A stretch of DNA of 64,000 nucleotides, taken from contig JAJTHM010000012.1 in the NCBI GenBank assembly GCA_021297855.1, forward strand, positions 57,591 to 121,590. Reading direction: 5' to 3'. How positions within the stretch are numbered: position 1 is the first letter of the stretch; each line of letters starts with the position of its first letter. The notes under the pieces were generated by a model. It was given only the letters and a program-made list of their open reading frames with translations, made no database searches and had not been told where the DNA came from. A program made the translations under genes and the position numbers. The stretch is from Sphingobacteriales bacterium (lineage in GTDB: Bacteria; Bacteroidota; Bacteroidia; Chitinophagales; JADJOU01). Shown in pieces: positions 1-64,000 of the stretch.

Positions 1-158
1 ATAATAAATACCCAAGTAGCTACGAACTCCCATTTCATCATAATCTTTATTTTAGTGATTGGATTATTGTTTCCAATTTTTTCTATAAAGGAGGTTTCAA
101 AATTTTCATTCTCTTTTACATCCTGATTCCATATATCTTTCAATTCATCAAATTTCAT
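1..158 (-). CDS. hypothetical small protein, N-terminal part only (runs off window); possible membrane-anchored partner or anti-sigma of the adjacent ECF sigma factor
   Basis: My own minus-strand translation from the ATG at 158-156 gives MKFDELKDIWNQDVKENENFETSFIEKIGNNNPITKIKIMMKWEFVATWVFII... The start overlaps the sigma-factor stop (148-150) by 11 nt. A hydrophobic stretch lies at the window edge. No family recognised. Confidence 0.35.
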   Translation of the reverse strand, partial: MKFDELKDIWNQDVKENENFETSFIEKIGNNNPITKIKIMMKWEFVATWVFI

Positions 159-654
159 AATTCTTATTTTTAAAAATGATTGACTTAATTTTTTCTTTTG
201 TTCGGTGGAGTTTGACACGGGCATTGACTTCTGATATCCCTAGTGTCTGTGCTATTTCTTTCTGTGATTTATCTTCGAGATACATAAATATTATCGCCTT
301 TTCTATTTTATCTAAATGTTGAAAGGACTGGTAGAGCAGCTTTAATTTTTCGTCCGAATCATCTATTTCATCGATAAATTGTTCTTGCCATTTGTGGTAT
401 TCTGCACTTTTCTCTGTCTCCTTTTTTCGTTTTTTAAAATATAATATCGCCGTATTCAATGCTACTCGATAAAGCCAAGTGGAAAACTGACTTTGATTGC
501 GAAAATTATCTACCGAATTCCAAATCTGATATAAGATCTCTTGACGCAAATCTTCTTGGTCATTTATATCATCGCAATAAACTTTAGATACCTTAAATAT
601 GATACCCTTATGAGGTTCGATGGCTTCTAAAAATTCTTTTTGCTTGGATGTCAA
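148..654 (-). CDS. RNA polymerase sigma-70 family ECF sigma factor
   Basis: Region 2 motif DLRQEILYQIWNSVDNFRNQSQFSTWLYRVALNTAILYFKKRKK and region 4 HTH KSQKEIAQTLGISEVNARVKLHRTKEKI. The ORF track extends to an ATG at 774, which overlaps the upstream MFS gene by 35 nt and adds 40 atypical residues. The TTG at 654-652 (verified in sequence) gives a typical ~168 aa ECF protein. The start is uncertain between 654 and 774. Confidence 0.85.
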   Translation of the reverse strand: MTSKQKEFLEAIEPHKGIIFKVSKVYCDDINDQEDLRQEILYQIWNSVDNFRNQSQFSTWLYRVALNTAILYFKKRKKETEKSAEYHKWQEQFIDEIDDSDEKLKLLYQSFQHLDKIEKAIIFMYLEDKSQKEIAQTLGISEVNARVKLHRTKEKIKSIIFKNKNYEI

Positions 655-739
655 GAGATAATTTTTAGTAGTTAGTATAAAATTGGAAAGAAATGTTACA
701 TTCTGTAAGAACGCGCCTACGAGGCGCGTTCCTACAAGA

Positions 740-1984
740 TCAATGTATAAAATCCAATTCCTTATCAAATCCATCTTCGATCATGGAGGTGCCAAACACT
801 GCCAAAAGAAAACAAATAAAACAGATAAAAAAGGCTACCTGAACCATTTTGGCTTCAGGCTGCGCTGTGAAATAATGGAATGTTAAGGTAATAGGTACGA
901 CAGTCCCCCGCACAAAATTTGGTACCGTAGAACTCGCCGTAGCGCGAAGATTAGTCCCAAATTGTTCCGCACTATTAATAACAAAAAGAGCCCAATAGCC
1001 TGTGCCAAAACCTAAAATATAGGACATGATATAGTAAAAGCTCGGCTGCTGGTCGGTCGTAAACATAAATACGCAACTGGCGAAAAAAGCTATGGTCATG
1101 TAGATATAAATCACTGTTTTCCGATTCCTTAATATTTGACTCAATACTCCGCTAATGATATCACCAGAAGAAAGTCCAATATAAGTCCACATGATGCAAG
1201 TCGGAACCATAATTTCTACACCACTATTTTTTAGAGCAAATCGATCTCCTAATTGGATTAAAACACCAATGATAAACCAAATGGGAATTCCAACGGCTAT
1301 GCAGCTTAAATAAAGCGGAAGTAGTTTGCCAGAAGAAAGTATTTGCCAAAAACTGCCTTTTTTTACTTGCGTTTTTTCAAGTTTCAAATACATACTACTT
1401 TCGAGATTGCTGGTGCGAAGCACGAGTAACAATAGCCCCATAACACCACCCACTAAATAAGCAATTTGCCAGTTTTGTAAACTAGTGTGGAAGATTGCAT
1501 TAAGCGCTCCCCCTGTATTCCCAACGATAGTGGCGAATACGCCTCCCAAAGCGCCAAAAGTGACTATTAGCATAGTGCCTAGGCCGCGTTTACCTTTCTC
1601 CATAGTTTCTGATACTAAGGTAACGCCAGCGCCGAGTTCACCGGCAAGTCCTATCCCAGCTAGCAATCGAAGAATCTTATACATTTCAATATTTGTCACA
1701 AAAGCATTGGCAATATTGGCTAGAGAATACATTAAAATAGATCCGAAAAGAACGATGACTCTACCGCGCTTATCACCGAGTATGCCCCAAATGATACCAC
1801 CGATGGCCATCCCGATCATTTGATAGTTAAATAAGGAAACTTCGTAAACTTTATACGTTATTTCATTATAACCTAGAGCGAAAAGACTCTCTTTTTTAAT
1901 TATTCCAAAAAGAATTAAATCGTAGATATCTACAAAGTATCCTAGTGCGGAAATGATAACGATAATCCAAGCCTTCTTTGTCAT
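740..1984 (-). CDS. MFS transporter
   Basis: 414 aa, about 12 hydrophobic segments, MFS loop signature GILGDKRGRV between TM2 and TM3. Confidence 0.85.
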   Translation of the reverse strand: MTKKAWIIVIISALGYFVDIYDLILFGIIKKESLFALGYNEITYKVYEVSLFNYQMIGMAIGGIIWGILGDKRGRVIVLFGSILMYSLANIANAFVTNIEMYKILRLLAGIGLAGELGAGVTLVSETMEKGKRGLGTMLIVTFGALGGVFATIVGNTGGALNAIFHTSLQNWQIAYLVGGVMGLLLLVLRTSNLESSMYLKLEKTQVKKGSFWQILSSGKLLPLYLSCIAVGIPIWFIIGVLIQLGDRFALKNSGVEIMVPTCIMWTYIGLSSGDIISGVLSQILRNRKTVIYIYMTIAFFASCVFMFTTDQQPSFYYIMSYILGFGTGYWALFVINSAEQFGTNLRATASSTVPNFVRGTVVPITLTFHYFTAQPEAKMVQVAFFICFICFLLAVFGTSMIEDGFDKELDFIH

Positions 1985-2097
1985 AAGACTGCAAAGTTAG
2001 CTAATAAAACTCATTTCACACTTCAAACTCAATAAAATAAGATTTATTAAGAATTTTAAAACCTATTAATAATCAATCATATAGGCATATTTTTTGC

Positions 2098-2904
2098 CTA
2101 TCTATCGTCACCTATTAGTTGGCCGAGACCTCCTAGAATACTACCTTCTTCCTTAGAACCGCCTTGCTGTGGTGCATAAGAGAAGATTCTAGCGGCTAGT
2201 CGAGATATAGGTAAGGTTTGCAGCCAGACAGTTCCTGTGCCGCTGAGGACAGCATAGAAAATGCCCTCGCCTCCGAATACCATATTGCGTATGCCTTTGA
2301 TGCGTTGAATGTCATAATTCACCCCTTGCGTAAATCCTACTATACAACCCGTATCTACTTTGAGGACTTGTCCCGGTTGTAATTGAAACTCTTCTACATG
2401 CCCGCCTGCATGCATAAACGCCATACCATCGCCTATCAATTTCTGCATGATAAATCCTTCACCACCGAATAGTCCTGTTCCTAGTTTTCGCTGAAACTCG
2501 ATTCCCACTTCCACTCCTTTAGCAGCGCAGAGAAAAGCATCTTTTTGGCAGATGATTTTACCACCAAATTGATTTAAATCTAATGGAATAATTTTACCCG
2601 GATAGGGAGAAGCAAAAGCGACTTGAGATTTTTTATTTCCCACATTGGTATAGGCCGTCATAAATAGACTTTCGCCTGTTAACAAGCGTTTACCGGCATT
2701 GAGCAGATTGCCGAGTACTCCAGAATTTTGTGCTTGACGAGATCCATCGCCGAAAATCGTTTGCATTTCTATCCCTTCGCGCATATACATAAATGAGCCT
2801 GATTCAGCTATAACGACTTCATTTGGGTCTAGTTCTACTTCTACATACTGAAGTTCGGAGCCTACTATTTTATAATCTATTTCGTGGTCTTGTATATTGT
2901 TCAT
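2098..2904 (-). CDS. AIM24/TIGR00266 (DUF124) family protein
   Basis: 268 aa. The N-terminus YKIVGSELQYVEVELDPNEVVIAESGSFMYM and the GGEGFIMQKL.G.G..F..GGH pattern are typical of this family. Confidence 0.7.
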   Translation of the reverse strand: MNNIQDHEIDYKIVGSELQYVEVELDPNEVVIAESGSFMYMREGIEMQTIFGDGSRQAQNSGVLGNLLNAGKRLLTGESLFMTAYTNVGNKKSQVAFASPYPGKIIPLDLNQFGGKIICQKDAFLCAAKGVEVGIEFQRKLGTGLFGGEGFIMQKLIGDGMAFMHAGGHVEEFQLQPGQVLKVDTGCIVGFTQGVNYDIQRIKGIRNMVFGGEGIFYAVLSGTGTVWLQTLPISRLAARIFSYAPQQGGSKEEGSILGGLGQLIGDDR

Positions 2905-2952
2905 TTTATTGTTATTTTAGAATTAGTTTGGAAAAGGGGTAATAGGTTACAG

Positions 2953-3570
2953 TTAATATTTTTTTAATATAAATCGATCAACTATTTCTCTTTCATATTC
3001 AAGTATATCAAAGAATTTTGATAAATCAGTAGTTATATTTTCTTGATAAGCAATATTAGTTTTCCCATTTATCGTTTTTTTTAAATCTGCCGAAAAAATA
3101 CTTTTTCCATAAATAGTGTCTTTTATATAGACATTTATCTGAAACAAATTAGCATTTTTATCGTAAAATTTAGAATACTTAGTAAATTTTTTTCTAGGAT
3201 TTAATCCGTTAATGTGCCCGTTTTCAAAAGTACAGGTTTGTATTTTTGAACTCAGGATCTTCCAAAAATTACTACTTAAAAAATCAAATGATTCGAATGA
3301 ATCAATCACCATTGGTATGTAATTGAAACACTCATTCATAATTTTCAAATAAGTATGACCCTCTTTTTTCCAATATACATGTATAAAGTTCTTCTCAATA
3401 CATTTTTTATTTTGACGGAACGTGTATTGACGTGCAGTCGAAGAAAAAGTTAATATAGTGTCTGATTCATATTTCAAAATACTATCTATCGCAAACCTAA
3501 CGTCACTTTGAGCAAATTGAGCAGCTAAATTCTTAACCAATAAAAAATTAAAAAGGACAAATAGCCTCAT
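2953..3570 (-). CDS. hypothetical secreted protein
   Basis: 205 aa ORF with an N-terminal signal-like segment MRLFVLFNFLLVKNLAAQ. No family recognised. Confidence 0.45.
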   Translation of the reverse strand: MRLFVLFNFLLVKNLAAQFAQSDVRFAIDSILKYESDTILTFSSTARQYTFRQNKKCIEKNFIHVYWKKEGHTYLKIMNECFNYIPMVIDSFESFDFLSSNFWKILSSKIQTCTFENGHINGLNPRKKFTKYSKFYDKNANLFQINVYIKDTIYGKSIFSADLKKTINGKTNIAYQENITTDLSKFFDILEYEREIVDRFILKKY

Positions 3571-3597
3571 TTTATTAATTTAATCGTATAACTTAGA

Positions 3598-4107
3598 TTA
3601 GATCTTCACATACTTCACCACCTCAAAATCATATTCATTTATCTCATTTTTTAAAAACGAATGAAGGACTTCGCGCGTCCATTCTTGAGGGTTGAGTGGA
3701 GGAAAATAAGTATCCCCTTCTATTTCGACTTTGACTTCCGTTGCATAAACTACATCTGCCATTGGGAGAGTTTGCTCATAAATAGTGCCTCCGCCTATGA
3801 TATAAATTTCGTCTTCCGTTTTCTTAAGGGCAGAAATAGCTTCTTCCAAAGATTTATACCAATATAGATTTTCATGCTCTTCAATAGGCTCTTGCCTACT
3901 GATGACTATATTTTTTCTATTGGGTAATGGACGAAATTTTTTAGGAAGCGATAGATAGGTGTTCTTTCCCATGACGACCGTTTTCCCTGAAGTTTGCTGC
4001 TTAAAAAAAGCCATATCATCCACTAAATGCCAGAGGAGATTGTTGTTCTTGCCTATAGCGAGATTGGAGGAGTAGGCGACGATGATATTAATTTGAAAAT
4101 TATCCAA
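3598..4107 (-). CDS. folA: dihydrofolate reductase
   Basis: Motifs IGKNNNLLWHL, VVMGKNTYLSLP, PNRKNIVISR and IIGGGTIY. The start is a TTG at 4107-4105 (checked in sequence). Confidence 0.9.
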   Translation of the reverse strand: MDNFQINIIVAYSSNLAIGKNNNLLWHLVDDMAFFKQQTSGKTVVMGKNTYLSLPKKFRPLPNRKNIVISRQEPIEEHENLYWYKSLEEAISALKKTEDEIYIIGGGTIYEQTLPMADVVYATEVKVEIEGDTYFPPLNPQEWTREVLHSFLKNEINEYDFEVVKYVKI

Positions 4108-4579
4108 TTTGAAAATTTGAAAATGAATTATGCTTTGTTTGTTTTGGCAGTTGAGATGATTTTAGTAAGCATTTTAATTAACTCTTTGTTGATTAAAATC
4201 AAATCTTTGCAGTCTGGATAGTTCTTTGCGCATTGACAAAGTTCCAACCAATACTCTGTTTCATCCGCTTCTTTAGCAGCTACCTTCATTTTATGAATAA
4301 AATCCGCTCGACTTTCAGCATTTTGAGCTTCTCTTATATTTGCACCGATAGAGGTCGATGATTTTAATAATTGCCTTGCGATGACATATTTTCTGAATTC
4401 CTCCAATTGTTCGCAATATTCAATGGAAAGTAAAGCAAATTGAAAAGATTTGGTTACAATAATATTTTCTTTATCATTTCTCATAAATAGTGGTTAAATC
4501 TTAAACTTAAATTAGTTGAAAAATATTCATTTGGTGCATTATAGAACATTTAATTTTCAAATTATCACATTTTCAAATT
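4090..4579. repeat. inverted 11-bp units bracketing the four-helix-bundle gene
   Basis: AATTTGAAAAT at 4090-4100 and 4106-4116, plus TTTGAAAAT at 4116-4124, on the left. The exact reverse complement ATTTTCAAATT lies at 4553-4563 and 4569-4579 on the right. Confidence 0.6.
4128..4484 (-). CDS. four-helix-bundle protein (23S rRNA intervening-sequence protein family, TIGR02436-like)
   Basis: 118 aa with the family pattern SFQFAL..., ARQLLKSSTSIGANIREAQNAESRADFIHKMKVAAKEADETEYWLEL. Confidence 0.85.
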   Translation of the reverse strand: MRNDKENIIVTKSFQFALLSIEYCEQLEEFRKYVIARQLLKSSTSIGANIREAQNAESRADFIHKMKVAAKEADETEYWLELCQCAKNYPDCKDLILINKELIKMLTKIISTAKTNKA

Positions 4580-4594
4580 GACTCATTAAAAATA

Positions 4595-5647
4595 TCACTT
4601 CACCTTTTTCTTAAAAACAACATACGTCGGAAAATGATCTGAATATCCACCTTGATATATGTCGCCATTGTATGTTCTGAGTGGGTAGCCTTTATATTGT
4701 CCATCCATTTGCACCATGTAGCTTCGGCTGAATATATAGCCACCGCCAAAAAGAAGTGCATTTTCAGAGGATAAAACAGAAGGAGAGACGAGGATTTGAT
4801 CAAATAGATTCCAAGCATCTGCATAGGCTAACGTACCAATACCTTTTTTAAAATAGTTGTAAAATGGATTGAAATATTTTCCATTGATAGCTTCTTCTTT
4901 TTTACCTGTAGATTGTAGGCAATTCACAACACTAGGACTCGTTGGATCATCGTTCAGGTCGCCCATAGTCACGATATTTGCATTTGGATTTAGAAGTAAG
5001 ATACTATCCGTTTTGGCTCGCATGAATTCTGCGGCACGGCATCTCTTTGGCATGGAGACTTCTTCGCCACCTCTTCGACTAGGCCAGTGAGCTACCATGA
5101 TGTGCATTTCTTCTCCCATAAATACACCTTGTACCCATAGTATGTCTCTTGTTTTGCCTTCACCCAAATCTTCCATATCCACATAGATTTTATCGGATTT
5201 AACCACCTTAAAATATTTCGGATTGTAAAGCAAACCTACATCGATACCTCTAGCATCTTTCGAGTCGTAATGTACAATTTTATAATTCCGAGATTTTAAT
5301 CCTTCTTGAGCACATAAATCTTTCAATACACTTCTATTTTCTATTTCCGCTACACCTAAAACGGCTATACCTTCCGGACTATGGTCTGTACCCATTTCGG
5401 ATAGAACTTGTTCCAATTTAGTGAGTTTATCTAAGTAGACTTGACCTGTATATCTTCTCGTACCCTCAGGAGTGAACTCTTCATCACTGACATTGTCTTG
5501 GTCTATAGTATCGTAGAGATTCTCAAGATTATAAAAACCAACTAATCCTATATTAAACTTATCCTGTGAAAAGTTAGCATTAAAAGAGAATAAAAAAATA
5601 AAAAGGAAGAATGCCTTATTTATAATAGGTTTGACTGAAACTGTCAT
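4595..5647 (-). CDS. endonuclease/exonuclease/phosphatase (EEP) family protein, secreted
   Basis: 350 aa with signal peptide KAFFLFIFLFSFNANFSQ. EEP-like motifs FYNLENL, GDLND and SDHFP at the C-terminus. The start overlaps purC by 32 nt. Confidence 0.75.
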   Translation of the reverse strand: MTVSVKPIINKAFFLFIFLFSFNANFSQDKFNIGLVGFYNLENLYDTIDQDNVSDEEFTPEGTRRYTGQVYLDKLTKLEQVLSEMGTDHSPEGIAVLGVAEIENRSVLKDLCAQEGLKSRNYKIVHYDSKDARGIDVGLLYNPKYFKVVKSDKIYVDMEDLGEGKTRDILWVQGVFMGEEMHIMVAHWPSRRGGEEVSMPKRCRAAEFMRAKTDSILLLNPNANIVTMGDLNDDPTSPSVVNCLQSTGKKEEAINGKYFNPFYNYFKKGIGTLAYADAWNLFDQILVSPSVLSSENALLFGGGYIFSRSYMVQMDGQYKGYPLRTYNGDIYQGGYSDHFPTYVVFKKKVK

Positions 5648-6548
5648 AGGCTAATTGGATTTTCTCTAGGTTGAATTCTTTTGACTCTTTGAAAAAAGGT
5701 GGCTCAACAAGTTTATTATAGAGCGAAATATATTTTTCACTTATTTCATTGGTCCAGTCTTCATGCATTATTGGCATAATATCCCCTTGACGCCCCATAA
5801 AATTATTTTCTATCAACCATTGACGCACAAATTCCTTAGATAATTGAATTGGGTTTCCACCTTCTTTAAATTTTTCTTGATAGCTGTCGGCAATAAAATA
5901 TCGCGAGCTGTCTGGGGTTAATATTTCATCAATCAGTATGATTTCACCATTTTTCTTTTTACCAAATTCAAACTTAGTGTCTACTAAGATTAAATTTTTA
6001 GAAGCAGCATATCTAGTTCCGAAATCAAATAAATCTAAAGCATATTTTTTAATCAAACTCCATTCATCTTTTGTGACAATTTCATGATTTAAAATTTCCT
6101 CCTCTGAGGTATTCTCATCATGACCTGCAGCTGCTTTGGTAGTAGGTGTAATAATTGGTGTCTCTAACTTTTGGTTATTTTTTAAACCATCGGGTAGTTG
6201 AACGCCACAAAAGTTTCTTTCACCGGCTTCATAGGCGCGCCACATGCTGCCAGCTATATATCCGCGAACTACGATTTCTATAGGAATTGTTGGTGCTAGA
6301 TGCCCATAAGCGACATGGCTATTGGGAGTATCTATTAACCAATTAGGAACTATATTTTTGGTTTCGCGTAGAAAAAAGGTTGAAATACCATTTAAAACGG
6401 CACCTTTATAGGGGATAGTCTTGGGTAAAACAACATCAAAAGCAGATATTCTATCAGAAACTACAATAAAAATAAAATCGCCTTTGCTATATACATCCCT
6501 TACTTTGCCTTTGTAATAGATGGTATCTGGTAATATATGAAGCATCAC
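5616..6548 (-). CDS. purC: phosphoribosylaminoimidazole-succinocarboxamide synthase (SAICAR synthetase)
   Basis: Motifs YKGKVRDVY, SDRISAFD, LILVDTKFEFG and DEILTPDSSRYF. Confidence 0.9.
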   Translation of the reverse strand: MMLHILPDTIYYKGKVRDVYSKGDFIFIVVSDRISAFDVVLPKTIPYKGAVLNGISTFFLRETKNIVPNWLIDTPNSHVAYGHLAPTIPIEIVVRGYIAGSMWRAYEAGERNFCGVQLPDGLKNNQKLETPIITPTTKAAAGHDENTSEEEILNHEIVTKDEWSLIKKYALDLFDFGTRYAASKNLILVDTKFEFGKKKNGEIILIDEILTPDSSRYFIADSYQEKFKEGGNPIQLSKEFVRQWLIENNFMGRQGDIMPIMHEDWTNEISEKYISLYNKLVEPPFFKESKEFNLEKIQLAYDSFSQTYYK

Positions 6549-7495
6549 TTTTCAGGATTATTTTCAAAAGCACTGATAATTTTAGCAACCAATCTATGTC
6601 GTATAACATCTAAAGTCGTCAATCTGACAATACTAATTCCTTCAATACCATCTAGTATTCTAAGCGTATGCGGCAATCCACTTTGTTGAGATTTTGGCAA
6701 ATCTATTTGAGTCACATCTCCTGTGACAATGCACTTTGCATTCGGACCGATTCTGGTTAAGAACATTTTCAACTGCATAGCAGTCGCATTCTGCGCTTCG
6801 TCCAAGATGATAAAGGCATTATCTAAAGTACGACCTCGCATAAAAGCCAGTGGCGCCACTTCGATAATTCGAGTTTCTTTTAATTGAATTAATTTATCAA
6901 AAGGAATCATATCTTCCAGCGCATCATAGAGTGGCCTTAAATACGGATCTACTTTTTCTCTAAGGTCACCAGGTAGAAAGCCAAGATTTTCTCCTGCCTC
7001 TACAGCAGGTCTAGTAAGTATGATTCGCTTAACTTGCTTTTCTTTCCATGCCTTCACCGCCAAGGCTACGGCAGTATAGGTCTTGCCTGTACCAGCAGGT
7101 CCGACAGCAAAAAGAATATCATTTTTGAGATTTTGCTCCACCATCACCTTTTGATTAGGAGTTCGAGCTCTCACGACATGACCATTATTCCCATATACTA
7201 TGACATCTCCTGTAGGTTTGGCTAGATAGGCCTCATTAGGCGCCTCGTTTAAAGCTATACGTTCAATATCTTTTAAGGTGATATCTTGATATTGCTTTAT
7301 ATGCTCTACGATGATTCGCATTTTCAATTCGAATTGAGCAATCTCTTCTTCTTTACCAGTAACCTTAATTTTATCTCCACGAAAAACCATTTTCAAGAGA
7401 GGGAAGGCTTTTTTTAATACATCGAGTTTATTATTATTGACCCCATACAAGACCAATGGGTCTATATCTTGTAAAAGTATAGTACTTTCTATCAT
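6545..7495 (-). CDS. phoH: PhoH family ATPase
   Basis: Walker A GPAGTGKTYTAVA, FIILDEAQN, GD..QIDLP. 4-nt overlap with purC. Confidence 0.9.
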   Translation of the reverse strand: MIESTILLQDIDPLVLYGVNNNKLDVLKKAFPLLKMVFRGDKIKVTGKEEEIAQFELKMRIIVEHIKQYQDITLKDIERIALNEAPNEAYLAKPTGDVIVYGNNGHVVRARTPNQKVMVEQNLKNDILFAVGPAGTGKTYTAVALAVKAWKEKQVKRIILTRPAVEAGENLGFLPGDLREKVDPYLRPLYDALEDMIPFDKLIQLKETRIIEVAPLAFMRGRTLDNAFIILDEAQNATAMQLKMFLTRIGPNAKCIVTGDVTQIDLPKSQQSGLPHTLRILDGIEGISIVRLTTLDVIRHRLVAKIISAFENNPEK

Positions 7496-7516
7496 AAATG
7501 AATTGAATATGGAAAA

Positions 7517-7723
7517 TTAACGTCTGAGTAGGCCAAGTCTGTGAGGTCTTCTAGCGGTGGTTCTGTAAGAATTTCGTTTTACCCTGGTCGATCCAACCTC
7601 TTTACCAGATATACTGGCGCTTTTGCGTCTAGCCTCATCATTGCATACAGTAGAGTAACTCGATGCTTTTTTACAAGAAAATTGAACGCACAGTAGCGTT
7701 ATTATTATATATATGTACTTCAC
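7517..7723 (-). CDS. hypothetical small lipoprotein
   Basis: 68 aa with a lipobox-like IITLLCVQFSCKK and an Arg-rich tail. It lies 21 nt upstream of phoH on the same strand. No homology recognised. Confidence 0.3.
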   Translation of the reverse strand: MKYIYIIITLLCVQFSCKKASSYSTVCNDEARRKSASISGKEVGSTRVKRNSYRTTARRPHRLGLLRR

Positions 7724-7972
7724 TGCCTATTTTTATAGTTTAAATGCTAATTATACAACGACAAATTTATTAAAAATTGGGTCCTTTTCCTATTATTTTT
7801 TTGTAAATCCCGATTTTAAAAGGATTGTAGGCGTTTTTAATAAAAAAATAATCCACATTTTTAAAAGTAAAGAATTTTTATAAATAGCAGAAAAATAGAT
7901 ATTTAGATTAGATTGTGAGCCTTCAATATGGGCTTTTCCACAATAAAGAAAAAAGAAAATCTCGCAGAAGTA

Positions 7973-8001
7973 TTGCAAACAGTGGATTTGCTATAAATTT
8001 G
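7973..8001 (+). promoter_or_regulatory. candidate Bacteroidota sigma-A promoter for the HU gene
   Basis: TTG at 7973-7975 and TAAATTTG (TAnnTTTG -7 box) at 7994-8001 with 18-nt spacing, 39 nt upstream of the ATG at 8041. Confidence 0.4.
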
Positions 8002-8040
8002 CCCTTGTAATTAATTATTAACAACTAAAATCTTTAAAAG

Positions 8041-8328
8041 ATGAACAAAGGAGATTTAATCGACAAAATTGCTGGCGACGCAGGTATAACTAAAGCTGCA
8101 GCTGGTGATGCATTGAATTCTTTCATGAATGCAGTAAAGTCAACTCTACAGAAAGGTAACAAAGTTACTCTAGTAGGATTCGGAACTTTCTCTGTATCTA
8201 AAAGAAGCGCTAGAACAGGAAGAAATCCTCAAACTGGCAAAGAAATCAAAATAGCTGCTAAAACTGTAGCTAAATTTAAGGCTGGTGCAGATCTTTCTGC
8301 TTCTGCTGCAAAAGCAAAAGTAAAGTAA
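8041..8328 (+). CDS. hup: HU family DNA-binding protein
   Basis: [11 protein letters not shown]..., [28 protein letters not shown] arm motif. 95 aa with a short Ala/Lys tail. Confidence 0.92.
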
Positions 8329-8363
8329 TTTATAGTTATAATTTTATTACTTGCTTACTTACA

Positions 8364-8392
8364 CTCCGCAATTTATTGCGGAGTTTTTTTTT
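8364..8392 (+). terminator. rho-independent terminator after the HU gene
   Basis: 8-bp stem CTCCGCAA (8364-8371) / TTGCGGAG (8376-8383), 4-nt loop, then a 9-nt T run. Confidence 0.8.
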
Positions 8393-8488
8393 AAATAATA
8401 CAGAACGATGCTATGAACGATATAGCCGAATAAATATTTTCGATTATATTTGCTCGTAAGTCATTTTAAAATTAAATATAATTATCAC

Positions 8489-8707
8489 ATGGGAAAAGGC
8501 GATATCAAATCAAAAAAAGGGAAAATAGCAAGTGGGTCATTTGGTAAGAAAAGAAAGCAAAGAAATCCAAAAAAAACAGTTATTGTAGCCAAACCTACTA
8601 AGACCAAAAAAGTAGTGGAAGCTTCAAGCGAACTTGAGGTTAAGAAAACCAAAAAGACCACAAAAAGAACTGCAAAAAAAACCGATGAAAGTTCTAGTGA
8701 AGAATAG
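8489..8707 (+). CDS. 30S ribosomal protein THX with a Lys-rich C-terminal extension
   Basis: From the internal ATG: MGKGDIKSKKGKIASGSFGKKRKQRNPKK matches the THX core (GKGD..T.RGK...G.YG..RP). It continues as a Lys/Thr-rich tail to 72 aa. A TATATTTG box lies at 8445-8452. Confidence 0.7.
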   Translation: MGKGDIKSKKGKIASGSFGKKRKQRNPKKTVIVAKPTKTKKVVEASSELEVKKTKKTTKRTAKKTDESSSEE

Positions 8708-9230
8708 TTCTATTTTATTCGTTTGTGCAATCATCTTTTTATCTTGTAAATTTACAAAGAAGGATGTTGTTGAAACTGCCCCAAAAAATGAATCAGTTGC
8801 AGTTTCTAAATCCGAAAATCGGCAATTCATAGAAATAGAAGGACTAGGACCAAAGGGAGACACAGTTAAGTTCTCCAATATTAAAGCCAAATATATTCTC
8901 GTGGAATTTTGGGCATCATGGTGTCCGCCTTGCAGACAATTTAACCCTTGGCTCGTTAGTTTGTATTCAAAATATCAATCCAAAGGATTTGAAGTGCTCT
9001 CCATTTCTTTGGATACGGACGCTGATAAATGGCGAAATGCTATTGCTAAGGATGGTTTGATATGGCCAAATCATTTGTCTGATTTAGGTGGCTGGGATTC
9101 ATACTGGGCAGTAAAATATGGGGTAGAGTCCATTCCAGATAATTTTCTTGTGGACCCAAATGGGAAAGTTATTGCGAGTAGTATGTCTCATGAACAACTT
9201 GAAACGACCTTAGCTAATTTATTCAAATAG
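8685..9230 (+). CDS. TlpA-family thiol:disulfide oxidoreductase (thioredoxin fold) lipoprotein
   Basis: WASWCPPC CxxC motif. The start is chosen at MKVLVKNSSILFVCAIIFLSCK (lipoprotein signal). The ORF track begins at 8634, inside the THX gene. Confidence 0.85.
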   Translation: MKVLVKNSSILFVCAIIFLSCKFTKKDVVETAPKNESVAVSKSENRQFIEIEGLGPKGDTVKFSNIKAKYILVEFWASWCPPCRQFNPWLVSLYSKYQSKGFEVLSISLDTDADKWRNAIAKDGLIWPNHLSDLGGWDSYWAVKYGVESIPDNFLVDPNGKVIASSMSHEQLETTLANLFK

Positions 9231-10088
9231 ATTTTCAAAATTTTTTAATTCATAAATGCGCTTATTCCTAAAAAGGATAAGCGCATTTTCATTAAAGACC
9301 TGTAAAGAAATTACAGGACTCGAAAACTCAATTCTTTTCGGGTTTGTCATATCTATCTCCCCCGTGTGTTTGGTTTGAAATTGGAATAAATAATTCTGTT
9401 TATTCAAATAAGCATTGCCCTTGTATTCAAATATACCTTGGCACGAACCCATTTTTTTGGATTGGACCAGATTGCCATAGTCGTCCAAAATAAATATCCC
9501 ATAGCTGGTATCTATGGCTAGAGTATAATTTTTTATTTGAACTACCTCCGTAGGGAAGTAGAATTGTCCATTGACCTTGAAAGGATTTCTTTTCTGAGAT
9601 ATTTTTACGCCATTTTCATTTAACTTATACAGTATGTTTTCGCTAACATCCAGTACCCATATCATTTTATCTACAGTAAATTTGACGAAGGCAGGTTCGA
9701 AAATATGCAAAGGATCCAACTTGATATTGGAAATAACTCCCCACCGACTGTTTTTGATTTCAATAGTATTTTTATGTCTAAAGTAAAATAAATTTTTTAA
9801 TGGGGTATTCAAATCCAAAGACAATTGTCGGAGATTCAAGTTGTCTAAAGTGTCATTATATGATTTTTCAGGGCTGACCCGGATAATTCTGTTTTCGAAG
9901 AATAGCCATTTATTATTTAGCTTATCTACTTTTAAATCAAGCAAGGTCGTATCTCTAGAATAAATTAGAGTGTCGAGAAATGTTTGACAATAATATGACT
10001 TAACTAATAGGGTTAGGATTAAAATCAAAATTGCTCTTCTCGCTGCCATATTGGCGCAAAGATACTTCATTTCCATCAAAAATAGCAT
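9219..10088 (-). CDS. hypothetical exported protein
   Basis: 289 aa ORF with signal-like AILILILTLLVKSYYCQ. The start is probably internal (M7 or M14, around 10049-10070), because the ORF overlaps the lpxH 3' end. No family recognised. Confidence 0.45.
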   Translation of the reverse strand: MLFLMEMKYLCANMAARRAILILILTLLVKSYYCQTFLDTLIYSRDTTLLDLKVDKLNNKWLFFENRIIRVSPEKSYNDTLDNLNLRQLSLDLNTPLKNLFYFRHKNTIEIKNSRWGVISNIKLDPLHIFEPAFVKFTVDKMIWVLDVSENILYKLNENGVKISQKRNPFKVNGQFYFPTEVVQIKNYTLAIDTSYGIFILDDYGNLVQSKKMGSCQGIFEYKGNAYLNKQNYLFQFQTKHTGEIDMTNPKRIEFSSPVISLQVFNENALILFRNKRIYELKNFENLFE

Positions 10089-10785
10089 AGGTATTGTAGT
10101 CTAGCCAATCGCCCAGATTTAGATAGATAGACGTTGTATTATCTAATTTAGTATAAATTGGTAAATGCCTATGCCCAAAAATGTAGTAATCAAAGAATTT
10201 ATCTTTCATTATTTTCTGGCAATACACATATAACCATTCATTTTTATTTCCATGGTATTTTTCGGGTTCTAGCGGCTGGCCATACCGACTCCTGTATGAA
10301 AAAAAGTTAGCAATTCCTATACCTAAATCTGGATGAATCCATCTAAATAGAAATTGACAAATGGAGGATGCAAAAAACGTTTTAAGAAATTTATATTTGA
10401 AATCTCCAGGACCTAATCCATCTCCGTGGCCGATGAGAATGGATTTTAATCCGATCCGAATTTCAATCGGTTGAGAGTAGATTATTGCTTTAAATTCTTT
10501 GGTAAATAAATCACGCATCCACATATCATGATTCCCTTTGAAGAAGTGAAGCTGTATGCCATTATCGGACAGTTCTGCGAGTTTTCCAAGGAAGCGATAA
10601 TAGCCTTTTGGCACCACTGTCGTGTACTCAAACCAAAAGTCAAAAATATCTCCAACGAAGTAGATATCGCTGACTTCAGAAGCATACTGATCTAATAAAA
10701 GGCAAATTCTTTTCTCTCTATCCAAGCTTGAATTTACATCTGGAACGCCTAAATGGAAATCGGATAGAAACAGTTGTTTTTTCAC
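10000..10785 (-). CDS. lpxH: UDP-2,3-diacylglucosamine diphosphatase
   Basis: Calcineurin-like metallophosphoesterase motifs LSDFHLG, VGDIFDFWFEY, GNHDMW, GHGD and GHRH, with LpxH-like length. Confidence 0.85.
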   Translation of the reverse strand: MKKQLFLSDFHLGVPDVNSSLDREKRICLLLDQYASEVSDIYFVGDIFDFWFEYTTVVPKGYYRFLGKLAELSDNGIQLHFFKGNHDMWMRDLFTKEFKAIIYSQPIEIRIGLKSILIGHGDGLGPGDFKYKFLKTFFASSICQFLFRWIHPDLGIGIANFFSYRSRYGQPLEPEKYHGNKNEWLYVYCQKIMKDKFFDYYIFGHRHLPIYTKLDNTTSIYLNLGDWLDYNTYAIFDGNEVSLRQYGSEKSNFDFNPNPIS

Positions 10786-10801
10786 CTATGACGGTTGGAA
10801 T

Positions 10802-11512
10802 TTATTCAAAACAGCACTCTTCGCAATAGAACACAAAGACTTTCTTTGTGCCTCTGGAGTTCAAAATTGGCTTGTTCATAGCGAAACGCGTACCTCTTTC
10901 TTCAATAGAAATATCGAGTAGAAACGGAAAGACATCATGATGTTTTAGCATATAATCAGAAACTGCATGTTCTATGTTTAATTTTACTTGAGATTTAGAA
11001 GCCAGAACAATGTGAAATTCTGGAAAGTTTTCCAAAGGCCTAAATCTATTTTGATTGGTATTCAAGATGATATTGCCCTCATCGGAAACTAAGCTTTCAC
11101 AGTAGCTCAAAGCCACATGAGCATGGTCTATAACGCGTTCGATTTTTATTTGATTATCTATATCATTTTCTTTTAGGATACTTATCAAAGATTCTTCCCA
11201 AACAAAAACAGTTGTCAACTGATTTAATTTTAAAAACTGAATAAGTTTTTCTCCTAGCTCCTTTTTATCTGCACAGTAAATAAACTTCCCATCTTTATTG
11301 ATAAATTTTTGTGCAAAATTCAAATCGGCATCATGTGGTATTTCCACAAAGGACTTAGCGTGATTAAATATCTCATTTTCTAAGACATCCTGAGGTACAT
11401 AGGTCGTAAATAACTTTTTCGTAGGATCTGTATCTAAATCAGTCCCTTCAAGGTTTCTGCGACTATTGGCATTTGGCATTAAATTTGGAAACATCACTCT
11501 GTGTTTGAGCAA
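10802..11512 (-). CDS. LUD-domain (LutC/YkgG-like) protein
   Basis: 236 aa. The C-terminal half (VALSYCESLVSDEGNIIL..., FHIVLASKSQV) resembles the lactate-utilisation LUD domain. The track start is a TTG; an ATG at about 11494 is an alternative. Confidence 0.5.
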   Translation of the reverse strand: MLKHRVMFPNLMPNANSRRNLEGTDLDTDPTKKLFTTYVPQDVLENEIFNHAKSFVEIPHDADLNFAQKFINKDGKFIYCADKKELGEKLIQFLKLNQLTTVFVWEESLISILKENDIDNQIKIERVIDHAHVALSYCESLVSDEGNIILNTNQNRFRPLENFPEFHIVLASKSQVKLNIEHAVSDYMLKHHDVFPFLLDISIEERGTRFAMNKPILNSRGTKKVFVFYCEECCFE

Positions 11513-11615
11513 ATGTAATACAATATAGGATAGTGGTTAGACTCAACTATCTACGCTAAATCAAGGTCGTGGTTAAAAAAATAGACAAAATGACTTTTTC
11601 TTGAGAGATGAACCA

Positions 11616-14342
11616 CTAATCTAAATGAACTAATCTCTTCCCTTTGCTCTTTCTAATATTGACTGCAACTATTTTGTATTCTGGACACATAGCCTCAGAG
11701 TCGTGTTCATCGCTAGTAATAATATTGAGCATAACATCCGGGAAGTGGAAGGTGGTGCTGAGTACACCTTGTTTGACTTCCTCCGTAATACGTGCTTTTA
11801 TGTCCACTTTCCCTCTTGGTGATTCTACACACACAAAGTCGCCTTCTTGTATAAAATGTCTGGCAGCGTCATCTGGATGAATCATAATGACATCTTCCGT
11901 TAATATTTGAGCATTGCCTGTGCGGCGAGTCATGGTGCCACAATTGTAATGCTCTAATTCTCGATTGGTCGTAACTATATAGGGGTATTCTTTTTTATAT
12001 TTTTTGAGTTCATTGCTCTCTTCATAATCGAAATAATGAAACTTACCCAAGCCACGCGAGAATTTATCCAAATGCATTATTTGAGTATCTGTACCATCTT
12101 TTAATACAGGCCATTGCTTACCGTTTTTGCCCAATTCATCCCATTTGACTCCAGCGAAGAAAGGCACTATTTGAGAAATTTCTTCCAATACACCCGCAGC
12201 GTCATAATCCGCCTGAGGGAATCCCATGCGATTCATGATGTCAACAATGATTTGCCCATCAGGCTTTGTTCCCGCAAGAGGTTCTACCACTTTTTGTACC
12301 CGCTGAATTCTTCGTTCACCATTTGTGAATGTTCCACTTTTTTCTAAAAAGGATGAAGCGGGCAAAATCACAGTAGCATATTTTGCTGTTTCTGTCATGA
12401 ATATTTCTTGTACGACCAATAAGTCTAGTCCTTGCATAGCTGCTATCACTTTATTGGTATTGGGGTCGGTCTGCACCACGTCTTCACCCATCAGCCAAAG
12501 CGCCTTTAACTTCCCGTCAATAGATGCTTCAAACATTTCCGGAATTTTCAAACCTTTACCGAGAGGAATTTTTGTTTTGTAAAAATTCTCGTAATGTTTG
12601 TTGATTTCCGGATCATAGGCATTGAGATAGCCCGCACCCTGATGTGGCTGACAACCCATATCTGCAGCTCCTTGGACATTATTCTGGCCGCGGAGAGGAT
12701 TCACTCCTACCCCTTTTCTGCCTATATTTCCAGTGATCATAGCTAAATCTGAAATCAACATGACCGTATAACTACCTTGGGAATGTTCTGTCACACCAAG
12801 TCCATGGAAGGACATAGCGTTTCCAGCAGTAGCATAGGCTATAGCAGCTTTGCGAACTAACTCTCTATCTACACCCGTCACCGCTTCCATTTCATCCAAA
12901 TTTAAAGCTAAAATTTGTTCTTTAAATTCATCATATCCTTCCGTTCTAGTAGAAATAAATTCTTTGGACTCCAAGCCTTCTGAAATGATATAATAGAGCA
13001 TCATATTGAGCAGAGCTACATTCGTTCCAGGTTGCAGTTGTAAATGGTAAGTAGCATATTTTGCTATCTCTGTTTCTCGCGGGTCTATGACTATGGTTGT
13101 TTTACTCTTCATGGCAAACTGTTTCAACTTGGCGCCAGTCACAGGATGACCATCGGTAGGATTTGCACCGATAATCATGATGCAATTTGTATGCTTCAAA
13201 TCTTCAATAGAGTTGGTCGCAGCACCTGTGCCAAATGCACGCTGCATGCCTAGCGCAGTAGGTGAGTGACAAACACGTGCACAACAATCTATATTATTTG
13301 TTCCTATGACTGCTCGAATAAATTTCTGCATTAAATAGTTTTCTTCATTCGTGCATCGAGCGGAAGAAATTCCAGCGACAGCATCAGGACCATGTTGATT
13401 TACAATCGTTGTTAATTTATCTGCTATGAAATCATAAGCCTCGTCCCATGTGGCAGGAACTAATTCTCCATTTCTGCGAATGAGGGGTGTTTTGATTCGG
13501 TCTGGGTGTTTGTAAAATGAAAAGGCGTAGCGCCCTTTAAGACAGGTATGACCAGCATTCACCTCGGCATCAAAAGGAGCTCGAATGGACTTTACTTCAC
13601 CATTGAGTGTAGAGACTTCTAGATTGCAACCTACGCCACAATAAGTACAGATAGTTCGCGTTTTTTCTGTTCCTACGATTGATTTAGATTCGAATACATC
13701 TGAGATAGCTGATGTAGGACAAGCCTGAGCGCAGGCACCGCAGCTCACACAATCTGATTCGAAAAAATTCTCATCAAAACTTTTTATTATATGACTATCA
13801 AAACCTCTTCCAGCCATGGATAAAACGAATTCTCCCTGAACTTCTTCACAGGCGCGCACACAGCGGTAGCAGTTGATGCATTTGGAAAAGTCAGAGGTCA
13901 TATAGGGATGACTCAAATCTTTTTCTCTATCCAAATGATTTTTCCCTTCTGGATAGCGCACCTTCCTTACCCCTACTTTAGCCGCTACATCTTGAAGTTC
14001 ACAGTTATTGTTCACTTCACAAGTCAAACAATCTAGTGGATGATCGGTTAAGACCAATTCAATAATATTTTTTCGCAATTTGAGAATATCTTCACTATGG
14101 GTGTAGATATAGGAATTCTCCATGACTGGAGTATGGCACGAAGCTTGCGTTTTTCGACCACCATCTTTCTGAAGAGCCACTTCTACACTGCATACTCTGC
14201 ATGAACCAAAGGGCTTTAAATTTGGAGCGTCGCAAAGCGTCGGCACATAGTCCTGCTCAAAATATCGCTTGATAAATTGCAATAAAGTGTCGCCTTCATG
14301 ATATTCAAAAGGTTGGTCATTGATAAATGCTATTTTTGTCAT
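11616..14342 (-). CDS. fdhA: formate dehydrogenase alpha subunit (molybdopterin oxidoreductase with N-terminal 2Fe-2S/4Fe-4S domains), Cys-type
   Basis: N-terminal ferredoxin GSCRVCSVEV. Clusters CINCYRCVRACEE and CVSCGACAQACP. MopB cluster CTYCGVGC. Active-site region CARVCHSPT is uninterrupted, so Cys rather than Sec. C-terminal molydopterin-binding barrel. The start is placed at ATG 14342 (MTKIAFINDQ); the track GTG at 14375 lies inside the repeat element. Confidence 0.88.
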   Translation of the reverse strand: MTKIAFINDQPFEYHEGDTLLQFIKRYFEQDYVPTLCDAPNLKPFGSCRVCSVEVALQKDGGRKTQASCHTPVMENSYIYTHSEDILKLRKNIIELVLTDHPLDCLTCEVNNNCELQDVAAKVGVRKVRYPEGKNHLDREKDLSHPYMTSDFSKCINCYRCVRACEEVQGEFVLSMAGRGFDSHIIKSFDENFFESDCVSCGACAQACPTSAISDVFESKSIVGTEKTRTICTYCGVGCNLEVSTLNGEVKSIRAPFDAEVNAGHTCLKGRYAFSFYKHPDRIKTPLIRRNGELVPATWDEAYDFIADKLTTIVNQHGPDAVAGISSARCTNEENYLMQKFIRAVIGTNNIDCCARVCHSPTALGMQRAFGTGAATNSIEDLKHTNCIMIIGANPTDGHPVTGAKLKQFAMKSKTTIVIDPRETEIAKYATYHLQLQPGTNVALLNMMLYYIISEGLESKEFISTRTEGYDEFKEQILALNLDEMEAVTGVDRELVRKAAIAYATAGNAMSFHGLGVTEHSQGSYTVMLISDLAMITGNIGRKGVGVNPLRGQNNVQGAADMGCQPHQGAGYLNAYDPEINKHYENFYKTKIPLGKGLKIPEMFEASIDGKLKALWLMGEDVVQTDPNTNKVIAAMQGLDLLVVQEIFMTETAKYATVILPASSFLEKSGTFTNGERRIQRVQKVVEPLAGTKPDGQIIVDIMNRMGFPQADYDAAGVLEEISQIVPFFAGVKWDELGKNGKQWPVLKDGTDTQIMHLDKFSRGLGKFHYFDYEESNELKKYKKEYPYIVTTNRELEHYNCGTMTRRTGNAQILTEDVIMIHPDDAARHFIQEGDFVCVESPRGKVDIKARITEEVKQGVLSTTFHFPDVMLNIITSDEHDSEAMCPEYKIVAVNIRKSKGKRLVHLD

Positions 14343-14360
14343 AGGTTGAAATTTATTTGT

Positions 14361-14470
14361 AGCACAGAGTTTCACAAAGTTTTAGCACAAAGTTTCACTA
14401 AGAAATTTGATATAGATATTTCCATAAACTTCGTGTAACCTTGTGTCATACTTTGAGGGACTTTGTGCTC
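14361..14470. repeat. palindromic REP/MITE-like element in the fdh intercistronic spacer
   Basis: Direct units AGCACAGAGTTTCAC (14361-14375) and AGCACAAAGTTTCAC (14384-14398). They face inverted units ...AACTTCGTGT AACCTTGTGT ... GACTTTGTGCT (14426-14469). There is a perfect 10-bp inverted repeat AGCACAAAGT (14384-14393) / ACTTTGTGCT (14460-14469). Confidence 0.65.
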
Positions 14471-14474
14471 CATT

Positions 14475-16124
14475 TTATTTTAAATATTCTTTTAATTCCT
14501 CTTCAAAATACATCAATGCGTTTTTAATCGGTAAAGGCAATCCTCCACCTAATGCACATAGGGAGCCTTTTTCCATTGTATTCAATAAATCATTAAGTAA
14601 AGTTCTATCTATTTTATAATCTTCATTTTGCGCTTTTTTGAAAAGTTCGTAGCCGCGAGTAGATCCTAATCGGCAAGGGAAACATTTTCCGCAGCTTTCA
14701 TGCGCGGTAAATTGAAAAAGATGTTCGATGTATTTAACCAATGGAAAATTTTCTGGAATAGAAACTACAGAAGCATGACCTAAAAGAAATCCTTCTTTAC
14801 CGAAAGAATCAAAATCTATGCTTAGGTTCTTTATCTTTGACACAGGGACTAGTCCACCAAGTGGACCACCTATATGCAGTGCCTTCACTCTTTTGTTAAA
14901 TCCTTTACCTAGCTCTTCTATTACTGTTTGTAGCGGTGTCCCCATATCTACCTCATACATACCTGGTTGGTTAAAATGACTGTCGAGGCAAACTAGCTTT
15001 GTTCCTGTGGATTTAACAGTACCAATGGAAGCGTATTTCGCTCCACCATTTGCTAAGATAAATGGAATGTTGGCCAGCGTTTCCACGTTATTGACGACGG
15101 TAGGTTTATTGAACAATCCTACTTGAGTAGGGTATGGAGGACGCACGCGCACTTCAGGCCGCTGCCCTTCGATAGACGACAAGAGGGCGGTCTCCTCCCC
15201 ACAAATATAAGCGCCCATCGCCTTGACTACTTTGAAATCAAAATTAAAATTGGAGTCCAAAATATTTTTACCAATGAGATGATTCTCTCGTAAAAATGCA
15301 ATACTATCATTGATTTTATCTACAGACGCAGGGTATTCTCCTCTGATATAAACCACCCCCCAATTAGCTCCTATGACATAGCCAGTGAGTATCATGCCTA
15401 GAAGCAGTTTATGCGGTTGTTCTTCTAATAGGTATCTATCTGAATAAGCGCCTGGATCACCCTCATCGGCATTGCAGACCACGAATTTATCTTGTGATGG
15501 CGTGTTTTTACACGATTCTAATTTGAACCCCATGGCAAAACCTGCGCCACCTCTACCTCTAATGCCCGAGGCTTTGATTTCATTTAGAAGTTCATCTGGT
15601 GATTTCGAGAGAGATGTTTTTAGAAGACTATAAAATTGATTGAGGTCTTGGATTTTTTCTGTAAGAATAGGAGTGCCTATATAAGCTACATTATAGGTCT
15701 CTTTAGTATTCGATTTTGTCTTTTTTATGTCGGTTAAATTCTCAATATCAGTACCAGAGTAATTTTTACCATCGATATGAAAAGCTCCATTTTCATGACA
15801 ACGACCGAGACAGCACATTTCACCTACTTCATCTGAGGAGTATTCCTTTAGGATTTTATCTTTCAATTTTCCTTGCGTATCAGCTGTGAGGCATGCACTA
15901 CCATTGCATATATAGACTTTCTTCCCTTTATTTTCTGGTCGCAAGAAGTCATAAAAAGAGGTGGTCCCATATAAGGTGGACTTACCTACTAAGAATTCTT
16001 TCCGCAATTCCTCCATTTTCTCCAAATCTGGAGTGCCTGTATCCTGCGCAGCTATGCCTAGTTCCTCAAAAAGATTTTTGTCTAATCCTTTTCTACCCAA
16101 TAAATAACTTAAATTTTCTGGCAT
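14475..16124 (-). CDS. NuoE/NuoF-like fused diaphorase subunit (formate dehydrogenase beta/gamma; NAD(H)- and FMN-binding)
   Basis: N-terminal thioredoxin-like 2Fe-2S (CNGSAC ... CCLGRC). NuoF core GRGGAGF, NADEGDPGA and GAYICGEETAL. 4Fe-4S ESCGKCFPCR...C. Confidence 0.85.
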   Translation of the reverse strand: MPENLSYLLGRKGLDKNLFEELGIAAQDTGTPDLEKMEELRKEFLVGKSTLYGTTSFYDFLRPENKGKKVYICNGSACLTADTQGKLKDKILKEYSSDEVGEMCCLGRCHENGAFHIDGKNYSGTDIENLTDIKKTKSNTKETYNVAYIGTPILTEKIQDLNQFYSLLKTSLSKSPDELLNEIKASGIRGRGGAGFAMGFKLESCKNTPSQDKFVVCNADEGDPGAYSDRYLLEEQPHKLLLGMILTGYVIGANWGVVYIRGEYPASVDKINDSIAFLRENHLIGKNILDSNFNFDFKVVKAMGAYICGEETALLSSIEGQRPEVRVRPPYPTQVGLFNKPTVVNNVETLANIPFILANGGAKYASIGTVKSTGTKLVCLDSHFNQPGMYEVDMGTPLQTVIEELGKGFNKRVKALHIGGPLGGLVPVSKIKNLSIDFDSFGKEGFLLGHASVVSIPENFPLVKYIEHLFQFTAHESCGKCFPCRLGSTRGYELFKKAQNEDYKIDRTLLNDLLNTMEKGSLCALGGGLPLPIKNALMYFEEELKEYLK

Positions 16125-16241
16125 ATAATTTTCTTTCTGAGTCTAATAAAACAATCTTAACTCACAAATTTAATACAGTTTGAGAATTCTTATAAAATAA
16201 AAATTTTGGATTACCTTTGAATTCCTAAAATAGTAAAAAAA

Positions 16242-17018
16242 GTGAGCAAATCAGCATTAGTATGTGGCGGTAGCAAAGGTATAGGTTATGCCAGTGCAGT
16301 GAAATTAGCGGAAATGGGCTGCACCGTAACTCTCTTAGCTAGAAATGAAGAGGATTTAAAAAAAGCAATAGCAAACCTATCTTGCACCAATGGACAGACA
16401 CATCAATATATAGTCGCAGATGGCAATGATTTAGAAAGTTTGGAATCAAAAGTCCGTCAAAAGGCCAAGGAAATCGGAAAGCCGTTTCTCATTTTAGTAA
16501 ACAATTCTGGAGGTCCTACAGCTGGTCCAATATCTAGAGCCAAAATAGAGGAGTTTGAAGCTGCATTTCGGCAGCATTTATTAGTTAATCACACGTTGGT
16601 TTCAGTTCTAAAGCAAGGCATGATGGATCATCATTTTGGAAGAATAATCAATATAATTTCAACTTCTGTAAAACAACCTCTTCCTAATCTGGGTGTCTCC
16701 AATACAATAAGAGCTGCTGTTGCCAATTGGTCTAAAACGATGGCCAATGAACTGGCCTCTTTTGGCATTACGGTCAATAATGTATTGCCTGGAGCTACCT
16801 CTACAGATAGATTAAACGCAATTATAGAAAATAAGTCCAATAAACTGAATATATCTAAAAATACTGTAGAAGAAGAAATGATCAATGAAATACCGATGAA
16901 GCGCTTCGCTCAGCCAGAAGAGGTGGCAGCAGCTGTAGCTTTTCTAGCCTCTGACGCAGCCTCATACATCACTGGTATTAATATCCCAGTAGATGGGGGG
17001 CGAACAGCCTGTTTATAA
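16242..17018 (+). CDS. SDR family oxidoreductase
   Basis: GTG start. GGSKGIGYA cofactor motif, NNSGG, and a C-terminal SYITGINIPVDGG typical of classical SDRs. Confidence 0.85.
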   Translation: MSKSALVCGGSKGIGYASAVKLAEMGCTVTLLARNEEDLKKAIANLSCTNGQTHQYIVADGNDLESLESKVRQKAKEIGKPFLILVNNSGGPTAGPISRAKIEEFEAAFRQHLLVNHTLVSVLKQGMMDHHFGRIINIISTSVKQPLPNLGVSNTIRAAVANWSKTMANELASFGITVNNVLPGATSTDRLNAIIENKSNKLNISKNTVEEEMINEIPMKRFAQPEEVAAAVAFLASDAASYITGINIPVDGGRTACL

Positions 17019-17037
17019 ATGATAAAACATACAAAAT

Positions 17038-17586
17038 ATGAAACTAAAATTCATCTTTACTCTCCTACTCTTCGTATTAGCCTATGGCTCGAATGCTCAA
17101 AATGATAATCAACTGGAAAAGACTGCTCCAAAACCTGAGCAGGTGACTGTAAATTCCTCACTTTCTGCTCCTATTCAAGCTTTGCATGATTTGAGCATTT
17201 ATCCCAATTTGCCGAATATGGTCAAGAATGTAATTTTTATGGACCCGATGGCAAATGAACTGCTTTACAAAGTCGAGTTTTATGCGGTGAAAAGCTTGGA
17301 AGTTGATGATTGCAATAAGCACTACTTGTTTGGTGATTTTGAAGTGAAAACATTGGAGGGTTATGGGTACCCATACTATGTTTTTAATACTAACTCTCAA
17401 GTTATTTCTACAAAGATGGGTTGTGGCAATACTATAAAGAAGGTTAAAAATGTAGCTTCAGGCAAAACAGAGACTGTGCGCTATATGAGTATGCTCCCTA
17501 TAGTAGTCTATACTCCGAAAGATATAGACGTGAAATACAAAATTTGGCAACAAGATCCTAAAGAATTGGATGCTAGAAGTTTCTAA
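17038..17586 (+). CDS. eco: ecotin-family serine protease inhibitor, periplasmic
   Basis: Signal peptide LLLFVLAYGSNAQ. Strong resemblance to E. coli ecotin as I recall it: LEVDDCNKH..., KTLEGYGYPYYVF (ecotin KTLEGWGYDYYVF), reactive loop VISTKMGC (ecotin VSTMMAC), and LPIVVYTPKDIDVKYKIW (ecotin LPIVVYTPDNVDVKYRVW). Confidence 0.85.
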   Translation: MKLKFIFTLLLFVLAYGSNAQNDNQLEKTAPKPEQVTVNSSLSAPIQALHDLSIYPNLPNMVKNVIFMDPMANELLYKVEFYAVKSLEVDDCNKHYLFGDFEVKTLEGYGYPYYVFNTNSQVISTKMGCGNTIKKVKNVASGKTETVRYMSMLPIVVYTPKDIDVKYKIWQQDPKELDARSF

Positions 17587-17655
17587 TAAAAATAGTTCAA
17601 GTTTAAGAATATTTTAGATTTAAAATTTCAGTATTCCTAATTATCGCAAAGTTCT

Positions 17656-17663
17656 TAGATTTG
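17656..17663 (+). promoter_or_regulatory. candidate -7 box (TAGATTTG) for the fatty acid hydroxylase gene
   Basis: Matches TAnnTTTG, 19 nt upstream of the ATG at 17683. No convincing -33 element was seen. Confidence 0.3.
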
Positions 17664-17682
17664 CAGAAGTAATTATTGTCAT

Positions 17683-18333
17683 ATGAGTCAGCATAAAAAT
17701 TTTGTATCCCTAAAAGATGAAACTATCAGAATGTTTGAAAATCCAATTTTAGATTGGATGTCAAGGATTCATTGGGCGACTCCACTTATTGTTTGGGTTC
17801 CCGTAGTACTTTATTGCTTATATCAAGCGAGTATTGTCTATCAGTTTGGCTGGATTAAGATTCCAGTTTTATTTCTAGTAGGCCTATTCATTTGGACATT
17901 GTCAGAATATTTCGTACATCGATTTGTATTTCACTACCATCCAAGTACTGATTTTGGAAAGAGAATTAGCTTTTTAATGCACGGGGTACATCATGATTAT
18001 CCTAACGATTCTAAGCGTTTGGTCATGCCACCTATCATGTCTATAGTTTTAGCAATTCCTTTTTTCGTTTTTTTCAATATGGCTTTTGGTGGTGGAGGAG
18101 CTACTTATTCAGCTTTTGCAGGTATGGTTTGTGGTTATTTAGTTTATGATATGATGCATTATGCACTGCACCATGCGAAGTGGCAAAATCCCTATTTCGA
18201 AAAATTAAAAAAACATCACATGGCCCATCATTACGTGCACCCTGAGGCAGGCTTTGGTGTGAGTAATATGTTTTGGGATAAGGTATTTCAAACAGAATTG
18301 GAAGAGGCTCGAAAAAAAGCCAACGAAGAATAA
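17683..18333 (+). CDS. fatty acid hydroxylase / sterol desaturase superfamily membrane protein
   Basis: Histidine boxes HRFVFHYH, HGVHHDYP and HYALHH...HHMAHHY, with 4 TM segments. Confidence 0.8.
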   Translation: MSQHKNFVSLKDETIRMFENPILDWMSRIHWATPLIVWVPVVLYCLYQASIVYQFGWIKIPVLFLVGLFIWTLSEYFVHRFVFHYHPSTDFGKRISFLMHGVHHDYPNDSKRLVMPPIMSIVLAIPFFVFFNMAFGGGGATYSAFAGMVCGYLVYDMMHYALHHAKWQNPYFEKLKKHHMAHHYVHPEAGFGVSNMFWDKVFQTELEEARKKANEE

Positions 18334-18354
18334 TCATCCACGAACTGTTTTATT

Positions 18355-18825
18355 TTGAAAATAGCTGTTTTTCCAGGATCATTTGACCCAATTACTATTG
18401 GTCATGTAGATATTGTCAAACGCAGTATACCGCTGTTTGATAAAATTATTATCGCAATTGGCGTCAACACACAAAAGAAATATCTATTCTCACTGGAGCA
18501 GCGCACTCAATGGATCAAAGAAGTTTTCAAAAATTATCCTACCATAGAAGTCAGTAGTTATATGGGACTAACCATCAATTACTGTAAGGAAATAGGCGCG
18601 GATTATTTATTAAGGGGTATTCGTTCAGCTTCAGATTTCGAATATGAAAAGACCATAGCCCATCTAAATCATAGCATGGAATCTGGCATCGAAACTATAC
18701 TGATGTTGTCTCCACCAGAGTATTCCTCTATATCTTCTACGATAGTTCGCGAAATTATTTTGGGAAAAGGGGACGTGAGTAAGTTTGTACCGAAAGAAAT
18801 TGTAGAGAGTATGGCTGTGATTTAA
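18355..18825 (+). CDS. coaD: pantetheine-phosphate adenylyltransferase
   Basis: TTG start. FPGSFDPITIGHVDI (T/HxGH), SSISSTIVREI. Confidence 0.9.
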   Translation: MKIAVFPGSFDPITIGHVDIVKRSIPLFDKIIIAIGVNTQKKYLFSLEQRTQWIKEVFKNYPTIEVSSYMGLTINYCKEIGADYLLRGIRSASDFEYEKTIAHLNHSMESGIETILMLSPPEYSSISSTIVREIILGKGDVSKFVPKEIVESMAVI

Positions 18826-18836
18826 TAACAATCCAT

Positions 18837-18844
18837 TATATTTG
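18837..18844 (+). promoter_or_regulatory. candidate -7 box (TATATTTG) for tRNA-Arg
   Basis: TAnnTTTG match ending 11 nt upstream of tRNA position 1. Confidence 0.4.
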
Positions 18845-18855
18845 CATTACAAAAT

Positions 18856-18929
18856 GGCTGCGTAGTTCAACTGGATAGAATAACAGATTTCGACTCTGTT
18901 GGTTAGGGGTTCGAATCCCTTCGCGGTCA
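18856..18929 (+). tRNA. tRNA-Arg (anticodon UCG)
   Basis: Hand-folded cloverleaf of 74 nt. Acceptor GGCTGCG/CGCGGTC, D stem GTTC/GAAT, anticodon stem ACAGA/TCTGT with loop TT-TCG-AC, T arm AGGGG-TTCGAAT-CCCTT, discriminator A. No encoded CCA. Confidence 0.9.
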
Positions 18930-19012
18930 CTATATTAGTTCTCAGTATTAAGTCACAGTATCTGTTTTAAATGATAAACTAATACTCGTTGCTGCCTATC
19001 GAGATATAAACA

Positions 19013-19897
19013 ATGACTTCTTATTTTAATATTGGCGGGGTACCAGAGCATTTCAATATCCCTTTTCGAAAGGCGATAGATGAAGGGGTATTTAGCACCC
19101 GGAATATTGAACTAATCTGGAAAGATTATCGGGGCGGAACTGGCGATTTAATCAAGGCGATTAAAGAAAAGCAAATTGATATAGGAGTTGTTCTGACGGA
19201 AGGAGCAGTGAAGGCTATAGCTGACGGAGCGCCTATGAAAATAGTGCAGGTTTACGTCAATTCCCCATTATACTGGGGTATATACTGTGGAAATCATTCT
19301 AAATTTACTAAGCTGAACGAGGTTGAAAATCCATCTTTTTGTATCAGTCGGTTTGGCAGTGGATCGCACTTGATGGCTTATCTTCTGTGTCAGCAGCAAG
19401 GCTGGACTATGGATAAAGTGGAGTTTGTGGAGGTAGGAAGTTTCTCAGGTGCGCTAAAAGAATTCAACCAAAGCCCAGATAGATTGTTTCTATGGGAGCG
19501 CTTTATGACTAAACCATACCTTGATAGTGGTACATTAAAAAAAATAGGAGAAATCCCAACTCCTTGGGCCTCGTTTAGCATTGTGGCTCATCATGATATA
19601 TTAATAGAAAACGAAGATAGACTCATAGAAATATTAAAAACAATTTCAGACTATACTTATAAGTTTAAGCAAAATACGCTGGACTCGGTAGATTATATAT
19701 CTAATTATTTTGAATTTTCCGTTTCAGATATGAAGAATTGGATTCAAGATACAGATTGGAATTACTTATTAGACGTGCCCTATCCCAAATTGAAAATTGC
19801 ACTAGATTTTTTAAAGGAGGTTCTGCTAGTAGACAAGAATTTTGATATTCAGTCTCTGTGTCCAGATGACAATTTTTGGAGAAAATGCTCGTTATAG
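19013..19897 (+). CDS. hypothetical protein, possibly type-2 periplasmic-binding-fold (NMT1/SsuA-like) but without a signal peptide
   Basis: 294 aa. The weak family impression rests on IGGVPEHFNIPF, IDIGVVLTEG and ISRFGSGSHLM. Not confidently assigned. Confidence 0.4.
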   Translation: MTSYFNIGGVPEHFNIPFRKAIDEGVFSTRNIELIWKDYRGGTGDLIKAIKEKQIDIGVVLTEGAVKAIADGAPMKIVQVYVNSPLYWGIYCGNHSKFTKLNEVENPSFCISRFGSGSHLMAYLLCQQQGWTMDKVEFVEVGSFSGALKEFNQSPDRLFLWERFMTKPYLDSGTLKKIGEIPTPWASFSIVAHHDILIENEDRLIEILKTISDYTYKFKQNTLDSVDYISNYFEFSVSDMKNWIQDTDWNYLLDVPYPKLKIALDFLKEVLLVDKNFDIQSLCPDDNFWRKCSL

Positions 19898-19927
19898 CTA
19901 AATATTTATGCCAGTTAGTTTTCCTCT

Positions 19928-20605
19928 GTGAATTATATTTCCCATTATTATTGTCTAAAAGATAAAAATCCCTACACTACTTTGGGGACACTTTTGCCAG
20001 ATATAATTCCACATTTTTCTTATTTGCATAATAAATATTTTTTGCATTATAATTCCCAGTCACTTAATAAAGAAGAATTTCAACTTTGGCTCGGAGTGGA
20101 GAATCACTATGCGGATGACAGTTTTTTTCACTCTATGTCATTGTTTAAGCAAGGGATGATAAGCATAGAAGAAGAGATGCATAAAAATTTAGTTCTTAAA
20201 GAACTTAGGAGAAAATATCTGATTTCTCACGTTCTTTATGAACTAATCCTCGATCATTTGATCCTAGAGAGATTTCCAGATATTGCTGAGAATATCTATG
20301 CTGATTTAGAGCAGGTTGATATATCGAAATTAGGAATATTTCTAAAAAAAATAATAGGCGAAAATGAAAAAGTTAACCTATTTTTGGATTCATATGATAG
20401 ATTTCTCGATAGGCGATTTTTGGGTTTTTACGGCATAGATAGCAATTTAGTAAAATCGCTGCATATGGTATCTGGTAAAATAAGCCAGTGGGATTTCAAT
20501 AAAGAGACAATCAATGGATTTACGGCGATAATAAGAAAAATGAAGAAGGAGATTGATTTTAAGTTAGTATTCGAAAGTATATTTAAACACAAGGAGATAA
20601 GGTGA
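19928..20605 (+). CDS. hypothetical protein, possibly ACP phosphodiesterase (AcpH/DUF479)-like
   Basis: GTG start. MNYISHYY resembles the AcpH N-terminus MNFLAHL. H..DD.FH and LILDHL motifs are in comparable positions. Weak assignment. Confidence 0.4.
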   Translation: MNYISHYYCLKDKNPYTTLGTLLPDIIPHFSYLHNKYFLHYNSQSLNKEEFQLWLGVENHYADDSFFHSMSLFKQGMISIEEEMHKNLVLKELRRKYLISHVLYELILDHLILERFPDIAENIYADLEQVDISKLGIFLKKIIGENEKVNLFLDSYDRFLDRRFLGFYGIDSNLVKSLHMVSGKISQWDFNKETINGFTAIIRKMKKEIDFKLVFESIFKHKEIR

Positions 20606-21762
20606 AGCATATCGTGATTTTGATTCTGATTACAGGAAGCGTGAACGTAAATTCACAGTCTGTTCGAAAATATTCAAATGAATTTTTAAAAATTGGTGTT
20701 GGAGGGAAATATTTAGGAACAGGAGGATCTTTAGTGACTTCTGAATCCGACCCTGCTTCTGTATTTTATAATCCTGCAGGTGTTGGAGCATTTGACCGTG
20801 TTTCAGTTTCCGCGATGCACAATTCCTATTTTGCAGGAATCGCCAACTTTGATTATGTGGGAGTAGTTTTCCCATTGAAATATCGACAAAATATTGGAGT
20901 TAGTCTAATACGCTTTGGCATAGATAATATCCCCAATACAATTCAGTTATACAATCCAGATGGTAGTATAAATTACGATAGAATAAGTTCGTTTTCAATT
21001 TCAGATATGGCATTGTTTCTCAGTTTCGGTAGGAGATTACAAGATACTCAGGGTTTGTCATTTGGAGGAAATGTCAAAATTATAAAAAGAGACTATGGTT
21101 CCTTTGCCAATGCATGGGGATTTGGAGTCGATGCTGGAGTTCAGTATGCGACAGACAAATATAGGCTGGGTATTTTTCTGCAAGATATTAGCTCAACCTT
21201 TTCTAGCTGGAATTTCACTTTTGATGATTCTACCAAAAAAGTCTTTGCGGCTACTGGAAATGAGATACCATCTTCTTCGAGTGAGATTACTTTGCCAAGT
21301 GTGCACTTTGGCGGTCAATATAATTTCCTTTTTGGAAAAGGGAAACAAATGAAGTTTTCTCCCATGGGCAAAGTTTCAATATACACAGATAAGCGAAATG
21401 TATTACTCCCAGGTCCGGTAAGTGCGGATGTCTCTCTAGGGGGCGAATTTGGTATTTATCACATCGCATTTTTACGATTTGGATTGAGTAATTTTACCAA
21501 GGCTACTAATGACTTAGGGGAAGATTATCTCAGTTTTCAACCTTCAATAGGCGCAGGGTTTAGACTCAATCAGTTTGATATAGATTATGCATTTAATAAT
21601 GTTGGAAACTCTGGTGTAGGTCTTTATTCACATGTTTTTTCGCTTTCTTATAGATTTAAGAAAAAAGATAAATATAGTAGACCGAATGTGGCGCCTGAAA
21701 ATTCTCCATCTAGCCCGAACACACCAGGCAACAATGATAATATACCAGTAAAATTAGATTGA
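20602..21762 (+). CDS. PorV/PorQ-family (FadL-like) outer-membrane beta-barrel, T9SS-associated
   Basis: Signal peptide. N-terminal hatch motif EFLKIGVGGKYLGTGGSLVTSESDPASVFYNPAGVG. Alternating beta-strand pattern with the barrel ending ...FSLSYRF. GTGA start/stop overlap with the upstream gene, and 4 nt before the C25 peptidase gene. Confidence 0.7.
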   Translation: MKHIVILILITGSVNVNSQSVRKYSNEFLKIGVGGKYLGTGGSLVTSESDPASVFYNPAGVGAFDRVSVSAMHNSYFAGIANFDYVGVVFPLKYRQNIGVSLIRFGIDNIPNTIQLYNPDGSINYDRISSFSISDMALFLSFGRRLQDTQGLSFGGNVKIIKRDYGSFANAWGFGVDAGVQYATDKYRLGIFLQDISSTFSSWNFTFDDSTKKVFAATGNEIPSSSSEITLPSVHFGGQYNFLFGKGKQMKFSPMGKVSIYTDKRNVLLPGPVSADVSLGGEFGIYHIAFLRFGLSNFTKATNDLGEDYLSFQPSIGAGFRLNQFDIDYAFNNVGNSGVGLYSHVFSLSYRFKKKDKYSRPNVAPENSPSSPNTPGNNDNIPVKLD

Positions 21763-21766
21763 GCAT

Positions 21767-24700
21767 ATGAAGAAAATTTTACTTCTCTTTGTTTTATTAA
21801 TTAGTTTATCAGTTAGGAGCCAAGGACCATACGGCCATGAGTGGATAGATGCTGCGAAGGTACATTACAAATTTCCTATTATCAATACTGGAATATATAG
21901 AATTCCGTATTCATTTTTACAAGCCAATTGTCCTGAAATAGCCAATGGTAGTAAGGCTGAAATATGTATGTATAATAATGGAAATCAGGTTCCAATTTAT
22001 ATTTCTTGGACAGGAAGTCCAAGTTCTAGTGACTTTATAGAATTTTACGGGAAGAGATTAGATGCTGAAATTGATAAACGATTGTATGCAGATTCAAATT
22101 TTGTTTTAAATCCTTTTTCCAGTCTTTTTAAAGATACAAATTATTATTTTCTTACCTTAAGATCTGGTTCAAACCTGCGAATAATAGAATATAACAATGA
22201 TACTGCTAGTATTGCAGATCCCTATCTGAATCATTGCATTGCGACGGCACTGAATCAATACAAAGTAGCCTATAGCGATGGAAGACGCTGGTACTATTCA
22301 GCTACACAATATTCAATAAGACCTTCCTACGATATTGGTGAAGGATGGGGAACCAATGCTTATACTAGTTTAAATTTTTCAACTCCGAATTTTGTGAACA
22401 CAAGTGGCTTAAGTGCTAAACTAAGAGCAAGACTTTTTGCACGAAATGAATCATCTCACAATTTGGAATTTAAAATAAATGGTATCTTGGTAGGAACACA
22501 GAACGCTGTTGGTAGCACTCTAATTAATTTTGAAAATGATATTCCAGCTAGTTCTGTTACTTCTGCCACTACCTCACTTGCTATAGCCCCATTACTCCCA
22601 AATAATCACGGCTATTGCTTAGGATATGCTTCTCTGGCCTATCCCCGAGACTTTAGTTTTTCTGGACTCAATCAATTTAGTTTTTCCCTACCACCTTCTT
22701 TAGGTTCTGTTCGATTTCAAATTTCTAATTATAACTCAACTAATGAAGTGGTACTTCACGATATGGCCAACAATACAAGGACTGCACATCAAGCAGCATC
22801 CGGACATCGTTTCTTAGTTAATGCCCAAGGTGCCAAAAGTCAGTTGGCTATAGCGCACACGGCTTCTATTTTAAGTGTAAATTCGATAGTTAAATATAAT
22901 TTCTCAAATCTTTTGACGCAACGTGGAAATTTTGTAATAATAGCTAATAGAGCCATGCAATTCGATTCTAGTGGAGTCGATATAACCCAGCAATACAAAA
23001 ATTATAAGGAATCAGTCGCTGGCGGATCTTTTCAGGTAGTGGTGGCTTATATGGATGAGTTGCAAGAAATGTTTGGTTATGGTCATCCAAAACATCCATT
23101 GGCTATTCGCAAATTTTTGCAATGGTCGCAAATATGGGGAGGGAAGGTTCCTAAACATGCCCTGCTCATTGGCAAAGGATTTGCTACAAATAGTCTATTT
23201 AGCGCAGTCGGAACCAATTACACAAACAATTTTATTCCATCGTTTGGGCACGCTCCATCGGATTATCATTACGGCACCATGGATGGATCAGATATACAAT
23301 TTATTAGTATTGGACGATTGGCAGTGACTAATGGCCAAACGGTCAAAAATTATTTAGAAAAGCTCAAGGAGTACAATTCGGAATACAATGCAACCTCCGA
23401 TTTAGATCAAAATCCAAATAAAAAAGAGTATATGAAGTGGGTAGTGCATCTCGGCGGGGGCACTGGCGCGCAGCAGCAAGCGGACTATAGAGCCAATCTG
23501 CAATCGTACGAAGCTATTGCAAAAGATACGCTTTATGGTGCACGGACTTTTTCTGTTTTTAAAAATGGACCAGATATTTCAGAAGATGTCACTTCGGTAG
23601 ATTTATCCAATAGAATTAATAAGGGCGTAAGCTTAATTACCTTTTTTGGGCATTCTTCGGCTACAATTTTTGATGTAGGCATTGGCGAGCCGAGCACATT
23701 TACCAATAAAGGAAAATATCCTGTTTTTTTGGCGAATGGATGTAATTCAGGATTTTTCTACGGTGGAGGCTTATCTTATTCTGAGAGTTTTATAAATTTG
23801 AAGGATAAAGGAGCAATCGGTTTTCTGGCGACAACTAATACGGCATTGGATGCTGCTCTATATCAATATGGAAACGCATTCTATGAACAATTGACCAAGA
23901 ATTCCTACAATATGTCGGTAGGTGAAGTAGCAAAAAATGCCAGTGCTGCTCTGCTATCAGGTGGCGTTATGAACTATTTGAATACTACTTTTATGGAGTT
24001 TAATCTCAATGGAGATCCTTCTGTGCCAATAACTCAATATGCCAAGCCAGACTATTACATAGGTTCTAGTTCTATTATTTTACCAACATATAATTTGAAT
24101 ACTATTATCGACTCGTTTCCAGTCAAAATAATTATACATAATCTCGGAAAGGCCATACGCGGGAGTATCAAGATAAAGTTAGAGAGGATCAATAATGGCA
24201 ATTCAGCTATCTATGAAAAGATTGTGACAGCTCCGATTTTTATTGACACCTTTGTGCTAAATATTCCTACACGTGACCAAAATTTTGGGATAGGCATTAA
24301 TTCGTTCAATGTAAAAGTAGATGCAGATGATTCTTACTCAGAAATTTCTGAAGTCAATAATGAAATTAAAAATACAGGGAATATATTAATTGAAAACGAC
24401 GATATACTACCTATATTCCCTTATGAATACTCAATAGTATCTTCCAATACGGCTAAGTTGATAGCTATGTCAACACTATTAAATAGACCGACAAGGAGCT
24501 ATGTATTTCAAATCGACACCACAGAGGAATTCAATAGTTCATTTTTAAAAACGTACAAATCAGATATTACAAATGAAAGTATTATTACTTGGCAACCATC
24601 TTTAGTTTTTCAAGACTCCTCCGTTTATTATTGGAGGGTGAGCAAAGATTCTCTGCCTGGACAAGGTTATAGATGGAATAATTCTTCTTTTATCTATATA

Positions 24701-26803
24701 CCAAATCAACCATTGGGAGGATGGAATCAGTCTCATTATTTTCAGTATCTTAAAAATGCATACAAGAATGTATTTATCGGATCTTCGAGAAGTTTTCAAT
24801 TTGTCAATGATGTAAAAAGTATTTCATTTAAGATTAATGGAAGTAACAATACCTACGAGGTAGAATGGTACTTGAATAATGCTCGTCAAGCAGTATTAAG
24901 AGAAGCGGGAAGAATGACAAACGGAATTTTTGTAATATGGATAGATGGTAAGTCGGGAATAGCTCGCCAAAGTATGGATTCAAATTATGGCTCAAGAGTT
25001 TGGGGGAGTTTTGGGTCCATTCAGTTTGGTTATACAGGTATTCCAAGAGAAGGATTCGTTTTTCAAGATACAGGACTGACACCTGTCAATCACCCAATGC
25101 CAAATACCCCATGGTCTTCGGTTATGCTCAGCTTCTTAAATCAAGTGCCCGATGGCGACTATTTATTATTTTACTCGAATAAGAGACCTGTTTATCCTTC
25201 CTGGAGTGCGGATTTGAAAAACTATTTTTTCAATGCGGGCTTTTCTAGTCTGCAGCAACTAGTCAATGGTACAGTGGTGGCACCATTTATCTTTGGATAT
25301 AGAAAAAATATATCCAGTTTTCCTATTTATCAGAAATTGGGAACGGATTATACTAGTTTTACTACTGGAGAAATGTTCATCAATGGTAGCTGGAAAGAAG
25401 GCTTTAAAGAATCTGTCTTAGCCGGTCCAGCGAAAAAATGGCATACACTAAGCTATAGAACGGAGGCTGCAGAACCTATGAGTCAGGATATTAATTCCAT
25501 AGAATTGTATGGTGTAAAATCAAATAAACAAAGAGAACTATTAAAGACCTTTAATACACCAGTGCTCGACACTAATATTGAATGGATTGATCCCAATACC
25601 TATTTGAATCTGCAGTTAAAACTAAATACTAAAGATGAATTAAATAGAACGCCAGCCCAGTTAAAGCATTGGCGAATCTATTTTGAAGATATAGGGGAAG
25701 TAGCTATAAACAGCTCCTCAAACCTAGTTCCAAAAATGCGAGATACTATAGAAAATGGGGAGAAAATTACTTTAAATTTTGGAGTAGAGACCCTTAATTC
25801 CAATAGCTTTGACTCTCTAAGTTACAGGATAATCATTAGTCAAGGGAATCAGACCAAACAATTGATCGGTAAGACCGCTCCTTTAGCAGGCAACACCTTT
25901 CAATTAGTTCAGCGAGAGTTGACCTTGAACGATTATTTCGAAGGTCAAAATTCTGTGAGTTATGAGATCAATCCAACTAATCTGGCTTATCAAAAAGAAA
26001 AATTTGAGGTAAACAATTATAGTAAGTCAAGCTTTTTCGTAAAATCGGATATAGAGAATCCCCTTCTTGATGTGACATTTGACGGAGTTCATATCATCAA
26101 TAATGAGCTAGTATCCAGTTCCCCAAATATCAGAATAGCCCTTAAAGATGAAAACAAGTATTTGCTCCTCGACGATACTTCGCTTATTAAGTTATTCTTG
26201 CGATATCCTGATGGTAGCCAAAGACCCATTCTTTTTTCCCAAGCCGGCGTCAATTATACCTTGGCTAGTTCGGGGAGCAATCGAGCAGAGATTAATTATA
26301 AACCAGAACTTAGCGATGGAACCTATCAACTCATAGTGAAGGATAGCGATAGAGCAGGCAATAGCAGCAGCCCCAATGGCAGCTTTAACTTTAAAATTTC
26401 TTTTCAGGTTATCACAAAAAGTCAAGTTTCACATTTTGTAAACTATCCCAATCCGTTTACTACAGCTACTCAGTTTGTTTTTACTTTGACAGGAGCGAAG
26501 GTTCCAGACTTTATTAAAATTCAGATTATCAATATAAGAGGACAAGTCGTAAAAGAAATTTTCAAAGAGGACCTAGGGCCACTCAAACTCGGGATAAATA
26601 GAACTCAATACGCCTGGGATGGTAAAGATCAATACGGAGATGCCTTAGCCAATGGAGTCTATCTCTATAAAGTCACGGTAAAAAACAATGGTGAGGATAT
26701 ACCAATGATGGATGAAAAAGACTTTAAGTCTATTAATAAATCAAACAAGAACCTGGGCCAATATTTCAAAGATGGCTGGGGCAAGATGGTGATAATAAGA
26801 TAG
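21767..26803 (+). CDS. giant C25 (gingipain-like) cysteine peptidase with a T9SS C-terminal domain; PorU-like sortase paralogue
   Basis: 1678 aa with a signal peptide. C25-like core: GNFVIIANRAM, IPSFGHAPSDYHYG, ITFFGHSS (putative His), FLANGCNSGF (putative Cys). C-terminal sorting domain: NYPNPFTTATQFVFTL...IINIRGQVVKEI...GVYLYKVTV...GKMVIIR. Confidence 0.75.
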   Translation: MKKILLLFVLLISLSVRSQGPYGHEWIDAAKVHYKFPIINTGIYRIPYSFLQANCPEIANGSKAEICMYNNGNQVPIYISWTGSPSSSDFIEFYGKRLDAEIDKRLYADSNFVLNPFSSLFKDTNYYFLTLRSGSNLRIIEYNNDTASIADPYLNHCIATALNQYKVAYSDGRRWYYSATQYSIRPSYDIGEGWGTNAYTSLNFSTPNFVNTSGLSAKLRARLFARNESSHNLEFKINGILVGTQNAVGSTLINFENDIPASSVTSATTSLAIAPLLPNNHGYCLGYASLAYPRDFSFSGLNQFSFSLPPSLGSVRFQISNYNSTNEVVLHDMANNTRTAHQAASGHRFLVNAQGAKSQLAIAHTASILSVNSIVKYNFSNLLTQRGNFVIIANRAMQFDSSGVDITQQYKNYKESVAGGSFQVVVAYMDELQEMFGYGHPKHPLAIRKFLQWSQIWGGKVPKHALLIGKGFATNSLFSAVGTNYTNNFIPSFGHAPSDYHYGTMDGSDIQFISIGRLAVTNGQTVKNYLEKLKEYNSEYNATSDLDQNPNKKEYMKWVVHLGGGTGAQQQADYRANLQSYEAIAKDTLYGARTFSVFKNGPDISEDVTSVDLSNRINKGVSLITFFGHSSATIFDVGIGEPSTFTNKGKYPVFLANGCNSGFFYGGGLSYSESFINLKDKGAIGFLATTNTALDAALYQYGNAFYEQLTKNSYNMSVGEVAKNASAALLSGGVMNYLNTTFMEFNLNGDPSVPITQYAKPDYYIGSSSIILPTYNLNTIIDSFPVKIIIHNLGKAIRGSIKIKLERINNGNSAIYEKIVTAPIFIDTFVLNIPTRDQNFGIGINSFNVKVDADDSYSEISEVNNEIKNTGNILIENDDILPIFPYEYSIVSSNTAKLIAMSTLLNRPTRSYVFQIDTTEEFNSSFLKTYKSDITNESIITWQPSLVFQDSSVYYWRVSKDSLPGQGYRWNNSSFIYIPNQPLGGWNQSHYFQYLKNAYKNVFIGSSRSFQFVNDVKSISFKINGSNNTYEVEWYLNNARQAVLREAGRMTNGIFVIWIDGKSGIARQSMDSNYGSRVWGSFGSIQFGYTGIPREGFVFQDTGLTPVNHPMPNTPWSSVMLSFLNQVPDGDYLLFYSNKRPVYPSWSADLKNYFFNAGFSSLQQLVNGTVVAPFIFGYRKNISSFPIYQKLGTDYTSFTTGEMFINGSWKEGFKESVLAGPAKKWHTLSYRTEAAEPMSQDINSIELYGVKSNKQRELLKTFNTPVLDTNIEWIDPNTYLNLQLKLNTKDELNRTPAQLKHWRIYFEDIGEVAINSSSNLVPKMRDTIENGEKITLNFGVETLNSNSFDSLSYRIIISQGNQTKQLIGKTAPLAGNTFQLVQRELTLNDYFEGQNSVSYEINPTNLAYQKEKFEVNNYSKSSFFVKSDIENPLLDVTFDGVHIINNELVSSSPNIRIALKDENKYLLLDDTSLIKLFLRYPDGSQRPILFSQAGVNYTLASSGSNRAEINYKPELSDGTYQLIVKDSDRAGNSSSPNGSFNFKISFQVITKSQVSHFVNYPNPFTTATQFVFTLTGAKVPDFIKIQIINIRGQVVKEIFKEDLGPLKLGINRTQYAWDGKDQYGDALANGVYLYKVTVKNNGEDIPMMDEKDFKSINKSNKNLGQYFKDGWGKMVIIR

Positions 26804-26810
26804 TATAAAA

Positions 26811-28457
26811 ATGAAAATAGCCCTCTCGCAGCAGAATTATATTCTTGGAGACTTTGAATATAATACCAATAAAATAATCCAGGATATACAAATAGCTATT
26901 GCTAAGGATATAGATCTTATTGTTTTTTCTGAGCTTTGTTTAACGGGCTATCCTCCTACTGATTTTTTTTACTTCCACGATTATTATGTCAAATTAGAAA
27001 AGTGTTTTGCAAGACTGTTTCCATTTAGTCATCAGACAGGAATTTTTGTCGGAGCTCCGCGCAGAAATCCATCAAAACAAGGGAAAGATTATTTTAATTC
27101 AGCCTTTCTTCTTTATCATGGTAAAGTCCAACACATAACAGATAAGACTCTACTGCCCACCTATGATATTTTTGACGAATATCGCTACTTTGAACCAAAT
27201 AAAAACTTCAAGTGTATTGATTTTAAAGGTAAAAAGCTTGCGGTGACGATATGTGAAGATATCTGGGATATCGAGGCGGATAATCCGATTTATGGTAAAA
27301 CACCCTTAGAGGAGCTCGTCAAAGAATCTCCTGATTATATCATTAATCTTTCAGCTTCACCTTTTTCCTACAGTCATAGTGAAGCGAGAAAAAAAGTGGT
27401 AAGTCAGAATTGTCTTACCTACAAGATTCCTATGGTGTATGTGAGCTCTGTAGGTGCTCAGACCGAGCTAGTATTCGATGGGGGCTCTATGGTTTGCAAT
27501 GCAGCAGGGGAAATCGTCTATGAATTAAAGTATTTTGAAGAAGATTTTGGGATAGTGGATATGGAAACTATTTCTACCATATATCAGACTCAACCTGTGC
27601 TAGAAAAAGTAGAGCGTAAATATGAAGCTTTAGTGCTCGGTATTCGCGATTATTTTCAGAAATTGAAAATGAAAAGAGCTGTTATTGGTCTGTCTGGAGG
27701 TATAGACTCAGCGCTTACGCTCGCTTTAGCAGCAGAGGCTTTGGGTTCAGAAAATGTATTAAGTGTATTGATGCCAAGTCAGCACTCTAGCCAACATTCC
27801 ATTGATGATGCCCTTCAGATCTGCGAGAATTTGCATAGTCCCTACCAAATCATTCCTATTAAAGAAAACTATGAGGCGATCATTTCTTCTTTACAACCTA
27901 TGTTTGAAGGAAAGAATGAAGACGTGACTGAAGAGAATATTCAAGCGAGAATTCGAGGGATTCTCCTGATGGCTATTTCGAATAAGTTTGGCAATTTACT
28001 TTTAAATACCTCAAATAAATCAGAGGTAGCTGTTGGATACGGAACCCTCTACGGCGATATGTGTGGTGCGCTTGCGGTGCTAGGTGATGTCTATAAAACA
28101 GAGGTCTATGCTATGTGTGAATTTATCAATAGAAAAGCTCAAAAGGAAGTCGGACATGATATTATTCCTCAGCACACGATAGCTAAACCACCAAGTGCAG
28201 AGCTCAGGCCAGGACAGAAGGACCAAGATTCGCTCCCTCCATATGAAGTTTTGGATGCGATTTTATACCTCTATATCAATAAAGAAAAGGGATTAGAAGA
28301 GGTGGTGGCTTCAGGTTTTGAGCGAGGCTTGGTAGAGAAAGTATTTAACCTCGTCAATAGAAATGAGTTTAAACGATTTCAAACACCACCCATTATACGT
28401 GTGAGCTCTAAGGCTTTCGGCTTTGGGAGGAGGATACCGATAGTTGCAAAGTTTTAG
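26811..28457 (+). CDS. nadE: glutamine-dependent NAD+ synthetase
   Basis: N-terminal CN-hydrolase domain (FSELCLTGYPP, VTICEDIW) plus a PP-loop synthetase domain (GLSGGIDSAL). Confidence 0.9.
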   Translation: MKIALSQQNYILGDFEYNTNKIIQDIQIAIAKDIDLIVFSELCLTGYPPTDFFYFHDYYVKLEKCFARLFPFSHQTGIFVGAPRRNPSKQGKDYFNSAFLLYHGKVQHITDKTLLPTYDIFDEYRYFEPNKNFKCIDFKGKKLAVTICEDIWDIEADNPIYGKTPLEELVKESPDYIINLSASPFSYSHSEARKKVVSQNCLTYKIPMVYVSSVGAQTELVFDGGSMVCNAAGEIVYELKYFEEDFGIVDMETISTIYQTQPVLEKVERKYEALVLGIRDYFQKLKMKRAVIGLSGGIDSALTLALAAEALGSENVLSVLMPSQHSSQHSIDDALQICENLHSPYQIIPIKENYEAIISSLQPMFEGKNEDVTEENIQARIRGILLMAISNKFGNLLLNTSNKSEVAVGYGTLYGDMCGALAVLGDVYKTEVYAMCEFINRKAQKEVGHDIIPQHTIAKPPSAELRPGQKDQDSLPPYEVLDAILYLYINKEKGLEEVVASGFERGLVEKVFNLVNRNEFKRFQTPPIIRVSSKAFGFGRRIPIVAKF

Positions 28458-28623
28458 TAAGAAATGTCTTAAATTTGACATATAAAATAAAAAAGAATCG
28501 ACCTTTAATAATCTAAATGTAAACATATGAAATGAGCATTGAAATAATCAAGCATTTTCACACAAAGCGATGATTATTTTCTATGCGAATAGCATGTGAC
28601 CATTAAAACTAAAAAATGAACAC

Positions 28624-28824
28624 ATGAAAATTAAAATTTTAATACATAAAGAAGAGAATGGCTACTGGGCAGAAGCTCCATCTATATTGGGTTGCGTATC
28701 TCAAGGAGATACTTATGAAGAACTTATTGAAAATATGAAAGAGGCTATAGAAGGCTGTCTTAGTATAGATATGGAAGAAATGGAACTTATTGAAAATACA
28801 GAAGTTTTGGAGTTAATGATATGA
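28624..28824 (+). CDS. hicB: type II antitoxin, HicB family (UPF0150-type)
   Basis: 66 aa. IHKEENGYWAEAPSILGCVSQGDTYEELIENMKEAIEGCL is a typical HicB N-domain. 4-nt overlap with hicA. Confidence 0.8.
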   Translation: MKIKILIHKEENGYWAEAPSILGCVSQGDTYEELIENMKEAIEGCLSIDMEEMELIENTEVLELMI

Positions 28825-29027
28825 AACAGATTTCTGGCAAACGGTTTTGTAAGCTTCTAGAATCCAAAGGCTGGATACTGAAAAGAATACAAGGTAGTCA
28901 TCATATTTTTATGAAAGAAGGAAATATAGCTAGAATTTCAGTGCCGGTTCATGGCAACAAGGACTTGAAGATGGGACTAATAAAAAGTCTAATGAAAATT
29001 GCAAATATTGATGAAAGTGAATTGTAA
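28821..29027 (+). CDS. hicA: type II toxin, HicA family mRNA interferase
   Basis: 68 aa. SGKRFCKLLESKGWILKRIQGSHHIFMKEGN...VPVHGNKDLKMGLIKSLMK is a typical HicA (YcfA) pattern. Confidence 0.85.
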   Translation: MKQISGKRFCKLLESKGWILKRIQGSHHIFMKEGNIARISVPVHGNKDLKMGLIKSLMKIANIDESEL

Positions 29028-29057
29028 TAAACATGCAATCAAATACATAATGAAAAT

Positions 29058-29357
29058 ATGAATAAGTTTTCCCACTACAAATTTATCATTGCGGGTATAA
29101 TTATTGTCATGTTAACCATAGCGGTTATAGGTGCTTTATTTAAAATTATGCACTGGCCTTATGCCAATGAAACACTTATAATCGCAATGTCTGGAGGGAT
29201 AGTACTTTTTTTAGCAATACTCTATGACATGATAGTATCTCCTATCCGAAAGAAAGCTATTTGGATTATAACTTTGTGTTTTGCACCTTTATTGGTAGGA
29301 CTTTTATATACTTTTTTGAGAAATGATATGCTAGAAAGTCATTCGGATTTGCAATGA
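29058..29357 (+). CDS. small membrane protein with a GldL-like N-terminal hairpin motif
   Basis: 99 aa with 3 TM segments. VIGALFKIMHWPYANETLIIAMSGGIVLFLAIL resembles the first two helices of GldL (GALFKI.H...). It overlaps the mutY start by 4 nt. Confidence 0.5.
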   Translation: MNKFSHYKFIIAGIIIVMLTIAVIGALFKIMHWPYANETLIIAMSGGIVLFLAILYDMIVSPIRKKAIWIITLCFAPLLVGLLYTFLRNDMLESHSDLQ

Positions 29358-30391
29358 AGTTATCCAAATCACAGATTTTAAGTTTTCAGAAGAGTATTTT
29401 AGAGTTTCATCAACGTGATTGTGCGGTAAAACCGTGGAAAACAGACCATAACCCTTATAAAATTTGGGTGTTTGAGGTGGTCATGCAGCAAACTCGCATG
29501 GAGCAGGGATTGCCATATTATGAGCGGTTGATTAAAAAATTTCCTACTTTATATGATTTAGCTCATGCAGAAGAGGATGCGCTTTTTGCTGTGTGGAAAG
29601 GCCTAGGTTACTATAGTCGAGCGCGAAATTTACAATTTACAGCTAAATACATAGTAAAAGAATTGAGCGGTAAATTTCCATCTAGTTATGATGATTTATT
29701 AAAATTGAAAGGCATAGGAGAATATACTGCTGCTGCTATAGCTAGTTTTGCCTTTGGACAAAATGTAGCAGTCTTGGATGGGAATGTACATAGAGTTTTA
29801 TCTCGATTTTTTGGACTAGCTAAAACAATTCAATCCACCACAGATAAAAGGTATTTTCAAGACTTGGTCAATCACCTGCTATTCAAAGGAAAGTCCGCTA
29901 TTTTTAATCAAGCTATGATGGATATGGGCTCACAAGTTTGTAAACCCCAAAATCCCAATTGTGAAAATTGCTTATTTTCGAATGATTGCAAGGCTTTTAA
30001 TGGAGATAAGATTGCAGATTTACCCCCAAAGAAGGTTCGTCCAGTCCTCAAAGAGCGCTATTTTTACTGTCTTTTTGTGGAGTATAAGGGTAAAGTCTAT
30101 CTTGAAAAACGTTCTGAAAATGATATTTGGAAAGGATTGTATCAAGGAATAGTTCAAGAGGGAGTGAAATTAGACCTCAAATTTTGGGAAGAAAAGGATA
30201 TTGATGTAACCAACGTGGATTGGAGCGGATGGCAGACACAGACCTTGAGTCATCAGAAGGTATTTATGAAAATAGGGAGAATAAAAGTCAAAGAGAATAA
30301 AGCCTATACTTCTCAGTTAGTAAAAAAAGCTGACCTAGCAGCCATACCATTTCCTAGAGTGGTGAGTCGTTTTCTCGAATCAACTGTATAG
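29354..30391 (+). CDS. mutY: A/G-specific adenine DNA glycosylase
   Basis: HhH-GPD LKGIGEYTAAAIASFAFG, 4Fe-4S loop CKPQNPNCENCLFSNDC, and a C-terminal NUDIX-like domain. Confidence 0.9.
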   Translation: MKLSKSQILSFQKSILEFHQRDCAVKPWKTDHNPYKIWVFEVVMQQTRMEQGLPYYERLIKKFPTLYDLAHAEEDALFAVWKGLGYYSRARNLQFTAKYIVKELSGKFPSSYDDLLKLKGIGEYTAAAIASFAFGQNVAVLDGNVHRVLSRFFGLAKTIQSTTDKRYFQDLVNHLLFKGKSAIFNQAMMDMGSQVCKPQNPNCENCLFSNDCKAFNGDKIADLPPKKVRPVLKERYFYCLFVEYKGKVYLEKRSENDIWKGLYQGIVQEGVKLDLKFWEEKDIDVTNVDWSGWQTQTLSHQKVFMKIGRIKVKENKAYTSQLVKKADLAAIPFPRVVSRFLESTV

Positions 30392-31096
30392 TTTATATTG
30401 GTCTATTATCTTTTTAAGCACAGTCTTATTTCCTTTTCCTGGGTTTAAAAAAAATACTTTTACGTTTTGATTCGCACTCTCCTCTCTGTATTCGGCGAGT
30501 AATTCTTTGTCCTTGCCCTTTAAGTCAATAATCATAATATCTAAATCAAATTGTTTTGTATAAAGTTGAATATCGCTTGGATTAAGGTCATTAATCCCAT
30601 GCTCTATCGAGTATTTAAGCCAATCGTGATGAAGTATAGTTTGTATCAGTTTTTGGTTGTCTGTTGAAACTATCAAAACATTTTTTGTCGAATAGATTCT
30701 GCGCAATAAGGTGTTAAATATTTTTATCCATAGGATTCTGAATAGAATAATGAATAGAATAGCTAAACTAAAGAAAAGGATAAGATGAACTAAATAGTAT
30801 TTTCTGTCTAAAACTATTAACCAATAAATAGTGATAAAAGAGAATATTATAAAGAGATATCTCAAGCTAAACACGGGAACTGTTTTTAAAGAAAACGATG
30901 GGTTTAAAAGGGATTGTCCACTGAGAAAAAACACGAGCAAAGTGCATAAATTGATATAAATAAACAAGGAAGGATAAGACCAACCATCTACCCAAAATGT
31001 ATAGAAGATAACCAAATTTGTGATGCCTAAAGCGATATTGATTGCCATTAGGTCAAATAATACCTTACTTAAATTTATATTGAATTCTTGTTTCAT
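30380..31096 (-). CDS. hypothetical polytopic membrane protein resembling the non-catalytic N-terminal half of large WbaP-type phosphoglycosyl transferases
   Basis: 238 aa with 4-5 TM helices, then a soluble segment NVLIVSTDNQKLIQTIL... No catalytic sugar-transferase domain. ATGA overlap with the CapD-like gene. Confidence 0.45.
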   Translation of the reverse strand: MKQEFNINLSKVLFDLMAINIALGITNLVIFYTFWVDGWSYPSLFIYINLCTLLVFFLSGQSLLNPSFSLKTVPVFSLRYLFIIFSFITIYWLIVLDRKYYLVHLILFFSLAILFIILFRILWIKIFNTLLRRIYSTKNVLIVSTDNQKLIQTILHHDWLKYSIEHGINDLNPSDIQLYTKQFDLDIMIIDLKGKDKELLAEYREESANQNVKVFFLNPGKGNKTVLKKIIDQYKLYS

Positions 31097-32973
31097 TTGA
31101 TATCCAATTCTGAATATTCGGAGTTATTACTGATATACTCTGGAATGAGATTTTTTAGACCTTTGACTAATTCGAGAGCTTCATTTTTATCAGAAAAGCT
31201 GCTAAATAAATTATTTAATTTTACCTCTAAGTCTTTGAAATCGTGTTCTGCATTCTTACCTATCATGATTTTGGGGTGATGGGTCGGCAAAGTGTTTTCT
31301 TTATCGGCCAATAGTTCTTCGTAGAGTTTTTCGCCCGGCCTTAAGCCACTTATCTCTATATCTATATCTTTACCCTCTTCGAGTCCATAGAGTTGAATCA
31401 TCTTTTTAGCCAGATCAATAATTTTGACAGGTTCACCCATATCAAAAAGAAATATCTCCCCACCCACGCCATAGCTTCCTGCCTCGAGTACCAATTGACA
31501 AGCTTCAGGTATAGTCATAAAAAATCGCGTAATATCAGGATGTGTGACTTTTATAGGACCACCAGATTCTATTTGATTTTTAAAGATAGGAATGACAGAT
31601 CCATTGCTACCTAACACATTTCCGAATCGAGTAGTTATGAATTTTGTCGTTACTTCTGGATTCTGATTCATTAGCTGAACGTATAATTCAGAGGCTCTTT
31701 TTGTAGCCCCCATCACATTCGTAGGATTAACAGCTTTGTCAGTAGATACAAATACAAATTTCTTACAGTTGTATTTTATAGCATTATCAACAATTGTTTT
31801 GGTTCCGATCAAATTGGTTTTAATCGCTTCGTAGGGATGCAGTTCCATAAGAGGAACATGCTTGTAGGCAGCAGCATGAAAAACAATATCAGGTCGATGT
31901 GTTTTAAATATTCCCTCAATGCGGTCAAAATCGGATATATCAGCAATATACGAGGATATACTTTTGAATTTAACTAATAGTTCATTTTCAATATCAAACA
32001 GAGGGGATTCGGCTTGGTCGGCTAGAATAATTTTTTGTGGCTGATACTGAATTATTTGTCTACATATTTCAGATCCTATAGACCCTGCAGCGCCTGTTAC
32101 TAATACGGTTCTGTCCGCGATTTCAGATTTTATTTTTTGAATATCCAGTTTGATAGGAGGTCTTTGCAGTAACTCTTCAATTTGTATTTTCTTTTCCTGG
32201 ACTTGAGATTTTTCGTTGATTGATAGCCAGCTCTTTAATTTTTGATTCTCAATTAACTTAACATTCTTGGATTCACAAATCTCTTTAGCATTTTGTAGAT
32301 AGGACCCATAACCCTTTTCTGCTACTAAGAGCAAACTGTCGATATTGATAACGTCCAACATTGTATTGAGACTCTGAATGTGGTAGACCGGAGAACCTTC
32401 GATTGTTTTATTGATAAGGCTATTATCCTTTGAAAAATAGGCTACTATTCTGTAACGAAACTGTGCTCGCTCATAATCCAAATAGTGTTTTGTAATGATG
32501 GATTGATAATCTGTACCGACGATAGCGACTCTTTTCTCAGGGAGTTGGACAGAGCTCATCACATTAATTGAAATAGCATATCTTATAACTAATCTGTATA
32601 GATTGATACCGAACAAGCTTAGAAAATAACTTAACAAGAGTATGTAATTACTCAGAAAATATTGAGGATAAGAGGATTTTAAAAGATTGCTTAATGAAAT
32701 AAGGACAAAAGCCGAGGAGGTCAAAGAAAGAAAAATCTTGAACAAATCACGATATGATGTGTAGCGCAATACAGTGATATGGGTTCTAAATAACATAAAA
32801 CCAGCCAAATAAACTAGAGTAGCTATAAGAATAGCTGCCATGAAAGATTGACTTACTTGACTTATCTTATTAATAAAAATAACGGCGGCTAGAGTAAGAG
32901 AGCATATGATGACAAACGTCTCAAAACCGAGTATCAGAAATCTAGAGGAATGGAAAGAGTATAATTTTTTCAA
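31093..32973 (-). CDS. polysaccharide biosynthesis protein CapD/PglF/WbpM family (membrane-anchored UDP-GlcNAc 4,6-dehydratase type)
   Basis: 626 aa. N-terminal TM helices, two Rossmann regions (VAIVGTD; VLVTGAAGSIGSEICRQI), and motifs STDKAVNPTNVMGATKR and RFGNVLGSNGSV. Confidence 0.88.
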   Translation of the reverse strand: MKKLYSFHSSRFLILGFETFVIICSLTLAAVIFINKISQVSQSFMAAILIATLVYLAGFMLFRTHITVLRYTSYRDLFKIFLSLTSSAFVLISLSNLLKSSYPQYFLSNYILLLSYFLSLFGINLYRLVIRYAISINVMSSVQLPEKRVAIVGTDYQSIITKHYLDYERAQFRYRIVAYFSKDNSLINKTIEGSPVYHIQSLNTMLDVINIDSLLLVAEKGYGSYLQNAKEICESKNVKLIENQKLKSWLSINEKSQVQEKKIQIEELLQRPPIKLDIQKIKSEIADRTVLVTGAAGSIGSEICRQIIQYQPQKIILADQAESPLFDIENELLVKFKSISSYIADISDFDRIEGIFKTHRPDIVFHAAAYKHVPLMELHPYEAIKTNLIGTKTIVDNAIKYNCKKFVFVSTDKAVNPTNVMGATKRASELYVQLMNQNPEVTTKFITTRFGNVLGSNGSVIPIFKNQIESGGPIKVTHPDITRFFMTIPEACQLVLEAGSYGVGGEIFLFDMGEPVKIIDLAKKMIQLYGLEEGKDIDIEISGLRPGEKLYEELLADKENTLPTHHPKIMIGKNAEHDFKDLEVKLNNLFSSFSDKNEALELVKGLKNLIPEYISNNSEYSELDIK

Positions 32974-33210
32974 ACTATATATTTGATAGGCAAATGTAAG
33001 ACAATTTTTCTATACATTTTTTATCACTTAAAGTAGCATTAAAGCTCGACGAAAAGTTTATACAATTCATGCTGGCAATAAATCGGGAAATATTTTATAA
33101 AAAATTCAGTAAGAGCTAATGTTATCAGGCATTTATAAGGGTTTTGTTGTGAATATTAAATGGTAGTATAAATAAAAAAAGTCCTATTTTTGCGGATTCT
33201 AAATATAAGT
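32974..33210. promoter_or_regulatory. divergent promoter region of the glycan locus
   Basis: Plus-strand TAnnTTTG boxes at 32978-32985 (TATATTTG) and 33185-33192 (TATTTTTG, 19 nt before the ATG at 33211). Minus-strand box TACATTTG (reads CAAATGTA at 32991-32998) lies 18 nt before the ATG at 32973. Confidence 0.4.
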
Positions 33211-34491
33211 ATGTATAAAATTGCAATTATTGGGCTTGGATATGTGGGTTTGCCTTTGGCCAGATTATTTGCTACGAAGTATAGAGTGGTAGGGTTTGAT
33301 ATCAATACTTCACGCATCGACGAATTGAGAAGTGGAAAAGACTCTACTCATGAGTTGAGCCCCGAACTTTTAAATTCAGTATTGCTTTCAGAATTTGGAG
33401 ACAAGAACAATGGATTATTGGTTACTAATGAGTTGACTTTAATTGCAGATTGTAGTATTTATATAATAACAGTTCCTACACCAGTTGATAAGAATAATAA
33501 TCCTGACCTGACGCCTCTCTATAAAGCCAGTGAAACTGTCGGTAAAGTGCTTAAAAAAGGGGATATAGTTGTATATGAATCTACAGTATATCCTGGGGTG
33601 ACAGAAGAAGAGTGCATCCCAGTTTTGGAAAGAGTGAGTGGCTTAAAGTTTAATACAGATTTTTTTGCAGGATATTCTCCTGAGCGAATCAATCCAGGAG
33701 ACAAAGAGCATACAGTAGAAAAAATACTTAAAGTGACCTCTGGTTCTAATCCTGAGGTGGCCAAGACGGTGGATGATTTATATTCCTCGGTGATCACTGC
33801 AGGCACCTATTTAGCTTCAAGTATAAAAGTAGCTGAAGCAGCCAAGGTCATAGAAAATTCCCAAAGAGATATCAATATTGCCTTTGTCAATGAACTATCA
33901 AAAATTTTCAATGCACTTGAAATTGATACCTATGAGGTTTTGAAAGCCGCTGGGACTAAATGGAATTTTCTACCTTTCAAACCAGGATTGGTTGGAGGCC
34001 ACTGCATAGGTGTAGATCCTTATTATCTAGCTCAAAAAGCTCAAGCGCATGGCTATTTTCCGGAAATAATTCTCGCTGGAAGAAAAATGAATGACTCCAT
34101 GGGAGAGCATGTCTCATCTCAATTGGTTAAAATGATGGTTAAAAAAGGCATTGAAGTGCAGAAGTCAAAAGTATTGGTTCTGGGCTTTACCTTTAAGGAG
34201 AACTGTCCAGATGTCAGAAATACGAAAGTAGAAAGCGTTGTCAAGTCATTGGTATCATTCGGCGTATCAGTAGATGTCTGCGATCCACAAGCTAATATAG
34301 ACGAAGTTAATAACGAATATGGATTGACTATTATGAATCAAATACCATCCAATCAATATGACGGAATACTGCTTGCAGTGTCGCACAATGAATTTATAGG
34401 GATGGATTTATCCAACTATAAGAAAACCAACTCAGTTGTATATGATATTAAAGGAATTTTGCCTGCGGGTCAGTATGATGCTAGGTTATAA
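33211..34491 (+). CDS. nucleotide-sugar 6-dehydrogenase (UDP-GlcNAc/GalNAc dehydrogenase, WbpA/WbpO/TviB-like)
   Basis: MYKIAIIGLGYVGLPLA Rossmann motif, catalytic GGHCIGVDPYYL. The start is taken at the internal ATG; the track ORF begins at 33190. Confidence 0.88.
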   Translation: MYKIAIIGLGYVGLPLARLFATKYRVVGFDINTSRIDELRSGKDSTHELSPELLNSVLLSEFGDKNNGLLVTNELTLIADCSIYIITVPTPVDKNNNPDLTPLYKASETVGKVLKKGDIVVYESTVYPGVTEEECIPVLERVSGLKFNTDFFAGYSPERINPGDKEHTVEKILKVTSGSNPEVAKTVDDLYSSVITAGTYLASSIKVAEAAKVIENSQRDINIAFVNELSKIFNALEIDTYEVLKAAGTKWNFLPFKPGLVGGHCIGVDPYYLAQKAQAHGYFPEIILAGRKMNDSMGEHVSSQLVKMMVKKGIEVQKSKVLVLGFTFKENCPDVRNTKVESVVKSLVSFGVSVDVCDPQANIDEVNNEYGLTIMNQIPSNQYDGILLAVSHNEFIGMDLSNYKKTNSVVYDIKGILPAGQYDARL

Positions 34492-34513
34492 TGTAAAATA
34501 GAAAATTGAAATA

Positions 34514-35407
34514 ATGAAGCGATTTGCACTAATAGGAGCTGCGGGCTATATAGCTCCTCGACATATGAAAGCTATTAAAGATACGGGAAATACCTTGGTC
34601 TGTGCGTTCGATCCATACGATGGGGTCGGTATTATGGACAGCCATTTTCCTGATGCTGATTTTTTCACGGAATTTGAGCGCTTTGATCGTCACATCGATA
34701 AGTTGCGAAGACAAGGAAACCCTATTGATATTATCAGTATTTGTAGTCCTAATTATCTCCATGATGCACATATTCGATTTGCTCTAAAAAGTGGGTGCGA
34801 TGTGATCTGCGAGAAACCACTGGTTCTAAATCCCTGGAATGTGGATGCAATCGTAGATATTGAAAAGGAAACGGGAAAGAACGCTTATACTATACTTCAG
34901 CTGAGGTTACATCCGAATATTAAAGCATTAAAGGAACGAATTGATAAATCACCAGCAGGTAAAATCTATGATATAGATCTTAAATATATCACTTCTAGAG
35001 GTAAATGGTATCATCACAGTTGGAAAGGCGATATCGATAAATCAGGTGGAATAGCAACCAATATAGGGGTTCATTTTTTTGACATGCTCACATGGATATT
35101 TGGAGATATCGTTGAGAATAAGGTTCATAGACATGATGATGATACAGCCGCAGGTTTTCTTCATTTAGAAAAAGCACGTATCAATTGGTTTTTGAGTATC
35201 GATTACCATCAAATACCAGAAGAAGTAAGATTTGCGGGGAAGCGAACTTATCGCACGCTGAGCATGGAAGGGGAGGAGATTGAATTTTCAGATGGATTTA
35301 CAGAATTACACACGGATAGCTACCGTGAGATATTAGCAGGAAGAGGATTTCCTGTAGCGGTTTCAAAAAAAGCTATAGAAATAGTGCATGGCATTAGACC
35401 GGAATAA
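34514..35407 (+). CDS. Gfo/Idh/MocA oxidoreductase, WbpB/WlbA-like (UDP-GlcNAcA 3-dehydrogenase type)
   Basis: MKRFALIGAAGYIAPRHMKAIKDTGN... closely resembles the WbpB N-terminus as I recall it. EKP motif CEKPLVLN. Confidence 0.75.
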   Translation: MKRFALIGAAGYIAPRHMKAIKDTGNTLVCAFDPYDGVGIMDSHFPDADFFTEFERFDRHIDKLRRQGNPIDIISICSPNYLHDAHIRFALKSGCDVICEKPLVLNPWNVDAIVDIEKETGKNAYTILQLRLHPNIKALKERIDKSPAGKIYDIDLKYITSRGKWYHHSWKGDIDKSGGIATNIGVHFFDMLTWIFGDIVENKVHRHDDDTAAGFLHLEKARINWFLSIDYHQIPEEVRFAGKRTYRTLSMEGEEIEFSDGFTELHTDSYREILAGRGFPVAVSKKAIEIVHGIRPE

Positions 35408-36728
35408 AATTACAGTCGCTAGGCTACTTAAATTCTCGTACTGTTTATTATTTGCGTTTCCTGCGCTTCCAAATGCTTTACAGAGTATCGTATTCGGCTT
35501 ATTTTTAGCCATTTGTTTAGTATATTTTTATCAGAATAAGCAAGTTTCTTTTTTTGAAAGTAAAAACTACGCCGCCTTATTCTTCCTTTCTGCCTATTAT
35601 ATTTTTTTTCTAGGCACTTATTTTTATCCAACGAACTATCATTTTTCAGCGGAGTATATTCAACCAAGCATTCTTTTGCTCTTATGCCCACTAGTTTTGC
35701 TTTTTACTAGTTGGATTCAAGATAAGAAGATGAATAAGTTAGCAGTATGGGTGCTTACTATAAGCTCCTTGTGGTCTTTTTATTTGCTTTATGAATATTG
35801 GGTAGAAGGTATAGCCTTATCGTATAAATATTATAGGAGTGATGTTGATTTTACGGATTATACTCATATACCCGACTGGAAGTATATACTTAAGAGTTCT
35901 ACTGAGTTTCTAAACAGTCTTGCTGAATGGGGATTCTATAGAGAGGGAATAAAAATAGAACTCAACACGCATCATACGTTTCTATCCGCTGTATATACTT
36001 TTAATGTTGTTTTGATATTAGCTAATATCAATAATAAGACACGTTCTTACGAAAAAATAGTGTTCTTAATAGTATGTATAGGTCTTTCTTTTATTATCTA
36101 TTTCTTAGAGTCTAAGGCGAATATTATATGTCTCTTGGTCATATTAGTAAGCAGCTTGTTTTACTATTTATATCAATACTTATCTCAAACCTTTCGTTAT
36201 ATTTTTGGAACCATACTGCTTGCAATTGTATTTACTGGTTTTTATTACCTAAACAAAAATAAAAATGAATTTATCCATCAGATTGAGTCGAGAAAGCTGA
36301 TAGAACCAGCGCGCAAAAAGCTGTATAGTTTACTCTATAATGAAGTCAAACAAAAGCCAATTCTTGGCTATGGTGCCAATAATGTGAAACCTCTATTGGA
36401 TAGTGTGGTGAAGAAAGATTCTAGTAACTATTTTTTTAGGTTCAATGTCCCAACGTATTATCAGAGTCCACATTCTCAGGTTTTATTTAGCATGTTATCA
36501 GGAGGGTCTGTTCAGCTAGGTTTATTTTTGATTATGTTTGCCTTCTTAGTATTAGTTTTTATAAGTAAAGGTAATATTTTTGGGCTGCACCTATTGCTTA
36601 TTGTGGGGGTGAATTGTGTTTTCGATGACTTTTTGAATAGGGCATGGGGAGTTTATCTTTTCCTATTAGGGATTATTTATTTTTGGAATGACTTTGTTAA
36701 AAACAAGAATGAAATCAACCTTCTATAA
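35388..36728 (+). CDS. O-antigen ligase / Wzy_C-domain family polytopic membrane protein (ligase, polymerase or O-oligosaccharyltransferase)
   Basis: 446 aa with about 10 TM helices and a large loop before the last helices (...GYGANNVKP...PHSQVLFSMLSGG), typical of the Wzy_C family. Confidence 0.6.
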   Translation: MALDRNKITVARLLKFSYCLLFAFPALPNALQSIVFGLFLAICLVYFYQNKQVSFFESKNYAALFFLSAYYIFFLGTYFYPTNYHFSAEYIQPSILLLLCPLVLLFTSWIQDKKMNKLAVWVLTISSLWSFYLLYEYWVEGIALSYKYYRSDVDFTDYTHIPDWKYILKSSTEFLNSLAEWGFYREGIKIELNTHHTFLSAVYTFNVVLILANINNKTRSYEKIVFLIVCIGLSFIIYFLESKANIICLLVILVSSLFYYLYQYLSQTFRYIFGTILLAIVFTGFYYLNKNKNEFIHQIESRKLIEPARKKLYSLLYNEVKQKPILGYGANNVKPLLDSVVKKDSSNYFFRFNVPTYYQSPHSQVLFSMLSGGSVQLGLFLIMFAFLVLVFISKGNIFGLHLLLIVGVNCVFDDFLNRAWGVYLFLLGIIYFWNDFVKNKNEINLL

Positions 36729-37938
36729 AAACTTTTTGATTCTATTCTCAGGCACCACGCTATCTCAGATAATCCCATTTGCTGCTGCATTTTTTATTGC
36801 TAGAATTTATACCAACGAAGAGTTTGGCTTTTATGGATTATTTATCACGCTGGCAGGTATTCTGTCGGTCGTCGCCACTTTAAAATATGAGGTAGCACTC
36901 TTGGTAGCTGACTCTGAAGATAAGGCTCTTCATATCATGCAGACAGTTTTGCTTCTTGCTACTATAGTTGCTTTGCTACTATTTGTAGGGATAGGTATTT
37001 TGTTTCTATTAGATATGGTTTCTATAGCTTATTTCTTATTGCCATTTTCTGTTTTTGCTATAGCTATTTACACCTCTATAGATAGATATTACAATAGATT
37101 TAGTCATTACAAATCGATGTCTATTCTGAGAATTAACAAATCTACTGGTGAGTCTATTTATAATATTCTAGGGAGTTTAAGTTGGTTGCGGCCCTTGAAT
37201 TTAATCATAGGATTCACTGGAGGTTATTTATTGGGGATAGGTTACTTTTTATTCTCGCAATTTCAGTTTTGTAAGTTGGTTTTAACTAGTTTTTCTCTCC
37301 GAAATGTTCAAAGCATCATCAAAGAATATAAAGACTTTGCTTTGTATTCCTTTCCTCTCGCCTTGTTAAATACTGTATCCACTAGTATCCCCGTTTTATT
37401 AATTCCTTACTACTACGATGAGTCTAGCCTAGGTTTGTTTATATTTGGATCTAAATATGTGCAAGCGCCCCTGAGTCTTATTTCAGGATCCATTTACAGC
37501 GTATTTGGCCAAGAGTTGAAAGATTGTATGGCAGATCGAGCTGCCCGAATTCAGATTTTTAATAGCCTAACAAAAAAATTGGTTTTACTGGCTATTTTAA
37601 TGACCCCATTTTTGGCATTTGCGCCATTTTTCTTCACCTTCTTTTTTGGGGAGAACTGGACGACTTCAGGTAAGTATATTCAAATTTTGACCTTATGGAT
37701 AGTGGTCAATTTTGTGATGTCTGCATTGGCGAATATTCCGGTGTTATTCCAAAAGCAGCGTCAAGCGTTGATATTGGAAATCGTCTATTCTTTTGCCAAG
37801 TTATTGCCTTTTGTTATTTTCGCAGGCTTCTTTAAGTACAACTTGAATGAGGTTCTTATAATCTATGCAATTTTAACTACATTTGTCTTGTTCTATAGCT
37901 TTTATTGGAATAGAAAATTGATATATGGTAACCAGTAA
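36709..37938 (+). CDS. wzx: oligosaccharide flippase (Wzx / polysaccharide biosynthesis protein family)
   Basis: About 12 TM helices. N-terminus MKSTFYKNFLILFSGTTLSQIIPF is typical of Wzx/MOP flippases. The track ORF starts at 36688, inside the previous gene. Confidence 0.75.
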   Translation: MKSTFYKNFLILFSGTTLSQIIPFAAAFFIARIYTNEEFGFYGLFITLAGILSVVATLKYEVALLVADSEDKALHIMQTVLLLATIVALLLFVGIGILFLLDMVSIAYFLLPFSVFAIAIYTSIDRYYNRFSHYKSMSILRINKSTGESIYNILGSLSWLRPLNLIIGFTGGYLLGIGYFLFSQFQFCKLVLTSFSLRNVQSIIKEYKDFALYSFPLALLNTVSTSIPVLLIPYYYDESSLGLFIFGSKYVQAPLSLISGSIYSVFGQELKDCMADRAARIQIFNSLTKKLVLLAILMTPFLAFAPFFFTFFFGENWTTSGKYIQILTLWIVVNFVMSALANIPVLFQKQRQALILEIVYSFAKLLPFVIFAGFFKYNLNEVLIIYAILTTFVLFYSFYWNRKLIYGNQ

Positions 37939-39025
37939 TGCACAATCTGAAGATCAGAGGATAAATGTCACAAAGACATTTCTGCCATCTATAGATAGCT
38001 ATGCTAGCATTCTCCAACGCGCATGGGATAATGTATGGCTAACTAATCGTGGTGAATTAATACTTGAACTTGAAGAAAAATTAAAGGAAATTCTCGGAAT
38101 GGACAATATTCTGATTATGAATAATGGTACCATACCCATCCAAATAGCATTGAAGCTCTTGGGTAATCATGGTGAAATTATTACGACGCCATTCAGCTAC
38201 GTGGCTACCTCTTCGGCTATTATTTGGGAGAACTGTAAACCTGTGTTTGTAGATATAGAAGGCGATGGTTGGACTCTAGACCCACAGAAATTAGAGGAGG
38301 CGATTACTCCGAATACAACATGTATCTTAGCTACCCATGTTTTTGGTAATCCATGCGATGTTGAAAATATAGATAGAATTGCTCAAAAGCATAATTTGAA
38401 GGTTATCTATGACGCAGCACATTGCTTTGGCGTGAAGTATAAAGGTAAGAGTGTTTTTAGCTATGGTGATGTCAGTACATGTAGTTTTCATGCTACTAAA
38501 ATATTTCATACAGGAGAAGGAGGGGCTTCGTTTTGCAATGATTCAGAATTGCGAAAAAAAATATATTATAGCCATAATTTTGGACACAATGGTCCTTTAG
38601 ATTTTCATGGTTTGGGTATCAATGGTAAGATAAGTGAACTACAAGCAGCAATGGGTCTAGCCGTTTTGCCTCATATGAAGGATATCTATAGCGAGAGAAA
38701 ACGCGCTGTTGAATTCTATAATGCTCATATTGATTTCAATCGCTATACCAGATTAAAGATAAGAGATAATACAGAATGGAATTATAGCTATTATCCTATA
38801 TTGTTTAAAACTGAAACTGCGCTGCTTGACGCTCAAGAAATGTTTAATGCAAAATCTATATTCCCTAGGCGTTATTTTTATCCTTCCTTAAATGCTATTC
38901 CATATATAAATGGGCAAGCCATGCCTGTATCAGAAGATATTGCGTCTAGGGTTCTATGCCTTCCACTCTATGCTGGTATAGCGGAAAAAGAGTTGAATCG
39001 CATCGTCCATATTCTAAATCAATAG
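37925..39025 (+). CDS. DegT/DnrJ/EryC1/StrS family sugar aminotransferase (PglE/WbpE/WecE-like)
   Basis: PLP-lysine context DVSTCSFHATKIFHTGEGG, ELQAAMGL, and a C-terminal LCLPLY. Confidence 0.88.
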   Translation: MVTSNAQSEDQRINVTKTFLPSIDSYASILQRAWDNVWLTNRGELILELEEKLKEILGMDNILIMNNGTIPIQIALKLLGNHGEIITTPFSYVATSSAIIWENCKPVFVDIEGDGWTLDPQKLEEAITPNTTCILATHVFGNPCDVENIDRIAQKHNLKVIYDAAHCFGVKYKGKSVFSYGDVSTCSFHATKIFHTGEGGASFCNDSELRKKIYYSHNFGHNGPLDFHGLGINGKISELQAAMGLAVLPHMKDIYSERKRAVEFYNAHIDFNRYTRLKIRDNTEWNYSYYPILFKTETALLDAQEMFNAKSIFPRRYFYPSLNAIPYINGQAMPVSEDIASRVLCLPLYAGIAEKELNRIVHILNQ

Positions 39026-39028
39026 GGG

Positions 39029-39652
39029 ATGCTAGTTATAGGTGCTAGAGGTTTTGCTAAAGAAGTATTAGGCGTTTTGGATCAGCTAGATACGCTGAGC
39101 AATTTATTTTTCTTTGATAATATTAATACAGAGGACGAATTGTTGTTTAATCAGTTTAAAATTCTACACAGTTTTGCTGAGGTGGAAGAACTTTTTAGAA
39201 AAGATAGTAGATATACTTTAGGGATTGGCAATCCTAATCTAAGATTTAGGTTATATAACGAATTTCAAAAGTATAAAGGAGAAATCACCTCTACCATTAG
39301 CCCCTATGCCAAAATAGCCAAATACGATGTGCATATTGGCAGTGGAGTAAATATAATAACAGGTGCGACTATTGATTGCAGTGTGCAGATAGGAGAAGGC
39401 TGTCTTTTAAATACATCTTGTGTTATAGGTCATGATTCTATTCTTGAGGACTTTGTTGAAGTTTGTCCTGGAGCAGTTATCTCAGGCGGATGTTATATTG
39501 GTACACAATCTTTTATTGGCACCAATGCTACCATCCTACCTCAGGTGAGAATAGGAAACAATTGTACAGTCGCTGCTGGTGCTGTCGTGACGAGAGATGT
39601 TCCAGATAATACCAAAGTATTTGGAGTTCCAGCTATCCCAAAAATAAACTAG
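39029..39652 (+). CDS. NeuD/PglD-family sugar N-acetyltransferase (left-handed beta-helix)
   Basis: N-terminal Rossmann-like MLVIGARGFAKEVLGVL followed by hexapeptide repeats IGSGVNIITGATIDCSVQIGEGCLLNTSCVIGHDS... Confidence 0.82.
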   Translation: MLVIGARGFAKEVLGVLDQLDTLSNLFFFDNINTEDELLFNQFKILHSFAEVEELFRKDSRYTLGIGNPNLRFRLYNEFQKYKGEITSTISPYAKIAKYDVHIGSGVNIITGATIDCSVQIGEGCLLNTSCVIGHDSILEDFVEVCPGAVISGGCYIGTQSFIGTNATILPQVRIGNNCTVAAGAVVTRDVPDNTKVFGVPAIPKIN

Positions 39653-39659
39653 TCTAAGA

Positions 39660-40733
39660 ATGATAATCCATATAATGCCTGATGCAAATTATAGTGTAAA
39701 CTTTATGGATTACATCAATGAGCATTGCGGTAAAAAAGACCATCTTTATATTGCCATTGTTCAAAAATCAAGTTATTACTTTGACTATTACAAGCATATT
39801 GATAATTGCATCGTAATTCAGAATAAGTATGACTATTTTAAATATTTACCTGAGTATCGAAAAGCGGAAAGATTAATTATCCATCAGTTAAATAGACCAG
39901 AGCTAATGTTTTATTGGTTGTTTTTCGATAGGAGTATATTTAATAAGTTAGTTTGGGTCATTTGGGGCTCTGATGTATATGACTATCTATACCAGAGTAG
40001 ATCTTTTAAAGCTAGAATACTTGAATGGTTAAGAAAAAATTTTATAGCTAGAGTAAAGTATATTGCAGCCTATATCTATGAAGATTATCTCCATTGTAAG
40101 AAGATATACCCTTCAAATTCCAAGTATTTTAAGGTCTTATACCCAGGAATTATAGATGTGAAGAATCTGAGAGAGATAGCTTACAGAAAAAAACATGTGG
40201 ATGATAAAGTAAAAATCGTCATTGGAAATTCTGCAGATCCGAGTAATGATCATATAGCTATCTTAGATTATTTGGAAAAATTCAAAAGTGAAAACATACA
40301 ATTGTATCTTATACTTTCTTATGGTGGTACTCGAGAATATATTGATAATGTGAAGGTGAAAGCTAATTCAATTTTTGGAGATAAGGCTATTTTCATGCAA
40401 GAACTCATGACTGAACCTGACTTCTATAGTTTTCTAGATGATACGGATATTGGTATTTTTAATCATAAGCGACAACAAGGTTTAGGAGCTTTGATTCATC
40501 TGGTCTATGCAGGAAAGAAAATGTTTGTGAATTCTAGTAGTAGTACATATACCTACTACAATAGAATAGGAATCAAGATGTATCCGACCGACCAAATACC
40601 AGCTAATGACTATGGTGAATTCATCGCCTTCGACAGAATACAAGGAGAGAAGAATAGAGATGGTATTCTGAGTGAGTTGAATGAGGTGGATAATTTGACT
40701 CAGTGGAAGGCTGTCATTTATGATTCACTTTGA
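39660..40733 (+). CDS. WecF-like glycosyltransferase (GT56, TDP-Fuc4NAc:lipid II transferase family)
   Basis: 357 aa. MIIHIMPDANYSVNF..., VIGNSADPSNDHIAILDYLEKF and LSYGG resemble WecF (GNSGDRSN.H...). Moderate recall-based call. Confidence 0.55.
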   Translation: MIIHIMPDANYSVNFMDYINEHCGKKDHLYIAIVQKSSYYFDYYKHIDNCIVIQNKYDYFKYLPEYRKAERLIIHQLNRPELMFYWLFFDRSIFNKLVWVIWGSDVYDYLYQSRSFKARILEWLRKNFIARVKYIAAYIYEDYLHCKKIYPSNSKYFKVLYPGIIDVKNLREIAYRKKHVDDKVKIVIGNSADPSNDHIAILDYLEKFKSENIQLYLILSYGGTREYIDNVKVKANSIFGDKAIFMQELMTEPDFYSFLDDTDIGIFNHKRQQGLGALIHLVYAGKKMFVNSSSSTYTYYNRIGIKMYPTDQIPANDYGEFIAFDRIQGEKNRDGILSELNEVDNLTQWKAVIYDSL

Positions 40734-40779
40734 TTTGAAGCCTATCGATGTGTTTAGGGCTTTTTAAATATATTTGTAA

Positions 40780-42186
40780 ATGCTAAAGATTTGGATACAT
40801 ACATTTATTTTGTTCTTGGGAGTCATATTGTCTTGGACCTTATCAGATGAACCACTTCAAGCCCTTGGTATTTTCCTGCTTTTATTTTCCATTATTTCGA
40901 GTTTCACACTCAATAAGAATAGAATACTCCTTGAGCCAATAAATTTTTTTAGTTTATTCTCTCTTACAATCGTTTTAGTAGAATTTTACTTTTATCATTA
41001 TGGTTTCCTGAGAAGCAAATTTATCCTAGCTACTACCTTTTCTCAAGATATAGATTACTTATTTACAAAAGCTATCTATCTGATTCTACTTGGATATCTA
41101 TGTGTGTGCTTTTCGTATTTTCTATTTAGAAGGAACATTCATTATGAGATACAACCGATTACCTCAATTAATCAAAGAGGATTGAAGTATTCCATTTGGA
41201 TATTTGGTATTTTATCCGTTTTGAATTTCATCTACATTGTATATCATTTTGCAGGAGGTAATTTAATGGCTTATATGCAGAATGTATCTGTAAGAGAATA
41301 TGAATATATGAGTGGTGGGGTTACTGGTATCTTCCTAGATTTTGGAATTTTTGCCCTCTTTTATTGGATATATTATAATTATCGATATAAGCAAAAATTT
41401 AGCTATTACTTTTTCATTTTTTTAGCCTATGTCATGCTGATGAAATACTCTCAAGGTAGAATTTTTCAAACTATAGGCACTTTGATTGCTATATATATTG
41501 TAACTTACTTTATCTACTTTATACACTCAAAAGGTATTATTATAAAGCAGTTGTTGGGTATTGTAGTACTTGGATTGGTGTCATTAATTCTTTATGCTTA
41601 TAGATTGAGAAGCTCTCTTATATTCAATAGTATGGCGGAGACGGACTTTTTAGATCAGCTGACTCAATTTTTCCAATTTGAGGAATTATCTTTTTATTTG
41701 ATAGAGAAAGGAAATGTTCCCAATATCCCAGTATTTATGAAAATAATAGATTCTTGGGCTGCAGATGTTGGGTATCTCTATGGAGAATCTATATTGTATC
41801 CATTTTATAGATTTCTGCCGAGTGCCATCAGTCCAGAGAATATCTCTGTATCGAATATTGTAAAAAAGGAGTGGTATGTTAATATAGAAGGGGGAGCTCT
41901 GCCTCCTACATGTTTCGGAGAAATGTTTGCCAACGGCAATATATTAGGTTTAATCTTGGGTATGTTGCTCTTTGGGGTATTTATGGCAGTTGTTTACAAC
42001 CTCTTACAACGTTATCGAAATATTGTTTATTTGGTCATTTATGCTATGATAGTATCCTCCTTTTTCTTTATTTATCCTAAGGGAGAGTCTGATAATCTCA
42101 ATTTAATCAGCATTTTTATTTTCTTAGTCACTTATGTATTTATATTAGTATTTTCGTCCCTGTTTTACAGGCAGCCAAGGAAGTAA
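40780..42186 (+). CDS. wzy: oligosaccharide repeat-unit polymerase (Wzy-like) membrane protein
   Basis: 468 aa with more than 10 TM helices, very AT-rich and low conservation, and in the typical locus position. Confidence 0.6.
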   Translation: MLKIWIHTFILFLGVILSWTLSDEPLQALGIFLLLFSIISSFTLNKNRILLEPINFFSLFSLTIVLVEFYFYHYGFLRSKFILATTFSQDIDYLFTKAIYLILLGYLCVCFSYFLFRRNIHYEIQPITSINQRGLKYSIWIFGILSVLNFIYIVYHFAGGNLMAYMQNVSVREYEYMSGGVTGIFLDFGIFALFYWIYYNYRYKQKFSYYFFIFLAYVMLMKYSQGRIFQTIGTLIAIYIVTYFIYFIHSKGIIIKQLLGIVVLGLVSLILYAYRLRSSLIFNSMAETDFLDQLTQFFQFEELSFYLIEKGNVPNIPVFMKIIDSWAADVGYLYGESILYPFYRFLPSAISPENISVSNIVKKEWYVNIEGGALPPTCFGEMFANGNILGLILGMLLFGVFMAVVYNLLQRYRNIVYLVIYAMIVSSFFFIYPKGESDNLNLISIFIFLVTYVFILVFSSLFYRQPRK

Positions 42187-42224
42187 GTTTTATAAAGCCA
42201 AGAGAATAAATTAATTAGAGAGAT

Positions 42225-43361
42225 ATGGCATACCAAGTATGTACCCGATGTGTGATGGATACCACAGATCCAGAAATTGTGTTTAATTCACAAGGGGTTT
42301 GCAATCATTGTATTAAGTTTGATGAGATAACATCTAAAAATTGGTTCCCAACTAAAGAAGGAGAGCAGAAGTTAGCAGCTATTTATGCTAGTATGAAGCA
42401 TGAAAATAGGAACAAAGACTACGATTGTATTCTGGGGCTTAGTGGAGGGGTTGATAGTTCATATTTGGCCTTGAAACTTTTTGATGCTGGAATTCGTCCT
42501 CTAGTGGTGCACGTTGACGGTGGGTGGAATAGTGAGTTAGCTGTACAAAATATTGAGAATATTGTGAATTATTGTGGCTGGCATTTGCATACGATAGTCA
42601 TTGATTGGGAAGAAATGCGCGATTTACAACTAGCCTATATGAAGTCGGGAATTGCCAATCAAGATGTGCCACAGGATCATGCTTTTTTTGCTTCATTATA
42701 CCATTTCGCTACTAAATTTAATATAAATAATGTAATCGGCGGAGGTAATATAGCTACGGAGTGTATTTTCCCAGATGCTTGGCATTGGAGTGCTATGGAT
42801 GCGGAAAATTTGCATGCGATTCATAAAAAATTTGGAAAAATTAAATTGAAAAAATTTAAAACAATTGGCTTTTGGGATTTGTATTTTTATTATCCTTTTA
42901 TCAAAAAAATGAAGACCTTGAGACCACTCAATTATATGCAGTATATTAAATCGGAAGCATTGATTGAGTTGAAGGAAAGAATAGGATATAAGGAATATGC
43001 GAAGAAGCATGGAGAATCTGTATTTACTAAGTTCTTCCAGAATTATTATCTCCCGATGAAATATAATTTCGATAAAAGACGACCACACCTTTCTAGTATG
43101 ATAGTGACAGGCCAATTGACGAGAGAAGATGCTTTAAAAGATTTGGAAAAGCCTCTCTATGATGAGAAGGAATTAGTTTTCGATAAAGAATACATCGCTA
43201 AAAAGCTTGGAGTCTCGAATGCTGAATTTGAAGAGATATTAAACGCACCACCGCATAGCTATAAAGATTTTAATAATATGGAGTCGAAGTACCTTTTCGT
43301 AAAAAAAGTTCAAAATTTCGTTTCTAACCTATTAGGCAGGAAAATCACCAACTATTCTTAA
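42225..43361 (+). CDS. wbpG: N-acetyl sugar amidotransferase (WbpG/PseA family, TIGR03573-like)
   Basis: Zn-ribbon CTRCVMDTTDPEIVFNSQGVCNHC, PP-loop LGLSGGVDSSY, length 378 aa. Confidence 0.85.
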   Translation: MAYQVCTRCVMDTTDPEIVFNSQGVCNHCIKFDEITSKNWFPTKEGEQKLAAIYASMKHENRNKDYDCILGLSGGVDSSYLALKLFDAGIRPLVVHVDGGWNSELAVQNIENIVNYCGWHLHTIVIDWEEMRDLQLAYMKSGIANQDVPQDHAFFASLYHFATKFNINNVIGGGNIATECIFPDAWHWSAMDAENLHAIHKKFGKIKLKKFKTIGFWDLYFYYPFIKKMKTLRPLNYMQYIKSEALIELKERIGYKEYAKKHGESVFTKFFQNYYLPMKYNFDKRRPHLSSMIVTGQLTREDALKDLEKPLYDEKELVFDKEYIAKKLGVSNAEFEEILNAPPHSYKDFNNMESKYLFVKKVQNFVSNLLGRKITNYS

Positions 43362-43372
43362 TTAGTGCATTC

Positions 43373-43981
43373 ATGATAGCCATCCTAGATTATGGAGTAG
43401 GAAATGTAAAATCTATTTCCAATATGTTTAAAAAAATTGGAGTGGAGTCTGTGATTACTTCGGATGAGGAAATTTTAAATTCTGCCTCTAAATATATTCT
43501 ACCAGGAGTAGGTGCTTTTGATTATGGTATGAATCAATTAAAACGTTCTGGAGTTCTTCCTGCATTGGAGAGAGAAGTACTACAAAATAAAAAGCCTATT
43601 TTAGGTATTTGTCTTGGGATGCAGTTATTGACCAATAGAAGCGATGAAGGCATAGAGAATGGCCTTGGCTGGATAGATGCCGAGACCTTGAAATTCAAAC
43701 TAGATACGAATGTTTATCCTATACCCCACATGGGTTGGAACGAAATTCATGCGAAGTCAGATGAAAAATTATTTGTCGACCTACATCAAGAAGCGAGGTT
43801 TTATTTTGTTCACTCCTATTTTGTATCTTGCGCGAAAGAAGAGAATGTAGCAGCTACATGCCATTATGGAGGAAATTTCACGTGTTCTATTCATCGAGAA
43901 AATATTTACGGGGTTCAATTTCACCCAGAAAAAAGTCATAAGTTTGGTATGCGATTATTGAAAAATTTTAGCGAATTGTAA
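43373..43981 (+). CDS. hisH: imidazole glycerol phosphate synthase HisH-like glutamine amidotransferase (LPS-locus paralogue)
   Basis: Class-I GATase with GICLGMQLL (Cys nucleophile) and VQFHPEKS. Confidence 0.85.
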   Translation: MIAILDYGVGNVKSISNMFKKIGVESVITSDEEILNSASKYILPGVGAFDYGMNQLKRSGVLPALEREVLQNKKPILGICLGMQLLTNRSDEGIENGLGWIDAETLKFKLDTNVYPIPHMGWNEIHAKSDEKLFVDLHQEARFYFVHSYFVSCAKEENVAATCHYGGNFTCSIHRENIYGVQFHPEKSHKFGMRLLKNFSEL

Positions 43982-44745
43982 TGTTACAGAAGCGCGTTAT
44001 TCCTTGTTTACTGCTCCACAAAGGAGGACTATATAAAACGGTAAAGTTTAAGAATCCAACCTATATTGGTGATCCAATCAATGCGATTAAGATATTCAAT
44101 GAAAAGGAAGTAGATGAGTTGATGTTTTTAGATATCGATGCTTCCGCTTCCAATAAAGAACCAAACTTTACGCTCATTGAAGATATAGCAAGTGAATGCT
44201 TTATGCCACTGTGTTATGGTGGTGGTGTTAAAACCATAGAGCAGATGAAGCGTATTTATTCTCTCGGGGTTGAAAAAGTATCGTTGAGCGCCAGTGCAGT
44301 ATTGCTTCCCCACCTGATCGAAGAGGCGGCCTCAAGATTTGGAAGGCAGAGTGTCATCGTCACAATAGATGTCAAAAAAGAACTGTTTGGTTCCAAGAAG
44401 GTATATATACACAATGGAAAGACGAATACTAAAATAGGCGTTTTGGATTTTGTAAAAAAAATGGAAGAATGCGGTGCGGGGGAGTTGGTTATTAATTCTA
44501 TAGATAGAGATGGCGCGATGAATGGCTTCGATTTAGAATTGCTATCGGAGATAAAATCGAATACCGCGATTCCAATTATAGCGCTTGGCGGTGCAGGGAA
44601 TATCAATCATATTGCCGAGGTTTTTGAAAAGTGCAAACTAGATGCTGTAGCCTGTGGCAGCATGTTTGTATACCAAGGCCCTTTGAAAGGCGTTTTGATT
44701 AGTTATCCTAAACAAGCTGAAATTATAAGGTTAAACCAATTGTGA
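43981..44745 (+). CDS. hisF: HisF-like cyclase/ammonia-channel subunit (LPS-locus paralogue)
   Basis: RVIPCLLLHKGGLYKTVKF, GGGV, SIDRDGAMNGFDLEL, ALGGAG. Start overlaps the hisH stop. Confidence 0.85.
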   Translation: MLQKRVIPCLLLHKGGLYKTVKFKNPTYIGDPINAIKIFNEKEVDELMFLDIDASASNKEPNFTLIEDIASECFMPLCYGGGVKTIEQMKRIYSLGVEKVSLSASAVLLPHLIEEAASRFGRQSVIVTIDVKKELFGSKKVYIHNGKTNTKIGVLDFVKKMEECGAGELVINSIDRDGAMNGFDLELLSEIKSNTAIPIIALGGAGNINHIAEVFEKCKLDAVACGSMFVYQGPLKGVLISYPKQAEIIRLNQL

Positions 44746-44748
44746 GGC

Positions 44749-45492
44749 ATGAAAAACATTGAAAATTGGAGACCTTCTAAGTTTAAAGTTGTTGCGAATG
44801 AACTTTATCCAAATATAAATAAAGAAAACCCATCTCACGGTTCTTGGTTAGGTATGAAAAGGGTGTGTGAGCATTATAATTTATATTCAAGGACTTATAT
44901 TAAAGGAAAATTAATAGATCTGGGTTGTGGGGAAGTTCCATTTTATCATTTTTATGAAAACCTTGTATCTGAAATTACTACAATAGATTGGGGCAATTCA
45001 GATGCAAGAGTCAATTTTGTTGATTATGAAATGGATTTGAATAAAAGTCTTGACTTGGCCTCAAATAATTACGATACCATCCTTCTTGCTGACGTATTGG
45101 AGCATATTCGGCATCCTACGGTTTTGATACAAGAAATGAGCAGAATACTAAAGCCCGGAGGTCAAGTTGTAATAAATCTACCTTTTATGTACTGCATACA
45201 TGATGCTCCTTATGACTATTTTAGATACACAAACTACAGCCTAAAGTCAATGTTTGAGGACCATGGCTTTGAAGTTAAAGAGATGCATGCAACAGGAGGC
45301 AGTATGGATATCATAACCGATTTAGTGGCTAAAATTATATGCGCAATACCCTTTCTTGGCAATATTATGAGTCTTTATTACCAAAAACTACTTTGGCTTT
45401 TAGTGAAAGTTCCACCGCTAAAACAGATCAATCAAAAAACAAAAACTGCTTGTCCATTTGGTTATTTCGGTGTCTTTAGGAAAAAAATGTGA
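44749..45492 (+). CDS. class I SAM-dependent methyltransferase
   Basis: Motif I LIDLGCGEVP, and post-I/II ILLADVLEHIRHP...LKPGGQVVIN. Confidence 0.8.
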   Translation: MKNIENWRPSKFKVVANELYPNINKENPSHGSWLGMKRVCEHYNLYSRTYIKGKLIDLGCGEVPFYHFYENLVSEITTIDWGNSDARVNFVDYEMDLNKSLDLASNNYDTILLADVLEHIRHPTVLIQEMSRILKPGGQVVINLPFMYCIHDAPYDYFRYTNYSLKSMFEDHGFEVKEMHATGGSMDIITDLVAKIICAIPFLGNIMSLYYQKLLWLLVKVPPLKQINQKTKTACPFGYFGVFRKKM

Positions 45493-46613
45493 TAGGCGCT
45501 ATGAACAATCCCGTTAGAGTTACTCACCTCACTTCAGCACACGATCGATATGATATACGTATTTTCGTAAAAATGTGCTGCTCACTAGCCAAGAATACCA
45601 ATTTTCAGGTTAGTTTGATCGTAGCAGATGGATTAGGTGACGAAGTCATAAATGGAATAAGTATTTATGATGTAGGCAAAAGTAGTAACAGATTCGCTAG
45701 AATATTTGACACATCAAGGAGGGTTGTCGAGAGAGCAATTAAGTTGAATGCAGATATTTATCATTTTCATGATCCTGAATTATTACTTTGGGCAAAGCGT
45801 CTTAAAAAAAATGGGGCAAAAATTATTTATGATGTTCATGAAGATTTGCCGCGCCAATTGCTTTCAAAACCTTATCTCAATCCTTTAGTGCTTAAATTTT
45901 TAGCTAAATTTATTGAAGTTTTTGAAAATTGGGTAGTTAAGAAATGTGATGTAATTATAACTGTAACTCCATTTATTAAGTCGAGATTTTCAGTTTTTCA
46001 TAAGAATGTTTTTATTGTTGCAAATTTTCCGTTGTTGCATGAATTTAAAACAGAAAAATTATCTAAGGAAAATTATGTATGCTATGTAGGTGGCCTCACA
46101 AAAACGCGAGGAGTTTTTGAAATGATTGAATTGGCGAAACACATAAATATCCCATTAAAATTAGCAGGCCCTATTGAAAGTGATGAAGTTTTAAACACCA
46201 TTAATCAATCATCTAATGTTGAATACCTTGGCGTGTTGGGTCGAGAGGAAGTTACTCGATTAGTTTCTAAAGCTAGCGTTGGTCTTTGTATACTTCATCC
46301 AATACCTAATTATAAAGTGGCATATCCAATTAAGGTTTTTGAATATATGGCTGCCCGAACTCCAGTTGTTGCTTCCGATTTTCCATTGTATGCCGAAATC
46401 GTTGAAGGAAATAATTGTGGTTTATGTGTAAACCCATTTGATGTCCCACTAATAGTTCAATCTATCAATTCAATTCTTCAAAGTGATAAGTATGGCGAAG
46501 AATTGGGAGAAAATGGATTAAAGGCTATTTTAAAAAAATATAACTGGACAGAGGAAGAAAATAAACTATTTGAAGTTTATTATAATCTTACAGCTAAAAT
46601 CCAGTTAAACTGA
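45489..46613 (+). CDS. glycosyltransferase family 4 (GT-B)
   Basis: C-terminal EX7E region: PIKVFEYMAARTPVVASDFPLYAEIVEG. The start could be the internal ATG at 45501. Confidence 0.82.
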   Translation: MIGAMNNPVRVTHLTSAHDRYDIRIFVKMCCSLAKNTNFQVSLIVADGLGDEVINGISIYDVGKSSNRFARIFDTSRRVVERAIKLNADIYHFHDPELLLWAKRLKKNGAKIIYDVHEDLPRQLLSKPYLNPLVLKFLAKFIEVFENWVVKKCDVIITVTPFIKSRFSVFHKNVFIVANFPLLHEFKTEKLSKENYVCYVGGLTKTRGVFEMIELAKHINIPLKLAGPIESDEVLNTINQSSNVEYLGVLGREEVTRLVSKASVGLCILHPIPNYKVAYPIKVFEYMAARTPVVASDFPLYAEIVEGNNCGLCVNPFDVPLIVQSINSILQSDKYGEELGENGLKAILKKYNWTEEENKLFEVYYNLTAKIQLN

Positions 46614-46617
46614 ATTA

Positions 46618-47676
46618 ATGAAACCTTACTGCCCTTTTCAGAATGTTTTCAAAAATTTAAAATTAGATTCTAAATTACTTAGACAAATTTTATTTTACAT
46701 TACTATTGTTTCATCTTATAGCTCTTTTTCTCAGAGTAAAAGTGACTTCAAAAGTCTTGATTCATTAATATTACGACTTAATAACCACTCCAAAAAAACA
46801 GAAACTGGCAATGAAACGGTTCAGTACTATGCTGCAATGTTTTATACCAATGCGACGATTTATGGCTATAATTCAAAAGAGGCGAAGCATTACTTGATTA
46901 AGTGTGAAGCAAAAATAGACAGCTTTGGATATGGGTTGGGCTTTGCTTGGGATGCATTTCAAGATGGCACGATAAATGATAAAACGACCAACTATTCCAT
47001 TACGATTACAGAACACATGCTTCCATTGATATACGGATATGAGAACAAAGTGGTTCATAAGAGACGTATCCTCCATATGATAGATGCATTCAAGAAGTTC
47101 CCTTTAGCCGATACCATGAAACAAGGAGATTGTATTGCCTATTCCGATCATGCAAATGATATAGTTGGCTGTGTGCATAATACCAATATTAGTTGTGCTA
47201 AGTTTATAGAAAGGCTAAAGAAGTCCGGACTGGCGGATAAATCATTAAAAAAACTTCAAGAGAGAATTATTCAAAGAGAAATCAACTCCTTTCTGGAAAA
47301 GGATACCAGTTATTATTATTGGGATAAAGACTCTATTCTTTGCGACCAAAATCACCTTTCCAGCACAGCCTTGCAGATGTTTGATATCCCAAATCCAATT
47401 TTGAAGAGAATAGCCTTATTGCTTAATGAGAAAATACATAAACACAAGGAAAAAAATGTCAAGTCCTTGATAGGACAGTGTGCCATACTATCAATTGATG
47501 ATAAACACTATGAAGAAATGTACAAGGTGGTAAATGAATTATTAGATAAAAGATCAGATTATCTAGATTTTGATGATTATAGATTTGATAATCCAATGGT
47601 TAGTGCAAGTATTAATTATTATTTTTGCCTTTTGAGGGAGAAATGGGTCAAAGAAATAAAAAAGCAAAAATTGTAA
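46618..47676 (+). CDS. hypothetical membrane-anchored/exported protein of unknown function within the glycan locus
   Basis: 352 aa with an N-terminal anchor LRQILFYITIVSSYSSFSQ. The predicted helical repeat character (GLGFAWDAFQDG...) gives a weak alpha/alpha-toroid impression only. Confidence 0.5.
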   Translation: MKPYCPFQNVFKNLKLDSKLLRQILFYITIVSSYSSFSQSKSDFKSLDSLILRLNNHSKKTETGNETVQYYAAMFYTNATIYGYNSKEAKHYLIKCEAKIDSFGYGLGFAWDAFQDGTINDKTTNYSITITEHMLPLIYGYENKVVHKRRILHMIDAFKKFPLADTMKQGDCIAYSDHANDIVGCVHNTNISCAKFIERLKKSGLADKSLKKLQERIIQREINSFLEKDTSYYYWDKDSILCDQNHLSSTALQMFDIPNPILKRIALLLNEKIHKHKEKNVKSLIGQCAILSIDDKHYEEMYKVVNELLDKRSDYLDFDDYRFDNPMVSASINYYFCLLREKWVKEIKKQKL

Positions 47677-47733
47677 ATCATTAAACCCCAATATTGTATT
47701 AGTTTTGTCCAAAATTATTAAACTGAAGCAAAT

Positions 47734-49557
47734 ATGTGCGGAATTTTCGGTCAAGTAGCAGCTCAAACCATTCATAAGTCTAACTTTGATAGCCTAGTCA
47801 AACACTCTGAGCAGCGCGGTCAAGACTCTAGTGGATTGATTTATCTCAAGGATGGGAAATATTATATAGAACGAGCAGACTATAATGTAGAAAAATTACT
47901 CAACAAAGTAAAACCTTATCAATCCAAAGTAGCTCTAGGTCATAGCAGATTGATAACAAATGGGTTGGCTGACAATCAGCCCGTAATCAAGGATAATATT
48001 TGTGTCATTCACAATGGCATCATTATTAATGAAAAAGAAGCTTGGTCTAAGATTAAGTCTGAGAGAAAACTCATCATTGATTCTGAACTCATCGTTGCTA
48101 TAGCCTTAGAGCATTTGAATGATGGGGGAGAGATTAAGACGATTCCCGAAAAACTAAATAGTATCTGCAAGGGGGTGATGGCTTGTGCACTGGTTTTGCC
48201 AGCAAAGGGCAAGGTTTTACTCTTTTCCAATAATGGTAGCTTATATTTGGGTAGGATAGGAGAAGACATATACTTCGCATCTGAGTCTTATGCCCTGCAC
48301 CAGATTGGCTGCAGTGAGGTAAATCAAATCAAAGATGAACCTGTTTTAATAGATATCCCTGTCTCCGACCAGCCATTTAATTTGGTCGATAATAAGACCA
48401 GAGTAGAGAACCTAATACCTGAATTCAAGTTCAATCAGGCTGAAGAAAAGTTATTGGTCTATCCAAAATTAAACTTAAAACGCTGCACCAAATGCATTCT
48501 TCCAGAGACTATGCCTTACATTAAGTTTGATGATAAAGGTGTTTGTAATTATTGCAACAATTATAGACCAAGAAACAATCCAAAGCCAAAAGAAGAACTT
48601 TTCAAATTAGTAGAGCCTTACAGGAGAAAAGAGGGTATAGACTGCATTGTCCCTTTTTCTGGGGGTAGAGACAGCTGCTATGGGTTGCATTTGGTCGTGA
48701 AGGAGCTGGGCATGAAGCCTATAACCTATACCTACGATTGGGGAATGGTCACAGATTTAGGAAGGAGAAATATTAGTCACTTTTGCGCCGAATTAGGCAT
48801 AGAGAATATAATTGTCGCGGCAGATATTTCTCAAAAACGAAAAAATATTGCTATGAATCTCAAAGCGTGGATGAAATCACCACATTTAGGAATGGTCAGT
48901 ATTTTTACAGCAGGTGATAAGCATTTTTTCAGATATGTAGAAACGATTAAAAAGCAAACGGGTGTAAACCTAAACCTTTGGGGAGTCAATCCTCTTGAGG
49001 TTACGCATTTTAAATCTGGATTTTTAGGAGTGAAACCCGATTTCGAAGAGGAAAAGGTATACAGCCACGGCGTCATGAAGCAATTGAGATATCATTATCT
49101 TAGATTCAAGGCTATGACAGAGAGTTTGGGTTATTTCAATTCATCGCTTTGGGATACGCTCTCTGGCGAATACTACCGAAGCTTTACAGAAAAGAAGGAC
49201 TACTATCATATTTTTGATTACTGGCGATGGGATGAGAAAATAGTAGATGATACCTTAGCTACCTATAATTGGGAAAAGGCTATTGATACTAATACTACAT
49301 GGAGAATTGGCGATGGTACGGCTGCGTTTTATAATTATATTTATAATACAGTAGCCGGATTTACTGAGCATGATACTTTCCGAAGTAATCAAATTCGCGA
49401 GGGACAAATGACAAGAGAAGAAGCATTGAGACTGGTAGAAGATGAAAATCGACCGCGCTATCAGAATATTCGATGGTATTTGGATACGCTTGATATGAAT
49501 TTTGATGAAGTCATTAAGGTGATCAATAAGATACCTAAATTATATAAGGAGAGCTAA
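47734..49557 (+). CDS. fusion protein: class-II (Ntn) glutamine amidotransferase domain + WbpG-like N-acetyl sugar amidotransferase domain
   Basis: The N-terminus MCGIFG (Cys2 nucleophile) with HSRLITNG and HNGII is typical of GATase-2. From about residue 250: Zn-ribbon CTKCILPETMPYIKFDDKGVCNYCNNY and PP-loop VPFSGGRDSCY, parallel to the stand-alone WbpG at 42225. Confidence 0.75.
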   Translation: MCGIFGQVAAQTIHKSNFDSLVKHSEQRGQDSSGLIYLKDGKYYIERADYNVEKLLNKVKPYQSKVALGHSRLITNGLADNQPVIKDNICVIHNGIIINEKEAWSKIKSERKLIIDSELIVAIALEHLNDGGEIKTIPEKLNSICKGVMACALVLPAKGKVLLFSNNGSLYLGRIGEDIYFASESYALHQIGCSEVNQIKDEPVLIDIPVSDQPFNLVDNKTRVENLIPEFKFNQAEEKLLVYPKLNLKRCTKCILPETMPYIKFDDKGVCNYCNNYRPRNNPKPKEELFKLVEPYRRKEGIDCIVPFSGGRDSCYGLHLVVKELGMKPITYTYDWGMVTDLGRRNISHFCAELGIENIIVAADISQKRKNIAMNLKAWMKSPHLGMVSIFTAGDKHFFRYVETIKKQTGVNLNLWGVNPLEVTHFKSGFLGVKPDFEEEKVYSHGVMKQLRYHYLRFKAMTESLGYFNSSLWDTLSGEYYRSFTEKKDYYHIFDYWRWDEKIVDDTLATYNWEKAIDTNTTWRIGDGTAAFYNYIYNTVAGFTEHDTFRSNQIREGQMTREEALRLVEDENRPRYQNIRWYLDTLDMNFDEVIKVINKIPKLYKES

Positions 49558-50781
49558 ATGAATATTTGGTTGATATCAAAGTATGGCACTCCTGCAGGAT
49601 ATGGCACGGGATTGAGATTATTTTATTTAACGAAGGAGTTTGCTAAGTTAGGACATTCCTCTGTACTTATTACATCTGATGCCAATCACTATGGTCCTAA
49701 CTTTCCCAGTACAGATAAGCGATATAATTATGAAACGATAGATGATACTAAGGTCGTTTGGATAAAAACTTTGAAGTATAAAAAGACGGCATCTCCAGGG
49801 AGGATCTTAAGCTGGTTAGATTTCGAATGGAAACTTTTTGCCATGCCGAAAAAAAATCTTGAAAAACCGGATGTAGTTATCGTTTCATCCCTTTCTATTT
49901 TTACGATAGTTTATGGTTATTATTTAAAATGGAAGTATAAGGCTTTTCTGGCATTTGAAATAAGAGATATATGGCCATTGACTATGACAGAAGAGGCCGG
50001 ATTTAAGTGGTATCACCCTATGGTGTTGTTAATCGGTTGGTTTGAAAAATTTGGCTACAAACATGCTGACCTGGTCGTGGGTACCATGCCTAAATTAGGT
50101 GACCATGTCAAGGAAATATTGGGCTATGAGAGACCTTCTCATTGTTGTCCTATAGGATTTAATCCTAATGATTATGTAGAGGATTCTAGTGAAAATCCTT
50201 TTGATAAGGTATTTCCTGTAGGTAAAAAGATCATTGGTTATGCCGGTAGTATGGGCATTACGAATGCTTTGGAATCCTTCATCGAATGCATAGACATACT
50301 GGACAAGGAGAATTCGAATCTACATTTTATGATTGTAGGAAGTGGAGATTTAAAAGCAGGTTTTGAAAAGAAATTATCATCATGTACAAATGTGACTTTC
50401 CTGCCTAGAATTAAGCAGTCAGAGGTCAAACAGTTCCTGGCTAAGTGCGATATATTATTTCTATCTACCAAGGATAGTAAGGTATGGGACTATGGCCAGT
50501 CGATGAATAAAGTAGTAGAATATATGTTGGCAGCTAAACCTATTCTGGCTAGATATTCAGGATATCCTTCCATGATTAATGAAGCGAAATGTGGCATCTT
50601 CGTCAATTCAAATAGTGTGGAAGATATGAAAAATGCTATTTTGAAACTAACCAATTTAAGTGATCAGGAGCTCAAAGATTTGGGATTGAAAGGTAGAAAG
50701 TGGATTTATGAGAATAGGACTTATAGTAAATTAGCTGCCGATTATTTAGCGAAGATAATTCAATTGAAGTCCTCTCAATAA
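49558..50781 (+). CDS. glycosyltransferase family 4 (WbuB-like)
   Basis: MNIWLISKYGTPAGYGTGLRLFYLTKEFAKLGH... is a typical WbuB-type N-terminus. C-terminal GT-B motifs. Confidence 0.8.
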   Translation: MNIWLISKYGTPAGYGTGLRLFYLTKEFAKLGHSSVLITSDANHYGPNFPSTDKRYNYETIDDTKVVWIKTLKYKKTASPGRILSWLDFEWKLFAMPKKNLEKPDVVIVSSLSIFTIVYGYYLKWKYKAFLAFEIRDIWPLTMTEEAGFKWYHPMVLLIGWFEKFGYKHADLVVGTMPKLGDHVKEILGYERPSHCCPIGFNPNDYVEDSSENPFDKVFPVGKKIIGYAGSMGITNALESFIECIDILDKENSNLHFMIVGSGDLKAGFEKKLSSCTNVTFLPRIKQSEVKQFLAKCDILFLSTKDSKVWDYGQSMNKVVEYMLAAKPILARYSGYPSMINEAKCGIFVNSNSVEDMKNAILKLTNLSDQELKDLGLKGRKWIYENRTYSKLAADYLAKIIQLKSSQ

Positions 50782-50805
50782 ATAGGGAATAGTAAAGATA
50801 AAAGT

Positions 50806-51705
50806 ATGCAAAAAGCATTAGTAACAGGTGCTAAAGGGTTTTTAGGAAGAGAAATTACCGATCACCTGAAGTCTGCTGGCTTTGAGGTAAAGACCCTGGG
50901 AAGGAGTAAATGTGATTATAACTTCAGTTTAGAAAAAGGAGAACCTTCGTTTAATCAAAAATTTGACCTCGTAGTTCATGTGGCAGGAAAGGCTCATATC
51001 GTTCCTAAAACAAAAGAAGAAGCAGATGATTTTTTTGCTGTGAATGTTACTGGTACAGAAAATTTACTGAAAGCATTAGATTCATCAGATATTAAGGAAT
51101 TTGTATTTATTAGTTCTGTTAGCGCTTATGGCTTGAAACAGGGATTGTCAATAAATGAAGACAATCCTTTATTAGCAAGCGACCCATATGGTCGAAGTAA
51201 AATTTTAGCAGAATCAGTGATACAAGATTGGTGTTCAAAAAGAAATGTAACCTATACAGCACTGCGTTTACCGCTTTTAGTCGGGAAAAATCCTCCGGGT
51301 AATTTAGGCGCGATGATACAATCAGTAAAGAAGAATAAGTTTTTCACAATCGGTGGTGGTGTTGCCTCTAAAAGTATGGTTCTAACACGAGATGTTGCCA
51401 GACTTATTCCTATGATTTCTAAAATAGGTGGAGTTTATAATGTGACAGATGGCTATAATCCTACATTCAGAGAATTGAGTGATGCCTTTGAAAAATGTTA
51501 TGACAAGAAGGTGTATAATCTTCCACTTTTCCCATTTCAAATTTTAGCTAAACTAGGAGATAGCTTCAAATTTATTCCATTTAACACCCTTATGCTTAAT
51601 AAAATCATCTTGAATTTTACCTTTGATGATTCCAAGCTAAGGAAAGCATTAGTAGATTGGAAACCAACTCCGGTAATAGATTATTTAAAGTCAAATGTGC
51701 TGTAA
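50806..51705 (+). CDS. NAD-dependent epimerase/dehydratase family protein
   Basis: ALVTGAKGFLGREI Rossmann motif, and SSVSAYG...PYGRSK (YxxxK). Confidence 0.82.
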   Translation: MQKALVTGAKGFLGREITDHLKSAGFEVKTLGRSKCDYNFSLEKGEPSFNQKFDLVVHVAGKAHIVPKTKEEADDFFAVNVTGTENLLKALDSSDIKEFVFISSVSAYGLKQGLSINEDNPLLASDPYGRSKILAESVIQDWCSKRNVTYTALRLPLLVGKNPPGNLGAMIQSVKKNKFFTIGGGVASKSMVLTRDVARLIPMISKIGGVYNVTDGYNPTFRELSDAFEKCYDKKVYNLPLFPFQILAKLGDSFKFIPFNTLMLNKIILNFTFDDSKLRKALVDWKPTPVIDYLKSNVL

Positions 51706-51734
51706 ATTTTTTTTGAACTTGCTTATTAAAACTA

Positions 51735-52301
51735 GTGTGCATGAAGAGATTATTTGATATTACCTTATTATTTTTTGCTACTATATTTTTTTTCTTACCT
51801 TTTCTAATTACAGGTTTATTGGTCAAACTCACTTCTAAAGGCCCAATACTTTATTGGTCTAACCGGGTAGGTAAAGATAATGAAATCTTTAAAATGCCAA
51901 AGTTTCGCAGTATGAAAATAGATACACCTGCAGTGGCTACGCATTTACTTCAAAACCCTGATATTTATTTAACGCCCATAGGAAATTTCATAAGGAAAAC
52001 AAGTCTTGACGAACTGCCCCAGTTGTGGTGTTTATGGAAAAATCAAATGTCCGTAGTCGGCCCTAGGCCTGCTTTGTATAATCAATATGACCTAATAGAA
52101 TTGAGAACCCAAAAAAATGTGCATAAATTATTACCAGGTATCACTGGCTGGGCTCAGGTAAATGGACGGGATGAGTTGAGTATTGAAGAAAAGGTTAAAT
52201 TTGATGTAGAGTATCTTGATAAAAAGAGTCTATGGTTTGATATTAAAATTATCATCATTACTATTCTCAAAGTTATAAAGCTCGATGGAATCAAACACTA
52301 G
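51735..52301 (+). CDS. small monotopic phosphoglycosyl transferase (bacterial sugar transferase, PglC/WcfS-like initiating enzyme)
   Basis: KRLFDI re-entrant helix start, PKFRSM, and SLDELPQLWCLWKNQMSVVGPRP. 188 aa. Confidence 0.88.
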   Translation: MCMKRLFDITLLFFATIFFFLPFLITGLLVKLTSKGPILYWSNRVGKDNEIFKMPKFRSMKIDTPAVATHLLQNPDIYLTPIGNFIRKTSLDELPQLWCLWKNQMSVVGPRPALYNQYDLIELRTQKNVHKLLPGITGWAQVNGRDELSIEEKVKFDVEYLDKKSLWFDIKIIIITILKVIKLDGIKH

Positions 52302-53932
52302 TTTCGGGGGATACGAGACACCTTTCTCTCCATAAAATCAAACCCATTTTTTCGTTCCAGTATTTGAATATAGGGACGAGGATATCGAGTCAATAAACTG
52401 TCTTTGGTAACGCTAATAAAAAAAACATCCTTATCAATGTCTCCATCATACATCCATCCATGGTTTCTGCTGGTGTCATTGTTAAATGGCATTCTCTCTG
52501 AATAGAACAGATTAGCGTAGCTTTTTAAAAACAAAGGTTGTATATAGACGTCTTTTCCTTTTTTGGTTTTACAAAAATCAATGTAGGTGCCTTGGGTATA
52601 TCGTTCAATTTTAGGCGCAAATACAATGAGGAGAACTAAAACGATAGTTGCTGTTGAAAAAAAATAGGGATAAAAATTATCTACAAATTTCCTTCTTAAA
52701 TAAATGAATAAGGCTAAAATAAAAATACCATATCCAACCTCACCATAATGCCAATCAACATGAGCTCCTAACTGCAGCTGTGCTTGTTTGTCATCTATGA
52801 AAGGCAGTATCATTTGCAAATTATTTCCTAAAATAGGCATAGCAATTGTCCCAAATATGAGAAGGAGTATAATAAAAGTCAATACCCTATTCAGCCAATT
52901 TCTATATTTGATGGTATTTTGATAGAGAATAATAGCAGCGATATAACTTATAGGGTAATAGGCCATGGAGCTATAGTGAATGATTTTTGTTTGTACTATT
53001 GAAAATAAGATTAAAACTAGCAAGCCACAAATACACATGATTTTAAACCAATCTGATCTCAATTTTTCTTTCCAATCTCTATGAAAAAGCAAGATAATAC
53101 TGGCTGGGAAACAGCCTAGAAGTAAAACAAGGACATGGTAATATATAGGTCCACCATGAAGTGCATCTTCGGTAGTAAATAATCTGATTTGGTAGGCAAT
53201 AAATTCTGACATATAACCACTACCATGCACATAGTATTCGTAAACAAACCATATACTGCTAAAGATCAAGGTTGTTAAGACCCAAAACCCTATTTTAAAT
53301 ATACCGGGAAAGGATTTAAACTTGGTAATCAACCAATATATGCCGATGGAACCCCAGACTATAATTAGAGCCACGGGTCCTTTGGTTTGGACAGCAAGAC
53401 CTAGAAAAATGGAACTGAAAATCAGAAATAGAAGTTGGTATTTTAAATCTTGATTTTCTTTTGGTTTTGTGCTTATATAATAAAAGTAAAGACCCAAAAA
53501 CATGAAAAAGTTGAACCATGGATCTATTAATCCCGTTCTGAAGTACATAAATGGCAAAAACGATCCCATAAAGGTCAAAATCCAAGTGAGCCCAAATTTG
53601 GAGTCTTTTTCTCTTTTTCCTATGAGGTAGAGGCTTATCATTACCAAAATTCCTAGTAGCGCATTTGGACATCTGGCTGCAAATTCATTGATGCCAAATA
53701 GCTGCATACAGAGGACCTGCATCCATATAAAAATGGGAGGTTTTTCATAGAATGGCAAATAATTGATTTGAGGTTGAAGATAATTTTTTGTCAAAACCAT
53801 TTCCCGCGACAATTCAGCAAAATTGGCCTCATCCCAGTCAAAAAGATGCACACTGCCCAAGAAAGGAAAGAATACTAGAAACCCTAGTAGTATAAAAAAG
53901 AGGAGACGGTTCTTTTCTATGACGTTATTCAT
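52298..53932 (-). CDS. GT39/ArnT-like glycosyltransferase (PMT_2 family, polyprenyl-phosphate-sugar dependent)
   Basis: More than 10 TM helices. First-loop motif FDWDEANFAELSREM...YEKPPIFIWMQ. The start is taken at MNNVIEKN; the track ORF extends to 53947. Confidence 0.8.
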   Translation of the reverse strand: MNNVIEKNRLLFFILLGFLVFFPFLGSVHLFDWDEANFAELSREMVLTKNYLQPQINYLPFYEKPPIFIWMQVLCMQLFGINEFAARCPNALLGILVMISLYLIGKREKDSKFGLTWILTFMGSFLPFMYFRTGLIDPWFNFFMFLGLYFYYISTKPKENQDLKYQLLFLIFSSIFLGLAVQTKGPVALIIVWGSIGIYWLITKFKSFPGIFKIGFWVLTTLIFSSIWFVYEYYVHGSGYMSEFIAYQIRLFTTEDALHGGPIYYHVLVLLLGCFPASIILLFHRDWKEKLRSDWFKIMCICGLLVLILFSIVQTKIIHYSSMAYYPISYIAAIILYQNTIKYRNWLNRVLTFIILLLIFGTIAMPILGNNLQMILPFIDDKQAQLQLGAHVDWHYGEVGYGIFILALFIYLRRKFVDNFYPYFFSTATIVLVLLIVFAPKIERYTQGTYIDFCKTKKGKDVYIQPLFLKSYANLFYSERMPFNNDTSRNHGWMYDGDIDKDVFFISVTKDSLLTRYPRPYIQILERKNGFDFMERKVSRIPRN

Positions 53933-54746
53933 TGTCACTAAAAACAATAATTGCCCCTACCCAAGTTAGGCAGACAAAAAACCAAACACCCAATCCTATC
54001 ACAAAAATTATGAGTGGGAAGGATATTTTTTTAGAAACGACGATTGGCGAGATTTGGTAAATAAGATTTTCTGTTTGATAATATTTCAACTCAGTCCTGA
54101 GTCCAGATTTCTTGGAGAGCAGTTCTTCAAGACTTCTATACAAATCATTCATAATAAGCATGCTCGACCCTGCTTCCATTCGATTTTTAAAAGAGTTTCC
54201 TGTTGGCAAGGCAGTTTTTAATAAGGAGTCTAACTCCACGATAGCCTCTTCAGCTCGTTTTTTACCAATAGCTATATCTTGATCTATGGCTATTTTAGTT
54301 TTTATATCATTTAATAGAATATTGAAATCTTCGCTGGATTTTTGTACTGGCTTTTGAAAATGTGCCATAGTAAATTTATAATACTTGGTCTTATCCTCTT
54401 TGTCAGGTGAGGTGAAGTCAGGCTTGATTTCATTAGCCTCCAGTTTCGCTATTTGAGAATTAATTAGACTGTTTTTTACCGTCTCGTCAATAAGCTCATA
54501 GTCATTAGCTATAGAGTTATTGTAATACTCTAATATACTCATGAGGGCCTCCTTTCTTACAAATTTACTCTTTAAAATGACCTCAGATTTATATCTCGGT
54601 TTGAGCACTACTTTAGCGAAATAGGCTGCAGATAATGCCATGATACCTATTAGAAGCCAAGTAAAAATTTTACGTTTACTTTTACTAATCTTTACTATCT
54701 TTTTTCCTAAATCTTTTAATGAGATTTCTTCTGAGTTTGAGGCCAT
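53925..54746 (-). CDS. Wzz-like chain-length-determinant topology protein (PCP family candidate)
   Basis: 273 aa. N-terminal TM (FTWLLIGIMALSAAYF) followed by YKSEVIL, a long predicted coiled region, and a C-terminal TM (PLIIFVIGLGVWFFVCL). The call rests on topology and context only. Confidence 0.5.
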   Translation of the reverse strand: MASNSEEISLKDLGKKIVKISKSKRKIFTWLLIGIMALSAAYFAKVVLKPRYKSEVILKSKFVRKEALMSILEYYNNSIANDYELIDETVKNSLINSQIAKLEANEIKPDFTSPDKEDKTKYYKFTMAHFQKPVQKSSEDFNILLNDIKTKIAIDQDIAIGKKRAEEAIVELDSLLKTALPTGNSFKNRMEAGSSMLIMNDLYRSLEELLSKKSGLRTELKYYQTENLIYQISPIVVSKKISFPLIIFVIGLGVWFFVCLTWVGAIIVFSDNE

Positions 54747-54786
54747 TGATTATTTTTTTTGTAAAAATATATATTTATATTTTAAC

Positions 54787-55545
54787 CTAGACATAAAGAT
54801 AAACGATCTCTTGACTAGATTTGATGATGAGTTTTTCTTGGTTATCTTGATCCCTTAAGTGCCAGTAACCCTGATTGTCAACTCCCAGATTAATGACCTG
54901 TCTTTGCTCATTAGAATGAACTACAGAGATGGGTTCATTGATTTTGTACAAGTTATCATTGAAGATGGACTGATAGTCTTCCTGAAATTCCTTACCCAAA
55001 TAATGTTCTAGTTTTTTTATGATAGCATACAAGACCTGAGACCGCTCCCATATTTTCTCAGGGAATAGTTTTGCCAAAGAACTTGCATTCGGCAGATGAT
55101 CTGAAAAATCAACCTGATTCACATTGACTCCTATACCCCCTATTACTTTCTCTATTTTTGAATTTGAAATAGTTGTTTCGACTAAAATGCCTGCCACTTT
55201 TTTATCTTTGAGTATGATATCATTGGGCCATTTGATATATGATACATCCGGATAGATGAATCCATTAATTATTTCTACCAATCCAAGAGCCATGGATTGA
55301 GATATTCTATATCCCATTTCAATACTAAGATTTTTGGGGAAATATTGAAAACTAAAGCACAAATTTTTCGCACATTGGGAGTCCCAAACCTTGCCATATT
55401 GTCCTCTACCATAGGTTTGGTTATCGGTTATGATCAATCGTGGCTTGTCGAAATGAGTGTTTTTTAGGTAGTCACTTGTAGATTCCATTTCATCGAAAAA
55501 TAGGATTGGAGTGCCAAAAAACGTTAATTCAGAAATAGATGTCAA
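54787..55545 (-). CDS. birA: biotin--[acetyl-CoA-carboxylase] ligase
   Basis: GRGQYGKVWDS (GRGRxGRxW variant), KWPNDI, GIGVNVN. TTG start. No N-terminal HTH, so group I. Confidence 0.85.
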   Translation of the reverse strand: MTSISELTFFGTPILFFDEMESTSDYLKNTHFDKPRLIITDNQTYGRGQYGKVWDSQCAKNLCFSFQYFPKNLSIEMGYRISQSMALGLVEIINGFIYPDVSYIKWPNDIILKDKKVAGILVETTISNSKIEKVIGGIGVNVNQVDFSDHLPNASSLAKLFPEKIWERSQVLYAIIKKLEHYLGKEFQEDYQSIFNDNLYKINEPISVVHSNEQRQVINLGVDNQGYWHLRDQDNQEKLIIKSSQEIVYLYV

Positions 55546-55606
55546 AGCGAAACTATTTTTACTTTAAATTTGTATGTAATTAGAGTTTTAATTAAAATAC
55601 CAAGAA

Positions 55607-55987
55607 TTGCCTACAAAAGTAAAGAAAATAGAAAATCCGCTCGTAAATCAAATACTTAGTTCACTAGACGACCGAAAAGCCCAAGATATTATATGTATAG
55701 ACCTCAGAGGAAATGAAGATGCTTTTGTAGATTATATGATTGTATGCCATGGGGATAGTACAACTCAAGTGAATGCTATCGCTGGGAATGTAGAAAAAGA
55801 TGTCACCGAGATTTTAAAAACAAAACCCCATCATACAGAAGGAGAGCGCAATGCTTTGTGGGTGATTATAGATTATGTCGATGTGATAGTTCATATATTT
55901 TACAAAGAGATGAGAGAATTTTATCAACTGGAAGAGCTCTGGTCAGACTCTTACGTGCCTTTAGAAGAAAAAATAAACAATAAGTAA
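55607..55987 (+). CDS. rsfS: ribosome silencing factor RsfS
   Basis: KAQDIICIDLRG...DYMIVCHGDSTTQVNAI...EGERNALWVIIDYVDVIVHIF. TTG start. Confidence 0.88.
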   Translation: MPTKVKKIENPLVNQILSSLDDRKAQDIICIDLRGNEDAFVDYMIVCHGDSTTQVNAIAGNVEKDVTEILKTKPHHTEGERNALWVIIDYVDVIVHIFYKEMREFYQLEELWSDSYVPLEEKINNK

Positions 55988-56001
55988 ATTTATACGCAAT
56001 A

Positions 56002-58029
56002 GTGGAAGAAAATAAAAGTACAACTCCAGATAAATCTGGACCTAAATCGCAAGCAAAGTTAAATCCTGACAATAAGCCAAGCTATGTTTGGATTTATATT
56101 GTGATGGCTGTTTTGACAGGAGTTTTAGTATTACAAGGTGTTTTTACTGATTCAGAAAATCGGGAAGTCTATAGTACAGAGTTTGATAAAATGTATATTG
56201 ATGGAGATATTAGCCAAATAAAAACCATCAATGGAAAAAAAGCTATAATCCTTATTTATCCAGATTCCTTCAATAAAAAGGAAAAATACGACACCTTTAG
56301 AAAAAAGAAGAATGCCTTGGAAGACGCAAACACTAGCTTTTTCATGTATATTTCTTCGCATAGCTCGCTCGAGCAGCGTATCAAAGAGCTTCGCAAACAA
56401 TATAAATTAAAAGAGGTTGTGCTGATTCCGATGATGGAAACGGGAACCTGGTACGGAAGTTTTTTTAATTTATTCGGACCAATTTTACTGCTTATCGCTT
56501 TTTATTTCTTCATGATGCGAAAAATGGGCGGCGGCGGTGGCGGCTTTCCCGGTGGAGGTATCTTTTCTATCGGCAAGTCGAAAGCCACTATGGTAGATAA
56601 AGATGCAGAAAGCGATATCAATTTTTCATCTGTAGCAGGTTTGGATGAAGAAAAACAAGAGGTCATGGAAATCGTAGATTTCTTGAAAAATCCAGATAAA
56701 TACACCGCGCTAGGTGGAAAAATTCCAAAAGGAGCTCTCTTAATTGGTCCTCCAGGTACTGGAAAAACGCTCCTTGCTAAAGCTATGGCTGGAGAAGCGA
56801 AAGTTCCATTTTTTAGTCTCTCTGGTTCTGACTTTGTCGAAATGTTTGTAGGCGTTGGAGCCTCTAGAGTGAGAGACTTGTTTAAACAAGCAAGAGAAAA
56901 AGCTCCATGTATCATTTTTATAGATGAAATAGATGCTATCGGTCGGGCAAGAGGCAAAGGAATGGTCGGTGGAAATGATGAAAGAGAAAGCACTCTAAAT
57001 CAGTTACTCGTAGAGATGGATGGATTTAGCGGTGATACAGGTATTATAGTAATCGCTGCTACAAATAGACCAGATGTATTAGATGATGCATTATTAAGAG
57101 CAGGAAGATTTGACAGACAAATACATATCAATAGGCCGGACTTAAACGGTAGGGAGCAGATTTTCAATGTGCATTTAGGAAAAATCAAAAAAGGAGAGGA
57201 TATCAGCGCGCATGAACTAGCCAAACAAACTCCGGGTTTTGTAGGTGCAGATATAGCGAATGTTTGCAATGAGGCTGCACTCGTAGCTGCTCGAAAGAAT
57301 AAGACCGAAGTCAATATGAAAGATGTCTCGGAGGCCATAGATAGGGTAACTACCGGATTGGAAAAGAAAAATACTATCATTACTCCAGAGGAAAAGAAAG
57401 TGATTGCCTATCACGAAGCAGGTCATGCTTTAACAAGCTGGTATTTGGAGTACGCTCATCCATTTGTCAGAGTGACCATCGTTCCTAGAAGTGAATCCTT
57501 GGGTCACGCACTTTATTTGCCTAAAGAAAAGTATCTCACTATAAAAGAAGAGCTACTCGACCAAATCTGTGTGTCTATGGGAGGAAGGGCCGCAGAACTT
57601 CTGGCATATAATAAAATATCTACTGGAGCGCTTGGCGACCTCGATAGTGTGACAAGAATGGCCTATGGCATGGTAGTTTACTATGGAATGAGCGAAAAGG
57701 TAGGAAATTTATCATTCTATAAAATGGCACAGAATTCTTATGATAAACCTTATTCCGATGAAACAGCCAAACTGATTGATGATGAAGTAAGAAATATTTC
57801 TGATGAACAGTTTAAAAGAGCATTAAACCTGCTCACAGATAAGCGCGAACAATTAGATAGTCTCGCTAGTTTGTTATTAGAAAAAGAAGTATTGCTCAAG
57901 GAAGATTTAGAAGCCTTGTTAGGAAAGTGTCCATGGGATAAATTAGAAAATATAAATCAAGAAGAAAAGTCACTGGACACTCCTGTCGATGAGGTTCTAG
58001 AAAAAGAAAAAAAAGAAAATGTGGTTTAG
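56002..58029 (+). CDS. ftsH: ATP-dependent zinc metalloprotease FtsH
   Basis: Two TM helices, Walker [14 protein letters not shown], Walker [33 protein letters not shown], zinc site HEAGHAL. GTG start. Confidence 0.95.
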
Positions 58030-58843
58030 AATTCTTGCGCTCATTCTCGTAGTTTATTTGTTTATAGGTTGTAGGAAAGCTGCTACAGAGATACCCTTTT
58101 ACCTCAAATGCGATTCTGCCCTTATCGCTTCATCCACACTTGGCATTGCGAATACGGGCATTTATGGACTGTATATCACGGTAGAGAATGATATTCGGGG
58201 TACCTGGCAGATGCCATTTACTATGCCGATACTCAAAGATGGTCTTAAGCAAATGTTTATAACGCCTGTAGTAAAGATTAATAACCTCTCTACTCGCTTT
58301 TTGGCCTATCCTTTATACAATGTAAAGCAAGCAGAAATTAACATGGTAAGTGGAAAAACATTGGACACCGTTTTTACCTTTGAATACGCTAGTGGTGTCA
58401 AATTGATAGCCAATGATGAAATGGAATCTGTAACTAATTTCTCTGCCACAACCAAAAGTAGTCTTGCCAAAAATGGCAGTGGCAGTATGATGATGTATGC
58501 AGATTTTACCAGTGTGGACTCCAGTGCCACTGCATTTTACTATAAGCAATTACCCTTCAATTTTGAAAAAACCACATTCTTAGAGTTTGACTATTACATG
58601 CCAGAAGGTATATTGGCACCTGCATTAGCCTATACCGATGCTTCAGGAAACCCCAGAATAATGTTTGGAGAGAGTTACCTAAACGAAAATAATGGGTGGG
58701 TGCATGTATATTATAATTATACTTACTTGATTGATCGAATAGGCAAAACAGGCCTGTACACTCCTATTTTTATTTTGACTATGCCTAAGGGTAGGACCAG
58801 TGCTAGAGCTTATTTGGACAACGTGCGAATACTTGAAAAGTAA
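58019..58843 (+). CDS. hypothetical lipoprotein
   Basis: 274 aa with lipobox VVYLFIGCRK. No family recognised. 11-nt overlap with ftsH. Confidence 0.5.
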   Translation: MWFRILALILVVYLFIGCRKAATEIPFYLKCDSALIASSTLGIANTGIYGLYITVENDIRGTWQMPFTMPILKDGLKQMFITPVVKINNLSTRFLAYPLYNVKQAEINMVSGKTLDTVFTFEYASGVKLIANDEMESVTNFSATTKSSLAKNGSGSMMMYADFTSVDSSATAFYYKQLPFNFEKTTFLEFDYYMPEGILAPALAYTDASGNPRIMFGESYLNENNGWVHVYYNYTYLIDRIGKTGLYTPIFILTMPKGRTSARAYLDNVRILEK

Positions 58844-58942
58844 GAGTTTGGAATTTCTATTTAGTAATTCTGTCCCTTATTAAAAAAATCTTTTAAATTT
58901 GCTTTAACAAATTGTATTTAAAAACTTTAATTAAGAATAAAA

Positions 58943-59449
58943 ATGAGTTTTAGTGAGATCGTAGCTGTTTCTAAATTACCGGGATTGTATCAAATGCACA
59001 AACATCGCGCAGATGGTTTAATTTTAAAATCTCTGCAAGATGATAAGATTTTCTTTGCAGCATCTCGTGCACATGCATTTACTCCTCTGGATAATATCAC
59101 AATCTACACGACAGATGAACCCATAGAGCTGCTAGAAGTAATGCACAAGATGCAGGATCAAAAATCGAAGTTGGAATTACCTAGTTCGAAAGCAGAGGGT
59201 GAAGTATTAAAGAAATTCTTTTCTTCCATTATACCAAATTATGATGAAACAAGGGTGTACACCAGCGATATTCAAAAAATTGTCAAATGGTATAGTTTGT
59301 TGGATTCAAAGAATCTGATTCCTGCTAAGGAAGCAGATTCGAAAGGAGAATCAGTAGTAGAGGCTAAAGTTGAAAATACTTCAGATATGGAGGAGGCCAC
59401 AGAAAAAAAGCCTAAAGCTAAATCTACAAGAAAGAAAAAGGCAGAATAG
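58943..59449 (+). CDS. DUF5606-like protein with a Lys-rich tail
   Basis: The N-terminus IVAVSKLPGLYQMHKHRADGLILKSL resembles the Bacteroidota DUF5606 family as I recall it. Acidic/Lys-rich C-terminus. Confidence 0.55.
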   Translation: MSFSEIVAVSKLPGLYQMHKHRADGLILKSLQDDKIFFAASRAHAFTPLDNITIYTTDEPIELLEVMHKMQDQKSKLELPSSKAEGEVLKKFFSSIIPNYDETRVYTSDIQKIVKWYSLLDSKNLIPAKEADSKGESVVEAKVENTSDMEEATEKKPKAKSTRKKKAE

Positions 59450-59530
59450 GTTCAGATTGATTAAGTTCATATCTCATAGTTATTGGCTTCTGCTGCCAGC
59501 AGAAATTCAGAATTATTAATTAGTTTAAAT

Positions 59531-61003
59531 ATGTCTCCAATAGCGCTTTTAGCTTGTGTGTTTATCTATTTTGGCGTTTTGCTTGCGATTTCCTATTGGA
59601 CAACCAGGCATTTAAAATCCAGTTCATATTTCAATGCAGATAAAGGTTCTAAATGGTATGTAGTCGCCTTTGGCATGCTTGGAGACTCGCTGTCTGGCGT
59701 AACTTTTATCTCGGTACCGGGGGCAGTTATTCTGACTAAGTTCGGTTATTTCCAAATTGTTTTAGGTTATTTTGTTGGATATTTCGCCATAGTTTTTATT
59801 CTATTGCCTGTTTATTATAGGTTAAATTTAGTTTCTATTTATGGGTATTTAAGGCATCGCTATGGTAGGTTTTCTCAATATACTGGCTCCTTCTTTTTTA
59901 TTTTATCCCGCATATTAGGATCTGCCGCCCGATTGTTCCTTGCTGCCTCCGTGCTTCAATTGTTCATCTTTGATCAATGGGGAATTCCATTTGCGCTATC
60001 CGTTTCTATTATTATATTTCTAATATGGCTTTATACAACCAAGGGAGGTATTAAAACTTTGGTTTGGACAGATGCCTTCCAATCCAGTCTTTTAATCTTT
60101 GGTGTTATGGTATCTATTTATGTCATTGTATCCCAATTGAAGATTCCATGGCTAGAATTACCAAGCGTTATAGCTAGGCATGAATTCAGTGAGCTATTCT
60201 GTTGGGATATGAATAGTAAAAATTATTTTTGGAAGCAATTTGTTGGTGGGGCATTTATAGCTGCTTGCATGACAGGCCTAGACCAAAACATGATGCAAAA
60301 AAATCTTACCTGCAAGACATTAGGAGAATCACAGAAGAATATTTTTTGGTTTAGTACTGTCATGTTGGTTACCAATATGTTTTTTATATCTCTAGGTGTT
60401 TTACTATACATATATACCGATAGTATGGGTATAGAGTTGCCACTCAAACCTGATGGCAGTGTGGATTCGGACAAGGTCTTTCCTTTTTTAGCCTTTAATC
60501 ACCTAGGCCCCTTGGCTAGTCTATCTTTTATCATCGGCTTGACTGCTGCTACCTTTTCAAGTGCGGATAGTGTGCTGACAACCCTGACGACTTCTTTTTA
60601 TATTGATATATTGGGTAAGGATGCAGATAAAGACCCAGATACCAAACTTCGAAACCTAATTCACTTGAGTTTTGCGGTCCTTTTGTTGTTAGCTATTTTG
60701 GTCATAAAGGCAGTCAATACTTCCGCAGTGATAGATATCGTATTGAAAGTGGCTAATTATACTTATGGTCCATTGCTAGGGCTATTTATTTTTGGTTTGA
60801 TGAGCAAGCGGAGATTGCATGATGCCCTAGTGCCACTTATATGCATTACATCGCCTTTGCTAGCATACTATTTAGATACAAATCCACCATACCTGGATGG
60901 AAAGCCATTTCAATACGGCAATACTATACTGATTATCAATGGACTAATAACGGTAACAGGCTTATTGTTTTTCTCCTGCTTCTATAAGCAAAAAGATGCT
61001 TAG
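59531..61003 (+). CDS. sodium:solute symporter family transporter
   Basis: About 13 TM helices and SSF-like segments (GGIKTLVWTDAFQ, GLDQNMMQK). The start is taken at MSPIALLACVF; the track ORF begins at a TTG at 59483. Confidence 0.82.
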   Translation: MSPIALLACVFIYFGVLLAISYWTTRHLKSSSYFNADKGSKWYVVAFGMLGDSLSGVTFISVPGAVILTKFGYFQIVLGYFVGYFAIVFILLPVYYRLNLVSIYGYLRHRYGRFSQYTGSFFFILSRILGSAARLFLAASVLQLFIFDQWGIPFALSVSIIIFLIWLYTTKGGIKTLVWTDAFQSSLLIFGVMVSIYVIVSQLKIPWLELPSVIARHEFSELFCWDMNSKNYFWKQFVGGAFIAACMTGLDQNMMQKNLTCKTLGESQKNIFWFSTVMLVTNMFFISLGVLLYIYTDSMGIELPLKPDGSVDSDKVFPFLAFNHLGPLASLSFIIGLTAATFSSADSVLTTLTTSFYIDILGKDADKDPDTKLRNLIHLSFAVLLLLAILVIKAVNTSAVIDIVLKVANYTYGPLLGLFIFGLMSKRRLHDALVPLICITSPLLAYYLDTNPPYLDGKPFQYGNTILIINGLITVTGLLFFSCFYKQKDA

Positions 61004-61112
61004 TTATTGGTTGATTTGGTCTTAAAGTTTTATAACACTAATTGAGTTAGTAAAATTAAACTTTATTGTAACTTTATAGTCATAAAATCGTTATATATAA
61101 AAACGCATTGAT

Positions 61113-61979
61113 ATGAGACGCAATTTTTATTTATTCTTTCTACTTTTTATTGGCATAGATTCAAATGCACAGGATGATATTTATGACGCCCCAGAGCGCG
61201 TGAAACCTCCAGTGGTTTATAGTAGCCAAAACTCAAGCCAATCGGGGGATGGAAGCTATGAAAATCTAGATGATGATTTTAATCCAGATTATGATTACCG
61301 ATATAGAAGAAGCCTTCGCAGAATGTATGACCCCTATTATGTTATGCCGAGTTCTGCGTATTTAAACATGTACACCTATCCTCAATTTTCCAATTTTTAT
61401 AATCCATATTGGGGGAGTGGTTTTTCTATTACGATCGGAAACACTTGGGGTCAACCGATGGGCTGGAATAGTTGGAATAACCCATGGGGTTGGAACAGCT
61501 GGAATAGCTGGAATGCATGGAATCAACCATGGGGCTGGAATAACTGGGGAGGTGGCTGGAATTCATGGAACAATCCATGGTGTGGCTGGAATAGCTGGGG
61601 CGGCGGCTGGAATAGCTGGGGTGGCGGCTGGAATCATCCTAGATGGAATGGAAATGGTAATAACTGGAATGGCGGAAATCGAAATTCGGTAACACCACCA
61701 GAGAGAAGAATCTCTAGAGCCGTAAGAGTTATGGATCCGAATAGAGATTATGGAAATACAACCTATAGACCTTCTCAGCCACAGGGAAATCCAAGCGGGA
61801 ATAATAGTAGAAATAATACTCCGACATACAGAAGCACTCCTAGCAATAATACCCCGAGTCAGGGAACAATCAGTCCTTCACCGACGCGAATGGGCGGCAA
61901 TTCACCATCAGGTGGTGGTGGGTCTTCGGGAGGCGGTGGCAGATCAGGAGGCAGGTCTGGAGGATCAGGAAGATTTTAA
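61113..61979 (+). CDS. secreted low-complexity protein with an extreme Trp/Asn/Gly repeat core and a Ser/Pro/Asn/Gly-rich tail
   Basis: Signal peptide FYLFFLLFIGIDSNAQ. An acidic/Tyr-rich N-region is followed by 21 Trp in 81 residues (GWNSWNNPWGWNSWNSWNAWNQPWGWNNWGGGWNSW...). The tail is ...GGGGSSGGGGRSGGRSGGSGRF. Confidence 0.7.
   Translation: MRRNFYLFFLLFIGIDSNAQDDIYDAPERVKPPVVYSSQNSSQSGDGSYENLDDDFNPDYDYRYRRSLRRMYDPYYVMPSSAYLNMYTYPQFSNFYNPYWGSGFSITIGNTWGQPMGWNSWNNPWGWNSWNSWNAWNQPWGWNNWGGGWNSWNNPWCGWNSWGGGWNSWGGGWNHPRWNGNGNNWNGGNRNSVTPPERRISRAVRVMDPNRDYGNTTYRPSQPQGNPSGNNSRNNTPTYRSTPSNNTPSQGTISPSPTRMGGNSPSGGGGSSGGGGRSGGRSGGSGRF
61446..61685 (+). repeat. in-frame degenerate TGGAAY-based tandem repeats inside the Trp-rich gene
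   Basis: Many TGGAAT/TGGAAC/TGGGG units. The core is a 21-bp near-perfect tandem: GGCTGGAATAGCTGGGGCGGC (61584-61604) / GGCTGGAATAGCTGGGGTGGC (61605-61625) / GGCTGGAAT (61626-61634). Confidence 0.8.
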
Positions 61980-62002
61980 TTCAATCAACTTTACCTATAA
62001 AA

Positions 62003-63625
62003 ATGCATAGAATTATGTTAGGAAGAATAAGTGTGTCTATATTGTTTTTAGTCATTAGCTGTCATATTAATGCTCAACGGTTTTCAGGCGCTGTTTTAAG
62101 AATGGGAACAGATATTAGTCAGACTACCTTACAAGGAACTGCCAGATATGTAGGAAGTGGCGGGGTCATGGGAAGTGTTGGAGGCGATTTATCCAATTTA
62201 AGTACCAACCCTGCTGGATTAGGAATGTTTTCGCGATCAGAATTATCGTTCACGCCAGCGTTTGCTTTGAATCACGTTGGAAGCACTTATATAGCAAATG
62301 ACGGAAGAGGTCAATTTGAAACGAATTTCGACCAGAATAGATATAAATTTACAATCAATAGTCTGGGAATAGTAATCGCCAATAGAAAAAGTGACAATGC
62401 TGTCATGCGATCGTCTAATGTGACTCTAGGTATCAATAGAACAGCTGATTTTAATCGATCGGTGAATTTTGGTATGGGAAGAAATAGCTTGTATTCTTAT
62501 TCCAGCTATCTAGCACTTCTAGCGACAGATGCCGAATACGACAGAAAAAATGGTGTTCCGGGTTATCCAGAACCTGGAACCTATCCTTCAAAAAGAGACT
62601 ATTCTTCTATAGCGAATTTATACAATAGAGTGCTAGCAGCAAGAAATGCAGAGGTGATCTATTCGTTTTCCCCATACGATTATTATGAAGATCCACTTAA
62701 ATTGGATTCGGTCAATGTTTCACAATATGGTCAAATGAAAACTACAGGGGGCATTACAGAACTGTCTTTTGCTTGGTCTACTAGTCTTAGTGATAAATAT
62801 TATATCGGAGTGTCTTTGGGTATCCCTTTCATAAATTATCAAACGGAATTTATATTTGATGAAGTAAATCGGGGTCCAGTTGGTTCCAGCCCAAATGCTT
62901 TTTATGGAAAATATGGTAGTTTCGAAATGTCTGAAATCGATAAATATTCTGGCGCAGGGGTCAATTTGAAACTGGGAGGCTTAGTCAAATTGACTGAAAA
63001 CCTAAAGGCCTCAGCTTATATTCATACACCAACTTTTGCTCAACTCACGCAAGAATACGCCATCACCACTCGGTCTTTCTATGCAAATAGTACAGGAGGA
63101 TCTAGCACCCCTTATCGAACGGACGAGTTTGAATTTAATTATATAACGCCGTTTAAATTTGGGACAGGTCTCAGTTATATGCTGGGGAAACGCGGATTTA
63201 TTGGTGCGGAGTATGAGTTTAATAACCTAAAGAGTTTGATGATTGATTTAGATAACGAGCCACAAGTTACCAATCAATTAAATGATGCCTTATGGCGTCA
63301 AAATAATAATACACATACGTTTAAGCTAGGGGGAGAATATGTTTTGGAGAGCCTGAGATTTAGAGCAGGTCTTAATTATCGAACAACCCCTTACAGTAAG
63401 GACTTTATCTACAATAATTTCAATGCATCCAGCTTGACATACACCTTTGGATTAGGCTATCGGGGAAAACAAGTTTCCATAGATATCGCATATATGAATA
63501 CGAGCTCTAAGGACTATAGGTCATTCTACGATTATGCAGACAATACTGTAAGCTATGAAATGGGATATACAATGAATAATTCTATTAGTCAGTTCATGGC
63601 GACACTCAACTTCAGATTTAAGTAG
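62003..63625 (+). CDS. outer-membrane beta-barrel of the FadL/PorV-like superfamily
   Basis: Signal peptide. N-terminal hatch motif GTARYVGSGGVMGSVGGDLSNLSTNPAGLGMF. Alternating strands to the terminal ...ATLNFRFK. 23 nt after the Trp-rich gene. Confidence 0.6.
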   Translation: MHRIMLGRISVSILFLVISCHINAQRFSGAVLRMGTDISQTTLQGTARYVGSGGVMGSVGGDLSNLSTNPAGLGMFSRSELSFTPAFALNHVGSTYIANDGRGQFETNFDQNRYKFTINSLGIVIANRKSDNAVMRSSNVTLGINRTADFNRSVNFGMGRNSLYSYSSYLALLATDAEYDRKNGVPGYPEPGTYPSKRDYSSIANLYNRVLAARNAEVIYSFSPYDYYEDPLKLDSVNVSQYGQMKTTGGITELSFAWSTSLSDKYYIGVSLGIPFINYQTEFIFDEVNRGPVGSSPNAFYGKYGSFEMSEIDKYSGAGVNLKLGGLVKLTENLKASAYIHTPTFAQLTQEYAITTRSFYANSTGGSSTPYRTDEFEFNYITPFKFGTGLSYMLGKRGFIGAEYEFNNLKSLMIDLDNEPQVTNQLNDALWRQNNNTHTFKLGGEYVLESLRFRAGLNYRTTPYSKDFIYNNFNASSLTYTFGLGYRGKQVSIDIAYMNTSSKDYRSFYDYADNTVSYEMGYTMNNSISQFMATLNFRFK

Positions 63626-63693
63626 GTATCCACTCATTATTTAAGTATTTTTCAATCCGCAAATATGGCTGATTGCTTAGTTTTGGCTTTGGT

Positions 63694-64000
63694 ATGAATA
63701 GATGTATAGTAATCATAGTGCTGGGTGTATTTGTATTCACTTCATGCAAAGATGTCATAAATAAGGTTCAATGGAATTCTAGTCCATCGAAGGAATTCGT
63801 TTTGGATACCGTTCTTTACTCCAATGTCACAGAAATTTATTTTCAAGATACCATGATAAATCTTGGAACTGTCAAGGAAGGAGGAGAGTATCAAATAGTT
63901 TATCGTTATCAAAATAGCGGTAAATTACCGCTAATGCTTTTTAATGTGAGTCCGAGTTGCGGATGCACTATTGCAGAATACTCCCATGATCCCTTAGCTT
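63694..64000 (+). CDS. DUF1573 domain lipoprotein (partial, runs off window)
   Basis: My own translation: MNRCIVIIVLGVFVFTSCKD... then INLGTVKEGGEYQIVYRYQNSGKLPLMLFNVSPSCGCTIAEY, the hallmark DUF1573 motif (G.....F.F.N.G...L.I......CGCT). Confidence 0.8.
   Translation, partial: MNRCIVIIVLGVFVFTSCKDVINKVQWNSSPSKEFVLDTVLYSNVTEIYFQDTMINLGTVKEGGEYQIVYRYQNSGKLPLMLFNVSPSCGCTIAEYSHDPLA

Follow-up and report, generated by a model that had tools for sequence, protein, structure and literature searches.

The PorV2/PorU2 pair of a Sphingobacteriales bacterium, a putative ancient paralogue of the PorV/PorU attachment module of type IX secretion

Closest described systems and the PorV2/PorU2 locus

In type IX secretion (the T9SS), the sortase PorU and the protein PorZ retain long C-terminal domains (CTDs), which remain bound to PorV and PorQ, respectively. 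The published retained CTDs comprise 108 residues in PorU and 96 in PorZ, and cleaved CTDs comprise 67 to 88. Two other described arrangements resemble parts of this module. The gingipains RgpB and Kgp are C25 peptidases that are themselves cargo, with short cleaved CTDs and without PorU-type N-terminal domains, and the PorP/SprF-like proteins of F. johnsoniae are dedicated PorV-like barrels, each encoded beside the type B CTD cargo that it presumably serves. NCBIfam additionally catalogues two families under the provisional names "putative type IX secretion system sortase PorU2" (NF052324) and "putative type IX sorting system protein PorV2" (NF052325). A literature search for PorU2 and PorV2 retrieved no real use of either name, the text matches being superscript reference numbers or unrelated subjects, and no experimental study of these proteins was found.

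The window analyzed here, a 64-kb stretch of Sphingobacteriales DNA, carries on its forward strand a gene with a GTG start for a 386-aa barrel of the PorV/PorQ family (PorV2; 20602..21762), predicted to reside in the outer membrane. After a 4-nt spacer (GCAT, 21763-21766, read from the sequence), it is followed by the gene for its partner, a 1678-aa C25 cysteine peptidase that is predicted to be secreted and is a paralogue of PorU (PorU2; 21767..26803, +). The GenBank records of the two proteins are still titled "PorV/PorQ family protein" and "C25 family cysteine peptidase." A first-pass annotation of the locus, whose coordinates and quoted motifs for both genes all match the sequence, including the hatch motif ...GTGGSLVTSESDPASVFYNPAGVG of the barrel, had proposed a second PorU/PorV-type pair in inverted order, distinct from the canonical module. 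That proposal is supported by the NCBIfam models, by a related metagenome-assembled genome (MAG) holding both pairs, and by a C25 tree. The names PorU2 and PorV2, given there as provisional, exist as curated NCBIfam entries, and the literature search agrees with its statement that no characterization was known. By its sequence matches, the pair is a member of this already catalogued, widespread, uncharacterized family. We consider it probable that PorV2/PorU2 is an ancient paralogue of the PorV/PorU attachment part of the T9SS that exists beside the canonical pair, with PorU2 as a surface CTD peptidase.

Family membership, fold, and C-terminal domain

The barrel matched the NCBIfam PorV2 model (NF052325, PorVQ2) over the full model length at 368.1 bits (cut-off, 325; E = 4e-110) and passed the broader PorV_fam model (94.3 bits; cut-off, 90). 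It failed both specific models, yielding no match to canonical PorV (NF033710) and 59.1 bits on PorQ (NF033711; cut-off, 220). A homologous barrel, L072, reached 35 bits on the canonical PorV model (cut-off, 250), and the PorQ scores were 59 to 63 bits across both barrels. The sole match of the PorV2 family profile was F. johnsoniae PorV (6H3I chain F; E = 4.7e-4), with which PorV2 has an N-terminal ...D-x5-7-NPA... motif in common. The aligned part is the stretch N57-P58-A59-G60 (20770..20781, +), a "hatch"-type motif that is invariant in 13 diverse PorV2 sequences. The barrel fold is predicted from NCBIfam HMM membership together with this weak PorV match. Signal peptides are plausible for both proteins as judged from their sequences. 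In PorV2, residues 1 to 18 (MKHIVILILITGSVNVNS; 20602..20655, +) precede Gln19, a cleavage site inferred from the sequence rather than computed, and the family consensus around the end of the peptide is ...AQxRKYSNEF. In PorU2, residues 1 to 18 (21767..21820, +) precede a Gln19 that is kept in ≥90% of 24 aligned members, and the pLDDT of the structural model is low at residues 16 to 19.

The peptidase matched the NCBIfam PorU2 model (NF052324, PorU_rel_Nterm) over the full model length at 639.7 bits (cut-off, 450; E = 8e-192) and fell below the cut-off of the canonical PorU model (NF033707; 191 bits; cut-off, 420), its alignment to the latter beginning at residue 33. Canonical PorUs of the Chitinophagaceae scored 800 to 1326 bits on the PorU model and 160 to 165 bits on the PorU2 model, and therefore the two models discriminate in both directions. 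Given their E values, and that of the Pfam Peptidase_C25 match (PF01364; E = 6.6e-46), the family assignments of barrel and peptidase are beyond chance. The C25 catalytic domain spans residues 390 to 754 (22934..24028, +), and over this domain the PorU2 profile matches residues 357 to 788 of PorU and 91 to 374 of RgpB. The candidate His/Cys dyad named in the first-pass annotation stands: His629 (FFGHSS within ITFFGHSS; 23651..23653, +) and Cys659 (ANGCNSG within FLANGCNSGF; 23741..23743, +) are invariant in sets of 24 and 54 family members and occupy the columns of the His of PorU (YAGHGG) and RgpB (YTGHGS) and of the Cys of PorU (ATCDF) and RgpB (ACVNG).

The resemblance to PorU extends well beyond the catalytic domain. 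The PorU2 profile retrieved PorU from the PDB (E = 6.4e-22) in three collinear stretches corresponding to an N-terminal motif, the C25 core, and the CTD. Contrary to the earlier impression that its N terminus is unlike that of canonical PorU, the two align in this comparison (YYKIKVAEDGIYRI of the PorU2 profile with WVKIRVDASGVYRL of PorU). The PorU-like N-terminal β-domains (residues 19 to 389; 21821..22933, +) are all-β in the AlphaFold2 (AF2) model, with pLDDT mostly ∼85 to 97. For the AF2 model of residues 1 to 870 (pLDDT, 90.5), the best Foldseek match was PorU (6ZA2; E = 3.8e-33). PorU 6ZA2 was again the best match of the C-terminal half (mean pLDDT, 89.3), where the Foldseek output after PorU contained only generic Ig/MG-domain arrays, with neither PorZ nor a propeller. 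Identity to PorU in structural alignment is nonetheless 13%, and PorU2 is about 540 residues longer than the Chitinophagaceae PorUs, the surplus (∼560 residues) consisting of an array of β-sandwich domains and an ILEI/FAM3-like domain that is missing from the Pfam annotations of canonical PorUs.

A β-sandwich domain follows the catalytic domain (residues ∼780 to 870; 24104..24376, +; AF2 strands at 783 to 851), and Pfam CARDB was detected in this region in 6/24 PorU2 members. The PorU2-specific extension (residues ∼871 to 1427; 24377..26047, +) comprises several further β-sandwich domains and one α/β domain, which coincides with the ILEI/FAM3-like domain at residues ∼1116 to 1191 (25112..25339, +). 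Pfam ILEI was above threshold in three homologues (P0028, P0030, and P0091, at residues ∼1063 to 1200) and reached only 13 bits in the PorU2 of the window (residues 1117 to 1165); the FAM3 matches of the family profile in the PDB were weak. Carbohydrate binding by this fold is known for eukaryotic members only. Next comes an Ig-like domain common to canonical PorU (residues ∼1428 to 1548, with the motif NPLLDVTFDG; 26048..26410, +; Pfam Big_13, 25.2 bits). The protein ends in a T9SS CTD of the long form (residues 1559 to 1678, ∼120 aa; 26441..26800, +), containing NYPNPF from residue 1559, GVYLYKVTV, and a terminal MVIIR. The CTD noted in the first reading of the sequence is only marginal on TIGR04183 (23.5 bits; cut-off, 23), yet it is upheld by a FlgD_ig match (29.5 bits; cut-off, 27) and by profile alignment with the P. 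gingivalis PorU CTD (residues 1042 to 1148). N1559, P1561, N1562, P1563, F1564, and K1673, the last of these in the final strand, are invariant among the 24 aligned members. Because CHU_C gave only 17 bits, the CTD is regarded as type A-like and not type B.

The PorU2 family is represented in at least 592 species genomes, and an exhaustive search returned 925 cluster representatives (50% identity clusters) at E ≤ 1e-30. Complete genomes with the PorU2/PorV2 pair include those of Cnuella takakiae RG1-1, Taibaiella koreensis, and Terrimonas ginsenosidimutans. Full length is kept down to 28% identity; among the 150 matches listed, the extension sits in the same place in all the long ones (∼1590 to 1775 aa), and those that are shorter look like fragments. 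In loci drawn from Chitinophagaceae, Saprospiraceae, and unclassified Bacteroidota, the PorV2 gene lies directly upstream of the PorU2 gene in 71/78 cases. Seven loci encode PorU2 without any PorV2 inside 10 kb, and thus a partner encoded in cis is not mandatory.

It is possible, if rather doubtful, that PorU2 is instead T9SS cargo, a large surface protease acting in nutrition, protein maturation, or surface remodelling, for which PorV2 would be a private shuttle or anchor. A CTD protein beside its own PorV-like barrel follows the established PorP/SprF pattern, and the gingipains, which have this dyad too, are C25 proteases that are themselves cargo. In some lineages, moreover, PorU2 is present as two tandem copies or PorV2 is present twice, a pattern more usual for effectors than for core machinery, and neither a PorU2-specific cargo signal nor a distinct class of CTD cargo was seen close to the pair. 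Against this, PorU2 and PorU have their N-terminal domains, C25 dyad, pre-CTD Ig domain, and CTD in common and in the same order, and gingipains matched the model of residues 1 to 870 at E ∼1e-18, 15 orders of magnitude weaker than P. gingivalis PorU (4e-33). PorU2 length and architecture are also nearly constant across hundreds of species (∼1650 to 1740 aa), usually in a single copy and in a housekeeping-type context. Finally, the barrel scored 18.8 bits on the PorP/SprF model (cut-off, 90.55), and the CTD is PorU-like rather than of type B.

Canonical pairs, the catalytic dyad, and gene neighbors

Canonical PorUs of 1120 to 1190 aa, encoded in porU→porV order, are abundant in the Chitinophagaceae (1120 matches), and loci combining an FGE-sulfatase gene with porU→porV turned up six times. 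At the PorV2/PorU2 locus, in contrast, the peptidase gene follows the barrel gene and no FGE-sulfatase-domain gene adjoins it. Both kinds of pair occur in the Flaviaesturariibacter sp. RYN_278 MAG (JAOQAI01): contig 5 encodes canonical PorU and PorV (1326 and 464 bits, respectively), and contig 16 encodes PorV2 (539 bits) and PorU2 (918 bits), in the order PorV2→PorU2. In composition, each of the two contigs matches the other best; coexistence rests on this one related MAG, not the genome of the window, and hence on binning. Within one MAG, PorU2 and PorU are 30% identical by BLASTP over 227 residues of the pre-CTD domain and CTD (E = 7e-22) and 23% identical across the C25 core, and PorV2 and PorV yield only a 53-residue local match. 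In a C25 phylogeny, an analysis suggested in the first-pass annotation, PorU2 and canonical PorU formed separate clades (200/200 and 197/200 bootstraps), and the Chitinophagaceae PorUs grouped with Porphyromonas PorU and in 0/200 bootstraps with PorU2.

These data bear on whether the pair could be the organism's only PorU/PorV, a canonical sortase with swapped gene order and added domains, in which case the proposal of a second module would fail. No further T9SS component was found in the 64-kb window, as such a reading would allow. It is nevertheless very improbable, and for the family it is already contradicted, because the peptidase fails the PorU model and the barrel is absent on the PorV model, canonical loci are abundant, a relative (JAOQAI01) holds both pairs, and the tree separates PorU2 from PorU. 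Equally improbable is a catalytically dead PorU2 serving as a structural surface protein (an adhesin or stalk) with a C25 fold. Most of the protein does consist of Ig-like or β-sandwich domains, but His629, Cys659, and their neighbors G628 and P652 are invariant across members down to 25% identity (54 sequences), and an invariant dyad with invariant neighbors is not expected of a pseudo-enzyme.

The gene upstream of PorV2, a 225-aa open reading frame (ORF) (19928-20605, +), overlaps it in the sequence GTGA (20602-20605, read from the sequence), and nadE starts 7 nt past the end of the PorU2 gene on the same strand. The overlap had been taken to imply co-translation of proteins of unrelated compartments. 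It is, however, uninformative, because 14/47 same-strand junctions in the window overlap and nadE, too, closely follows the peptidase gene; coding sequence fills ∼93.5% of the window, and the median gap between genes on the same strand is 16 nt. The label "AcpH-like" given to the 225-aa ORF likewise finds no support: comparison with Pfam, NCBIfam, and the PDB returned neither an NCBIfam family nor a PDB relative, the sole match being a sub-threshold Zn_dep_PLPC (26.1 bits; threshold, 26.8). A purposeful operon coupling the pair to the 225-aa ORF and nadE, as tight spacing on one strand might suggest, is accordingly contradicted and has a negligible probability, since a relative of the ORF lies upstream at only 2/82 loci and nadE adjoins the pair at none of the 82. 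PorV2 and PorU2 have no conserved neighbors besides each other in the loci compared.

Putative role of the pair

If PorV2/PorU2 is a paralogue of the PorV/PorU attachment part, both proteins would be exported by Sec, and PorV2 would fold as an outer membrane barrel of the PorV/PorQ family. PorU2 would then cross the outer membrane via the T9SS with its own CTD as the signal. This long CTD would be kept on and would dock on PorV2, as that of PorU does on PorV and that of PorZ on PorQ. Docking would hold a catalytically competent Cys659/His629 peptidase at the cell surface, where it could cut the CTDs from some of the T9SS cargo, which it might also move onto a surface glycan. The β-sandwich stalk and the ILEI/FAM3-like domain may give PorU2 reach or serve in binding the acceptor. 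The most likely role of the putative PorU2 is therefore that of a second, surface-anchored CTD peptidase or transpeptidase.

Assignment of the barrel and the peptidase

Three consecutive ORFs were read in the window: a 225-aa gene (19928-20605), a 386-aa barrel with a GTG start (20602-21762, + strand), and a 1678-aa peptidase (21767-26803, + strand). The first two share the tetranucleotide GTGA, and a 4-nt spacer, GCAT, separates the barrel from the peptidase. The peptidase carries His629 and Cys659 as candidate catalytic residues and an NYPNPF motif from residue 1559; all of the coordinates and motifs quoted in the first-pass annotation of this DNA were recovered from the window sequence. The annotation also gave the provisional names PorU2 and PorV2 for such pairs. 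This was correct, since NCBIfam release 20, the source of the curated models and cut-offs for both families, holds models under these names and both proteins pass them. The peptidase scores 639.7 bits (cut-off, 450) against NF052324, "putative type IX secretion system sortase PorU2," with residues 4-865 aligned to positions 2-879 of the 879-position N-terminal model. The barrel scores 368.1 bits (cut-off, 325) against NF052325, "putative type IX sorting system protein PorV2," with residues 7-352 aligned to model positions 7-353 of 354.

PorU2 fails the canonical PorU model NF033707, against which residues 33-755 align with 191 bits (cut-off, 420). Its residues 390-754 constitute a Pfam Peptidase_C25 domain (PF01364; E value of 6.6e-46; 157.7 bits against a gathering score of 23). 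The C terminus passes the model for the type A C-terminal domain (CTD) of type IX secretion systems (T9SS), TIGR04183, marginally (23.5 bits; cut-off, 23), and the type A call is backed by a match to Pfam FlgD_ig (29.5 bits; cut-off, 27) and by alignment with the CTD of PorU. GenBank records of the exact window proteins, from Chitinophagales or "Sphingobacteriales" metagenome-assembled genomes (MAGs), still give the peptidase as "C25 family cysteine peptidase" and the barrel as "PorV/PorQ family protein." Proteins MCE2962039.1 and MCE2962040.1 belong to the window's own MAG. No publication using the names PorU2 or PorV2 was found, the text matches being spurious (superscript reference numbers and unrelated subjects), and literature searches on "PorU-like," "PorU paralog," and similar terms returned nothing relevant. 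The family is already catalogued by NCBI and functionally uncharacterized.

The PorV2 barrel belongs to the PorV/PorQ superfamily (NF033709; 94.3 bits; cut-off, 90; residues 27-352). It fails the PorQ model (NF033711; 59.1 bits; cut-off, 220) and the PorP/SprF model (TIGR03519; 18.8 bits; cut-off, 90.55), and the window protein gives no match to canonical PorV (NF033710; cut-off, 250) at an E value of ≤0.01; a PorV2 homologue from another locus (L072) scores 34.7 bits on the latter, below the cut-off. When a profile of 13 diverse PorV2 proteins was compared to the PDB, the sole significant match was Flavobacterium johnsoniae PorV (6H3I chain F; E value of 4.7e-4), running through an N-terminal motif with an invariant NPAG. 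Because the PorQ-model score of PorV2 is slightly above its PorV-model score, PorV2 may be an anchor rather than a shuttle. Elsewhere in the window, a 540-aa ORF (62003-63625, + strand) has a signal peptide and an N-terminal ...SNLSTNPAGLGMF resembling the NPAG "hatch" of PorV2 and of FadL-type barrels; it has no match in Pfam or NCBIfam at an E value of ≤0.01 and is a candidate unclassified outer-membrane barrel.

Distribution and genomic neighborhood of the pair

PorU2 relatives were found in at least 592 genomes in a scan of one genome per species. Most carriers fall in the Chitinophagaceae, the Saprospiraceae, or unclassified Bacteroidota; among them are isolates, including Terrimonas ginsenosidimutans, Taibaiella koreensis, Cnuella takakiae, and a Pseudoflavitalea sp. 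Among the 78 loci with enough upstream DNA, PorV2 lies directly upstream of PorU2 on the same strand in 71, usually at a spacing of -32 to +68 nt. The remaining seven (L010, L017, L025, L035, L055, L060, and L066; five from Saprospiraceae, one from Chitinophagales, and one from a Chitinophagaceae MAG) have no PorV2-like ORF within 10 kb of PorU2, so either the barrel is encoded elsewhere in the genome or another barrel is used. Two PorU2 genes stand in tandem at four loci (L033, L039, L053, and L068); in L068, PorV2 (1939-3183) is followed by one PorU2 (3158-8020) and then a second (8045-13081). A Saprospiraceae MAG (L020) has two PorV2 genes ahead of PorU2. These tandem copies are lineage-specific expansions of the module. 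At three loci a gene of the pair is disrupted: PorU2 of L017 is broken near its 3′ end (14926-17156) by an insertion with two ATPase-like ORFs, PorV2 of L037 is frameshifted (8668-9775), and the 3′ end of PorU2 of L082 is frameshifted (approximately 14859-15086), with assembly error possible in the last two cases.

No other neighbor of the pair is conserved among the compared loci, where the upstream 225-aa gene recurs in two and nadE, which in the window starts 7 nt after the PorU2 stop, in none. The GTGA overlap had been taken to imply co-translation of proteins from unrelated compartments. It is uninformative in this respect, as the window is about 93.5% coding, its median same-strand gap is 16 nt, and 14/47 junctions overlap; tight spacing is a general trait of this genome, and the overlap therefore implies no functional coupling. 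The "AcpH-like" label of the 225-aa gene was not sustained either: it has no AcpH/ACP_PD model match, no NCBIfam family, and no solved relative in the PDB, and its one Pfam signal, Zn_dep_PLPC, reaches 26.1 against a threshold of 26.8. A scan for σ70 promoters and intrinsic terminators across 18.3 to 29.4 kb gave the same counts as shuffled sequence and was uninformative, as expected in Bacteroidota.

The rest of the 64-kb window holds no recognizable T9SS component. A gene for a secreted homologue of ecotin, 182 aa long (17038-17586, + strand; Pfam Ecotin, 108.9 bits), lies some 3 kb upstream of the pair; ecotins inhibit serine proteases. A tRNA-Arg(TCG) gene (18856-18930, + strand) lies between coaD and a periplasmic-binding-protein-like gene, within the same-strand run of the pair. 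About 4 kb downstream of the pair begins a long, mostly same-strand polysaccharide-biosynthesis cluster (approximately 31000-54000), whose genes, read by eye from translations with one named "polysaccharide biosynthesis protein" in GenBank, include a sugar dehydrogenase, a flippase, an aminotransferase, asparagine-synthase-like and HisH/HisF-like proteins, glycosyltransferases, an epimerase, and a sugar transferase. That this cluster could be the source of an acceptor glycan for PorU2 is pure speculation. Farther downstream, a 288-aa ORF (61113-61979, + strand) has a C-terminal half made up of a repeat rich in W, N, and G (GWNSWN...) and then a tail rich in S, G, N, and P; it matches no family.

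Relationship of PorU2 to the canonical sortase

Canonical PorU cleaves the CTDs of cargo proteins and transfers the cargo to anionic lipopolysaccharide. The AlphaFold model of PorU2 residues 1-870, built with 54 family sequences as input (pLDDT of 90.5; pTM of 0.89), has Porphyromonas gingivalis PorU (6ZA2) as its best solved-structure match in Foldseek, with an E value of 3.8e-33. The gingipains RgpB and Kgp, whose C25 fold the model shares, match far less well (E values of 1e-16 to 1e-18). At the sequence level, the PorU2 family profile matches P. gingivalis PorU with an E value of 6.4e-22 over three collinear stretches: an N-terminal strand motif (YYKIKVAEDGIYRI in the PorU2 profile and WVKIRVDASGVYRL in PorU); the C25 core, where FFGHSS and ANGCxSG of PorU2 face YAGHGG and ATCDF of PorU; and the CTD, where profile positions 1527-1633 align with PorU residues 1042-1148. 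The N terminus had been described as differing from that of PorU, an impression not upheld by the collinear alignment of the N-terminal motif.

The proposed His/Cys dyad was substantiated. His629 and Cys659 are unvaried in sets of 24 and 54 family members with identity down to 25%, and they occupy the same alignment columns as the dyads of canonical PorUs, P. gingivalis PorU (in YAGHGG and ATCDF), and RgpB. The PorU dyad, which we take to be His657 and Cys690, falls at 655 and 688 in the numbering of the aligned chain, an offset of 2. Within one genome, PorU2 and PorU share 23% identity over 337 residues of the C25 core and 30% identity over 227 residues of the last Ig-like domain and CTD (E value of 7e-22).

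Canonical PorUs were collected with two baits that served for retrieval only, the retrieved proteins being classified on their own scores. The first, 432 residues of P. gingivalis PorU, recovered P0198, named [quoted passage not shown] by NCBI, which reaches 800 bits with the PorU model against 160 with the PorU2 model; the proteins recovered with this bait were 242-756 aa long, and P. gingivalis PorU itself was not among them. The second, an artificial P0198+P0219 chimera of full-length size, recovered 1120 canonical PorUs of 1120-1190 aa, many from named Chitinophagaceae (Flaviaesturariibacter and Flavisolibacter); true Chitinophagaceae PorUs score 800-1326 bits on NF033707. All six canonical loci inspected (L083-L087 and one more) have a divergent gene with an FGE-sulfatase domain, presumably GldJ-like as in F. 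johnsoniae, ahead of porU, with porV (Pfam PorV) coming after porU. A Mur-ligase gene usually lies beyond the FGE-sulfatase-domain gene, and in the five places other than L087 the genes after porV are ispF (YgbB), dut, and DUF4292, with an M23 peptidase gene where the locus extends to it. The order porU to porV is also the classical one of P. gingivalis (PG0026-PG0027). In contrast, the window pair is reversed and has no FGE-sulfatase-domain gene adjoining it.

The two pairs were found together in one MAG, a relative assembled as Flaviaesturariibacter sp. RYN_278 (GCA_025963645.1), where a canonical locus lies on contig JAOQAI010000005.1 and a PorV2-PorU2 locus on JAOQAI010000016.1. The four proteins (PorU, 1326 bits; PorV, 464; PorU2, 918; PorV2, 539) each pass their own model and fail the sister model. 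These contigs, both of about 190 kb, are mutual best tetranucleotide matches among 63 loci (r = 0.93). Both pairs were not found on a single contig when 120 canonical PorUs were compared to the PorU2 loci of the genome and metagenome scans, the sole coincidence (13,498 bp) being a different contig, and the canonical PorU assemblies VFQR01 and JAFJZQ01 were not among the PorU2 loci collected.

The first-pass annotation had called for a phylogeny of C25 domains, and in a neighbor-joining tree built on 237 columns of the C25 core, with RgpB as the root, PorU2 and canonical PorU form separate clades. PorU2 was monophyletic in 200/200 bootstraps and all canonical PorUs, from Porphyromonas to Chitinophagaceae, in 197/200; the Chitinophagaceae PorUs grouped with PorU2 in 0/200. 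Since PorU2 stands apart from all canonical PorUs, it is an old paralogue rather than a local rearrangement of the canonical locus. Together, the failure on the canonical PorU model, the prevailing barrel-first order, the separate clade, and the coexistence of both pairs in one related MAG support the interpretation of the window pair as a second PorU/PorV-type pair, in reversed order and distinct from the canonical one.

The PorU2 extension and possible roles of the pair

PorU2 proteins have a near-constant length of about 1650-1740 aa and are roughly 540 residues longer than canonical Chitinophagaceae PorUs (1120-1190 aa). The AlphaFold model of residues 861-1678 (pLDDT of 89.3) has PorU as its top PDB match (E value of 9e-10), followed only by generic Ig/MG-type β-sandwich arrays. 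Neither PorZ nor a β-propeller is among the PDB matches of this half, and the idea of a PorU-PorZ fusion was therefore dropped. As the C25 core and the last Ig-like domain plus CTD are common to PorU and PorU2, the extra residues are placed as an insert at about residues 871-1427. An exhaustive HMMER search with the insert as the query yielded 925 cluster representatives at an E value of ≤1e-30. Among the 150 matches listed, the long ones (about 1590-1775 aa) have the insert at the same position and the shorter ones seem to be fragments. The insert therefore appears to be confined to the PorU2 architecture.

The insert contains one α/β element, recognized as Pfam ILEI/FAM3 in 6 of 24 members. 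It is above threshold in P0028, P0030, and P0091 and reaches only 13 bits in the window PorU2; none of the 120 canonical PorUs listed carries this annotation. Eukaryotic members of the ILEI/FAM3 fold (the POMGnT1 stem domain and FAM3C) bind carbohydrate, which makes carbohydrate binding by the ILEI-like domain of PorU2 a lead rather than a result. The CTD of PorU2 is about 120 residues long, with N1559, P1561, N1562, P1563, F1564, and K1673 invariant; a conserved Lys in the last CTD strand is known from published T9SS work. The CTDs of PorU and PorZ, 108 and 96 residues long, escape cleavage and keep the two proteins attached to PorV and PorQ, whereas cleaved cargo CTDs are 67-88 residues long. 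By this length criterion, the PorU2 CTD looks like the retained, docking type.

The best-supported reading is that its own CTD would take PorU2 through the T9SS, would be kept, and would dock the protein on PorV2. An active Cys/His peptidase or transpeptidase would thereby sit on the cell surface, where it may act on a subset of CTD-bearing cargo, and the β-sandwich stalk and ILEI-like domain may provide reach or bind an acceptor. The distinct class of CTD-bearing cargo envisaged in the first-pass annotation did not emerge near the pair: a CTD HMM applied to 82 loci and to the window picked up no other protein with a PorU2-type CTD, only the PorU2 fragments of L017 and L082. The main rival has PorU2 as a T9SS cargo, a protease with a barrel to itself, a relationship with published precedent in PorP/SprF pairs. 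The tandem duplications of PorU2 and PorV2 would suit a cargo protease, as would the negative result for a cargo class near the pair, but the similarity of PorU2 to PorU is collinear outside the catalytic core and its architecture is near constant across hundreds of species, both of which argue against this rival.

A more ambitious version of the sortase reading, which we regard as improbable, is that PorV2-PorU2 forms a self-contained second attachment complex, in which one barrel and one giant enzyme would fill the roles divided between PorV-PorU and PorQ-PorZ in Porphyromonas. Binding of the glycan acceptor itself would fall to the extension and its ILEI/FAM3-like domain, and a distinct subset of T9SS cargo would be sorted onto a surface polymer other than that used by the canonical sortase. 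If true, this would amount to a second, parallel pathway for anchoring proteins to the cell surface in Chitinophagia and Saprospiria.

These results support the provisional PorU2/PorV2 names of NCBI, and older labels such as "C25 family cysteine peptidase" conceal the PorU2 family. Published work on the T9SS leaves open what decides between release and surface attachment of cargo, and on what basis PorU selects substrates. An additional enzyme of the PorU type, with a barrel to itself and coexisting with the canonical sortase, is a natural candidate for a share in this choice, and the pair is conserved in hundreds of species of soil and freshwater Bacteroidota. Because it is present in cultured strains, the question of cargo choice is accessible to knock-out and proteomics. 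The pair would give a concrete handle on the partitioning of T9SS cargo.

Follow-up and report, generated by a model that had tools for sequence, protein, structure and literature searches.

The N-acetyl sugar amidotransferases (NASATs), among them WbpG (P. aeruginosa O5), WbuX (E. coli O145), LfnA, PseA/PtmG (Campylobacter) and AglX (M. maripaludis), belong to glycan clusters and are defined by a CxxC-Xn-[GN]xCxxC zinc ribbon and an SGGxDS PP-loop. The use of ATP, yielding AMP and PPi, was proposed together with the description of these motifs, and every NASAT with an assigned function has been implicated, by genetics and glycan structure, in amidine formation (PMC10607449). Ammonia from glutamine is provided by paralogues of imidazole-glycerol-phosphate synthase (WbuY/WbuZ, HisH2/HisF2, AglY/AglZ), in which a class-I triad glutaminase is paired with a separate, unfused barrel conduit; co-immunoprecipitation of HisF2 with WbpG has been reported in a paper that also cites the ammonia-delivery proposal (PMC11445079). 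The AsnB-type glycan amidotransferases (WbpS, WbtH, exosortase-associated; fold 1CT9), likewise found in polysaccharide clusters, begin with a class-II (Ntn) glutaminase whose Cys stands directly behind the initiator Met and continue into a PP-loop ATP pyrophosphatase. A glutaminase is also fused to an adenylating PP-loop domain in GMP synthetase GuaA (class I), which shares with the NASATs the amination of an amide-type carbonyl, and in glutamine-dependent NAD+ synthetase (nitrilase-type).

We analyzed a 64,000-nucleotide stretch of DNA (the window) from a Chitinophagales/Sphingobacteriales bacterium, in which about 31-52.3 kb is one Wzx/Wzy-type surface-polysaccharide cluster with the following features:

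31093..32973, − strand: PglF/WbpM-like membrane UDP-GlcNAc 4,6-dehydratase, initiating-sugar precursor (Pfam Polysacc_synt_2, 4e-119)
33190-34491, + strand: TviB/WbpA-like UDP-HexNAc 6-dehydrogenase (NF011729 564 bits, just under the cutoff of 592; TIGR03026 387 bits)
34514-35407, + strand: GFO/IDH/MocA-family oxidoreductase, WbpB-like by context (Pfam GFO_IDH_MocA)
35388..42186, + strand: assembly genes for a Wzy_C-like protein, Wzx flippase, DegT aminotransferase, NeuD/VioB-type acetyltransferase and GT56 (WecF-like); a 468-aa polytopic membrane protein encoded within is a Wzy candidate
42225..43361, + strand: stand-alone NASAT (WbuX/WbpG/AglX type), 378 aa, zinc ribbon plus PP-loop ATP pyrophosphatase
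43373..43981, + strand: HisH paralogue (WbuY/AglY-type class-I glutaminase)
43981..44745, + strand: HisF paralogue (WbuZ/AglZ/HisF2)
44749..45492, + strand: class-I SAM methyltransferase, directly 3' of the hisF paralogue (Pfam Methyltransf_23, Methyltransf_11)
45489..46613, + strand: GT4 glycosyltransferase of "GT4a2" type (Pfam Glycos_transf_1, Glyco_transf_4)
46618..47676, + strand: 352-aa ORF, no domain assignment
47734-49557, + strand: fusion protein, 607 aa
47734..48393, + strand: its class-II (Ntn) glutaminase domain, residues 1-~220 (Pfam, GlmS/PurF N-domain models, 1XFF, conservation)
48394..48477, + strand: its interdomain linker, residues ~221-248 (lowest conservation, pLDDT dip)
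48478..49557, + strand: its NASAT-like synthetase domain, residues 249-607 (TIGR03573, 8WEX, motifs)
49558..50781, + strand: GT4 glycosyltransferase "GT4b", weakly WcaI/WbuB-like, downstream partner of the fusion (position, survey)
50806-51705, + strand: SDR epimerase/reductase
51735-52301, + strand: small PglC-type polyprenyl-phosphate sugar-phosphate transferase

An ORF check of the window found every ORF of the earlier note's claim where the note places it, on the plus strand, and profile searches upheld its reading of a WbpG-type enzyme followed immediately by HisH- and HisF-like genes. The 42225-43361 ORF is, judged by its sequence, a bona fide WbuX/WbpG-type NASAT: it scores 309 bits against TIGR03573 (WbuX; cutoff 203) over model positions 2-343 of 344, and its translation reads CTRC...GVCNHC and LSGGVDSS, containing the SGGVDS PP-loop. 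The HisH paralogue, 11 nt downstream, matches TIGR01855 (244 bits) and Pfam GATase (5e-25) and contains the GICLGMQ nucleophile motif and HPEKS. The HisF paralogue, which overlaps it by 1 nt, passes the cutoffs of both NF038364 (AglZ/HisF2; 378.5 bits, cutoff 310) and TIGR03572 (WbuZ; 307.9 bits, cutoff 299.7) and is presumed to be the ammonia conduit to the stand-alone NASAT. In this first system HisH would hydrolyze glutamine, the HisF paralogue would pass the ammonia on, and the NASAT would activate an N-acetyl carbonyl with ATP at its PP-loop to give an acetamidino group. For the adjoining methyltransferase, a single one of 80 related loci has a homologue; the enzyme possibly N-methylates the acetimidoyl group.

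The fusion begins 2,989 nt past the end of the hisF paralogue, where the earlier note had placed it ("3 kb downstream"). The first possible start codon of this uninterrupted ORF gives Met-Cys (MCGIFG), the N-terminus that an Ntn glutaminase requires. Pfam GATase_6 and GATase_7 match residues 64-189, and N-terminal domain models of GlmS, PurF and AsnB match residues 1-205. All catalytic residues are present, namely Cys2, Arg72, Asn94-Gly95 and Asp116, the latter three aligning with R73, N98-G99 and D123 of the GlmS glutaminase domain (1XFF). As the earlier note had recognized, this glutaminase (class II, Ntn) is not homologous to HisH (class I triad). TIGR03573 matches residues 249-592 with E = 6e-42 over model positions 2-338 of 344, bearing out the proposed GATase-II::WbpG-like architecture and its domain boundaries. 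The zinc ribbon, CxxC...GxCxxC, is formed by C251/C254/C271/C274 (nt 48484-48555), and the PP-loop, SGGRDS, spans S309 to residue 314 (nt 48658-48675). The C-terminal 360 residues are homologous to the NASATs over their full length and match 8WEX by sequence with E = 4e-13. Unlike the described NASATs, the domain scores below the curated cutoff of TIGR03573 (144 bits versus 203), and it shares only 24% identity with the WbuX of this window along the full length. We therefore regard it, from these alignments, as a divergent NASAT subfamily whose reaction or substrate may have shifted.

The AlphaFold2 model of the fusion (pLDDT 92.6, pTM 0.91) shows confident domain packing, with pLDDT falling to about 70 at residues 221-230 and confident elsewhere. 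In Foldseek searches its top PDB fold match was the Legionella NASAT 8WEX (TM 0.57 on target), and the GlmS glutaminase domain 1XFF matched with a TM of 0.70 on target. A covalently attached class-II glutaminase would take the place of the separate HisH and HisF paralogues and do the same job, ammonia from glutamine for a NASAT-type synthetase. GuaA and NAD+ synthetase share this general arrangement but differ in glutaminase class, synthetase subfamily and substrate. A glutamine-dependent NAD+ synthetase is itself encoded at 26811-28457 in the window.

The surroundings of the fusion gene point to the sugar on which it might act. The genes at 33190..35407 would, from their sequences, supply N-acetyl-hexosaminuronic acid precursors, and homologues co-occur with the fusion in related loci. 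Of 133 genomic relatives, 80 loci (fusion 64-78% identical) were kept for survey. A marker of the Wbp (2,3-diacetamido-uronic acid) pathway, WbpB-like, WbpD-like or VimE-like, was present in 32 of the 46 full-flank loci, so that the fusion, as WbpG, often accompanies this pathway; no such marker was seen within 10 kb in the other 14. In E. coli the fusion lies in a minimal galF-gnd O-antigen cluster whose RefSeq-annotated sugar genes (Gfo/Idh/MocA oxidoreductase, TviB, acyltransferase, DegT aminotransferase, WecB) belong to the enzyme classes of WbpB, A, D, E and I, and which otherwise holds a flippase candidate, an O-antigen polymerase and two GT4s. The window's GT4b ATG directly follows the fusion TAA (0-nt gap) and its product is 43% identical to the downstream E. 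coli GT4, whose gene overlaps the fusion 3' end by 8 nt. The gene directly downstream (+1) belongs to the GT4b type (cluster 1) in 39 of 75 loci, and a further 10 have a member of the GT4-like cluster 19 there (49/75); 58 of the 80 loci have a GT4b homologue inside the flanks that were fetched. GT4a2 (cluster 7 of the survey) is 40% identical to the upstream E. coli GT4, and elsewhere its type accompanies WbuX/HisH/HisF or AsnB. The 352-aa ORF between GT4a2 and the fusion had no Pfam or NCBIfam match and no homologue in the 80 loci, and is unrelated to the Chryseobacterium +1 protein.

These observations make it probable that two glutamine-dependent systems for sugar amidation, independent of each other, are encoded in the window. 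The second would be the single 607-aa polypeptide, in which a class-II (Ntn, Cys2) glutaminase is packed on a divergent NASAT-type zinc-ribbon/PP-loop synthetase; with both activities in one chain it would need neither HisH nor HisF to make the ammonia that it uses. We infer that it depends on glutamine and ATP, that ammonia passes within the molecule, and that the fusion is most likely a self-sufficient amidotransferase. Its substrate would most likely be a Wbp-pathway nucleotide sugar of the N-acetylated amino-uronic class (UDP-GlcNAc3NAcA, UDP-ManNAc3NAcA or something closely related), and the product of the fusion would be handed to the GT4 encoded immediately downstream. As to that product, an acetamidino group, for which the family provides precedent, seems to us about as probable as all else together, a C6 carboxamide comes appreciably behind, and something else is unlikely.

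The carboxamide would make the fusion a uronamide synthase, convergent with AsnB-type WbpS/WbtH: its PP-loop domain would adenylate a (di)N-acetyl-hexosaminuronic acid at the C6 carboxylate, which glutamine-derived ammonia would then turn into the carboxamide (for example ManNAc3NAcAN or GlcNAc3NAcAN), the neighboring WbuX/HisH/HisF adding the acetamidino group, so that the glycan would bear amide and amidine, the combination that the earlier note predicted. We hold this to be a serious possibility, though not the probable one. Carboxylates are adenylated by many PP-loop enzymes, and the synthetase domain diverges from canonical NASATs (144 versus 309 bits). The window and about 17 of the 80 loci also combine the fusion, non-redundantly, with a complete WbuX/HisH/HisF set, often in a Wbp-type cluster. 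Glycans containing both a 2,3-diamino-uronamide and an amidino sugar are known, among them GlcNAc3NAcylAN-GalNAmA-QuiNAc of V. vulnificus YJ016 (PMC3210612). However, the assigned functions of NASATs all lie in amidine formation (PMC10607449), and only 14 of the 46 full-flank loci showed an NDP-sugar 6-dehydrogenase within 10 kb, an argument weakened by the flank limit. In addition, true AsnB-type amidotransferases, sometimes two, stand beside the fusion in 20 of the 80 loci; given both kinds of neighbor, non-redundancy settles neither "amidine" nor "amide".

The proposed self-sufficiency of the fusion accords with the distribution of hisH and hisF. In the 80 loci these genes accompany the stand-alone NASAT (14 of 17 loci) and not the fusion alone (4 of 63; 2x2 table 14/3/4/59, Fisher p = 1.2e-9). 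The anticorrelation with hisH/hisF for which the earlier note had proposed a survey was not found at the level of the locus, about 20% of loci carrying both systems. In L030, L033 and L039, all from Bacteroidota, and in the short contig L004, hisH-hisF adjoin the fusion and no stand-alone NASAT is visible, suggesting that HisH/HisF could in some loci serve the fusion. These loci also speak for a reading in which the glutaminase is vestigial or regulatory, the synthetase half drawing on free or HisH/HisF ammonia as a normal NASAT does. This reading is very improbable: among 140 diverse representatives (38-68% identical to the window protein), C2, R28, R72, N94, G95, D116, the four zinc cysteines and SGGRDS are each at least 95% conserved and 127 begin MCG, the motifs are intact even in copies adjoining hisH-hisF, and 59 of the 63 loci without a stand-alone NASAT also have no hisH within 10 kb. 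The same figures support the "Rosetta stone" logic of the earlier note, in which the fusion reveals the need of WbpG-type enzymes for glutamine-derived ammonia.

Source annotations, and the likeness of the N-terminal domain to GlmS, would make the fusion an enzyme of primary metabolism: GlmS, AsnB or QueC ("7-cyano-7-deazaguanine synthase"). This has scarcely any probability, since the fusion lacks SIS domains, GlmS models cover only residues 1-204, no QueC model in Pfam or NCBIfam matched at E <= 0.01, and every surveyed locus whose neighboring genes are readable places the gene in a glycan cluster. AsnB identity, one of two outcomes that the earlier note had said would refute the fusion, was rejected, although the order of domains is that of the AsnB-type enzymes: the AsnB model covers only residues 2-206 (TIGR01536 and NF006949 both stop at about residue 205), the second half matches WbuX/NASAT by sequence and fold and is no Asn_synthase domain, AsnB has no zinc ribbon, and the two domains of the fusion superpose on AsnB only at about 22 Å rmsd.

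That two genes were joined by an assembly or sequencing error, the other refuting outcome named by the earlier note (as a frameshift), is negligibly probable and was rejected: the ORF is uninterrupted, and complete genomes across many phyla encode full-length homologues of 600-690 aa, on E. coli chromosomes and Agrobacterium plasmids among others. A homologue search gave 7,570 matches at E <= 1e-5, of which the best 120 are all 604-620 aa long and 73-99% identical, and 478 of the 50%-identity representatives match at E <= 1e-30. Our literature search found no published description of the architecture, in line with the earlier note; it is uncharacterized and very common, hence not particular to this genome. 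As a single protein, the fusion offers a simpler route to studying a poorly understood sugar amidation chemistry. Its full-length relatives, numbering in the thousands, are mostly named "hypothetical" or misannotated as "glucosamine 6-phosphate synthetase".

The window comes from a Chitinophagales/Sphingobacteriales lineage known from MAGs. Its polysaccharide cluster extends from approximately 31 to 52.3 kb and includes seven co-directional ORFs within 42225–49557, where all of the features quoted in the earlier note for a stand-alone N-acetyl sugar amidotransferase (NASAT; WbpG/WbuX/AglX), the HisH/HisF pair, and a second, putative amidotransferase in which a glutaminase and a NASAT-like domain are joined (here called the fusion) were found.

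Amidotransferase genes and surrounding cluster of the window
42225–43361 (+): stand-alone NASAT, 378 aa (TIGR03573 WbuX, 309 bits, cutoff 203)
43373–43981 (+): HisH paralogue (TIGR01855, 244 bits), 11-nt gap after the stand-alone NASAT
43981–44745 (+): HisF paralogue (NF038364 AglZ/HisF2, 378 bits, cutoff 310; also above the TIGR03572 WbuZ cutoff), ORF overlapping that of HisH by one base
47734–49557 (+): fusion, 607 aa, MCGIFG... (GATase_6, GATase_7, TIGR03573)
Cluster, precursor genes: PglF-like dehydratase; TviB/WbpA-like UDP-HexNAc 6-dehydrogenase; GFO/IDH/MocA-family oxidoreductase (WbpB-like by context)
Cluster, assembly and tailoring: Wzy-like proteins, Wzx, aminotransferase, NeuD/VioB-type acetyltransferase, GT56
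Cluster, middle: WbuX-HisH-HisF, methyltransferase, GT4, 352-aa ORF
Cluster, end: fusion, second GT4, SDR, PglC-type initiating transferase

The ATG of the second GT4 follows immediately upon the stop codon of the fusion gene. The 352-aa ORF between the first GT4 and the fusion (46618–47676) has no match in Pfam or NCBIfam and no homologue among 80 related loci; kinship with a Chryseobacterium protein encoded after the fusion was ruled out, the two being unrelated.

Class-II (Ntn, PurF-type) glutaminases use an N-terminal Cys and channel ammonia internally to the synthetase fused to them, and glutaminase–synthetase fusions are a classic theme. The N-terminal Cys, glutamine-binding Arg, oxyanion Asn-Gly, and Asp of this class are all present in the fusion, which scores above the cutoffs of both Pfam GATase_6 and GATase_7; its residues 1–205 match profile models of GlmS, PurF, and AsnB in their N-terminal domains. 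M1-C2 is the earliest possible start, placing the nucleophile Cys right after the initiator Met. Alignment to the GlmS glutaminase domain pairs R72, N94-G95, and D116 with GlmS Arg73, Asn98-Gly99, and Asp123, the glutamine-binding and oxyanion residues of that enzyme. Among 140 representatives sharing 38–68% identity with the window fusion, C2, R28, R72, N94, G95, and D116 are at least 95% conserved, and 127 of the 140 begin with MCG.

The C-terminal half bears out the proposal of the earlier note that this glutaminase is joined to a WbpG-type enzyme, as residues 249–592 span positions 2–338 of the 344 in TIGR03573 (E = 6e-42); the score of 144.2 bits lies under the curated 203.2-bit cutoff, against 309 bits for the stand-alone WbuX of the window. 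NASATs share a zinc-binding CxxC-Xn-[GN]xCxxC motif and a PP-loop SGGxDS (PMC10607449). In the fusion, the zinc ribbon reads C251-TK-C254 ... G269-V-C271-NY-C274, with cysteines that are invariant or at least 90% conserved in the family, and the PP-loop, S309-GGRDS-314, is invariant in one family alignment; among the 140 representatives, the four cysteines and the PP-loop are both at least 95% conserved. The best solved relative of this half by sequence is the Legionella NASAT 8WEX (E = 4e-13), and it aligns over its full length with the WbuX of the window (24% identity, E = 5e-15). An AlphaFold2 model of the fusion, computed from a 67-sequence alignment, is confident (pLDDT 92.6, pTM 0.91), which implies that the two domains are packed in a definite way. 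The top Foldseek match in the PDB is 8wex_B (E = 5e-14, probability 1.0, target TM of 0.57 over 372 columns), and the model bears the NASAT fold of 8WEX, a Rossmann-like PP-loop core with a helical basin. For the GlmS glutaminase domain in isolation (1XFF), the TM is 0.70, while the AsnB structures 1ct9 and 8sue align across both domains (~620–640 columns) with an rmsd of ~22 Å and a TM of 0.28–0.35.

These comparisons bear on the other identities that the fusion might have been given. AsnB follows a logic common to both proteins, an Ntn glutaminase coupled to a PP-loop domain, but has a different synthetase domain and a different domain arrangement. The asparagine synthase model TIGR01536 stops at residue 206 of the fusion (residues 2–206; 34.7 bits, cutoff 267), whereas it gives 384 bits for a genuine AsnB encoded in one of the related loci; since the remainder aligns to WbuX and 8WEX, the possibility of an ordinary AsnB, allowed for in the earlier note, falls away. 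Fold and sequence together thus place AsnB's logic in the fusion without AsnB's synthetase domain or arrangement. GlmS models cover residues 1–204 only, at 66–69 bits against cutoffs of 381–418, and a Pfam SIS match is absent. For QueC, searches of Pfam and NCBIfam gave no PF06508/QueC match to the fusion at E ≤ 0.01, and the only trace of PF06508 in the window is a sub-threshold match on the stand-alone WbuX (16.7 bits). A frameshift or joining of two genes, also considered in the earlier note, is ruled out by many full-length relatives across phyla. Compared with NASATs, the fusion has their motifs and fold but misses the curated score cutoff, and the usual HisH/HisF partners are not a feature of it. 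Judged from sequence and model, the fusion appears to be a NASAT-like enzyme with its ammonia supply built in, predicted to work as a NASAT does.

The fusion family is frequent in genomes. A large protein collection yielded 7,570 matches at E ≤ 1e-5, of which the best 120 are all 604–620 aa long and 73–99% identical to the fusion; an exhaustive search of 50%-identity representatives yielded 478 proteins at E ≤ 1e-30, the best 150 being nearly all fusions of 600–690 aa. A genome scan found 133 relatives, from which 80 loci with 64–78% identity at full length were kept, distributed over Bacteroidota, Campylobacterota, Beta- and Gammaproteobacteria, Verrucomicrobiota, Desulfuromonadota, and one Bacillota MAG. 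Two E. coli chromosomes and Agrobacterium plasmids also carry copies, and O-antigen or capsule loci with the fusion occur in Pseudomonas, Campylobacter, Aliarcobacter, Chryseobacterium, Xenorhabdus, and E. coli. The family is unnamed: its members are called 'hypothetical', 'GlmS', or 'QueC' in public records (the window fusion is 'hypothetical' at NCBI and GlmS at JGI), and a full-text literature search on NASAT, amidino-sugars, uronamides, and GlmS-named O-antigen proteins returned no description of it, in agreement with the earlier note. A 39%-identical fusion on the Solidesulfovibrio plasmid NZ_CP026539.1 is named '7-cyano-7-deazaguanine synthase' by PGAP. A few representatives (P0264, P0151) have odd architectures in which a NASAT-like domain is combined with an LPG_synthase_TM or a Sigma54 AAA domain, perhaps as uncommon variants or as chimeras produced by gene calling.

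To the 3' side of the fusion, the neighbourhood is strongly patterned. A homologue of the GT4 encoded downstream of the window fusion lies inside the fetched flanks of 58 of the 80 loci; this type (cluster 1, weakly WcaI/WbuB-like) is the gene directly downstream of the fusion in 39 of 75 loci, and another GT4-like family occupies that place in 10 more. The usual order after the GT4 is a PglC-like transferase, PglD-like acetyltransferase, PglE-like aminotransferase, and PglF-like dehydratase, which together form the module of an initiating sugar of bacillosamine or QuiNAc type. The fusion stands alone in 41 of the 80 loci, with AsnB in 20, and with WbuX/HisH/HisF in ~17. The gene hisH is present in 14 of 17 loci with a stand-alone NASAT and in 4 of 63 without one (Fisher p = 1.2e-9), leaving 59 of these 63 fusion loci with no hisH. 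hisH thus tracks the stand-alone NASAT rather than the fusion, and the fusion therefore normally works without HisH/HisF. At the level of whole loci, the anticorrelation between fusion and hisH/hisF neighbours raised in the earlier note does not hold; the two amidation systems occur together in ~20% of the 80 loci, as they do in the window. Their usual joint layout, hisH-hisF-(wzy)-wbuX-GT4-fusion-GT4, is found in Pseudomonas, Xenorhabdus, Acidovorax, Hamiltonella, and others, and its repetition across genera makes the arrangement of the window a recurrent, horizontally shared design.

In a few loci, hisH-hisF abut the fusion and the fetched flanks hold no stand-alone NASAT.

Fusion loci of Bacteroidota MAGs with adjacent hisH-hisF
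L030: 8523–11824
L033: 3286–6586
L039: 10001–14488
L004: short contig

The glutaminase motifs of the fusion are intact in these loci, which are at odds with the simple view of the fusion replacing HisH/HisF; in such copies, one synthetase domain may take ammonia from two unrelated glutaminases.

Among the 46 loci with full 10-kb flanks, 32 contain a marker of the Wbp pathway to UDP-2,3-diacetamido-uronic acids, the markers being oxidoreductases like WbpB, acetyltransferases like WbpD, and UDP-GlcNAc3NAcA deacetylases like VimE. An NDP-sugar 6-dehydrogenase lies within 10 kb in 14 of the 46, and its absence tells little because the gene sits at or just past the flank edge in several Chryseobacterium loci; a WecB-like 2-epimerase, found in 8 of 46, is not universal. 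Chryseobacterium loci L006–L019 encode a DAO-family FAD oxidoreductase inside the WbpA/B/D/E block (e.g. L007:3364–4551). WbpB reduces 2-oxoglutarate to 2-hydroxyglutarate, so this oxidoreductase might recycle that by-product.

The E. coli copies lie in the galF–gnd O-antigen locus of two chicken isolates from South Korea, the only two among 5,426 complete genomes.

E. coli fusion loci and their gene content (RefSeq names)
NZ_CP148493.1, 1966788–1996581 (L081); also NZ_CP148440.1
Gfo/Idh/MocA oxidoreductase, TviB, acyltransferase, DegT aminotransferase: enzyme classes of WbpB, A, D, and E
'Lipopolysaccharide biosynthesis protein', O-antigen polymerase, GT4, WecB (WbpI class), fusion, second GT4

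The 'lipopolysaccharide biosynthesis protein' is 27% identical to the Wzx of the window and is a flippase candidate, the second GT4 overlaps the fusion gene by 8 nt, and the two GT4s are homologous to those of the window (40% and 43% identity). By this inventory, the cluster is dedicated to a single sugar pathway, that of ManNAc3NAcA/GlcNAc3NAcA, and encodes no amidotransferase besides the fusion. The same inventory makes up the PAO1 O5 cluster of P. aeruginosa (wbpA-E, wzy, wzx, hisH2, hisF2, wbpG, wbpH, wbpI, and wbpJ), with the fusion in E. coli standing in place of hisH2-hisF2-wbpG. The E. coli cluster probably represents a rare or unassigned O group. O180, the only E. coli group reported with ManNAc3NAcA, was set aside in view of its structure, since the cluster is without rml genes; no published glycan structure linkable to the cluster was found. 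ISAs1 transposase remnants are also present. An Agrobacterium plasmid has the same order as E. coli, GT4-WecB-x-fusion-GT4-sugar transferase-acetyltransferase-aminotransferase, together with an AsnB.

In PP-loop enzymes, an oxygen is adenylated and then displaced by ammonia. NASATs have been proposed to join ammonia to an N-acetyl group with the use of ATP, yielding an acetamidino group (PMC10607449), and HisH2/HisF2 have been proposed as feeders of WbpG, with a validated HisF2–WbpG interaction (PMC11445079). We infer that the fusion would be an amidotransferase that needs glutamine and ATP but no partner protein and has a Wbp-type UDP-sugar as its substrate; the product of the fusion would then be used by the GT4 encoded downstream. 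An amidine is favoured because of the NASAT family precedent and the E. coli/PAO1 parallel, and we consider it, roughly, an even prospect. A different reaction, such as C6 amidation, is favoured by the non-redundant co-occurrence of the fusion with a complete WbuX/HisH/HisF set in Wbp-type clusters, and the glycan of V. vulnificus YJ016 combines a diamino-uronamide with an amidino sugar (PMC3210612). True AsnB-type amidotransferases, in two copies in some cases, accompany the fusion in 20 of the 80 loci, which counts against the C6-amidation argument. An amide product is a tentative though serious candidate, and any other product is unlikely. It is conceivable, if somewhat doubtful, that the family carries out a reaction beyond those of characterized NASATs, either amidation of the C6 carboxylate, as a second, non-AsnB route to uronamides, or formation of an amidine at a position or on a sugar for which no gene is assigned, for instance at N2 of a GalNAmA-type hexosaminuronic acid. 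AsnB shares clusters with the fusion in L007, L041, L044, L050, and L082 (Agrobacterium plasmid NZ_CP016500.1). In Chryseobacterium, a GT4 type paired elsewhere with WbuX/HisH/HisF travels with AsnB, a hint that one and the same residue may be decorated interchangeably with an amidine or an amide.

NASATs were described as little known in structure and function in the 2023 paper on 8WEX (PMC10607449), and support for ammonia delivery by HisH/HisF so far consists of gene context and one co-IP. The fusion, being a single chain, offers a far simpler system for reconstituting NASAT chemistry than the three-protein set, independently supports the view that this synthetase lineage obtains its nitrogen as ammonia derived from glutamine, and has in the E. 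coli cluster an ideal genetic test bed. A correct family name would improve the prediction of glycans from genomes for O-antigen and capsule loci of many genera. Uronic acids lose their negative charge, or have it balanced, when they gain amidino or amide groups, and an effect on antigenicity and on phage and tailocin recognition is therefore expected.

Several other genes of the window deserve mention. Directly 3' of the hisF paralogue is a class-I SAM methyltransferase (44749–45492), overlapping the next GT4 by 4 nt and having a homologue in only 1 of the 80 related loci; it might be responsible for N-methylation of the acetimidoyl group, by analogy with Leg5AmNMe7Ac in Campylobacter and Legionella. 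A glutamine-dependent NAD+ synthase at 26811–28457 (NF010588, 644 bits) joins a nitrilase-type glutaminase to a PP-loop domain, which brings to three the glutaminase types of the window that are unrelated to one another and yet all serve PP-loop synthetases. The neighbouring 1,678-aa PorU2-like type IX secretion sortase (21767–26803; NF052324, 640 bits) fits a Bacteroidota origin; in Porphyromonas, a sugar of the Wbp/Vim pathway is reported to anchor T9SS cargo (PMC7468200). Finally, a 238-aa ORF at 30380–31096 (−), which overlaps the start of the PglF-like gene (31093–32973) by 4 nt, is similar only to the N-terminal membrane part of WcaJ/PglF-type proteins, perhaps as a remnant or as a membrane domain that has been split.
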